A stretch of 64,000 nucleotides of DNA from positions 72,912,001 through 72,976,000 of the forward strand of contig CM060732.1 of the NCBI GenBank assembly GCA_030704615.1. The letters are read 5' to 3'. Source of the DNA: Takakia lepidozioides. Lineage: Eukaryota; Plantae; Bryophyta. The position numbers were made by a program, and so were the translations under genes. Every line of letters begins with the position of its first letter. Within the stretch, counting starts at the first letter, position 1. Positions 1 through 64,000 of the stretch are shown here, piece after piece. Below the pieces are notes generated by a model that made no database searches, was not told where the DNA came from, and worked only from the letters and a program-made list of their open reading frames with translations.

Positions 1-11961: not shown

Positions 11962-14900
11962 ATGCAGCAGGCGTTGCTCAATGCAGTTGCATTACAAAAC
12001 CATTTTTCAAAATTACTACGCCTCTCTACAGAACAATTTCCCTCCTGGGTATCCACTGAACCTCCATGTCTGCATGTCATTTGTCGGCTTATAAACCCTC
12101 ATGCTGTTTCTCGCTCCTCAAATGTTCTCGTGGGATCAATTTGACAGATTTTCTTATCCTTCCTCCTACAGCCTCATCCTTGGTGGTGGCACAGGTACAT
12201 GCAAATGGTCAAGATCACCTCCCCACATCAAATCTCACATTAGGTGAGTTACAAATTCCGTACAGAAGAAGACATTCAACGTGTGTAAGAACTTCACGTC
12301 ACATCTACGATTGGCTTAAAATGAGTTTCTCTTTTTCTCTCCCTCCAGGGCTCCCTTGGATGTAATAAAATAATAGAGGTGTCGCCCTCTCACATTGGAC
12401 TGTATGGACTTGTGTAATATGGCAGTAGTGTCTGGGCAACACCTACATTGTTCATTTGAATTTTAGGTAGGCAGATACAACGTATGGCCTCAAGTTTTGT
12501 GGTCACTGCGCCCCTTCTGCATAGTCATAACAAGAAACGGAAAGTTCTAACAACCGCTCCCAGCACATATTGGCCCTTGAGGGACAGTTCCAGGGAATTC
12601 TATCATGTTCAGGCCATATAGAGATCATCATTTATATTACAAATTTGATGCCAATTTAAGCTCTACTCTGCCCACAAATGCCAGATAAGTTTCTAAAGAA
12701 GGAGAAGACGATGTTCAGAAGCTCACTCTCTGCCTCTAGGAAATGACCAATATGGAAGAAAGCTAGCCGTGATAGTGGTAAAATGGAAAAGTATGCTTGG
12801 TTGTGTGCACTTATCACATAAGGTTCTAATCAAAAGAAACGATAACATACATAACAAAGCCACATTGCCAGCTACAATAAAAGAAGGCATTCTGGGGCTG
12901 GTTGCAGCCCAACAATATGGGCTGGTAGAGAAGCCGACACCAAGGTTGACTCCTGAAGAGTGGGAAGAATTGCACCAAAAATCCATAGAGAGGAAGGATA
13001 CTCTACACCCATGTCCAATCTGCCGGGAGCATTTTCAGATAGAGGGCCAGGTCCCTCGCTCCACCTTTAGAGGAACTTGTTTAATGAGCACATCCTTATG
13101 CAAGTTGTGTAATGTCTGTTTTTTAGACAATCTGAGACGAATGGAGCCCCTCATCCCAAAAGAAGGCTAGGAGTGTATTGTGGGAATTATTTTGGGTTCA
13201 GTGGCCTGGCTGGTGCACACAGGGAAACAGGGGAGTGAGGATTCGTCGGCTTCTGATCTACCCTCTGGGAGGAAGTAGAAAGAAAGAAATGAAATGACAT
13301 GAAATGGCACTTTAGAAAGAAAGAAAATTTTACCGTCATGGAGTGCCAAGAGCCCATGGGACAGGGTCAAACAAACCAGAATAAATCAAAGTGTCGCCCT
13401 AAGATGGTGGTAAATATTTCACAGCCAGAGGAGGTCTGTTGGGACTTCCGACAACATCTTCCATAGCCGTGAAGATGTCAAGGCAGACTGTACAGGATAC
13501 AATTTGTTCCACTTGGGTACAGTCTTACTCTGGAACTCACATAGCTCTGTCTGGCAAAGGATACGAGAAAATGCTGAAGGTGTTATATCTGATGCAGGTG
13601 CTTCTGAGCTGCTCTCATATCTTCCATAGGGTGAGTTATGGTTGCCTGTTATTGTCAGCTTATTCTCTTGTCACTTTATGGTGGTTTGATTATCCAGTTA
13701 GATTGATTGGTTGATTGGGGTTGCATTGACCTCATCTGTGCACAGAGGAGGTGCTACTTGGCCACTATCTTAATAAGCTCATTTTTATTAGACCATGTTG
13801 GTCCAAAGATTTCCCCACTATGGTGAGAACTAAGACATAGGAGAATGTGGAATGAAAGTACCCACTTCCTCAAGCAACCCTTTTCGGATGCTGCAGTTAT
13901 GCCTGCTTAGTTTTGAGCGATACTCACACCTGCGTTGCTGCCCAGTTTGCCGGACAGAGCACTATCAGAAAACGTCCATTCAAAATGCAGCTCCTGTTTA
14001 CCAAATATTCTGTGCTACCAGGTGAAATTCAGAGACAAAGAATTTGTTGTTGTTGAACTTATAATTAGCTTCAAAGCAAGGTCCATGAGGGCTGTGAGGG
14101 AGACAACAGTTGTACGATCAGCAGATTTAAAGCTCCCTGCCAGTAATCAGAAGTTAACACACTACTCTGCCATTCCAAATTTTCAACTCATTAACGACAA
14201 AACTAGCTTGGTTGTTTAATTGACAAAGGTTACCAGGTGCCTTGCAGGATACAAGCTGCAATTAAAGGGTACAAAGTGAGGAAACTCTATGGTCACTTGC
14301 TGCACGGAAGGCCTCCCAAGGATCCTGACGGACGCAGGGAATGGTTCATTGACAAGGTCTCTTCCGGCCCATGGCAGCCCCTTGCTTTATGTCTGTTTCT
14401 TTCTGAGCATTTTCGCACCATTGCTTTCCATCTAATGCCCCTGTCTAATGCGTATATGCTATGATTTCTCCTATGTATGATCTAAAAAACCCATGCTAGT
14501 CTTTTGTTGCTCAGAATTTTTGTTCCACATTCTAAGTCTGTTCGTGTCTAACAAAGGAAGAATAATTCACCGGAACATTGTAAACTCTGGAACACTGAAA
14601 TATAGTCTGTCACGGCTGTGATTGTGAACGGCCAAAGCAGCTTACATCAACAACCGACCATCTACTTGGTCAGCTAGCTGCCAACCACTCCGAGGTAGAT
14701 GAGCTGTGTGCAGAGATCGACGACACCATCGCTAAAAGCAAGGAGATTTACCGAGAAGTGGAGGCACGTGACGAAGTAAACCTTGTTAGAAACTGTTGCG
14801 CTGGAGCAGGACTACGCTCCACAAGCTTGGTAGACGTGGAGTGGCAATGCATCGTTGACAAGGTGCGTCTCTCTTCCTCTCTCTCTGTCTCTAGCTCGTC

Positions 14901-15165
14901 CTCGCACAGTTGAAGCCCAACAAAGCTGCAAGCCTGAAAGCGAGCGATGTGGCAGGCACTTGAGAGGAATGACATGGAGTGCCCCATTTGTATCGCGCCA
15001 CTTCAGCGCCAGGGGACTGCTCAGCTGGCGTGGCTGAGCTGCAGCCACGTTTTTCACGCTGATTGCATCAGCACGTTTGAGGCGTTCAACGTGACGGGGC
15101 AAGGGTGTAGCGTCGCTCCCATTTGTCCCATTTGTCGCGCTTCTTACCAACGCCTCGATATGTGA
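11962..15165 (+). CDS. RNF32: RING finger protein 32-like (two RING-H2 plus IQ motif), multi-exon
   Basis: Exons: ALQNHF (~11962), CPICREHF (~12890-13050), VLLSCSHIFHR (13598-13630), CPVCR (~13897-14021), IQAAIKGYKVRK (~14248-14356), ~14641-14862, CPIC..LSCSHVFH..CPICR* (~14956-15165). Start is uncertain. Confidence 0.8.
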
Positions 15166-16070
15166 TCTCTCTTTTCTCGCCCTTTTTGGCTTTGTCCCTT
15201 GCTGGCCCTCCTGTGTTATATCCTGGGGCAGTTGCCTCCTTGCTTGTACTCGCCTTCATGGCTCTCTGGACTCTGTAGGTTAGTTTTTCCTCCTTTAATT
15301 TGATTAACTGGGCTTCGCTCCCATTTGTTAAAAACCTACATAAAAAAGAAAATAAAGGCCAGAAACAACACTCCTTAGTCCTTACACCTTGTCAAGACTC
15401 TTATTAGTCCAAATACATAGATGGTGTGTGTTGCGCCAACATCATGTATTGACATGCTAGCTTAAAGTGAGCAATTACAATTTGTGGGTAGGAAAATTTG
15501 TATGTGGGTAGATTTTGTGGAAGTAGCAACGGTTTGGTGGCAGGGAGAGAAGCTATGTCGTGAGCATTGTGGGCAAAGCATGAGCAGAATCAATTAAGCG
15601 TGAGCAAATCCGGAAAGCAAAGCCTATATCCATGGACAGGAAGGGGCCTATTACTGCAGATTTATAATGTCAGAAATCAATGATTTTGATAAGTGCGAAG
15701 TGCATGTTTTTCTGTTCATAATGGAATTTCGAACAAACAAAAACAAACCGTTTGTCGAAAGGTGAACATGGCCATGAAGGCACTTGCCCCCTAAGTGGGG
15801 GAGGAAGAGTCTCGTACTCTTGCAATCAATCTGAACACTTTTAGAAGCAGCCTTGCATAATTACCACATGAAGATCTGGGGACTATATGCAGAGACAAGG
15901 ATTCTTGTCCCATCGGTGAAGCAGGCACAGACTGTCTACTGGGCCCAGTCCCCTACTCCAATCAAACTACACACTTTATATACCACCATGCATAGTACCG
16001 TCAACATAGCGGGGCCCTGAGCTGAGACGAAATCTTGACCCAAAAAACCAGCTTATTTAAATCAGCGGAG

Positions 16071-18917
16071 TCAGAAAGAGGTTGAACTGGATTCCAAAGC
16101 TTTCTTCCACGCACTGCGCTTGAGAATGTCTTTCTGCCATGCATCCACGTGCTTCCGAGATGCAATGCACTCCCCTTGCAAAGTCATTATTTGGTCAAGA
16201 GCAGGGATGTGAAGGAGATCCGCAAGGGTATAATGGTCACCCGCAAGGTACCTGTTCTTTGACAAGTGAGCTTCATAGACATCCAAAACCTTCTCCAGCT
16301 TAGCAGTTGCGGAGACAATTAGCTCTTTGTCGAGAGGTCTCTTCATCACGTTGGAAATGAAATGCTCTCTGATGATATCTCCAGCTGGAGGATTGAAATT
16401 CTGGCCCTCCACTTCCACCCATTGGTTGACAATGGCTTGCTCTTGCAGAGTTTTCCCAAGCAGATCAGGTGCGCCTTGACCCTTGTATTTTTCGAGGATA
16501 TACTTTGCTATAGCTCGGGACTCTGCCAAACGGACCCATAATCCAGATAAGCTCAAACTTACACATAGAGACAACAACTGAGTGTAATATACATATTCTG
16601 ATTACAACTATCAGGAGTGTCATAGAGATAGACAACAGTGGGGTTCGTTTGAGAGCTTACCAAAGATCTGGAAGTCCCCGTCTTCAAGAGCTGGGACCTT
16701 TCCAAATGGCTGCCACCCCACCTCACATAGATTGTTAAACCCTGAAATGAAAGTGAAAATTGGAAACAAAGTCTGTGCGTCTGTACGATGGTCTCTAACC
16801 TTTCCAGGGAAGTGCAAAAGATTTCTTTGTTTTGTGACTTCTTGCGTCTGTGATACATTGTCATACACTACTTTTCTCAGAAACAAAACCCTCATTTCCC
16901 TTGAGCACCAAGCGCGCTAATGAATATTTGCACCAGCAGGTTTTGTCCGGCGATTTCTCCCTAGAAGCTGTCTAATGCACTGGGTGTCAGGCCCACGAAC
17001 ACAAAGCTTAGTTGTTTTGATTGGCAGATAATTTGTACAAGTATTTCTTGAGGGGCATGATTATGTACAGCTAAAATGTGACAATCACAGTGCACATCCA
17101 CCCACAGCAACAAGCACAGAGTGGAAAAGGCTTTGGGAACACCAAGAAAGAACGTCATGCTCGCATCTCTGCCTGTTTCTCTCCCTCTTTCTCTCAGTCA
17201 TCTTTTCTCCAAGCAATGCTTGCCCGCACAACTCCATCTTACATCCTATGTGCAGAGTTTGCATAGGTGCCACTTCAAACTGAGGCCCTCTTCCAGCTTA
17301 CAATCTTTCTTAATAGGTTACAAGCACCCAAGGGGCTTGTGGCAAGAGCCCTCGCAACATCTATTAGGCTCAAAACAGCAGGTTTCAAGCACTCCTGGTA
17401 TCCTCGCGTGGACAGTTTTTGTGAGCGCAATGGACTCTCTATTGCTTCACTATTGCCATGGAAGGGTGGAAATCACATCCAAACAGGATCACAACAGACT
17501 CATTAGAGGGGAGCATATGGAACTACATGTCAGGAGAAGCTACCCAATCTCACAACAAAGCTCCATTTAGAACTATCCAGAGACATTCTTGGTTCTCCGA
17601 GATGATAGAATCTTGCGGCCCAATTACCTTCCGGCGCCTTTATCTCCTTCCCTCCTGAGGGCTTCGGGGCTGTTCAGGGTGGGCTCCCACAATCTACGGA
17701 TAGAGACTGGCAGATGGGAACACCTGCAACAGGAGGACCGCCTATGCCCAGCTTGCACAGGGCGCAACCAGGAAATTGAAACTGAAGAACACTTCTTCTT
17801 TTATTGCCCTCTATATTACGAGATCCGTGGGAGATTCCACTGTCTAATCCGCCGAACTCAATCTCTCACTGAGTCTTCCACTATGAGGATCTGAAATGCT
17901 TGGCAGCTTACCTGCACGAGGCCTTCACCCTTAGAATTCCTCAAGCAGTAGTTTTCTTTTGGCTCTGGTTTTGTTTCCTCTCTCATGGTTTTTTTCCATT
18001 TTGTCGCATAAGCTCTTTGAGCTTTCCGCGGACGTTATAAAGTACCATTTCATTTCAGTTCATTTGTCTTTCTCTTGGCAGAGAACTGTCCAGGAGACCA
18101 TCTCCATTTCTCTATGAAACTATCACAATATCCTTTCTGTCTCCCTTCCACTCTCTAGGCCCTGACCTTTGTAGCTCAACAATGGGTCAGATCTCTTGTT
18201 TGATAGAGGGCCACACTCCAAGGCAGTCACGGATTCATTAGCAACATGAATTTCCGATATTAGAACCACACTTGGTTTCCTTGAATGAGACGATGGCAGG
18301 TGGTTCTTGAGTGAGTGTAAACACATTTTTTCCAAGTTGCATCTTTCTCAGAGGATACATTGCTGATAAACTTACTTGGACAGCGAGGTACCAAGGCTTC
18401 CGGTTTTCTCCCTCTAGCAAGTTCACCTTCACGAATTCAAAGCCGTCCACCTTCAACATCATTTCAACACAGGTCACGTCAATGCCTATGGCGTACATAG
18501 AGACAATGGTTGCTGAAATCTTCCCACAAAAAACAGCGTCCCCTAACAACCTCACCCAAGTTCACTCTCCAATGGCTAATTGGTACTGTCACCACCTTCT
18601 AACAGGTGGAGGAGCCACTATATTTTACACAGGCTCCCGCGGCCATCAGACTTGCGAACTCCCTCTTTTCCAACATTTGGAATGTCAGATTTGTCCAGGC
18701 ACATCCGTCTCACTGCTTTTCACTAAACTTCTGCGCAACAGTTGCATTGGTCACTGTGACACTAGCACCAGTTTCAAATTACAACAGCAGGAACGTAAAC
18801 GTGATAAATGCAAACAATATCAACTAGGTTCGTCTAAGCGTTTACCTCTTTCTCGTAGAGTGCAAGCACTGCTCGCCGAACGTTGGGAGTGTTAAAGCCG
18901 TACAACTTCATCACCAT
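16071..18917 (-). CDS. GSTF: Phi-class glutathione S-transferase, copy 1 (4 exons)
   Basis: MVMKLYGFNTPNVRR (~18845-18917), VDGFEFVKVNLL..YLAVQ (~18387-18460), PFGKVPALEDGDFQIF (~16660-16710), ESRAIAKY..YLAGDHYTLADLLH (16071-~16523). Confidence 0.9.
17260..18062 (+). mobile_element. 5'-truncated RTEX-like non-LTR retrotransposon in a GST intron
   Basis: SHNLRIETGRW..CPAC..EIETEEHFFFYCPLY C-terminal CCHC motif; ends ATAAAGTACCATTTCATTTCAG. Confidence 0.6.
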
Positions 18918-21753
18918 GGTTGCTTAGTTCCCAGGACACCTACGTTCCACAACTTCACACAGATGTCACCGTTTGGCATGTTTGCACTGAAACAATTCTG
19001 TCTACAAAGATCCTTCTTCCAGAATATAAACCTGCGTCATTAGATGAGTATACCCCTCCAAAATCCTAGTGCCAGGCGGATGGGTACCAAATAGCAGATC
19101 TCATTTGACCCCAGATGAGCTAAGAATTACACATGTATCAATGGCCGGTGAAGAAATAAGAGAAGAACTGCTTAGCTTCAGATTGACAGCGATCGTGCCT
19201 GCGTGTTATGAAGGAGAGACATACCTTTTAAGCCTTCCTCGACACCAGTGCACATGCGCTTCCAGGGACCTCTCCAAACCCACACTGTAGGTGAGCTAGT
19301 GAGATTGTTGAGCTTGGCGACCCAGCACCCTGTGTGCTGCAATAAACTGCGGAGGCGCAATTTCCTCCGAACCTTCCGACTACACACCTAGTACGACCTC
19401 GGCTGTCCTGAATGCTGTCCCGCCCACATGGGCTGAACCAACATACCAGTAGTCTAGAATACATCGTTTGACAAACGTGATACTGTCGTTGAAGAGGGCC
19501 GTGGCTTGTGGTATGACTGCCTGTGCATTGGGCCTTGTGGGTCTGGAGCTCCATCCTCTGGGCTGCTTTGGGGCTGGGGCTCTGTCCACTCTGTACTCTG
19601 TGGGCTCCTGTGCCCTTATTGATTCTATTCATTTCGAAATGGTTCAAGTTCCAAAATTACATTCTGAAAGGGGGCCCTGCTTGCAGAGCCCACCAAGTAA
19701 GCCCTTTATATACTCTCTCAGGGCGGTGGTGGACCCTACTACAAGGGGGCCCCACGGGCTCATCCTACTTCTCTGGACTGCTCCAACAGGAGGGCCCACC
19801 GCCCTCGCCCCCACCGCTTCACGCAATATGTGTAGCAGTCCCAATCTCCTACTCCATTCAAACTATCTGAACTGAGTCGACAATGCTTGTCCCAAAACAC
19901 CTCGAGCTTATTTAAATTAGCAGAGTGAGAAAGAGAGGACACTCCAGCGCTTTTTTCCACACTTCATCACCATGGTTGCTTAATTCGATCGAGAGCCCTA
20001 CGTTCCGCAACTTCACTCATGAATCACCTCTCTCATCCACTTTGGCATATTCAATGCACTGCCAATCTTATCCAGAATCTGCAGAGGGTTCCAGAATGTA
20101 GGAAATGCAGAGGCTGACAAGAAACGTGCTTCACCGTGGAATTCCAGTTTCTGTCCTGATTAATAGAACATGGACTAGCTAATTATGTTGTTTAGCCTGA
20201 TTGAAATTTGTTACTGGATGTGTAGCCACGTTCACCCACCTCCATGTAGACGAGAGAGGCAGGGCTCTCTCAATGACAATCACTTTAGACTAATGGTCAT
20301 GCGTTGAAAGCATCATTGCCAACAGTGGAATGTAGGGTATATAGGCCAGGCTGAGACTTAGTATATCCGTGGCTTTGGTTGAGCGATCACCGGAAGATGT
20401 ATCTAGATAGTACCTGTAGGTCTATTCAGCATGTTGTTGATGTTCATGGAGTGCTACACTTCGTGTGTGAAAGCTCACTGTCAAATTGATACGGATTCCC
20501 AAGATCTCTGTGCTAAGCGAGTGACTGCATGGCGATATAAACTTGTTTCTACAGTCACTAGATGAGTAAACCCCTCTGGACAAGGTCTTAGTGGGCGGAT
20601 GTGGACCGAAAATTTGCAGATCTCAATTGACTCAAGAAATTGTTTCAGAGCATCAGATTGAGAGCCATCGAGCCTGTGTGTGTGTGAAGGAGAGAGATAC
20701 CTTCAATATTAAGCCTTCGTCTAAAGTAGCTGGATGGCTCTTCCAGCAAACCTCGCAAGCCGAAGTTGAGGTGAGAGAGAAAATGAAGGGGGCACAAAAA
20801 TGAAAGTACTGTTCAAATAGGAAGCTCTCAAGTACAAGAGGAGGTCTGTGTTTTGCCCGTGAGTATTAGGTAGTCCTTGCACCACCCATGAAAGCGCTGT
20901 CCCCACAGGATACCATGCCTTACTAAGGTACAGAAGAACGTTTGTATGTGCACAAAGAGAAGGGCAAAGACGGCCAGAAGACTAACACAGGAGAGGATGC
21001 TCAGAGAAGCACCACGAAACAACACGATAGAGAGACAGCTGACCATGTTGCCACTTACCCACCATCCACGTAAAGAACTACCCATATACTTTTAAGAGTT
21101 GGTTTACAAGTCATATAATTACATCCATAACGAGCTAGTCACAGGCGCTATCTAGCAGGCCCAATCCCGTTTACAAATCAAATTAAACACTTTAGAAGCA
21201 GCCAAGGTTGCGTAAGGTAGTTACACCCAAATGTGAGCGCTTAAGCAGATATGCCCGTACAATTGGTGCAGTAAGGGGAAAAATTATATGACTGGATGAG
21301 CAATTGAACAAACAGCTTGTGGTTTGAATTGCATGAATTTTGGACGAAGTGGCTAATTGATATATATTATCAAAGTGGCAGGGCACAAAAATGCTATGCC
21401 TGAGCTATAGAGGGTACCATAACTCACTGAAATATTATCTAATATGAAGCCTACATGTGACCTGATATGCACGAGATGTGCACTTGAAATGGCCCAATAA
21501 CTCACCCAACAGCTCGGCCCAAGAGCAAAAGGTATCCTATAAAAGGCCTCCATTTGGCAAGTACGTTTTTGTTCATCTAACAAAGCACCATGGGGCCCAC
21601 AAGGCCCATGAAGGAACCTAAATCAGCCCGTTGGCAGTAAGGTCGCCATTTAAGGGCAGGCGGGACCACTTTTCACCCCAAAAATAGGGGTCCATTTTGA
21701 GACCTGCTCATATTTGGGTGTTTCTACCTGACCATGAAGAACTGGGGGGCTAG

Positions 21754-24105
21754 CTAGGCTGGACCTGTCCCATCCAATGAGGCAGGCATAAATGAACCAG
21801 ACTCCAACCCTTTCTCCAACGTTTTCTTCCACGTATGGCGCGCGGTAATGTCTTTATGCCATGCATCCACGTGCTTCCGAGACGCAATGCACTCCCCTTG
21901 CAAGGCCACTATTCCGTCAAGAGCAGGGATGTGAACAAGATCCGCCAAGGTATAATGGTCACCCGCAAGGTACTTGTTCTTTGACAACTGAGCTTCATAG
22001 ACATCCAAAACCTTCTCCAGCTTAGCAGTTGCGGAGACAATGAGCTCTTTGTCGAGATGTCTCTTCATCACGGTGGAAAAGAAATGCTCTTTGCTGAGAT
22101 CTGCAGCTGGAGGGTTGAAGTTCTGGCCCTCCACTTCCACCCATTGGTTGACAATGGCTTGCTCTTGCAGAGTTTTCCCAACCAGATCAGGTGTGCCGTG
22201 ACCCTCGTATTTTTCGATGATGTACCTCGCTATGGCTCGGGACTCTGTAAAACGGCCCCATAATCCAGATAAGCTCAAACTTACGCGTACAGACAATACC
22301 TGAGTACATAGCACTTCTTTATTCTGATCGTAACTATGAGGAGGGTCATAGAGATCGACAATAGTGGGGTTCGCTTGCAAGAGAGCATACCAAAGATCTG
22401 GAAGTCACCGTCTTCGAGAGCAGGGACCTGTCCAAATGGCTGCCATCCCATCCCACATAGATTGTTAAGCCCTAAAATGAAAGTAAAATTGGAAACAAAG
22501 TATGCGCGATGGTTGACGACTCAGTTCATCATGTCATACACCACTTTTCTCACAAACAAAACCCTCATTTCCCTCACAGCTTGAAATGAATATTTGCACC
22601 AGCAGGTATTGTCTCTGGAGCGCTTTCTCCCTATGCTATCTAAGGCATGCTCTCTAAAGCACTTAGTGTCATGTCCATGACCACAAAGCTCGGTAGTTTG
22701 GTTTGGAAAGATCAATAACTTGTGTATCTCTTAAGGGGCATGAGCCAAAATGTTCCAATTGAATACAACAGTGCACATCCACCTGTAGCAACGAGTACAA
22801 AGGAAAGAGGCTTTGGTGAACACAAGAAAGAACAATGCTGGCCATCTCTGCACCCCTTCCTCTCTCGTGGGAGATTCCACTCTCTGTTCCGTGAAAACCA
22901 ATCTCTCAATAAAATCTTCCATTATGAGGATCAGAAATGCTTGGCAGCTTTTCTGCACGAAGCTTTGACCCTAAGCAGTCCCTCAAGTGAGCAGTAACTA
23001 GCTGCTTTTGGGCTGGTTCTAGCTCCACTCTGTCTTTTATTCTTTCTTGTTTCTTGCTTTCCTTTTGTCCCATAAGCTCTTTGAGCTTTTAGCGGACGTT
23101 ATAAAGTTCAATTTCATCTTCTCTTTCTCTTGGCAGAGAACTATCTGTCCATGTGACCATCTCTATTATTCTCCATCACAAAGATCCTTTCTGTTGAGAT
23201 CCCTTTTGATGGGATCTGACCTTTGTAGACACAGCAATGGGTCACATGATCTCTTGTTTGTTAGTGGGCCACACTTGGCAGTCATGGAATCATTGGCATA
23301 GATTTTTCTTTCGCCCTGCAGCCTGGGAAAGGAAGAGATTTACTCAATAGAACCAACAACCCTCCAAGGAAGAAGAAAACAGAGGCCCAACAGACAATGA
23401 TTCAGTCCCATGTGACTTTTAGAACACATACTGCACAGTTTGGAACTTCTCTTAAATGAGATCAGGTGGTTCTTGAGTGAGTGACATAAACGTATCCAGT
23501 CCATATCATGTACCGAGGTGGACTGCTGCCCCAACAAACACCAGGATGGGTACTAGTATTCTCTGCATTTGAACTATGTCTACCCATGATTACACATTTT
23601 TTCCAAGTTGCATGTCTCTCAGAGGATCCAGAGAGAAAAGTCCTACTTGCACAGCGAGATAAGAGGGCTTCCTGGTTCCTCCGTCTAGAAAGTTCACCTT
23701 CACGTATTCGAAGTCGTCCACCTTCAACACCATTCAAAACACACGCCAATGATGTTTACATACAGTCACGCTTGCTGAAATCTTCCCACAAAAAGCAACG
23801 TCCCCAACAACCTCACCCAATTTCACCCAAATGCAGACTTGCGGACTCCCACTTTTGCAATTGATAGTTGTCATGTCAGATTTGTCCAAGAACATCCGTC
23901 TCACTGTTGTTCACTATTAAACTTCTGAGAAACAGTTGCATTTGTCACTGTGACACTGGCACCAGTTTCAAATTACAAATGCAGGAACGTAAAACAATAT
24001 CAACTAGTTAGCTTTTAGTCTTTAAGACTTTACCTCTTTCTCGTAGAGTGCAAGCAGCGCTCGCCGAACGTTGGGAGTGTCGACGCCGTACAACTTCATC
24101 ACCAT
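21754..24105 (-). CDS. GSTF: Phi-class glutathione S-transferase, copy 2 (tandem paralogue)
   Basis: MVMKLYGVDTPNVRR (~24033-24105), VDDFEYVKVNF (~23645-23720), PFGQVPALEDGDFQIF (~22390-22440), ESRAIARY..YLAGDHYTLADL (21754-~22245); introns and upstream region homologous to copy 1. Confidence 0.9.
22825..23115 (+). mobile_element. Short RTEX-like 3' fragment in the equivalent intron of GST copy 2
   Basis: Similar to 17825-18060. Confidence 0.55.
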
Positions 24106-24962
24106 GGTTGCTTTCTCAGGACACCTACGCTCCACAACCTCGCACATTACCACCCTCATCCTATTCCCATGTTTGCACTGAAACAATCCATGAGTCCGTC
24201 CAGAGTTCCTTCCTTCCACACAAAATGCAGAGGCCGAAAAGAAACCAAATAGCAGATCTCACTTAACTCTGAACTAAGATTTACACATGATCAATGGTCA
24301 GAGGATGATCAGTGAAGAACTAAGAGAAGCTCTGCTTGAGCTTCAGATTGACTGCGATCGTGCCTGCGTGTTATGAAGGAGAGACATACCTTCTTCGAAA
24401 GCAGCGCAAATGCTCTTACAGCCACCTCTCCAGAAACCACACTATTGCATGAGCTAGTGAGATTGTTGAGCTTAGCGACCACCCAGCTTATATACTGCAC
24501 TAAACTGTGAGGAGCGAAATTTCGGCAAGACCTACGGCCCCGTCAGTTAGTCAATCTTGCCTGCCTTTGACCCTCACTTGTGTCTTTCCTCAGTTGGCCA
24601 CTCCTATGAAAAAAATCTTGGTAGATAGACTCATTCTACTCGGATTAGGCAATAAATTTTTGGTGTGAAAAAGCTACTACTACGTAGCAAGTTAAGGGTT
24701 AAAGAACAAGGCGTGAGATACACAGAGGCCTTGCCATTGTTTTATTGGCCCTGCCTTCCTAAGGCAGGACCATACAAAGGGGGGTTCAGCTGCTTTAGCA
24801 CCGACATTAGACTTCCAATCCGATGGAGACTGTTGCCACCAGAATATTTTGTCCATATATCTAATGAATGACATCCCCTAAATGAACAATTTCATGGTCA
24901 AAACCAGTTTTGTTTGGCCTTTAGGGCTCGAGTTTAACTTCTTGTGTATGCCATAAAGTTAA

Positions 24963-25930
24963 CCAGCATGTAGCCCAGTGATAATGGGCACATAACACGT
25001 TGGATGCGGTTGTGGGTTCAAACCAATGTTGGGCTGGTATATAGGTAAGGACTGATATAAAGGACTGGTATATGCGTTGGTATTAGATACCAGACCAGTC
25101 TAGTATCGTTTGGGAGAATACTTGGTCATATACCAGACCAGGCTGGTATCAGTTTTTTCATAGCAGCCACAATACAAAGCACTGAAGGCCCCTAAAACGC
25201 AAAACCCTGGACTTGCCGCCTCCCCCAGGCCGAGGTTCATCTCCCCCTTCGGAATCCGAAGCTATACCTGTCAGCAAAGGGTTCTGTTACATGTTCAATA
25301 GCTAGTTTGAACAAGTGTTGTATGGTCCTGTCAAATATTGTTGGTATTCCCAACAACCATTCACCACCTTCTGGTCCGGGGATGAAAACACGTCGAACGG
25401 GTGAGCTCTTGTAGTTTCTTAGATTGATCCAGGAGATACGACGAACTGGACCGATTCAGGAAGAAGCTTTTGGTATTTCACCATCGACTCCCGGAGTTTG
25501 ATTTCCGGAAGTATAATAGTACTCCCCCGCAATCTAACTCATTTACTCTGGTATATGTACCATATTAATTTATGTGTACATTTGCCTATACATTTGTATT
25601 TATGTATATTTACTTCTAAAGCCATCTTGAATTACAAGTTTATCAAATAGCAAATATCAAGTGAAAATAAATACAATACACATAAAGGATGATACCAGAG
25701 TTGATACCTCATACCAGCTGGTATTGTGGTCATGATACTCATACTCATACTAGTATTTGGACAAATATACATCCACCATTATATAGACCAGACTGGTATG
25801 AAAACTTTGTGATACGCTTGGTACCAGGACCAGACTGGTATGTAAAAAACTTGATACCAAGTCCAACACTTGTTCAAACCACCGTTTGTCTGGAAAGCGT
25901 CATCTATATATATATATATATATATATACT
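24963..25930 (+). mobile_element. tRNA-like/SINE head interrupted by a hAT-like MITE
   Basis: A-box-like TAGCCCAGTGA (~24971), B-box GGGTTCAAAC (25014-25023); sequence resumes after 25879 and runs into a (TA)n tail. Confidence 0.4.
25024..25871. mobile_element. hAT-like MITE with 8-bp TSD GTTCAAAC
   Basis: TSD at 25016-25023 and 25872-25879; imperfect TIR CAATGTTGGGCTGGTAT / ATACCAAGTCCAACACTT; subterminal ATACCA/TGGTAT repeats. Confidence 0.8.
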
Positions 25931-26229
25931 TTGCATGCCATAAATGAGGATATTGCCCTGCGTGCCATCCGGGTGATTCAAGGCTCAAATCCTGTTACCG
26001 CGATATTTATTAATAAACACTGTGTGATCTTCCAGATTTTTATTATCTATTCATAATTACTAAATGGCATGGCTTGCATGAATTGCATGCATTTGTTGAT
26101 CATACCAAGTGTTAAGGGCACTTTGGCTAACTTGATGCTTAGAACTTTCATGTTCCCATCAAGTCTCATGGGAACAACCCATGATATAAGGTTAATGGCA
26201 CTTTGGCCAACTTGATGCGTAGTCCCTAC

Positions 26230-26957
26230 TAGTGTTGGGCGGCAGCCGGACCCAGGTTAATTGCCGGTTTAGGCAGGTTAACCGGAACTGGCCAGTTCTT
26301 GCATAACCTGATCCAGAACCTACCAATGGGGATTGGCGGAGAACCAAACCGGGTCCGGTGTGAGAACCTGGGCGCATGGGGATAAAAACAGGTTCGGGTT
26401 CTTGAACCCTTGGTGGCCTTGGCATAACATGGCATAACCCTAGAGAGCAGGTGGCCCCATGGTTTAATGCTCTCAAGCTCCATGAGATCCTGGGTTCAAT
26501 GCTTGAAGGCCATGACATTCTATGTTCAATGCTTCAACACCATGAGATCTTGGGTTCAATCTCCAACTCCATGATATCCTGGCTAAGTTCATTAATCAAA
26601 ATGTTAGAAAATGCCAATACTTGCCAGATAGCTGAATAGTAATTTCAACCCATAAATTGTTGGATTTTAGTTCAAATATGTGAATACATTGCTATTTAAT
26701 CTCCCGGACTGATAAAATATTTTAAATCTAATTAAATTAAACAAATATATTATAAAAATAGAACTGGAACCTAACGGGTTATTATCAGCAACTAACCAGT
26801 AACCGGAACCGCCCCCATGTTTAAAAGTTGTTTCTGGACCCGGACCGGAACCGGCTCAATAAAAAAAAAACGGAACCGGATCCGGAACCGTCTCTTGAAA
26901 TATTTGTGGAACCGGAACCGAAGGTTCCTTCACAAATGCAAGAACCGCCCAACACTG
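26230..26957. mobile_element. hAT-like MITE with 8-bp TSD GTCCCTAC
   Basis: TSD at 26222-26229 and 26958-26965; TIR TAGTGTTGGGCGG / CCGCCCAACACTG; subterminal AACCGG repeats. Confidence 0.9.
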
Positions 26958-27247
26958 GTCCCTACCCTGTGGGACAGGGCCAACAAACACACATCAAATT
27001 TAAGGAAAAGCTTATAGGTGTTAGGTGACCCCAGGCCCCGGGAAGACTCCAATACCCCGGGAAGATTCATAGAATAAGGGTTCCGGGCCTAGGGGATGTG
27101 AAGAATCTATGTAGCCTAGGATACATTCCTACAAAGATCTACAGCCTAGGCCCGGGCCTAGGGTCCCAGGCTACCTGCTTATATATACGTTCCGTATATC
27201 ATGTACACAAGATTAACTTATATGTGGGCAAAGGCAGCGCCGGTTAA

Positions 27248-28353
27248 CCCTTAAGTGTCAAACCGACCCGTTTTGGGTCGGTTAGGTTTCTTCAACCAGC
27301 CATAACTTCCTGTGGTTAAGGCTGATTGACCTTTTTTTTGGCTCAATCGACAAATAATCGGGTCCCCCTTCATATGGCATTGGCCAATTGGTCAATGCCT
27401 GAAGGGGTATGGGTCTGGACCAATTGGAAGGGGGCACACTCAGCTTTTTGAGGCCAATTTGGGCCCCCTAACCTGCCCAAGTTGCTGACATGGCAACTGC
27501 GGTCAGGTTAGGGTGACTGAAAGATACCCCATAAAGGTTAGGGAGGCACGCTCCCCCAAACCCCTTGATTGCCCGGCAGGGGCATGGGGCATGGCGCAGG
27601 TCTGGGCATTCCCAGGGCCTGGGCCCTAGCCTGCGATGGCAGCTCCGGCTAATGCCATGCAGGGCGGGCTGGAGGGAGTGCAACCGCGATGGCGGCAGAG
27701 CTCCGGGCTCAAGAAAAACGCCCGGGGGGGTGGGCCAAACCTAGGGTGGGGTTTTGTAGGGTTGAGGGTGGAGTGGCCCCCAATGAAAGCAGGGCCGGGT
27801 AGCCAGAGGAGCTCCCAAACCCCGCGCCCTACTGGGCTATGGCTCCAAATATCCTAGGCCTGCATGCTATACCAAAGGTGTGCCATTTGAAGTCTTGGGC
27901 AGGGAACCTAAGGATGGGGTGCATTGGCTGATTGGCCTCAAAGTTTTTCGGGGACTTCATATGGAAGCCCATGACATTTCAACCGGAGGGATTAGGGATT
28001 GACCGGCTGAATGTTTTTGTATAATTTTAGGAAGAGAGATTTTGGCCTGCCCAAAGAAAATGACATATTTTGACCCCCAATTTGTCACTACAAAGGAGCC
28101 CACTTGAGAACATTTCAGAAAAAACTGAAATTTTATGAGAATGGGTGTTATCAGGTATGGAACAACATTCTTGAGACTCTCAAACAGAAAAAAATTATAA
28201 ATGCCCAAATACGAGCAAAAAACTGCTTTTTTTGGCACCTAGTTCTCAGTGGAGATTTTGTTTTGTCCCCACTCTACACTTTATAATCTTCAGATCTGGG
28301 CCAGGGTCATGTTTTTCCACGAGAGGGTGAAAATGAGTTTTGACACTTAAGGG
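27248..28353. mobile_element. piggyBac-like non-autonomous element (TTAA TSD, CCC..GGG ends)
   Basis: TTAA at 27244-27247 and 28354-28357; perfect 15-bp TIR CCCTTAAGTGTCAAA. Confidence 0.8.
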
Positions 28354-29236
28354 TTAAGTTGGCATGAATACATACTTGCGACTCTTAAGGAACACAGATG
28401 ACAACACATTACCGATAACTACCACCAATGAAATTAATGGTACATTTGTCTCTCTCTTCTCTCTCCCACATTAACACTTTGGCTCTCGCTCCACAGGTGT
28501 TTCCCTTTTTTTTTTTTAAAAGACTTTGTAAATCTTGAGGTGAGCCCAAGGGCTGCCAATGTTTGTTGGGTTGTTTGCGCTTAAGGCGAGTTGCTGAATG
28601 GTGTGTTTTCCCCCTGAATGTCTCATAGAAAAAAAAACAAGTGAAACACATGGACAGTACTTGTGACCTCTAGTTGATGATTGGCCCTGTCGGGGTCTAA
28701 TTGTTGGGCATCCCACATACAGCAGGGTGACTCCGCTTGTGTGAAGGGCTTTCTTGAGATATCTTGGGAAACCCAAACTAATTGTCTTTACCTCACACTA
28801 CGGGAGAGAGCCCCACACAAAGGTGGTCTCTGGTCTTTTGTTTGGGCATGGGGTCCATGTCCACAAGGCTACAGCAAGGGTCGTCCTATGAGTACATTCT
28901 CTCCCACAGTATGGGTTGATTTAACCACCATCAAAATACCCAAAAAACAATTAGAAAATTAGTTGATGTTGCATTATTTCCATTTATTAGTTTGGATGTC
29001 ACATCACAAACTCAGATTTAGCAATGAATTTTGGGCTGCAGGTATAACGAGTGCTGCTAACCTGCACCGGGATTGTGCCTAGAGACAGGAGTATTGCAGC
29101 TTGAATACAGTAAAATGAATTTGTATTTACAGCCTGATATAGGACAAAGTATGTACTTTCCTCTTCTTCAGAAGACCAGTGCTACAAGTTTGTTTTACAG
29201 CGACAGAGAGTGTGAAAATGATCAGCACTTTCTGAT

Positions 29237-32200
29237 TCAAAGAGACTGGCGAGGTCGCACACCACGCGGCCCTCGTTTAGAGCCTCGCTTACCTGGTGAC
29301 CCTGAACTACTGTAACCATAAACTTCATCTTCATACTCTTCCCATGCTCCCCGCCTTCCAACATAGCTGAAGGCACTGTCTGCAATTGCATCTTTGTCTG
29401 GAACATAGCCTGCAAAGACAACATTGTAGAGCTTTCTGAGACAAGTTATATTTTCAATTCCTACTGTTTCCACTGCACGAACATTGATTTGCATCAAACA
29501 AGTAAAATAAGACATTTTCCCACAACCAGTAAAACACAACATTTGTGGAACAAATGTGGGCAACTCACCCAATCTTGATGCCCAACTATAGGTTTCTTGA
29601 GGATCTTCAATTGGTGATCGCAACCCCCCCATCATAGAGAGGACAGAACTGCCACCACTACTGTCATATTCACCATCCAACCTGCCACTGCCGTAGCTAT
29701 CGTATAACCTTCTCTCAATCACAACCTTGAACTTGTCATCTCTTGTCCGCACCTATGGTCAGCATGTGATGAAATGCTTAATTTACTGCTCATCATGACT
29801 AGTGATCGTACTTGCAACTATACAAACAGAGACAAGTATGTAAATACAAACAGAGCAACCACCATAGCAGTTGCCAACCAACGTCATGATTCCGTCAGAA
29901 GCTCAAGGTACAGCTTGCCTAGACAAACTGCCCCCACACAAACAATGGCCTGAAAACATATTTCTTCTCCCTAATTTCAGGATAAATAAGAGAATTATTG
30001 GCCAAATAACACACCTCAACAAAAGGCCTGCGTCCATGCAGCACTGCATCCACACTTTTGTCTGTCTGCACAGACCACACCATGTTTCATTGCTTACACT
30101 TAATTTTCCTCATTGACTTGCAGGCATATCCACATTGAACTAAAGAAGATACGACTGTGTGCATAAAAAACATGTGTAACCAGCTGATATAAATAGTTGT
30201 ACCTGGTGTGCTACCCAGTGACTGCGTTCTCTCATTTCTATCAACAAGGGAAACGTTGGAGGAGCCTTGCGCTCGAGGACACTCTTCTGTGTACCTCTGG
30301 CACGAGCTTCTTCATCACCAAGAGTAACAGTTTGCACACCACCCACCTATGTGCACAACCATCCACGTGATCCATCAGTCTAGCTCTCATTTTGCTTTCT
30401 TTGGAATTTAATTATGTCAATTACACTGACAGACCGAGATAGATGCACTCACATGAATGAATTCCTGTGCAGTTTGGCAATAGTGCAAATTCAGACTAAG
30501 ATATAGGAAATTACACATTGATTAGAAGCCAGACAGAACAACTACGACAATCTGTACCCACTGGGTAGGAATTAGAGCGAAGGCACCAGCTCAGCACATT
30601 CCCACAAACCTGCTGCTGGTAGAACCTTCTTGGCAACTTCCCTTAGACCCTCTTTCTGCAAAGAGGGTTTAGCATGGCCCAGGCACGTTATCTATCCAGA
30701 AATGATCCTGCTCAAGACCTCCCCACATCTAAAGAGCCACTGTATAAAGCTAATGAAGTAAAATCGTCACACTCCACAGGCTCTTTGACAGACTGATGAG
30801 CAGGAGAAAATAAACAAACTCACCAAGTCACAAAGGGTGGGGTTTTTAATGATGTTTTCCAGCATTTGACCATGTGCAGTGCCCACGAGCATGACACCCC
30901 GCTCTGCAATGGTTCGACAGGCCAGAGCCTCAGCTTCACTGCCAATTTCATCCACAATTACAACCTCTGGCATGTGGTTCTCTACAGCCTCCACCATCAC
31001 CTTGTGTTGCATTGATGGGTCTGGCACCTGCATGCGGCGTGCCCCACCTATTGCACCATGTGGCACATCTCCATCCCCGCCTATTTCATTGCTTGTATCC
31101 ACTATAACCTGCACACACATCCAGCCCCTGCCTCAGACCTTCTTTCGATTACCTCATGCATCAATTCACTAAAGTCGGAGGTGCTTGAGCATCTCAAGCA
31201 CCATACTGAGGATGCCAGCCAACATAGAAGAGTGTGAAGGCTTGAAATATTTCTCCACCTGATAGTTTTTACATCACCAAGAGAACTGCATTCTAGCCAA
31301 AGTCAAACCTCCACTTCAACCATGCACCCGACAATACGTAAGGTGATGAGCAATCATGCAAATTCACCAGGAATATGCACAGGAGCATGATAGGGCCAAC
31401 TAAAACAAACAATGATGAGTCTGGCACGACTCAGAAACCAAAGGCGGACAAAGAAGCAGCTACACAATGCTACCCATGCTCACCACGCGCTTGTGTAGCT
31501 CATCAGCGAGAACGCGAGCAATCTCTCGGATGACTGTCGTTTTGCCTACTCCTGGCCTGATTTCCATCCCACTAAGGCTCCTCAATACCAAACCACATAA
31601 GCAGAAAACCCCAACCACCAGCCAGAACAAAACCAGTTCATGATTCTCTTCATTCTGCAAATGCATCTTTAATCAGGAAAATTGATCATCGCCACCAAGT
31701 GGAGAAAGACAGCCCAACATTGGAATACAGTGATATGCCTCCATGCTATTCTAAGCTAAAAAGTAAATTGATGCATCATACCAGCCCTTTTCCCAAATGT
31801 AAGTAGAAAGTTCATAAACAAAACCCACCAGCAATCAAGTACAAATTTGCCTTGTATCTGCACAACCTCTACAGATAAACAAAGATTTGCAATCAACGGC
31901 AACTTGAATCTCTCATAAGCAGTATTGTGCGTTACAGCACAAAATCTTACTGAAAGGGCAAAGATGGCATCCATTTCACCAACAACTGATCCTGATCTGC
32001 TAAAACACAAATGAAAGAGGGAATAATTTCTCTTACCTTCCCAAAAAGAGAATGCTTTGGCCCGCATGGAGAACATCCCGCACCATATCAATATGTCCTG
32101 TCACTGCCCTCCCTACGCGGCATGTGAGCCCCACTATTTGGCCTTTTCGACTGCGAATGGCAGAGATACGGTGCAGGGTGCCTTCTATGCCTGCTCTATT

Positions 32201-34402
32201 GTCACCACCAAATTCTCCTATTGCACTTTGTGCTGCTTGCAGGTCTTCCCGTGTTATCTGCTGCCCACCAGCCCAGAACTTATATCCCTGTGGAATTCTC
32301 TAGGGGTTTGTAATCTGCAACTATGGTCTGCATTGGGCAAAGCCCAGCAAATGGATAGAATAAAAGCAATCTGCCCAAAAGACATTCCCAAAAACTTGCA
32401 AGCTTTGTCAAGGTTCCAGAAGAAACCTCTTCAGTTCGTAAGTACTCCCCAGCACCATCACCTAGGAACCGTGCTTCAGGGCGCCGACCCAGGTCCAAAA
32501 CAACCTGTCCATGCGGTGTAGCAACATACAATGCATTCAGGTGGAGACAGTTACAGTGACAAATTTTTCAATGCACTAGGTAAGCAAGCATTTTCCAGTA
32601 ATACCATATTTTTTTGATGATTTTGACATCTGAAACCTGTTATCTCCAACTGGATCCTAACAAACCTTTACATGAACCATCACAGTACACACAGAATATG
32701 TAGTTCGATGCCCTAGTTCTTCACCACTGCATAAATAGAGAGTTCCTTTACTCGTTGAAAATCTGCCAAACATTTGCCTTGCAGAAACTCTGCACAGATA
32801 GCTACAGATGACAGAAAGCTGCATCACACCATTTCCTCTTCATTCAAATCTACAATTAGACACAGAGGAATAGTATTGCACCTCCAAAAGCTCTGCTCTG
32901 CGGGTATGCTGCAGTAAATGTCCCCGAAGGTCTTCTGGTAGAACCTGTAGTCATCCCATTATTGTATTATAACCAAGGCCCTGCATAGACTTTGCATTTC
33001 CACTACTTATGAGTTTAGTTATACCACCAAAACACTCAAAAATGTCACTTGGATTTATGAGTCTGACATCTGACCTCCAAACTTCCCCAGGCTTTAAATA
33101 CAAATGAATGCAGGTCACATTCATGTGTTCCCCTCACAAGGAAACAGATCCGCTGGGTCCTAAGGGTATTCTTACAGCAAGCCATATTCTCTACAGCATA
33201 CTGCCCCATTCAATTTAACTCACCAAGCCTATCTTCCACCAAAATTGCCGCTGGAAAAGCTGTCTATAGCATCTATTACCGGTCTTTGCATTCCTTGCTG
33301 TTATGATGTTCTACATAGGATCTTCTCAGTAGTTGAAAACCAAGTGGCGCTCTAAATATCAAAAAATCCATCAAACGTCCATCATCACAGGTCATGTCAT
33401 GACCCACAATGTCAGTAAAGCATAATACTTGCTGAATCCACCAACCTGTTCGTCCTATCTTTCCCAGTGATCCGACCTTGGTTGCCCTACATTCCTCCTT
33501 CCCTTCTACCTAGTAATATCAATTGCTTGATAACAAAGACGGAGAAATCGAGAGGACGGGAGCAATTAATAGCTAAGATGCACCAAAAGAAAATGGCGCC
33601 ACAATGAGAGCAGCAAAAGGCTAGAGCTCAGATATGCACAACAGTCTATCTGGGAAAGGGGAAAGACAGCTGGAATGAAGTGGTAATAGAAATAATCAAC
33701 TCAGCAGAGAAAAGGAAATGACATGTAAGAAGGTCCAGATAATTCCGCCTACTTTTCGTAAACAAGATCCCAGGCTTGATTGATAATGGTAGAACTTCAG
33801 GCATAGTAACAGAAATGATTCTTCAGAAACAACAAACTCAGAATCAGCGCCTACAGACTCTGAGTAGGTGGCTGGTTGCCGGCTTGCGCTCCAGTCTCAC
33901 GGAGCTTCAATTATGCCTTTGCCAATCTCATCTTTAGCAGGCTGACAAAATTCTGCAAACGTCAGGGTTTGCTTACCACGGTATAGTATATTCCATTTAC
34001 TTGCAGCATCCTAAGTCAGTCTCAACCACACTTCTTTCCACACAATCTGTGTACTTGCAGGCACCACCACACTCCCGCAAGCTAGCTCACCTGCAAAAGC
34101 ATGTCCAAATCATCGCGCACCATAACAGCGCCATCCTCCATCAAGTTTGGCTCACTCTGGATGGATCCGTTCGTAATCACAATCCCACTGCCTCTACATG
34201 AAATACGTTCGCCTCGCCTGCACAGGCGTAGAGTGGGCTTGAAGAAGGAACAGAATGATGAGATGCCCCGCTTCGAACTCCAGAAAGGGGAATCAGCCCT
34301 ATTGGAAAACCGTTGCACTACGTGCTCAGCTCGGCAGATTATCGACTCGATTCTCCCTAAAGAGCCTGGCAACACACCCATGACTTGGCCACACGTATGC
34401 AT
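29237..34402 (-). CDS. ycf45: ycf45-like (SpoIIIAA-family) AAA+ ATPase, multi-exon, probably organelle-targeted
   Basis: Exons: DDLDMLLQ (~34090), [33 protein letters not shown] (~32040-32505), RPGVGKTT Walker A (~31483-31556), VIVDEIG Walker B and GTAHG (~30824-31108), LERKAPPTF (~30202-30346), 3' exon(s) ~29237-29752. Confidence 0.85.
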
Positions 34403-35879
34403 CCTTGTGGGAGGCACTTGCCTGCAGCTGAAGTGCCTTCCCAAAGCCTCCTCCCACTTTTACTTAGATCAAGCATACACTTCCAAACCGCTTCCTTCCA
34501 GCGTTCTTCTGAACGATTGCAACGAATTTAAACACAATTGGTCCACAGACATGCTGCCATGGGAGGACCCATATCAAAACACTCAGCGCCCACAACAATT
34601 TCACCACTCAAAAGTCCACCCCGAGTCCACCCAAGCAATCTGAGCTACCAGTCCTGGAACTACCCTCTGTCAACCTCAGAGACACGCAGCTCACTAGTTT
34701 CCTACAACTGAGAAAGGTCACAGACACTGCATTAGCACTCCTTCTCTGCAGAAACTTCGAAAGCGCAGCGAGCATATACCCGGCATGATCTTTTGCAGGA
34801 GCTTGCACACGCTCTGCGGGGTAGGTAACGAGCAGCTGGCACGCCATGTGTGGATCGTGCCAATAGAAAACCACCCTGGAGTAAAGCGGCCCGGGCGGGA
34901 GAGCCACTTTACGCATCACATTTCACAGGGATGTCCCACTTGGAATGTACATGCTTCATACCGAATACACCATTTTGAAACGGTTGATGAGGGCAAGTGG
35001 CACTTAGTCGCTCCCACAATAGCCTACCACCCGACAGTCACGGCGTGGAAAGGCCTGCTCTTTCTGGTTGTTATCCGGACTGTTATTTATCCAAGGACTT
35101 TGGTTAAGAAGACTCCCATGATAATCAGGCTCTTGATTGTAGACATGTTGCATGCTCTGGGATTCGTTGTTGACAAGTCTTGTCCAGGTCCTGGATTTAC
35201 TTATACCTTCTCAGCTTTGATGCTCCCAAGTTTTCATCATGCTCTGTCTATACTGTATACCCACTGTGATTTATGATGAGTGAACTTGTATGACTTTGCC
35301 AGGGGTTGGGCCAGAGGGTAACGGGTGGTGCAGCTCTGCTTGTATACATTACATTATCTAAGCCAACAACAGTGTGGGATTGTGGGTAATTTCACCTGCA
35401 TGTGCAACCATCCCTGCATGTTGAAATGTTGAATGGGTCGAGGGTGTGACATACCGACCTGAATGGCAGGTCTTGATCATGGATTCCAGTGTCTGCCTGT
35501 TATGTACAACCTGTGTGTGAACGGTTTCGAAGTTGCTACACAATGCATTTACTGCAGCTGACATCATTTTCCCAGGTAGTCTCTCATACCTTTCTGGGGA
35601 GCAGCAGGCAATACATATTGCAGTTCGATACCAGGTTCAACATTTGTATGGTGTTGCTTTGGCTATGAGAGCCTCAATACACAATGAGCTCGTTTAGGCA
35701 CATTGGTTGCATACTACTTCATGAATGGCACGGGCTGGGCTGGTTTGGATTATAAGACATCCGGCATCAGGGAAGTCACAAGGCTTCCCCCTTAATCTGG
35801 TATGGACTACTGTGAAGCTTCAGATTCAGTCATTGAGGTACTTATTATGTGTTGTTATAGCTTCAACCTCCCAAAGGCC

Positions 35880-36700
35880 AGACAGTAGACGTACAGGGTG
35901 AAGAGGAACCCCACACTTCGTATGCTTCGGCACACATCCTCCTTTTTGTAGCACCTGTATTGCCAAGTGCAGGCATCAGCTTTAATTATGTTAGCATGGA
36001 CCACTTTCCCTTTCCAAGGCTGGCACACATGAAGAATGCTAATGAATGTGACCCTGTCTGGCTTCACCCCTTCCTGTTTTGTTTGCTCATACGTCTCCAA
36101 AGCCTCCACACCACACCCATGCCGCCCATATCCAGCGATCATCACATACCAATAGAATACATTTGCTGAACCATATTGTTGAGCACTTGGCACATATCAC
36201 TCAGCGCTCCAGTATACATGTTAGCCACAGGAGTCTCCAAAATAATATCTGGCAATACTCCAGCTTTGATGACGTGAGTATGAACCGCTTTGGCCTTAGA
36301 GGCTGGCACACATTGACAGACATAAACAAATGTGACCTTGTCTGGTGCTTGCATTGCTGATCTCAAAAGCCTCCATGCTACACACATGCATGGCATATCC
36401 TGCTATTATCGTACTCCACAAACATGTCTCATTGTCATGCATCCCCCATGTTCCTGCATTTTTCGTCCATGTTGACAAGGGTGTTGAGTAGAGAGATGTC
36501 TGGCTTTGACTCCACTTCAGACAATGTTGGCTTGCACCTGTTCCCCTCAGCTAGGCATTTCATCTTGATGCAAATTGACATAGTAGTGGAGTCTATCGAA
36601 ATGCCTCACTGGTTCAGAATGTGCTCCAGCTCTCTCAGTTGTCCTGCCTAACATAGTGTCCTCATATAACTTCTCCTGCCAGAAAAGTTCCTATTGACTT
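35880..36700 (-). pseudogene. Decayed PLS-class PPR fragment
   Basis: MIAGYGRHGCGVEALETYEQ..GVKPDRVTF and related motifs across frameshifts. Confidence 0.75.
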
Positions 36701-37553
36701 TCATATCCCTTTCAAAAGAAGCAGTCCTAGTTGAACTTGGATACCTGATTTGACCCTGCAATCCTGCATGACTCAAAACATTACATTAGAAACCTTTACA
36801 TACAAAACAACTCATGACATGTATTGCGTGCATTAGCTGGGAGACATGTGGATGCAACATCCACCTTCCATTTGGCTGTGGGCACTGTAATTAAACCTAG
36901 TGCATTTGCAGAAAATCTCAGCTAATTCTGCTGATGAAATTAAACAAAGCCTTCACATGAACCATCTTTACCTATCCATTTCATTGTGACGTAATCTAGA
37001 TGGAAGTGGAAACGGTTCTTTGGTAGCATTGTGCGCGCAACCCTCACATTATGTGGATTCATACTTAGAGTACCAAATTCGAAAATTTCCCTTGTACTTT
37101 CTTTGCCAAAGTAGAAGGAATAGGTGCCAAATACCGGACATTCCCCACTTCAAAGAATCATCCTCAACTACTCAGTACTGATAAATTGGGGATAGGCTGG
37201 TGGACCTGGTGAAACCTTTGCTGATGCAGAACTCTAACGTCATGAGGATTTTCTTCATACCAGCTGCTCCTTTAGAGTCTGTTTATAACACCTCCGCAAA
37301 AAGGTATTGTGATTTGAAGAAAGGGCAGTACTGTGGGGAAGATGCTCCAGCTCCAAGAAATGTCTTTTCTCTCTCCGTGCTTTCACTGTGGCTCTTAATC
37401 TTAGTTGAACCGCATCATCACCACATCTAGCACACGGAGTGCTGCACGAATCATTTCTTTCAGATTCACTCTTGCTTACAAGAACAAGGGCACATTTTCA
37501 CCATTGCAGCGCCAGGTTTAGAGGAATGTGTTTTCCTCCATGTGCTGCTTGTT

Positions 37554-39857
37554 TCACCAGTAATCTCCACACGAACAAACCCCATCTCGGAAATGGTGAA
37601 AACAGTTGGTATCCCGCACAACAATTGCTCACCCAACAATCTTCGAGATGAACTTGATGGCCTTATGACAGTCACCACACACACGAAGGTTATTGATGAC
37701 ACGGATAGGAGTTCCAGGTGGCGTGCTGATGAGCCCAAATGCTATGGCCAGCTTCTCACTGTGCTGACAAATAGAAACTATCTTTCCACCTTCCTCCAGA
37801 TCATGCAATGCAAAGCCAGTGTCAGCCACATACCCAGCCTCCTTCAAATGTCCAGACAATATCGTTAGCTCTGCAAGGATTACCTCAATTTGAGGATGTG
37901 ATTTGTCTTCCACCAAAAATGAATGCACCCGGTTGTTGATCTCAATGCAGCTATGCCCTGGCACCTTCCTGACACCTAAGTCTTTCATCAGTTTTCTCAC
38001 CTTCGCTTGATCATCCCACCTGCCAGCCGCAGCATAGATATTTGATAGCAGCACATAAGGAGCCGAATCCAGTGAATCCAACTTGATAAGGCATTGTGCC
38101 ACATGTTCTGCAAGCTCCACATTGCCATGAATCCTGCAGGCACCAAGCAGGGCCCGCCACACTGAACCACCGGGTTCAATTGGCATTTTCTTAATAAAGT
38201 CCTCCGCCGCATTGAATCGGCCTGCACGGCCAAGAAGGTCCACCATGCAGCCAAAATGCTCCATTGCAGGAGTGAGGCCGTGATCTTGACTCATGGAATC
38301 AAAGTATCGATTGCCTTAATCCACTAGGCCCACATGGCTACATGCAGAGAGAAGAGATACAAAGGTGATACTGTTTGGTTTCAACCCTTCCTTTTGCATA
38401 TGTTCAAACAGTCGGAGGGCTTCCTTACCGCAGCCATGCTGCCCATATCCTGCTATCATTGCACTCCAAGAGACCACATTTCGCTGGGCCATCTTGTTGA
38501 ACACATGACATGCATCGTTCATGCTCCCACATTTGGCATCTATAAGACTATTCTCCAAGATGATATTGGACCCAATTTTGGCTTTGCTGATGTCAGCATG
38601 AACCTCTGTGCCCTTTGCCAACGCTGCCAAGCTAGCACAGGCATTGAGAACGGAAGTGAAAGTGACCTTATTGGGCTTAATTCCTTCCTGTATCATTTGA
38701 CTATAGGCCTCCAAAGCCTCAACACCACACCCATTTTGAGAATATCCTGCAATTAATGTACTCCATGAGACCACATTTCGTTCGGTCATATTGTCAAATA
38801 CGTGGTGTGCATCCTTCATTCTCCCGCATTTGGCATACAAGTTAACAAGGGCAGCAGTCGCTGAGACCACATTTCAATGAGTCATGTTGTCAAACACTTG
38901 CAGTGCATCCTTAATGCTACCGCATTTGACATACATGTCAGCAAGGGCAGTCTTCAAAACAATGTCTGCTGTAATTCCAGCTTTGAGGATGTGAGCATGG
39001 ACTTCTTTGCCCTTTTCCAGATCTGGAAGGCTGGCACACGCAGTGAGAATGCCAAGAAAGGTAACCTTGTTTGGCCTCACCCCTTGCTGTATCATACGCT
39101 CATATATCTTTAAAGCCTCCCTACCACACCCATGCTGAGCATATCCTGCAATCATAGCACTCCATGAGACCACATTTCGCTGAGCCATACTGTCAAACAC
39201 TTCACAGGCGTCCTTCGTGCTCCCACATTTGGCATACATGGAAGCAAGGGCAGTGTCCAGAACAATATCTGTAGTAATGCCTGCTTTCACAATGTCAGCA
39301 TGGACCTTTTTGCCCTTTTCCAGGGCTGCCAGGGTGGCACACGCATTGACAACACAAATGAATGTGACCTTATCGGGCAACACACCTTCCCCTATCATTT
39401 GCTCATAGACCTCCAAAGCCTCCCTACCACAGCCATGCTTGGCATATCCTGTTATCAGTATATTCCACGTACATATATCTCGTTCAAGCATTCTCTCAAA
39501 CACTATGCGTGCGTCCACCACGCTCCCGCACTTGGCATACATGTTCACAAGGGTGTTCCGTAGATAGATGTTTGGCTTGAACCCACTTCTGGTAATGTGG
39601 GAGTGCACCTGCTTGCCCTCTGCTAAGCCTTTCATCTTGATACAATCCTGCAAAAGACAAATGTAAGTATTGGAGTCTGCGGAAAAGTCTCGTCGGTTCA
39701 AAAGGTGGAGCGCCTCTTTCAGTTGTCCTGCCTTATACAGTAAACCCACATCCCCACAAGTCCTGGAGGGGTTCTTGTTGACTCCCTCCGGTAGTCCTCT
39801 TTTGACGGCAGTGAGCATCGTGGAGGTGCGTAGCTCAAACGACTGGGCCTGATTCAA
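37554..39857 (-). pseudogene. PLS-E-DYW PPR (organellar RNA-editing factor type) with three in-frame stops
   Basis: ORFs 38874-39857, 38316-38870 and 37629-38294 share one frame; HSEKLA, CGDCH and terminal CSCGDYW* (stop 37554-37556); premature stops at 38874, 38316, 37629. Confidence 0.9.
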
Positions 39858-40654
39858 CTCGGCCCTCCTGCATAAATAAGAACTGTTAGTTATAGACCTT
39901 CACGCTCAGAACTAAATCAAGTGGTCTCAAAGGCGAACATATCAATACTCTATACACCTAGCCAACAGTCTTCACAGACTGGTAATCCGTCAGGACATGT
40001 TTTTTGCGTATATAGGGGATTTTTGAACGGTTGCTCTGTACAGGCTGGTAACAATTGTACCAACCCGGGCCAGACCTTACAAAGTCAGCATCTACGTAAA
40101 AACCCCACTGGGCGACCCACATTTTATCGGTCCAATTCTGTCTTCAGGGAGAGAAGCCACTATGACCTCATCAAGAAAAAACGAACTCTGCTCCTGGGAA
40201 TCTGCAAATTTGTGGCTCGTGAGCAAACTAATGAAAGCATTTTGCAAACACCTGGACTCACAGAGAAAGATCCGAAGTGCTGAAGGTCACCGTCTGTGAA
40301 AAAGGAGGGACTGTCTTTCTAAAAGAAACGCCGCGACAGTCCCCCTCCACCAGGGCTCCCCGCAAAGTTTCGCCGAGCTCCTTCCAGCCCCTCCAATTGA
40401 CCATCTAGCCACCTGGGCTTCTTGCAGCTATCCATTCATAGTACCCATTCTTATTCTCGTGCTTGGAAACCTGGTCCTCCGAGATTGATCTGAACCAACT
40501 ACCTCCCCGATTCGAACACGGATCGGTATTCACTGAAAGTCACTAATGCTGTCAACCCACCTTGATTAGGGTTTTTACCGGTATTTGTCGTATAAGAAAT
40601 CTGATAATTTGCTGAAAGTAGATTTTTGCATCCAACGCAAATTTTCGCATAGGA

Positions 40655-43600
40655 TCATGGAATGGAAACATCCATGGCAGATGTGGGATGAGATGCGGAA
40701 AGAGAGAGTCATTGGATCTCTAAAGGAGCGATATGAGGAGTGGGGAGAGCCATACACGGAGGATCGGTTGGAGGCCAAGGTGGCCAAGGCTCTTGAAGAG
40801 GTTGAGGATGTTCCTTTTGCAAAGCATGTTCTCAAGGTGGCTATGGCGGAGCAAGTGGAGTTTACGCCACAGTCAGGGTGGGCGGACAAGGCCCAAGAGG
40901 TTGCTATCTAGCAATCAACGGATGCATCTCCTACCTCCAAGCCTGGTGTTCCCAAGGTTGCAGGGACAATTGGGAACCAGATGTTGGACCTACAGTCACC
41001 GGAGGAGAGAGACAGAGGATCCGGCGATTTCTAAAGGCTTATAGAAATTACTTTGCCTTTGGTTTGAAGGATTTGGGGAGTTTGAAGGGCCTGGTGATTC
41101 GTATTGATTTGGCAAGTGACACGCCAATTTTTCGAAGGCCCTACAAGTATAGTGACAAGGAGAGGTCATTGATCCAGTCACGGACTATGGAGTTGTTCGA
41201 AGCTGGATTGGTGGAGTTGTCAGGCGGGGAGTATGCCTCAGCAACGGTGATACTAGCTAAGAAGGATATCTATGGCAATTGGACAGAAAGAAGGATGTGT
41301 GGGGACTATCATCCTGTGAACCGTCAGACTAAGTCCGATAGATATGTCATGCCAACTCCAGAGGAAATCTTTGATGTCATTGGGCATGCGAAGGTATTTA
41401 GCACATTGGACTTACGATCGGGTTATCACCAGTTGCCAATCAAAGAGGCTGACAAGCAAAAGACGGTATTCTGGGGGATTGATCAGCATGGGAAAGATTG
41501 TTTGTACCAATGGCGCTTCCTATCATTTGGGTTGAAGAACGCTTCTGCAGAGTTTCAGAGGGTCATGGATAGGATTCTTGCAGGGCTAGACTTCGTCCAG
41601 TGCTACATTGATGACATCATCATCTTTAGTGCCACGGTTGAGGAGCATACGAGACATCTTCAAGTGGTGGTGTTTGAGCGCTTGAGGGCGCATGGATTGA
41701 AACTGCACCCTGGAAAGTACAAATTCTTCCACGATCAGATTGAGTATCTGGGCCACATGATATACCTTGGAGGATTGGGTGTTCAACAGACAAAGGTGGA
41801 GGCCATTGCACACATTCCACATCCCATAGATGTAAGCAGAGTTCGTGCTTTCATAGGGTTGGAAAACTACTATCGTCGGTTTGTCAAGGGATTTAGCAAC
41901 ATTGCAAAGGCTCTTATCAAGTTGACGAAGGTGGGTCAGGAGTGACAGTGGGAGGAGGAGCAAGAGGAAGCCTTTGAGGAACTCAAGGCTCGATTGACTT
42001 CTGCGCCTATTCTGAGGCGGCCTATTTGGGGGTGGTCTTTCCAGCTACATACGGATTGGAGTATGCTGGGGATTGGAGCAGTGCTCACATAGGTGGATAA
42101 TGAGGGAAGAGAGTTTGTAGTGGCATATGTTAGCCGCTCGAACAATGATACTGAGGTGAAGTATAGCTCATATGAAGAAGAGTGTCTAGCTGCAGTATGG
42201 GCAGTGACACATTTCAGATGCTATCTCTATGGCAATATCTTCACCTTTGTCATGGATCACCAACCATTGAAGTGGTTGATGGAGTCAGACAAGCTTACAG
42301 GAAAGCTTGCACGGTGGGCACTTATGCTTCAAAAATACGACTTCCAGGTGGTGCATCGAACCAGAATAGTAAACCGGGATGCGGATGGATTGAATCGCAA
42401 TCCATGCACAAGTGAACTTGATGATACAGGAGCTCTTTGGCATGGTGAGACGGACGAGGAGATGGTGCCAGGATGGCACGCATCTGCCTTTTTATGCATT
42501 CTAGCAATGGGAGCTCAAGCTGGTCCATCCCATGTGATTGGTCATAGAGATAGTGTGCATGACGATCCAGAGATCAGTAAGGAGGTTGGTGGTGCTAAGG
42601 ATGTGCTTGAAGATGCAGCAGTGTTGGCCTACCTTCGTACTGGAGAGACAACAGTTAGTGTGACTGCTAAGAAGAAAGATCGGATCCTACAACGAGCCAA
42701 GAGGTTCAAGTGGGAGAGGACTCACCTACTCCCGAGTATGGGAGGATGGACGAGTGAGGATTGTGCCTCATCCAACACAACGAGCGCGATTGGTACGTCA
42801 TGCCCATGAGAAGTTGGGACATTTTGGGGTGCGATGCACTCATAGTTTGCTGCAAGAACAGTACTGGTGGCGAGGCATGCATACAGATGTGCAACAGTTA
42901 GTGGCAAGGTGCATGGTATGTGATAGAGTGCGGGCTTCTTTCAATGCCCCTACTCCACAATTGCATCATTTACGGGTTTGGGCTATCATTGGAGCATTGA
43001 CTTCGCAGGCCCATGGTCACTAACGATTTGTCATAACAAGTATGTGCTGGTGATGGTGGAACATTTCTCCAAATGGATTGAACTGGTGGCATTGCCTGAC
43101 AAGACAAGTGATGGGGCTGCATATGCATTCTTAGATCGAGTGCTTAGCCAATTTGGTGCTCCAGCCGAGGTACCCACGGACCAGGGGAGAAAGTTCTTGG
43201 GGGAGTTTCAGGCTTTGTGTGAGCAAGCCTTGATAAATCACTGCACTACTTCTCGGGATCATCCCGAGGCTGATGGCTTGGCGGAGAAAGTTGTTCAGAC
43301 AGTCAAGAGAGGCTTGCATAAGTATGGCTTGCAGAAGGGACACGTAGGGGATTGGGACCTTCAGCTACCTTGGTTGGCTATGGGCTACAGGTTTAGCAAA
43401 CAAGCATCGCTTGCCTCATTCTCACCTTACTTTCTTCTCTTCGGCCGAAAGCCAGATTTGTCTGCATCTATTCGCAGGGAGGCTGCAGTAGTCCTCAACC
43501 TTGATGATCCGAATGTGTAGACACAAGCATGTGCACAGCGGGCAGAATTGTTCAAGAGAGTCATGCCTATGGCTTTTGAGAACCTTGCTATTGCCCAACA

Positions 43601-44298
43601 CCGAGACACATTAAGGTATGTCACTATACGTAGAGGCGGATATCGACCTGGTGTTTGGAGATTCAATCCTGGGGACTATGTGTATCTGCAGCAGACAGCA
43701 CCTACGACCTTGGATGTCACAATAGGACGTGTGATTCTAAGGGTCAAGGAGGTGTTGTCTTCAGGAGTGTTGATTCTTGAAGGTCGAGATGGCATGGTGT
43801 GGAAGGATCATGTGCGCAATTGTGCGCCATGTCACCTCCCACATGTGGATGAGATGATAGATCCCAACCTTGCAGTGGTACCTGCAGGGTTGCGTTGCAT
43901 GCTATGTGGGCATGCTGGTGGTGCCGTCACCATACTGGTGTGTGATAAATGCTCAAGGGGGTGGCATATGGGATGCTTGACACCGCCACTTGAGGAGGTT
44001 CCTAGCGGAGAATGGTTGTGTCCACGATGCCTTGGACAAAGATAGTGGACATGACAATGGTGAGGTTCACAAGGACCCAAGGTCTAGTAGTGGAGGTTCA
44101 ACGCCATGGATTCCCCAGTGAAAGCCATGGATTGCAGGAAGGCGACTAACGATGGGGCTACTTTTGCACCCGGCCTCTTAATCTATCGACTTCGGATACT
44201 GGGGATTTGTGCGATTGAAGACCAAGCAGTGATCTTATTAGGTTGGATACTTGTCAGCTATCTAGTGTTAGAAGGATCTAATCACCAGCTAGGGGGGC
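40655..44298 (+). mobile_element. Element 1: 5'-truncated Ty3/Gypsy pol (RT, RNase H, integrase, PHD) and PPT
   Basis: RT (LDLRSGYHQ, YIDD), RNase H (TDWS, DHQPL), integrase HHCC and D,D,E, C-terminal C4HC3 PHD; PPT AGGGGGGC at 44291-44298 continues as GAT-TG after 55965. Confidence 0.9.
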
Positions 44299-44476
44299 TG
44301 TCGTGCGCATACATATCGCTACATAACTACATCGCTGTTCAAAACCACACAACACATGTGCACGCCACACACTAGTATATCACTAGTCCACCACTAGTCC
44401 AACCACTAGGCTACAACTAGTCAGTCACTAGGCTGCCACTATGCTGCCCACTATGGCAGTCACTAGTCCACACAAT
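44299..44476 (-). repeat. Terminal repeat B2
   Basis: Near-identical direct copy of 44805-44994. Confidence 0.9.
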
Positions 44477-44802
44477 GATAAAGAAGAAGAATACAAGCAC
44501 AAGTTCATGCGAGCTCACAAAGCTGAAGCATAAACTCATGCATATATAACCTCATCACTCAAATACAAGTCAAGCCAAGTGCACCCCACGCCATGGGGAA
44601 TCCACACTACGGCGCCATAGCTAAGCGCAGTGAGGCTCAACTCGATAAAGATGAGCCTCCCGCGCTTGCCGTGAAGATAACCACTCTAGGGCCTAAATCT
44701 GCCTTGACCCCTGGATTGACACTTGGGCCAATCCCAAATATCAATATGTAAAAGCTAGCTATTTCCTAGCTAGTTTCACACTAGTGGTAAAATAACTTGA
44801 CA
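44476..44802 (-). repeat. Repeat A2
   Basis: Near-identical direct copy of 55688-55961 (A1 lacks about 50 bp). Confidence 0.9.
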
Positions 44803-44804
44803 GC

Positions 44805-44994
44805 TGTCGTGCGCATACATATCGCTACACAACTACATCGCTGTCCAAAACCACACAACACATGTGCACATCACACACTAGTATACCACTACTCCACCAC
44901 TAGTCCAGCCACTAGTCCAACCACTAGGCTACAACTAATCAGTCACTAGGCTGCCACTATGCTGCCCACTATGGCAGTCACTAGTCCACACAAT
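44805..44994 (-). repeat. Repeat B1, immediately after the PPT
   Basis: Minus strand reads AGGGGGACGAT-TGTGTGG...CGACA-GC-TGTCAAG. Confidence 0.9.
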
Positions 44995-45003
44995 CGTCCC
45001 CCT
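44993..45003 (-). promoter_or_regulatory. Polypurine tract of element 2
   Basis: AGGGGGACGAT preceded by CACCAGCT, the same context as in element 1. Confidence 0.7.
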
Positions 45004-45233
45004 AGCTGGTGCTTAGGTCCCTCTAAGTCCAGGTAGCCACAAGATGTGATAGTGACCATAGCCTCATTAAGTCCTCCACCACTATCCCTACTACACTCAA
45101 ACTCGATAGATCAAGAGGCCGAGTGCAAGAGTTGCCCCATCGTTAGTCGCCATCTTGCAACCTGTGAACTTGAGCTTGGGATCTCATGTATTGACTCATA
45201 TGAGCTTGGCCTCCCATGTCTTGTTAGCTGCCT

Positions 45234-45596
45234 CCAACATGTTCGCAGAAGCATCTGCCCGGCTTCATTGAGAAGGCCGACGAACTTCGAGCCGCCGGCG
45301 TCGACACCCTCGCATGCATCGCTGTGAATGATGTCTTTGTGTTGAGGGCGTTTGGGGAAAGTGTGGGAGCAGGTGACAAGGTCCTGCTGTTGTCGGATGG
45401 TTTGGCAAATTTTACAAAGGCACTGGGTGTGACTGTTGATCTCAGTGACAAGCCTGTTGGGTTGGGGGTTCGATCACGCCGGTATGCACTTTTAGCTGAA
45501 AATGGAGTTGTGAAGATCTTGAATCTCGAGGAAGGCGGCGCATTCACCATCAGTAGCGTGGAGGAGATTTTGAAGGCTCTCAAGGCAGTTGTCTAG
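45234..45596 (+). pseudogene. Captured 5'-truncated type II peroxiredoxin (PrxIIE-like), antisense inside element 2
   Basis: [49 protein letters not shown]; open and intronless but lacks the N-terminus. Confidence 0.9.
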
Positions 45597-45689
45597 GCAA
45601 GAACAAGTCCCTTTTGGGAACACTGGATGCACAAGTCTTTAGGACACGCTCGCTTAGCCTGCACTAAAGAAGATCATGTCCACTGCCAC

Positions 45690-46950
45690 TATCCCAAGCA
45701 GTGTGGACACAACCAATCTCCGTCAGGAACCTTATCAAGAGGTGGTGTCAAGCATCTCATATGTCAACCCCTTGAGCATCGATCACACACCAGCATGGTG
45801 GCTGCCCCTTTGGCTGACCCACAGAGCATGCACCTCAAACCTGCAGGTACCACTGCCAAGTTTGGGTCAACTCTGCCATCGACATTGGGAAGGTGACATG
45901 GCGCACAATTACGCACATGGTCCTTCCAAGTCATGCCATCCCGACCCTCCAAGATCAGGATCCCTGAGGGCAACACCTCTCGAACCCTCAGAATAACACG
46001 CCATGCAGTAACATCCAGAGTCGTAGGAGCAGTCTGCTGCAAATAAGCATAGTCACCAGGGCTAAACCTCCGAACCTCAGGACGATATCCTCCACCACGT
46101 ATAGTGGCATACCTCAACGTATCACGGTGTTGTGCAATGGCAAGGTTCTCAAAGCATGGGCATGACTTTCTTAAACAACTCTGCACGCTGATCACATACA
46201 CGTACCCACACGTCCGGATCGTCAAGGTTAAGGACTTGAGCAGTGTCCCTACGAATGGCTGCAGGCAAATCCGGCTCTTGGCCAAAGAGAAGGAAATATG
46301 GTGAGAATGAGGCAAATGATGCTTGTTTGCTGAACCTGTAGCCCATGGCTAACCAAAGAACCTGAAGATCCCAATCTCCTAGGTGTCCCTTCTGCAAGCC
46401 ATACTTGCGCAAACCCCTCTTCACCGTCTGAACAACTCTCTCTGCCAAGCCATCGGCCTCAGGATGATCCCGAGAAGTGGTGCGGTGGTCTATCAAGGCT
46501 TTATCACACAAAGCCTGAAACTCCCCCAAGAACTCTCTCCCTTGGTCCGTGAGTATCTCAGCTGGAGCACCAATCGGCTAAGCACACGATCCAAGAATGC
46601 ATACGCAGCCCCCTCACTAGCCTTGTCAGGCAATGGAACCAACTCAATCCACTTGGAGAAGTGCATATCTGTGGTGGCACATAGTCAGTGGCAATGGTCC
46701 TGCGAAGTCAAGACTCCACCTGTAGCCCAATCCCATGATTGGTAAAGGATGCAACTGTGGTGTAGGGGCGTTGAATGAAGCACGCACCCTGTCACACACC
46801 ATGCACCTAGCCACGAACTGTTGCACCTCTGTATGCATACCACGCCACCAATACTGCCCCTGCAGTAAACTGTGAGTGCGTCACATTCCAAAATGCCCCA
46901 ATTCCTCATGGGCATGCCACACTAACCGTGCACGCTGTGTGGGGTGAGGC
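45690..46950 (-). pseudogene. Integrase (HHCC, DDE) plus C-terminal PHD finger of element 2
   Basis: CMVC, WSLDFAGP, DGLAERVV, CMLC..CDRC..HMRC..WLCPHC; frameshifts and stops present. Confidence 0.9.
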
Positions 46951-47169
46951 ACAATCCTCACCTGACCATCCTCCCACACTCAAAGTAGGTGTATCCCCTC
47001 CCACTTGAACCTCTTGGCTCGTTGCAGGATCCGATCCCTCTCCCTGGCAGTCACAGTGGCTGCGTGTCTCCCGTGCGAAGGTAGTCCAACACAGCCGAAT
47101 CCTCATGTATATCTGTGGCACCACGTGGCTCATCACTAGCCTCAGGGTCCTCAGACACTCCATCTACAA

Positions 47170-48600
47170 TCATCCCGGCACCATCTCCTCGTCCGTCTCA
47201 CCATGCCACCGAGCTCCAGTGTCATCCTGCTGGCTCGTGCATGGATTGCGACTCAATCCATCCGCATCCCGATTGACCAAACCCGGTCGATGCACAACCT
47301 GAAAGTCATACTCCGGGAATATGAGTGCCCACCGTGCAAGCTTCCCCGTAAGCTTGTCTGACTCCATCAACCACTTGAGTGGCTGGTGATCCGTGACAAG
47401 GGTGAAAAGATTGTCGTATAGATAGCACCTGAAGTGTGCCACGGCCCACACTGCAGCTAAGCACTCTCCCTCATATGAGCTGTACTTAGCCTCTGCAGCG
47501 TTGTTCGAGCGGCTAGTATAAGCCATTACGAACTCTCTTCCCTCATCATCTACTTGTGTGAGCACCGCTCCAAGCCCCAGCATGCTCCAATCCGTATGCA
47601 GCTGAAAGCGACGCCCCCTGATAGGTTGTCTCAGGATAGGCGCTGAGGTCAACCTCGCCTTGAGTTCTTGAAAAGCTCGTTCCTACTTATCTTCCCACTG
47701 CCACTTCTGGTCCACCTTGGTCAGCTTGGTTAGAGCCTTTGCAATGGCACTAAATCCCTTGACAAACCGTCTATAATAGTTTGCCAACCCCATGAAAACT
47801 CGAACTCGGCTCACATCCGTGGGGCGTGGAATTTGTGCAATGGCCTCTACCTTAGTCTGTTGTACCCCCAATCCTCCAGGATATATCATGTGACCCAGAT
47901 ACTCAATCTGGTTGTGGAAAAACTTGCACTTCCCCGGATGCAACTTCAATCCGTGCGCTCTCAAGCGCTCCAATACCACCTGAAGGTGTCTCTCATGCTC
48001 CTCCACCGTAACATTAAAGATGATGATGTCATCTATGTAGTACCAAGCAAAGTCCACCCCTGCTAGAATCCTATCCATGACTCTCTGAAACTCTGCAGGA
48101 GCATTCTTAAGCCCAAATGGTAAGAACCGCCACTAATATAGGCAATCATTGCCGTGCTCATTGATCCCCCAGAATGTCGTCTTCTGCTTGTCTGCCTCCT
48201 TGATCGGCAACTGGTGATATCCGGATCGTAAATCCAAAGTGCTAAAGACCTTAGCATGCCCGATGGCATCAAAGATCTCCTCTGGTGTTGGCATGGCATA
48301 CTTATCAGACTTGGTCTGACGATTTACAGGCCGGTAATCACCGCACATACGTCTCTCCGTCCAATTGCCATAGACATCCTTCTTGGCTGGCATCACTGTG
48401 GCTGAAGCATACTCTCCACCAGAGAGCTCCAGCAAACTTGTCTCCCAGAGATCTTGAGTCCTCATCTGGATCAAAGACATCTCCATGTCACTGTATCTAT
48501 AGGGTCTCCGAAAGATTGGCGTGTCAGTGGCCAACTCAATACGGATCTCTTGACCCTTCAGTGCTCCCAAGTCCTTCAAACTGAAGGCAAAGCAATTCAT
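47170..48600 (-). pseudogene. Reverse transcriptase and RNase H of element 2
   Basis: LDLRSGYHQ, YYIDD, HTDWS, TDHQPL; three ORFs in one frame split by TAG stops. Confidence 0.95.
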
Positions 48601-48798
48601 GTAAGCCCTCAGGAACCGCCGTATACGTCATCTTTCTCCTCCGGTGACAATGGGTCCAATGTCAGGCTCCCAATTGTCCTCCGTAACTGCAACCTTAAGT
48701 CCAGTGGGCTTAGAGGTAGAGGACGCGTCCAGTGGTTGCTATGTTGCAACCTCTTGAGTAGTACTCCCTACCTGCTCAGTCAGTGACAAGGCCTCATC

Positions 48799-50115
48799 CT
48801 ACCCCATCATCTCATCCTCAAGGACTTCCTCCACCCGAGAAAAATCCCCAACCTCATCCATCACCGCCACCTTGGCTGCCAACTCCCTCTGAACCTCGAA
48901 CACCTCCCACGTGTGCCATGGATGCCTGCACCCCGTGGTCCTCACATGCTCGCCCCCACTCACTGCCTGTACCATCTCGGTAGGCAGAGAGACCATCGAG
49001 GGAAGTGTACTCCGCACTCTGTGTTGCTCAGCCATAGCCAAGCTGATAATCCAGATCAAGCAATTGAGATCCATTGCTTGCCCCAACACCTGACGATGTG
49101 ATGCCTCAGAAAGAGACGACACCGCCGTGGTACTAGTGGTAAAACCCATTGCCCGCTCATGCTCGTCGGCATTAGGCTCCACTAACTGCTGCAACTGAGC
49201 ATCCCACAGGAGGCCAGGTCCACTATCCCGGAAAGCATGCGATCCTGGGAAGCTAAGCAGTGTAGGTAATGCTACTCGTGGTTGACCCACCTTGTTGACC
49301 ACTGCCAAAGGCGAACGGTCATCGTGTCTCACACGCTGAGACTGCCTCCTTGTGTCCAGAATGTTATCCACTGTGAAATGTATTGGGCGCTGCACCCCAT
49401 CAAATGCACGCTTGAGCAGTGCGGGTGGCATCAAGTTAGTCCACCATAGCCGTGGACAATGAGCCCGTGACCCCACTGTAGCTGCATCTAGCAACACTGC
49501 TGACCCAAGCCACGACCGGACTTGATGCACACTGGCCATCACCCTGGCCCGAGAATCACCCATCAGTGGCACATTCTCCAAGATGCATGTTGGAGATACA
49601 GCTTGATGAAACTGCAAGTGGCGCAAAACCCGCACCATCTCCCAAAACAGACCCGTCCTCGAGTCTCGCAATCCATTGCCATGCCCGGCTGATGAATGCC
49701 CTTGGCAAGGCCAACCTGCCATTACCAGATCAATGGAGCCAACCCATTCCTGATCATGCGCCCCCAGCAACGAAATGTCTGCTGGCAAGGCCTGCTGATA
49801 TCCACGAACTGCAGACACCCACAACAACTCAGGGTACCGCTGCACCAACTGAGCAACATGGCAAAGTGAAACGCGTCGTGCAGTCTCATCCCTCTCCACA
49901 TACAGGTAACGCCGAACTCGTACACCTGCCTGTAACACAGCAGCCAATCCCATGCTGATCCCGCCAAACAAGTCCAGAAGACAAATGCCTTCATCGGGAT
50001 ATTGCCACACAATAGGTGTGGTGTTCACTGGAGACAACTGAGGTGGTCCTGGTGCAATCCCCGCACTCTCCTCCTCTTCTGACGATACAAAAGCCTTAAC
50101 CCAGGCTTGTTGCAC
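48799..50115 (-). CDS. DNMT3-like C5 cytosine DNA methyltransferase domain within retrotransposon Pol
   Basis: Motif I LLDLFGGISMG, II YVERD, IV DLVMAGWPCQG, VI ILENV, VIII AHCPRLWW, IX ERAMGF, X RQVLGQAM; same frame as the protease (50134-51210) and RT (48133-48600) ORFs. Confidence 0.92.
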   Translation of the reverse strand: MQQAWVKAFVSSEEEESAGIAPGPPQLSPVNTTPIVWQYPDEGICLLDLFGGISMGLAAVLQAGVRVRRYLYVERDETARRVSLCHVAQLVQRYPELLWVSAVRGYQQALPADISLLGAHDQEWVGSIDLVMAGWPCQGHSSAGHGNGLRDSRTGLFWEMVRVLRHLQFHQAVSPTCILENVPLMGDSRARVMASVHQVRSWLGSAVLLDAATVGSRAHCPRLWWTNLMPPALLKRAFDGVQRPIHFTVDNILDTRRQSQRVRHDDRSPLAVVNKVGQPRVALPTLLSFPGSHAFRDSGPGLLWDAQLQQLVEPNADEHERAMGFTTSTTAVSSLSEASHRQVLGQAMDLNCLIWIISLAMAEQHRVRSTLPSMVSLPTEMVQAVSGGEHVRTTGCRHPWHTWEVFEVQRELAAKVAVMDEVGDFSRVEEVLEDEMMG

Positions 50116-50133
50116 CTGTCGATCAGCATCCCG

Positions 50134-51210
50134 CTACAAATCCTTACTCGTGCCCCACAATGGAGTCTGAACAACCATGGTAGGCAACTCCGCCATACCA
50201 TACATGTCATCCTGCTCTCCCGGAGATGGCACATCCTCTGAATGAGCGTTGCCCTCAAGCAACTCTCCAGGCCAACCCACTGCCGCTGTGAATGCTGCTA
50301 GTGTCGGCATTTTGCCTCGTTGGGCAACCGCAACTCCTCCTATGAACGTCACAGGGAGCTGCACACGCCGGCCCTCCTCTGACTGCCATGCAGGCCTATA
50401 GGAAGTTGGCTCCTCCCAAAAATCCAGGGTGAAGCCCATGGGGTACAACACTGCCCCACCAACCAGGACATCGTATGAGACTGCGTCTGTCACAATGGCC
50501 TTGGCTCGCATCACTGAGCCATTTGTAGGGTGATCCGGCCGTAGTCTGATAACCAACTCACGCTGTGTCATGCCTCGAGCCTGCTCCGATCCTCCCAGAG
50601 ACGTCTGTATCTGGAAAGGACAAGGCTCCATATCCGCCTCCGTGAGGCCCAAGTCTGCAATAGCAGCTCTGCCCAACATCAATGGCTGAGCTCCCAAGTC
50701 CAACAAGACCCGCAATGGCCGGTACCTCTTGTCTGTCGGTCCCCTCAAACAGAAAATGTCATCCTGGTTGTCTAACATGACAACTCCAGGTGTTACCATG
50801 GTGCGCTCAATGGCTGGCCTAGCTGGCAACTCCATCAACCTGGCAGCTGCAGCTTGCCATGGCGCCGCCGTGGCAGTCTTGACCCTCAAATCCGAGGATC
50901 CCTCCGGCACTATACCTCCCACTATCTCCGCAGAAGATGAGGTAACCTCCTCACTCTCACAGAGTGTAGCTGCCAGCCTGAACACCTCAGCTGGTCTTAC
51001 CCCCGGCGTCACAACCATGGTAGCCGAGACCAATGGAGCCTGGCACATAGATGTGGCCAATCCTAGCAGCACACTAGCTGCCGTAGCCTTGGCAACACTA
51101 GATAGTGGTGCTACCCGTGTAGCTCTTCCCAATGGCATAGTAACCTCCGCCTCGGTAACAGTCGGGCGAGAACTAGGTGCCATGGATGACGACGACACTA
51201 TCTCCGCCAA
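50134..51210 (-). pseudogene. Retropepsin-like aspartic protease region of element 2
   Basis: VLLDLGAQ (degenerate DSG) and YDVLVGG motifs. Confidence 0.75.
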
Positions 51211-51299
51211 TGTGAATGACTGAGGAAGCCTAGCCTAATGGCTTGCTTCCCCACGCTGTGGATCCAACTCCACCTCTGCACCTCGTGGCTCAGGAACTC

Positions 51300-52873
51300 G
51301 CTGCTTCTCGAGTCACGGCTGCAGCAAACTCCACCTACACTAGTGGTAGTGCTGCTCCGCACATGAATCCCATGTCTCCCATATCTCCTCCCTCAGGAGC
51401 TGGAGGTGGACCATCTGGCCTTGGAGCCAGTACCACCTGAGCTGTAGCCATGGCAGCGAGCCTCTGCTCTAGCTGTTGAAGCCGGTTGGCCATGCCTTGG
51501 TCAACACCCTGACCTCCGCGTCCTTGGCCATGTTGAGCTTGCCCTTGGCCTGCACCTCGTGCCTGGCCACCTCGTCCTCTCTGGGCTGCTCCACCTCACC
51601 CCCGGCCACCATTGTTCCCTTGGAACTGGCCTGGGCGCAACTCAGGATGCAAACCATAACACTGGGCCTCTCCATGCCCGTGCTTGCCACAATGCCCACA
51701 CTGCAACTGTGCAGGCTGTGCATGTGTCGGCCCTTTGCCTCCATCTGGGCAATCCTTCTTGACATGGGGTCCTTCACATGTCCAGCATACCACATCCGCC
51801 CGTTGTTGGCCAGCAAATAAAGGGAGAGACCCCTGCATCTGAGGTTCGCTCTGCCCTTCCCTGAGCTTCACCTGAGCCCCTTTGTTGCCTTGAGCACGTT
51901 GAGGTAGTGGTTGGCTAGGAGCACCACTACCCCGTGGTGTCTCCTTAGCAAATCCCACCATGACCACTCGTTCCTCTACCATGTTGAGCTCTATCCGCTC
52001 TGCCAGCAAAAACACATTTGTTAAGGTGGGTTGGGCCGCTTGTAGGAGAGTTGCATCCCGCACCCTTCTCCTCAGCTCCTTGTCCAATATCCCATATCAG
52101 AATTGGACTGCCTGAGCTTCCGTAACCCCTTGGGTTACATTTATCAAGCGCCTCATGCGAGTGAAAGCCTCCCTCAAGCTCTCAGTAAGCTTCCGTTGGA
52201 ACTCTTGCAAGCTCCGCAACTTTTTTGTCCTCACCTCTTGGTAGTTCCCTCTCAATTCTTCGAAGAACTCCACAACAGGGTTGAAGGCAGGCACGGGTAC
52301 TGGTGCTGGTGCAGTAGTGGCTTGGGTGGACGTCGTAGCTACGGTACCACCAGTCCTACTAGTCCCACTGCTGTTTGCTGAAGCTGCCGGTGCAGCGGCA
52401 GGTGTAGCCACTGCCCTCGTGACTCTAGTGCCCCTAGTGATGGAGACATAGTCGGGTGACCAGTACATCCTCCACTCCTTGATCTCAACCTCATGCCCCC
52501 ACCTGAACTCATGGTAATCATCCATAGGCGGCCCCTCAAGGTGCTGAAACAGCCCCTTCCATGCCATGAAAGGCGTAAATAGTTGTGGATTGCGCATTTG
52601 CTACAAAACACACCAACTATCAAACTCTTCGATAAAATCATCCAACTCGATGGTGCCCACCGCCCCAGAGTACCTTCGTGGCCCCTTGGTAGCTCCATAC
52701 ATCTCCTCCATTGTGTCCCACAACAATGGCAAGGAAACAACTTGCACTGCCGGTATGAGTCCTCCTAATTCACAATCCGAATCAGAACCTTCCGTAGAAG
52801 ACACAGGAGGTGAAGGTGGCCTAAACCGCACACCTTGTCTCGTGTACCCACTAGTATCGCTACGAACCGGCAT
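51300..52873 (-). pseudogene. gag of element 2 with two CCHC zinc knuckles
   Basis: ORFs 52601-52885, 52097-52597 and 51596-52087 share one frame; CWTCEGPHVKKDC and CGHCGKHGHGEAQC; probable ATG at 52873. Confidence 0.85.
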
Positions 52874-53619
52874 TGTCCCCAGCAACTAGTGGCACCTCCG
52901 TGTTAACACTCAACCGGTCATGAACATGTCCCTAACCCCCTCTCCACAAGGTAACCGGGTAGAGAACCTGTCACGGCTTATGGTTTGGAATACTAAGTTC
53001 CTAACATAGCCTACACCTGTACCTGCATCCACCGCAAGCACTCCTATGGTTGGCTGGTCATCACCTCCAACCTCACCACAGGAGAAACAATGATGGTCTG
53101 GCTGGTCATCACCCCAGCCTCACCATCGACAGCATGCTCTGGGACTGGCCGGTGATCAAATCCGGACCAATCACCGATAAAAACAAGCGCCCACACAAAA
53201 CTAGCATGGCGCACAGTCAAGCATGCAGGTATGGAGGGGATCCACACACAAGAAATTAGAACGACAACTCCTCCACACCAAAAACAACTCCACGGTGTTG
53301 CTCCTGCAAGGATACCCCAGCCCAAACCCGGACTGACTCTTGCCGCCACCTACGGAAAGGTCTTGGCCTAATGAGAGGGTGGAAACTACGAGGAAGAGAA
53401 GCTAAAGCAATGCCTAACCCCAGCATGCCCTCATCCCAACACTCTTCCTCTCCTCTCTTCCCTCACTTGCATGACCATGGGAATATCATGAAGATACTCC
53501 TCAAACCGCCCTCCACGAGCTTCAAAATTCGGCCTTCAAGACCACATGTCAGTCCTTAGGCAGTCCACCAGTGCCTCCACGAGTCAGCACAGGTCAACAC
53601 GGGCCACCACAGACCAGCA

Positions 53620-54160
53620 TAGGCCCACACAGCTCACTGGTCACAGCCGTCACAGCCCTACACAGGTCACAAGGTCACAGCCCCCACGGCCACAGGTCAC
53701 AGCCTGTCATAGCCCATCACAACCCCAAAGGCCACAGGCACAGTCTGTCACAGCCCTACAAAGGTCACAGGGTCACAGCCCCAAAGGCCACAGCCTGTCA
53801 CAGCCCCTCACAGCCCATAGGCCATAGGGCACAACCTGTCACAGCCCGCCACAGCCCCACATGCCACATGGCATAGCCTGTCACAGCCCTACATAGGTCA
53901 TAGGGGTCACAGCCCCAAAGCCACAGCCCCTCACAGCTCGCCACAGCCCGTCACAGCCCCACAGGCCACAGGGCACAGCCTGTCACAGCCCTCATAGCCC
54001 GTCACAGCCCCACAGGCCACAGGCCACAGCCTGTCACAACCCCTCACAGCCCGTCACAGCCCCACAGGCCACTGGACACAGTCTGTCACAGCCCCTCACA
54101 GCCCCACAGGCCACAGGGCACAGCCTGTCACAGCCCCCCACAGCCCCACAGGCCACTCAT
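53620..54160. repeat. CACAGCC-based minisatellite in the element 2 leader
   Basis: Dozens of GTCACAGCC / CCACAGG variants. Confidence 0.9.
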
Positions 54161-55687
54161 GACAGTTTAGCCATTTCTCCAAGGGGTTTAGCCACGCTAA
54201 GCTAGGGTTTGTGTCTCTTGGACTCTAGGCTTTTTTGCACCGAGCTATGGCGGCTGTGAAGAAATCAGCAAGGTATTCTTGTTCTTTCGGCTCCCACACA
54301 CCACCAATAGTAGCCCTAAGCCATGAGGAAGATGGTTGCCACAAACCAAGCCTTCTTTCTCACTTAGACTCCCCAAACACGCCACTAAACTCAATGGCAA
54401 ACAACCAAGCCTTGCTGGTTTCCAGCCCTTGTGAGCACTCATTCAAGCGTTTCCCTTGGCCATAGCATCTGTCTTAGAGCCTATTCCAGCCCCCTACACC
54501 TGCCACTTCAAGAGCCATGCTCTATCTAGGCTTGAGGTTGAAACCCCAACTCAGAACACGCTCTACAAGTGTCGGACTGTCACATAAGAGCAGATCAGCC
54601 CCTTACCTTCTCTTCTAGTTCTCTAAAGCTTGAAAAAACAAAGCCCAATGGACTGAAGGCATGCTCCACACATGCCCCACTCTCACCACCAGAGAATCAG
54701 CCCCTTTGCTTTCTTTCTTGCACAAACCAACCTGAAAATACACCCTTCAGCGGGCTGGAAGCATGCTCCACATATGCCCTACAGGGAAACCAGCCCCTTC
54801 ATTCCTTTCTTGCACTCCCAAACCTGAAAGTACAAGCCTTCAACAGGATGAAAGCATGCTCCACACATGCATTGCTCTCACATAAGGGAAGTCAGCCCTT
54901 CCCTCTTCCTTGCTTGCCCTCCAAGCTTGAAGATGGAAGCTTCAATGAGCTGAATACATGATCCACACATGCAACCTCTTCACACAAGAGGTATCAGCCC
55001 CCTATCTTGGCTCCTTAGCTCCTTGATGTTCTCTAAGACAAGACTAAGCACTCCACAGCCCTTGCCAAGCTCCTGAAACCCTAAGGCTTACATTTCCAGC
55101 CACAAAACACTCCTCTTGTGGTGCAAGAGCTCTTCTTCCAAGCTCTGAAACCCTAGGTGCAGATTCCATAGCCTTGCCGCACCTCTTAGCTCATGTTCCA
55201 GCCCTGCTCTTGCCATGATAAGAGCCATCTCAATGCTGAAGCTCGAGATTGAAACCCAATCTCAACATACTCCACAAAGTGCACTAATTTGCCCCAAGCC
55301 AAATCAGCCCTTTCGCTTGGTCTTGCAATCCTTCACACAATGAAAGCTCACATTCCCAAGTCCAATTCTCAGCTTTGCCACCAAAGCCACTATAATCTGC
55401 TCTTGACTGGTCCTCTTCCCAATCGTGCTTGCTCATGCATGTACACAATTTGAAACCATCAAGGTGCTCTGGAATTACCTGCAGCATGGTGCTTTCATCT
55501 CTGAAGCTGAAGATCGAATGCCAAGGTCTACCACCTCGTAACCCACATCGCCTCCGCTTCTAACAACCAAGAGCTCAACGGTGCTCCTTGCATAACAACC
55601 TGGTTTCTCTCATTCTCAAGCAAAAACCACAAGTGCTACAACTAACTCATATCTGGCACTCACAGATACGAGCTCATCTTTATCGAG

Positions 55688-55961
55688 TGATAAAGAAGAA
55701 AAATACAAGCACAAGCTTATGCGAGCTCACAAAGCTGAAGCATAAACTCATGCATATATAACCTCATCACTCAAATACAAGTCAAGCCAAATGCACCCCA
55801 CGCCATGAGGAATCCACACTACGGCGCTATAGCTAGGCGCGGTGAGGCTCAACTCGAGAAAGATGACCCCTGGATTGACACTTGGGCCAATCCCAAATGT
55901 CAATATGTAAAAGCTAGCTATTTCCTAGCTAGTTTCACACTAGTGGTAAAATAACTTGACA
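55688..55961 (-). repeat. Terminal repeat A1 (5' end of element 2)
   Basis: Begins TGTCAAG and ends TTTATCA on the minus strand; copy of A2. Confidence 0.9.
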
Positions 55962-55965
55962 GGGC

Positions 55966-57044
55966 GATTGTGGCATAACTTTCTAGGATTGTGTGCTTAG
56001 AATGTATGGTGGACAACGATGTATGTTGTGGCACGATGCTTAGGTGCACGACAGCTGTCATGGTTTTAGTCATGGTTAATTAGAATTATCCACTTCTAGT
56101 TAATTATAACATTTTGGATATTTATATTTGTATTTTGTGTGTTGGGACTTCATTTGGTCTCATATGCCAAGTGAGGTGTCAAGCCGCACTTGGGACATGG
56201 GGATGGATTTTCCCTTTGTGAGGGTTGAGGAGGGCTCATCTTCTTGTAGTTGAACCTGTATGAGCCTCTTTCACCTCCATAGCTCCAGGTATTGAGAGGG
56301 AGTGTGTTGAGGGCTTTGTAGGGTGGATTTCCTTAGCAAGGGTGCTCTTGGCTTGACTTAGTTTATGTGATTGAGTGGATTCATGAATGGAGTGTTTCCA
56401 TTATGTTCACTTCCATTATCAAATAATGATATATGTGCATGGCTGAGCAACGGAGATTGCAAACATTGGTGGCTACTTCTGCACTTCCATTGGATATTGC
56501 ACCATCTCTGCCAACCGGGACGATGGAGGTAGTGAGTGGGGGCGAGCACATGATCATGGGGTGCAAAGAGAGAATCATTGGCACCCATGGCAGATGTGGG
56601 ATGAGATGCGCAAAGAGAGAGTCATTGGATCTCTCAAGCAGCAGTATGAGGAGTGGGGAGAGCCATACACTGAGGATCAATGGCAAAGAAATAGCTTGCA
56701 CCTGCGGGGTGGATTTCTCAGAGTCTGAATCAGAACCCTCCTCAGAAGACACAGAAGGTGAAGGTGGCCTAAACCGCACACCTCGTCTCGTGTACCCACT
56801 AGTATCGCTAGTGCTCGTACCGGCATTTCCCTCAGCAACTAGTGGCACCTCCGTGATGAAAACTCACAACCACACCTGTTATAAACCTGTCTGTAATCCC
56901 CCTTTCCACAAGGCAACCGGGTAGAGAACGTGTTGCAGCTTACGGTTTCTATCCACTTTCATTGCTAGTTCGATTGTGGCATAGCTTTCTTTGTGTGCTT
57001 GGTGGACAGCAATGTATGTTGTGGCACGATGCTTAGGTGCGACA
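55966..57044 (+). mobile_element. 3' end of element 1: B1' (55969-56053), GC, A' (from 56056), scrambled internal pieces, B2' (56975-57044)
   Basis: B' copies near-identical; junction CGACAGCTGTCA; A' shares blocks with A (GGCTCATCTT, CTTGGCTTGACTT). Confidence 0.8.
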
Positions 57045-59328
57045 CACTCAATCCTGATCCCTCCTATTGAATGGGACCATTTCTTGTCCCACTTAGCAGT
57101 GAAGTTGGAGGATCTAGAGACGATATCCTATCTTTGCAATGTATGCAAAGAAGGGGAAGGAAAGCACAGTGTGTGTCATGGAAACACTCTTCCAAGATCA
57201 TTACATTGAAATCCCCATTAATTCAAAACCTTTCAGGAAGCTTGGAGTTATTGAATGGGTTCAAAAACCTTCCAAGACATTTTTATTCTTAAGGTTTGAA
57301 CCAATCACCAGAACAACACATAGGAGGTTGGATACTCAGCACATGAAGAATGTGCGTTTGTTTCCAAAGTAAACTCGTGGTTTCCATTCCTGGTCAAAAT
57401 GTGGAAGTTGGATAAGGAGTATTGTTGCTTAGTCAGGGCTTTAGTGACTACCCCCTTGTAAAAGTTTTCAATTATCAATTGTATGCTGGAAGTTCGCAAG
57501 GTCACTGTGGAGTTGACAAACTTGGATCCTCATTGAATGGAAAACACCTCTGACCAAACCATCGTGCCTTTGCCACGATGTCTCCAATCTGCTTCCTATT
57601 TGGCTATCTGCTTGTACCACGCTAGCACTATGCAACTTCCTGCCAAGGGTGGGGCCAGTTTCAAAGACTACAGAGAAAAGGGATGAGGAGGCATAATATA
57701 GTGGCCAGGGCTGGTGTGGTCTTGTAGGGTCGGTGAAACATTGCCTTGCCATGTGGTCCTGTGGAGAGATAGGCCCTGGTAGCTGCAATCTGGTAGCTGC
57801 AATACAATCCACAAACATATTTCATAAGTCTCACTCATTTCTGAAGATGCACTTTCGAGCAGCATTCCTCCATGGCCTTCCTAATCTTTGCCTAAATCTC
57901 CTCCGCTGACTCTCTTGAGAAATTCAAGGACAATCTTTTTCTGATCCAGTACAGTGGTACTCTCTTCAAAAATTGAAAAGACTTCCGTGCGTCTCTAGTT
58001 TTCCATTTCCGGGACCCAGACAATGCTAAAACCTGTTCCTTGGGATTGGATTTTGCACATCATATTAAAAGTTACAGTCAAGATCTTGGTTGAGATCATC
58101 TGGGGCGCGAGAGTGAACTTTGTTTTTCAAGGCCATTCCAGTGGATCCTCTTCTGCTCTTCTGCTATCGCTTGCCTGGGGCTATTATACCATGAAACTGG
58201 CGAGAATTTCGAGTAAATGGTAGAGACCATGAAGGACACTGCAAACTTACAAAGATACAAAGGATTACCTGACCATGATGCAGCTGATGATGGAAACCTA
58301 CAAGATCAGTCTGAAAGTGAGGGGGCGGCTGTTGCTGATGACCCTGGAATTCCTGCATGATCAGACAAAGACAGTGGATGAGATTCCTTGCATATTTGAA
58401 ATCACAGACTTGTAAAGCTTTCAGACTCTTACATGACAGTGGATGGAATTCAGTGGTATTTTTTAGTTTAGAGACTGGCAAACCTTTCAGTCTCTTGAAG
58501 GGAACATAGCCACAAACGTAGACAAGGTAAACATGGTCGCTATCACTTGGCTAGCCAAGTGATCACTTTGACCTCAACACTTCAACTGTCTTTTCCACAA
58601 CAGCTTCTATGGAATACCTGAGCATTTACTGACTGAATCAAACAATACCACAACATTTCAAAGATGGTGTCCATGGGATGAAAGTGCACTTGCTATAGCC
58701 CAGAAACGCCACCAATAAGAAATTGCTTGAATGTATCCTTACCAGGAATGCTACTGTAGCTCACCTTTGTAATAACCGGCCTTAGTTGTATAATAGAACA
58801 GATACTAATCCGTCTCACCTCAAGTTCCTTCATAGCATCAGCTGCTGCTCTCCGTCTTACTTCCAGTTCCATTGTGCAGTTGCCCATCTGTTCCTCCAAC
58901 AGAGCCTAGCGAGCACAACCGCCAATCAAGGCTATCTTCCTTCCACAGGCAGCATAATAGAGAATACCACAACAGTTTCATCGTAGGAAGCTTTTAATAC
59001 TCCAGGAAGCGCAAGTACCAGTTGCCAGCAGGTCAAACCAGCATAGTGGGCTGGGACCTTTTACCCTACCTACAGTTCTGAGGTTTGGAAATCACAAATG
59101 ACAATGTCACCCACTAATCTTGGGCATACAACCACCCAAATGCATCAGTTTTTGCTCGCTGTGTTTGCTGCAATCCTATAGGGTAATGGGGTTTAGTGAA
59201 TATCATACCACTCAGCCAGCAATTCTCAGATGTGCTGACAAAATGCACAAAAACATGCACTCGCTGCAAGGCCCTTTGACACTGCACCAAGGTATCCCTG
59301 GAAAGTTACATTGTACACCCTAGATAAT

Positions 59329-62300
59329 TTACTCAAGCGTGAAGTACCAAGGTGGACATACCTTCTCATGCCTCATGTGTCTGTTCTCGTCCTCCAATCT
59401 CTCAAACTCCTCTCTAGATACACCATTTATTTGAGTAAGACTTTGCTGTTGGTTAACTCTTCGTTGCTCCGATAAGAGGTAACGCAATTCCCCAAGACAC
59501 CTAAGAGCGTTCTCTTTATCGGCAACAGCACATGCCAGTTTTCTGTCACCCTTAATCTGTTTTTCCTCCAAAATGGCAGCCTGCTCCTCAAGGTGATCTG
59601 AGATCATGTGTGCCTGCCCAATTCTCCCTGTCAGGGCCTCCTTCTCTTTCTCCAACAAAGAAAGAGCCACACGAAGATTGTCACGCTCTTGCGTAAGAGA
59701 TGCATTCTCAGCCACCTTCTCCTTCCTAATCAGAGCCAGCTCATTCTTTAATACAGATAGCTCCACTTTCAAAGCATCCTCAAGTCTCTGTGTCGAGGCA
59801 TCCTTCTCCCTCTCCCTTGAAGAAACTGTTGCATGCAGGCTCTCAAGCTCATGCATAAGTGATTCCTTCGCCAACATCATGTTATCCCTCTCTTTGGCTG
59901 TAATGGCCAGTTGCTCATTCAACAACTGCACTCTTGGGACAAGCTCATCAAGCTTCTGTTTGAGAGACATTTCAGAAGTGGCCATCGTCTCCTTCTCCAC
60001 TCTCACCACAGACAACTCATTCTTTATGGAGCAAAGCTGCACTTCCAGATCCTCCTCGGTTTTCTTTGTCAAGGCAGCCTTCTCCCTCTCCAGCGCAGAA
60101 AATGTTGCACGAAGATGGACAAGGTCTTGCATGAGAGATTCATTCCCTAGCACCATCTGCTCTCTCTCTTTGTTTGCATTGGCTAGCTGTTCCTTCAGCA
60201 AATGCACTGTTGCGACCAGCTCCTCAAGCTTACTTCTGAGAGTCACTTCAGAACTAGCAATCCCCTCCTGCTCCTGTCTTGCCTTTCTCAACTCATTCTT
60301 CAATGAAGAAATCTCCACATTGAGATCGTCCTCAATTCTCTTTGCCAAGGCATCCCTCTCTTTCTCTAACAAAGATATTGATGTATGAAGGTTGTCACGC
60401 TCTTGTATAATGTCATGAAGCTTCTGTTTTAAAGATACCTCAGAAGTAGTCAACCTCTCCTTATCCCTCACTGCTGAGCCCAACTCATCCTTTACTGAAG
60501 AAAGCTCCACACTAAGGGTCTTGGCCTTCTCAGCCAAGGCAACCCTCTCCCGCTCCGACAAAGAAAATGCAAACTGTAGATCATCAAGCTTTTGAACAAG
60601 TGCCTCTCCCTCCAGACTCTTTCTGTCGGCAGTGGCTACTTGTTGCTTCAGCGAATCCACTGTTGTGAGTTGCTCCTCAAGCTTACAACTATCAGACACT
60701 TCAGAAGCAGCCAGCCTCCCCTTCTCCTCCCTTGCCATAGCCAACCTACTCACAGATGAAACCTCCACATTGAGATCACCATATACTCTCTTTATCAACT
60801 CATCCTTCTCTTTCTCTAACACAGAAATTGACACATGAAGGTTTTTGCACTCTTGCATAAGCCCATCAAGCCTCTGTTTTAGAGACACCTCAGAAGTAGC
60901 TAACAGCTTCTTATCCTCCACTACCAAATCTAACTCCTCCTTTACTGAACAAATCTCCACATTAAGGTTCTTGGCCTCATCAGTCAAGGCAGCCTTCTCC
61001 CTTGTAACCAAAGCAAGTGCTGTGTGAAGATCATTGAACTCTTTCAGAACAAGTGCTTCTTTTTCCAGACTCGTTTTCTCTGCAGTAGCTAATTGTTCCT
61101 TCAGTGAATGAACTGTTTTGACAAGCTCTTCATGTTTACACTGGAGAGAGGCTTCAGAAGCAGCCATCTTCTCCTGCTCCTTCCTTGCCGTAGCCAACTC
61201 ATTCCTCAACGAAGCAACCTCCACATTGAGATCGTCATCAATTCTCTTTGTCAATACATCCTTCTCTTTATCAAACAAAGGTACTGATGCAGAAAGGTTG
61301 TCATGCTCATGCATGAGCACATCAAGCCTCTGTCTTAGAGACCCCTCAGAAGTAGCTAACCTTTCCCGATCCTTCACTGCCAAATCCAACTCCTCCTTTA
61401 CTGAACAAAGCTCCACATTAAGGTTCTTGGCCTTCTCAGTAAATACAACCTTCTCTCTCTCCAAAAAAGAAAATGCCACTTTAAGATCATCAAGTTCTTG
61501 AAAAAGTGATTCCCTCTCCAGTAAAATTTTCTCCCTTCCTTTGGCTCCAGTATCCAAACCTTGTTCATTCAGTGAACCGACTGTTGCCTGAACCTGATTG
61601 AGCTTCTGTGTCACAGGTACTACAGGAGTATTCATCCTTTCTTTCTCTTTGACCACCATGGCTTGCCTATCCTTTTCTGTGGCTGTCACAGACAGCTCTT
61701 TCTTCACTGCGGAACATTCTACTTGTAGTTGATTGAGTTCATGTGTAAGAAACACCTCCCGTGAAGCTAGCCTATTCTTCTCTTTGATTGCTGCAGCCAG
61801 CTGTTCCTCCAGTGAACTGCTAAATGCACGGAGATTAATGAGGTCTTGCACAAAGAGCACCGGGTCATCCTTAGCTAATGTGGCCTCCTGTTTGGCTGCC
61901 CTGGCTAGCTCATGTCGCAAACACTCAATGTGTGCGCTGAGATGAAGGTTTTCAATTTCCATAGAGCATAATTTCTTATGCGCACTATCCCTCTCTTTCA
62001 CCAACACTGATTTTTCTGCCACAAGTAACTCCTGTTGTGCACTATCCCTCTCTTTCACCAACACTGCATTTTCTGCCAGAAGTACCTCGTACTCCCCTTG
62101 CAGTTTTGCAAATTTTACTTCCAGCTTCTTTACTTGGCTATTGGCAACCTCAAGGCCTATTTGCTCTTCCACCCTCTTGGCCATAACCTTGTGTTCCTCT
62201 TGCAGGCTCTTGAACTCTCTCTCTTTTTTCTCCAGTGCTGCCTGACACCAGTCATGCTCCCTCGTCAGGACTGAATTGTCTACCATACTTGACAAGTGAT

Positions 62301-62628
62301 CTCTGCGAAGACTTTCACACTCAGCCTCCAGCTCCTCCACTTTGGACTCAAATGCTTTAAGATCTGCTTCCAGAACCTCCCACTGTTTCTCAAGTGCTAC
62401 CTTGTGACTCTGACGCAGGCTCTCACATTCAGACTCTAGCTTCTCTGCTTTGGTCTTGAACTCACAGACGGATTCCATGAGGGACGCCTTCTCTAAGGCC
62501 AAACTTACTTTACACTTTCGCAGTTTATTTTTCTCCTGGGTAACTCTTTCCGCCTCAGCTTCCCATTTATGTGCACTTTCTTCCACAAGGGTAAGATTTT
62601 CCTTGAGTTTATGGAGCTCTTCCTCCAA
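59329..62628 (-). CDS. Large exon of a long coiled-coil protein with internal repeats; function unknown
   Basis: 1099-aa E/K/L-rich open frame; further probable exons near 57470-58900 and 63500-63900; gene extends beyond the window. Confidence 0.8.
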   Translation of the reverse strand: MEEELHKLKENLTLVEESAHKWEAEAERVTQEKNKLRKCKVSLALEKASLMESVCEFKTKAEKLESECESLRQSHKVALEKQWEVLEADLKAFESKVEELEAECESLRRDHLSSMVDNSVLTREHDWCQAALEKKEREFKSLQEEHKVMAKRVEEQIGLEVANSQVKKLEVKFAKLQGEYEVLLAENAVLVKERDSAQQELLVAEKSVLVKERDSAHKKLCSMEIENLHLSAHIECLRHELARAAKQEATLAKDDPVLFVQDLINLRAFSSSLEEQLAAAIKEKNRLASREVFLTHELNQLQVECSAVKKELSVTATEKDRQAMVVKEKERMNTPVVPVTQKLNQVQATVGSLNEQGLDTGAKGREKILLERESLFQELDDLKVAFSFLEREKVVFTEKAKNLNVELCSVKEELDLAVKDRERLATSEGSLRQRLDVLMHEHDNLSASVPLFDKEKDVLTKRIDDDLNVEVASLRNELATARKEQEKMAASEASLQCKHEELVKTVHSLKEQLATAEKTSLEKEALVLKEFNDLHTALALVTREKAALTDEAKNLNVEICSVKEELDLVVEDKKLLATSEVSLKQRLDGLMQECKNLHVSISVLEKEKDELIKRVYGDLNVEVSSVSRLAMAREEKGRLAASEVSDSCKLEEQLTTVDSLKQQVATADRKSLEGEALVQKLDDLQFAFSLSERERVALAEKAKTLSVELSSVKDELGSAVRDKERLTTSEVSLKQKLHDIIQERDNLHTSISLLEKERDALAKRIEDDLNVEISSLKNELRKARQEQEGIASSEVTLRSKLEELVATVHLLKEQLANANKEREQMVLGNESLMQDLVHLRATFSALEREKAALTKKTEEDLEVQLCSIKNELSVVRVEKETMATSEMSLKQKLDELVPRVQLLNEQLAITAKERDNMMLAKESLMHELESLHATVSSREREKDASTQRLEDALKVELSVLKNELALIRKEKVAENASLTQERDNLRVALSLLEKEKEALTGRIGQAHMISDHLEEQAAILEEKQIKGDRKLACAVADKENALRCLGELRYLLSEQRRVNQQQSLTQINGVSREEFERLEDENRHMRHEKVCPPWYFTLE

Positions 62629-62929
62629 TCGAAAGTTCTCTACCAGTGTCGCCTAGGACAAAGACCAGTATGCTATCAGTTTATACCCATTGTATCTCAA
62701 GAGCTGCAGGGATCACGATGCCCCATGTGTCAGGCATAGTTGCATGCCTTGGGCTTTTTAGAGGAGATAATGACTGAAATAAAGGAGAAGGAGCTCTAGA
62801 AATATTTTAAGATCTGCAGAAACTCTCCACACAAAACTCCTTTTACTTTCTTTCTTCGTCCTCTTCTGCAGGACTGAACAGAAAAGCCAATGCAAATTGT
62901 CAAGTTCTTGAAACCAATGTACGAAGCAA

Positions 62930-64000
62930 GTATTTAGTTGGTGATATTCATAGAAAAGGCCCATACCAACCCGACGAAGGGCTGATTATCCAAACGACCA
63001 GCTATACATTGTTTAAACTAACGCTTGATTGCTAGATTGCTGTTGACCTGATATTTGTTGCGTAATTGCTCACAATCTGATGCCAACTTCTCTATGAGTG
63101 CTCTCTGATTTGCTAGGGCTGCAAGCAACTCTGAAGTGCTGTCCTCTTTATCAGACTCTTCAGTCAGGCGGCACAATTAAGGGCCCTAAAGCAGTGGCTG
63201 ACTGATGACCAACCCTGTACAGATTCAATACTGGTGTTAAGAACAGAACTTGAGATTACAATCTTCTTATAATAAAGGCGTGATCAGGTTCTGCCTGAAC
63301 CAGCCAGATGTCAACCATGCCTGGAATCAGCTTAAAGTTGTTCTATCGGGTACATTTGGAAAAATGTTTTCATCATGCCAGGCCTCCAGTATTTACAGTA
63401 GACTACATGGTTAGACATATATGATCTCTTGTTGCCCCCAGAGACGCAGTACTATAGCATTGTCAATAAAAGGCAAGGTCAATGACGTTAATGCATATCG
63501 AACAACCTGTACCTGCTTTTCCTGGCGCAAACTCTCGCATTTGGACTCCAACTTTTGGGATTTTCTATCCAAATCTTGGGGAGCACCAGATTCTTGTATC
63601 ACTTCCTGGTTTGACTCAAGGTTGCCCTGTTCTTCCTGAAGTCTCCTATTTTCTTTCCTCACCACTGCTAACTCCTCCTCCAACTGCAACTTCTCTCCAA
63701 GGATGACCTGATATTCATTGAAAAGGCCCATATCAACCTGATGAAGGGCTGATTATCCAAATGACCAGCTGTACATTGTTTAACTAACGCTTGATTGCTA
63801 GATTGCTGTTGACATGATATTTGTTTGCGTAATTGCTCACAATCTGATGCCAACTTCTCTATGTTGCTCGTTATAAAGTACCATTTCATTTTCAGTTCTA
63901 TGATTTGCTAGGGTGCAAGCAACTCTGAAGTGCTGTCCTCTTTATCAGACTCTTCAGTCAGGCGGCACAATTTAAGGGCCCTAAAGCAGTGGCTGACTGA
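62930..64000. repeat. Local direct duplication (~62930-63206 vs ~63700-64000)
   Basis: Near-identical blocks (TTGATTGCTAGATTGCTGTTGAC..GGCCCTAAAGCAGTGGCTGACTGA). Confidence 0.85.

Follow-up and report, generated by a model that had tools for sequence, protein, structure and literature searches.

Why would a retrotransposon carry the enzyme that silences it? The question dates from 2018 and has stayed unanswered because the organisms known to host such elements are difficult to work with. A 64,000-nucleotide stretch of the Takakia lepidozioides genome (hereafter, the window) raises it again. The earlier note on this DNA had described a Gypsy element with a DNMT3-like methyltransferase built into Pol. 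Relatives of this element occur in Marchantia. Hence, the role of the enzyme is testable in a genetic model.

The reading frame encodes a DNMT3-like domain

We focused on the methyltransferase reading frame. On the minus strand, it runs from a GTG at 50115 to a TAG at 48799–48801 and encodes 438 amino acids (444 from stop to stop). The profile search suggested in the earlier note matched this frame to PF00145 (E = 3.2e-11; 43.7 bits, cutoff 22). As that note had recognised, the cytosine methyltransferase motifs are unpermuted. They start at 49977 (I), 49902 (II), 49734 (IV, PC), 49584 (VI, ENV), 49464 (VIII), 49164 (IX) and 49092 (X). A phmmer search of PDB sequences ranked DNMT3A (E = 2.5e-9) ahead of HhaI (7e-4) and DRM2 (0.13), which bears out the assignment to DNMT3 rather than to permuted DRM. 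We also searched with an AlphaFold model (pLDDT 71.6, pTM 0.77). Foldseek returned DNMT3A as the best match (E = 4.6e-13) and DNMT3 entries made up 39/39 of the matches listed. Judged by sequence and predicted fold, the domain is DNMT3-like and unpermuted, where likeness to DNMT3 denotes the nearest solved relative. In the ESM Atlas, a single streptophyte cluster with PF00145 scored the same as two clusters from phage.

Neither stop bounding the frame is typical of the family. At the upstream stop (50134–50136), >99% of the summed depth in sequencing run X1, the best-matching run from the window species, reads otherwise. The frame's own stop (48799–48801) was found in 1/39 aligned rows. Hence, the 438-residue frame is a decay fragment.

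The window copy is a dead Ty3/Gypsy element

The element occupies 11,663 bp (~11.7 kb; 44299–55961) of the minus strand and encodes Gag, protease, methyltransferase, reverse transcriptase (RT), RNase H, integrase and a PHD finger (Table 1). Pfam, tblastn and the domain order of related loci identify the Ty3/Gypsy order, protease-RT-RNase H-integrase, with a DDE integrase. The methyltransferase lies between protease and RT. All four domains named in the earlier note (protease, methyltransferase, RT and RNase H) share a frame, as it had deduced from start offsets (51210, 50115, 48600, 48078 and 47652) that are multiples of 3. For the protease, PF13650 is matched in relatives and Pfam found no match on the window copy. 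A second copy is also present. Here, the matches to PF00665 and PF00628 are both strong. The main element was inserted in the polypurine tract of this second copy, whose B repeat picks up again at 55966.

Table 1. Parts of the element and adjoining features, with positions in the window
Feature	Position	Strand	Basis or remark
4-bp target-site duplication, 5' copy	55962..55965	-	Identical to 44295-44298
Left-end repeat A1 (TG...CA); probable promoter-R-U5 section of LTR	55688..55961	-	Self-blast to 44476-44803
Primer-binding-like site; complement lies inside A	55672..55687	-	Tf1-type self-priming, inferred
Gag, two zinc-knuckle-like motifs	51300..52885	-	Stops, and frameshift near 51300; tblastn with Marchantia P0001, 49%; weak PF03732
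Aspartic-protease-like region	50350..50805	-	54% to matching P0001 region; active-site motif altered here
DNMT3-like C5 cytosine methyltransferase domain	49030..49992	-	PF00145; DNMT3A best by phmmer and Foldseek
Conserved in-frame stop TAG CAA CCA, TMV-type 3' context; likely readthrough site	48733..48741	-	39/39 rows, 28/28 loci
Reverse transcriptase and RNase H	47190..48615	-	PF00078, PF17917; stops interrupt
Integrase region and C-terminal PHD finger	45698..47100	-	Frameshifted; weak PF00665; tblastn
Host peroxiredoxin-II gene fragment	45237..45673	+	PF08534; window copy only
Polypurine tract	44994..45003	-	Motif CCAGCTAGGGGG; same before B in loci
Repeat B1 with CA end; probable distal U3	44805..44993	-	90% to B2
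B1/A2 junction, palindrome GACAGCTGTC, GC spacer of 2 nt; probable site of integrase cleavage	44798..44809		Junction recurs in loci
Repeat A2	44476..44802	-	Self-blast
Repeat B2, right end (CA)	44299..44475	-	Self-blast, end analysis
4-bp target-site duplication, 3' copy	44295..44298	-	Same 4 bases as 5' copy
Second related copy, 5'-truncated (linker, stop, RT-RH-INT-PHD)	40660..44294	+	~79% DNA identity

The window copy is dead. Stops interrupt Gag and Pol, the frame shifts near 51300 and in the integrase, the protease motif is altered and a motif VIII arginine is lost. The earlier note had suspected inactivity from the arginine; the stops and frameshifts add to this.

Three further observations concern the two copies. 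First, the right end of the second copy (55966–57040) is rearranged, with a methyltransferase-linker fragment (+, 56430–56678) fused to an inverted Gag start (-, 56678–56950). Second, the peroxiredoxin-II piece is a 3' fragment, and contigs from other copies join 45236 to 45674. The fragment differs at 2/359 bases from a contig that continues into the rest of the gene, while the element's repeats differ by 5–10%. Hence, the fragment is likely younger than the element. Third, the long 5' leader of the element contains degenerate tandem arrays (53650–54180 and 54640–55000) with units of ~42–52 nt and ~100 nt.

Elsewhere in the window are PLS-type PPR genes or fragments (37629–39899, 36000–36450 and 2980–4260). 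Three in 64 kb, one broken by stops, suggest a lineage rich in RNA-editing factors. Two tandem phi-class glutathione transferase genes (16071–16601 and 21754–22404, minus strand) are 79% alike and distant from every named relative. For one glutathione transferase, the best matches are 48–58%, with bryophyte names near the top and weak grouping with Physcomitrium rows. The PPR and transferase genes mark the host as a land plant, and the comparisons lean weakly to bryophytes. An AT-rich nest at 8127–10282 holds ATTCAATTGAATTG repeats of 24 nt, arrayed both directly and inverted, and is MITE- or foldback-like. A coiled-coil exon of 1107 aa (59329–62652, minus strand) has internal repeats of ~150 aa.

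The methyltransferase is a fixed part of an old family

Protein searches identified 49 long and 120 near-length relatives. Close relatives with names, 60–72% identical, come from Marchantia (up to 72%), Calypogeia and Sphagnum, and there is a partial one in Riccia. A metagenome scan produced 80 loci, most with 55–68% identity. These keep the order Gag-PR-MT-RT-RH-INT-PHD as far as each contig extends, and their linker matches Sphagnum protein P0025. In run X1, 123,385 contig records fall on the element. Summed contig depth, a measure of depth and not of copy number, is 0.79–1.15 million over the methyltransferase and 0.89–1.16 million over RT and integrase. The match in depth indicates that the methyltransferase is standard in this genome's very abundant family. 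Scanning IMG/VR gave 39 pattern matches, of which 0 were confirmed.

Trees of the methyltransferase and RT (28 rows; RT by a quick method, and with locus L079 less than half filled in the methyltransferase alignment) agree on two groups. The first has 11 rows and unites the window, Marchantia and metagenome loci. The second has 12 rows, places the methyltransferase after RNase H and includes the chlorophyte Hariotina. A profile search returned 457 clusters at E < 1e-30. It gave 143 new representatives, 30 of which have the full order RT-RH-MT-INT-PHD. The methyltransferase-bearing lineage is old and the domain has relocated at least once. By the same comparisons, the methyltransferase is a fixed, old part of a high-copy Gypsy family of seed-free land plants. 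A single acquisition of a host DNMT3 by the window copy, through capture or through nested insertion, has negligible probability; we found no support for it, and the fixed position and spacing of the domain in loci and in named bryophyte proteins, the even depth across the element and the congruent trees all speak against it. The same domain in 80 loci and bryophyte relatives, with a between-lineage dN/dS of ~0.1, likewise upholds the earlier note in treating the domain as a family trait.

Selection was assessed using the 35/80 loci with an unbroken domain match. Between the window and these loci, methyltransferase dN is 0.25 with saturated dS (pS 0.73), giving a ratio of ~0.10. The corresponding ratios are 0.07 for RT and 0.13 for protease. 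For the test within the main metagenome family, 8 divergent loci were left out. Here, dN/dS is 0.61–0.68 for the methyltransferase, 0.35–0.47 for RT and 0.64–0.66 for protease. Methyltransferase variants shared between loci (0.61) show no stronger constraint than singletons (0.65). Decay after insertion dominates the within-family ratios, and the purifying signal of ~0.1 is one between lineages. The dN/dS comparison proposed in the earlier note favours constraint at that level.

A conserved stop separates the methyltransferase from RT

The earlier note regarded protease, methyltransferase, RT and RNase H as one polyprotein broken by point stops. This does not hold for the stop at 48739–48741, which is conserved across the family and is not decay. 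It reads TAG CAA CCA in the window element and TAG CAA TCA in the second copy (40909–40917), the two copies in which it was seen within the window's species. All 38 in-frame loci share it with the window (39/39 aligned rows), and a stop occupies the same codon in 52/56 MT-RT junctions (the exceptions are L070 and L074–L076). With near-duplicates removed, the stop is present in 28/28 independent loci with the modal linker and CAA follows in 26/28. Marchantia and Calypogeia models P0001, P0002, P0007 and P0051 terminate at the matching position. Seven Gag-PR-MTase proteins at the 45–49% level, known from the protein alone, stop 99–144 residues past the methyltransferase. Several distant relatives (P0024/P0298, P0029, P0037 and P0048) have methyltransferase and RT in one open frame. 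Hence, the stop is not universal.

Upstream of the stop, Gag and protease share a frame in 27/35 junctions, and protease and methyltransferase in 39/44. MT-RT junctions are out of frame in 18/56. The conserved stop places the methyltransferase with Gag-protease and not, as first described, in Pol. Taken with the shared frames, it suggests that the main product is likely Gag-protease-methyltransferase, with RT-integrase made by readthrough. A CAA-UYA readthrough context of the TMV type is described in the accessible parts of PMC2754532 and PMC3441728. The strict form, CARYYA (UAG CAR YYA), occurs in both window copies and in L004, which is only 1/56 loci; CAACCC is found in 45/56.

In Ogre-like elements the stop is spliced out. 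Splicing of this type, or reinitiation just past the stop, could supply RT-integrase in an element that is otherwise the same. An ATG lies two codons past the stop in 27/28 loci, CTG, ACG or GTG takes its place in other lineages, and the last CARYYA base is missing from most loci; each is a point in favour of such a route. However, the linker is in frame in three lineages despite saturated dS and different lengths (window 414 nt, L004 393 nt, main loci 351 nt). Moreover, CAA is kept after the stop in all three, whereas the ATG is not conserved. We consider splicing or reinitiation improbable. Variation by codon position in the linker had no informative pattern, nor did the RT control. Readthrough of the conserved stop is probably how RT-integrase is made.

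Split end repeats suggest a permuted LTR

Split repeats, a 4-bp target-site duplication, a self-complementary primer site and the PHD finger were overlooked in the earlier note. The window element begins with A and ends with polypurine tract, B, GC, A and B; it has TG/CA ends and a 4-bp duplication. Contigs with an empty site join 44295 to 55963, and so skip the element and one duplication. A1 and A2 are 95% identical over 182 nt, and A1 is 53 nt shorter. In the loci, 23/23 left ends (not de-duplicated) begin at A with no preceding B. Among 25 loci reaching the PHD finger, the right end is B-A-B in 8 and B in 13; 1 breaks off within A, and 3 have no match. Exact 4-bp duplications flank the window element and 10/10 loci in which both ends are present, which represent 9 independent insertions. 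No pair of matching terminal LTRs was found; the ends are A and either B-GC-A-B or B. In effect, the family behaves as an LTR element whose LTR is permuted. Hence, programs that look for a matching LTR at each end are likely to overlook or mislabel it. A search for tyrosine recombinase gave no Pfam match in the 14 ORFs scanned; integrase was found.

The 16–17-nt stretch behind A1 is a perfect 17-nt complement to A2 position 148, mid-A. Locus L047 has the same arrangement with a different but matching sequence. In loci, a TATA-like box lies ~25 nt upstream of the complementary mid-A segment. The polypurine tract ahead of B and the primer site behind A mark out an LTR with the structure B-GC-A. 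The palindromic junction is as in the window in L001, L047 and the second window copy, and has decayed to AT in L037 and L072. Retroviral integrases trim two bases, and the GC spacer would correspond to those two bases.

A route from RNA to insertion can be proposed. Briefly, RNA would start inside A and self-prime at the site behind A1, as Tf1-type elements do (PMC4600332, in the portion available). Reverse transcription would give linear DNA with B-GC-A LTRs, and joining of the ends would give a two-LTR circle. Integrase would then cut the palindrome CA-GC-TG inside one LTR and insert with a 4-bp duplication. Joined cDNA ends and one internal cut would leave exactly A...B-GC-A-B, with GC as the two trimmed bases. 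Foamy-virus integrase cuts circle-junction palindromes (PMC1180852, abstract).

We lean towards this circle route. Alternatively, ends might be rebuilt as has been proposed for PAT/TOC1-type DIRS elements: the transcript would extend across B1-A2-B2 and new ends would be copied from the internal junction, with no two-LTR circle. The A1-B1-A2-B2 layout is the same (PMC4157794, in part). This would also account for the absence of A-B-A...B ends (0/23 left ends), a mirror product that is expected from a symmetric circle and that the circle model leaves unexplained. The DDE integrase, TG/CA ends and 4-bp duplications point the other way. So does the layout, in which the polypurine tract immediately precedes B1 and the primer site immediately follows A1, as for a B-GC-A LTR. 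Repeat divergence also bears on the choice. Repeat pairs within elements differ by 8.1% (A) and 6.7% (B), compared with 10.6% and 9.3% between elements. Paired repeats share element-private variants, and position-specific variants number 0. This is as expected if one template served for both, and it counts against rebuilding from an internal junction. Finally, the A2/B2 junction of L037 has an extra insert, a trace such as end-joining would leave. Rebuilding in the PAT/TOC1 style is, in our assessment, doubtful.

Ends with B only account for 10/17 independent insertions. We considered the B-only form as the product of a one-LTR circle and dropped the idea, since L029 (B only) and L064 (B-A-B) have the same downstream flank, as would result from a post-insertion event or assembly collapse. 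Another Gypsy element, L035:14607-17192 (RH-INT-PHD), also ends B-A-B with junction ACAGTTGT. Hence, the end layout reaches other subfamilies.

A proposed role for the enzyme

For the Gag-PR-MTase-[stop]-RT-RH-INT-PHD family, the reading that we favour has a probability of roughly 0.6. It holds that the methyltransferase is likely produced in the same quantity as Gag, packaged and directed at the element's own cDNA, with RT-integrase likely produced by leaky readthrough. The conserved stop points to a need for the enzyme in amounts similar to those of Gag. At this stoichiometry, and presumably freed by the protease, many copies would be in each particle with cDNA as the nearest substrate. Pre-marking of cDNA before integration would be the favoured role, either as a disguise as self or to limit expression of unintegrated circles. 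The PHD finger would steer chromatin targeting. For the cDNA itself as target, we put the odds at about even. Methylation of cDNA was proposed for SymbioDIRS-Dnmt3, and de novo CG methylation by this enzyme was shown in yeast (PMC5890265, the text available).

It is rather likely, from residue conservation, that copies with open frames would be catalytically active. The catalytic cysteine and the ENV glutamate are each present in 33/35 loci, and FGG also in at least 33/35. Conversely, the first motif VIII arginine is absent from 10/35 loci and one motif VIII arginine is gone in the window copy. The missing arginine is one sign that the domain may now serve the particle without catalysis, by binding DNA or as a structural component, or may be drifting in recent lineages. 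The within-family dN/dS of 0.6–0.7 is another. A third is the lack of activity from the Klebsormidium relative; KnitGypsy-Dnmt3 gave no methylation in yeast, a result that its authors call inconclusive (PMC5890265, same text). However, the catalytic cysteine, ENV and FGG are kept across bryophyte lineages as well as in the loci. The arginines are replaced by His, Cys, Gln or stop, as CpG decay after insertion predicts, and the protease has the same within-family ratio (0.64–0.66). Loss of catalysis or drift is thus unlikely. CpG observed/expected is 0.44–0.60 in the element, not below the 0.46 of the rest of the window; there is no element-specific depletion and this is neutral on function.

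A broader scheme is offered tentatively. In this scheme, a Gypsy clade of ancient origin in the green lineage, which is abundant in bryophytes and includes members in Marchantia, might make an active de novo methyltransferase at capsid stoichiometry by a readthrough switch. The enzyme would methylate the element's own cDNA circle and integrase would cut the palindrome inside the LTR, where CHG methylation could pick which site is used. If true, this would be a natural LTR element with circle-mediated integration as its normal route, and a mobile DNMT3-type activity in land plants.

Comparison with known systems

The closest described element is KnitGypsy-Dnmt3 of Klebsormidium nitens (de Mendoza et al. 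2018, PMC5890265). Going by the text available, it has the same Gypsy domains, an intronless, unpermuted Dnmt3-related methyltransferase under purifying selection, and DIRS-like repeats (Fig. 4 legend). The Gypsy assignment in the earlier note stands on domain order. The kinship of the window element with the Klebsormidium element stands by description; no protein relative among the matches examined bears the name Klebsormidium. In KnitGypsy-Dnmt3, as that text presents it, the DNMT is in the Pol ORF with RT and RNase H, whereas here a conserved stop lies between them and the host is a land plant. For its repeats, the same text gives no mechanism, target-site duplication or primer site. The ends described here offer a concrete account of these DIRS-like repeats, noted but unexplained in Klebsormidium. 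Marchantia is absent from the main text and three supplementary files of PMC5890265, as far as they were available.

In the parts available, PMC12344493 and bioRxiv 10.64898/2026.05.21.726589 place Gypsy-DNMT3 in 'streptophytes', with land plants not named. An opinion piece (PMC6338049, section on this point) states that land plants 'such as tracheophytes' lack methylases of this kind; the liverwort and moss members stand against absence from land plants. Excerpts of PMC10952607, PMC9477723, PMC9516144, PMC4157794 and bioRxiv 10.1101/2021.11.30.470311 contain no further land-plant case. The open literature (subscription journals and repeat databases were outside its scope) yielded no account of members in bryophytes, and neither the stop nor the integration route was found described there. 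Nor did we find a literature description of the green-algal-type elements with RT-RH-MTase-INT-PHD (P0047, P0301 and many others).

These green-algal-type Gypsy elements (Hariotina reticulata P0047/P0301) have a homologous methyltransferase (32–44%), RT, integrase and PHD finger, and the trees are congruent. Their methyltransferase lies between RNase H and integrase and hence at Pol level. SymbioDIRS-Dnmt3 and PAT/TOC1 have the same A-coding-B-A-B layout but carry a tyrosine recombinase, whereas the window element combines a DDE integrase with TG/CA ends and 4-bp duplications. In Tf1/Tj1, the primer site is complementary to part of the 5' repeat and Tj1 has a stop at the gag end (PMC4600332, as far as available); these elements have ordinary LTRs and no methyltransferase. 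Host DNMT3 of animals and bryophytes shares the fold and motif order at ~21% identity. The element methyltransferase differs in lacking PWWP, ADD and the plant accessory domain, and is intronless within a retroelement. Counts of bryophyte DNMT genes may include such elements. A methyltransferase in a Gypsy element with DIRS-like repeats was already known; its occurrence in land plants, the stop conserved downstream of it and the anatomy of the ends appear to be new.
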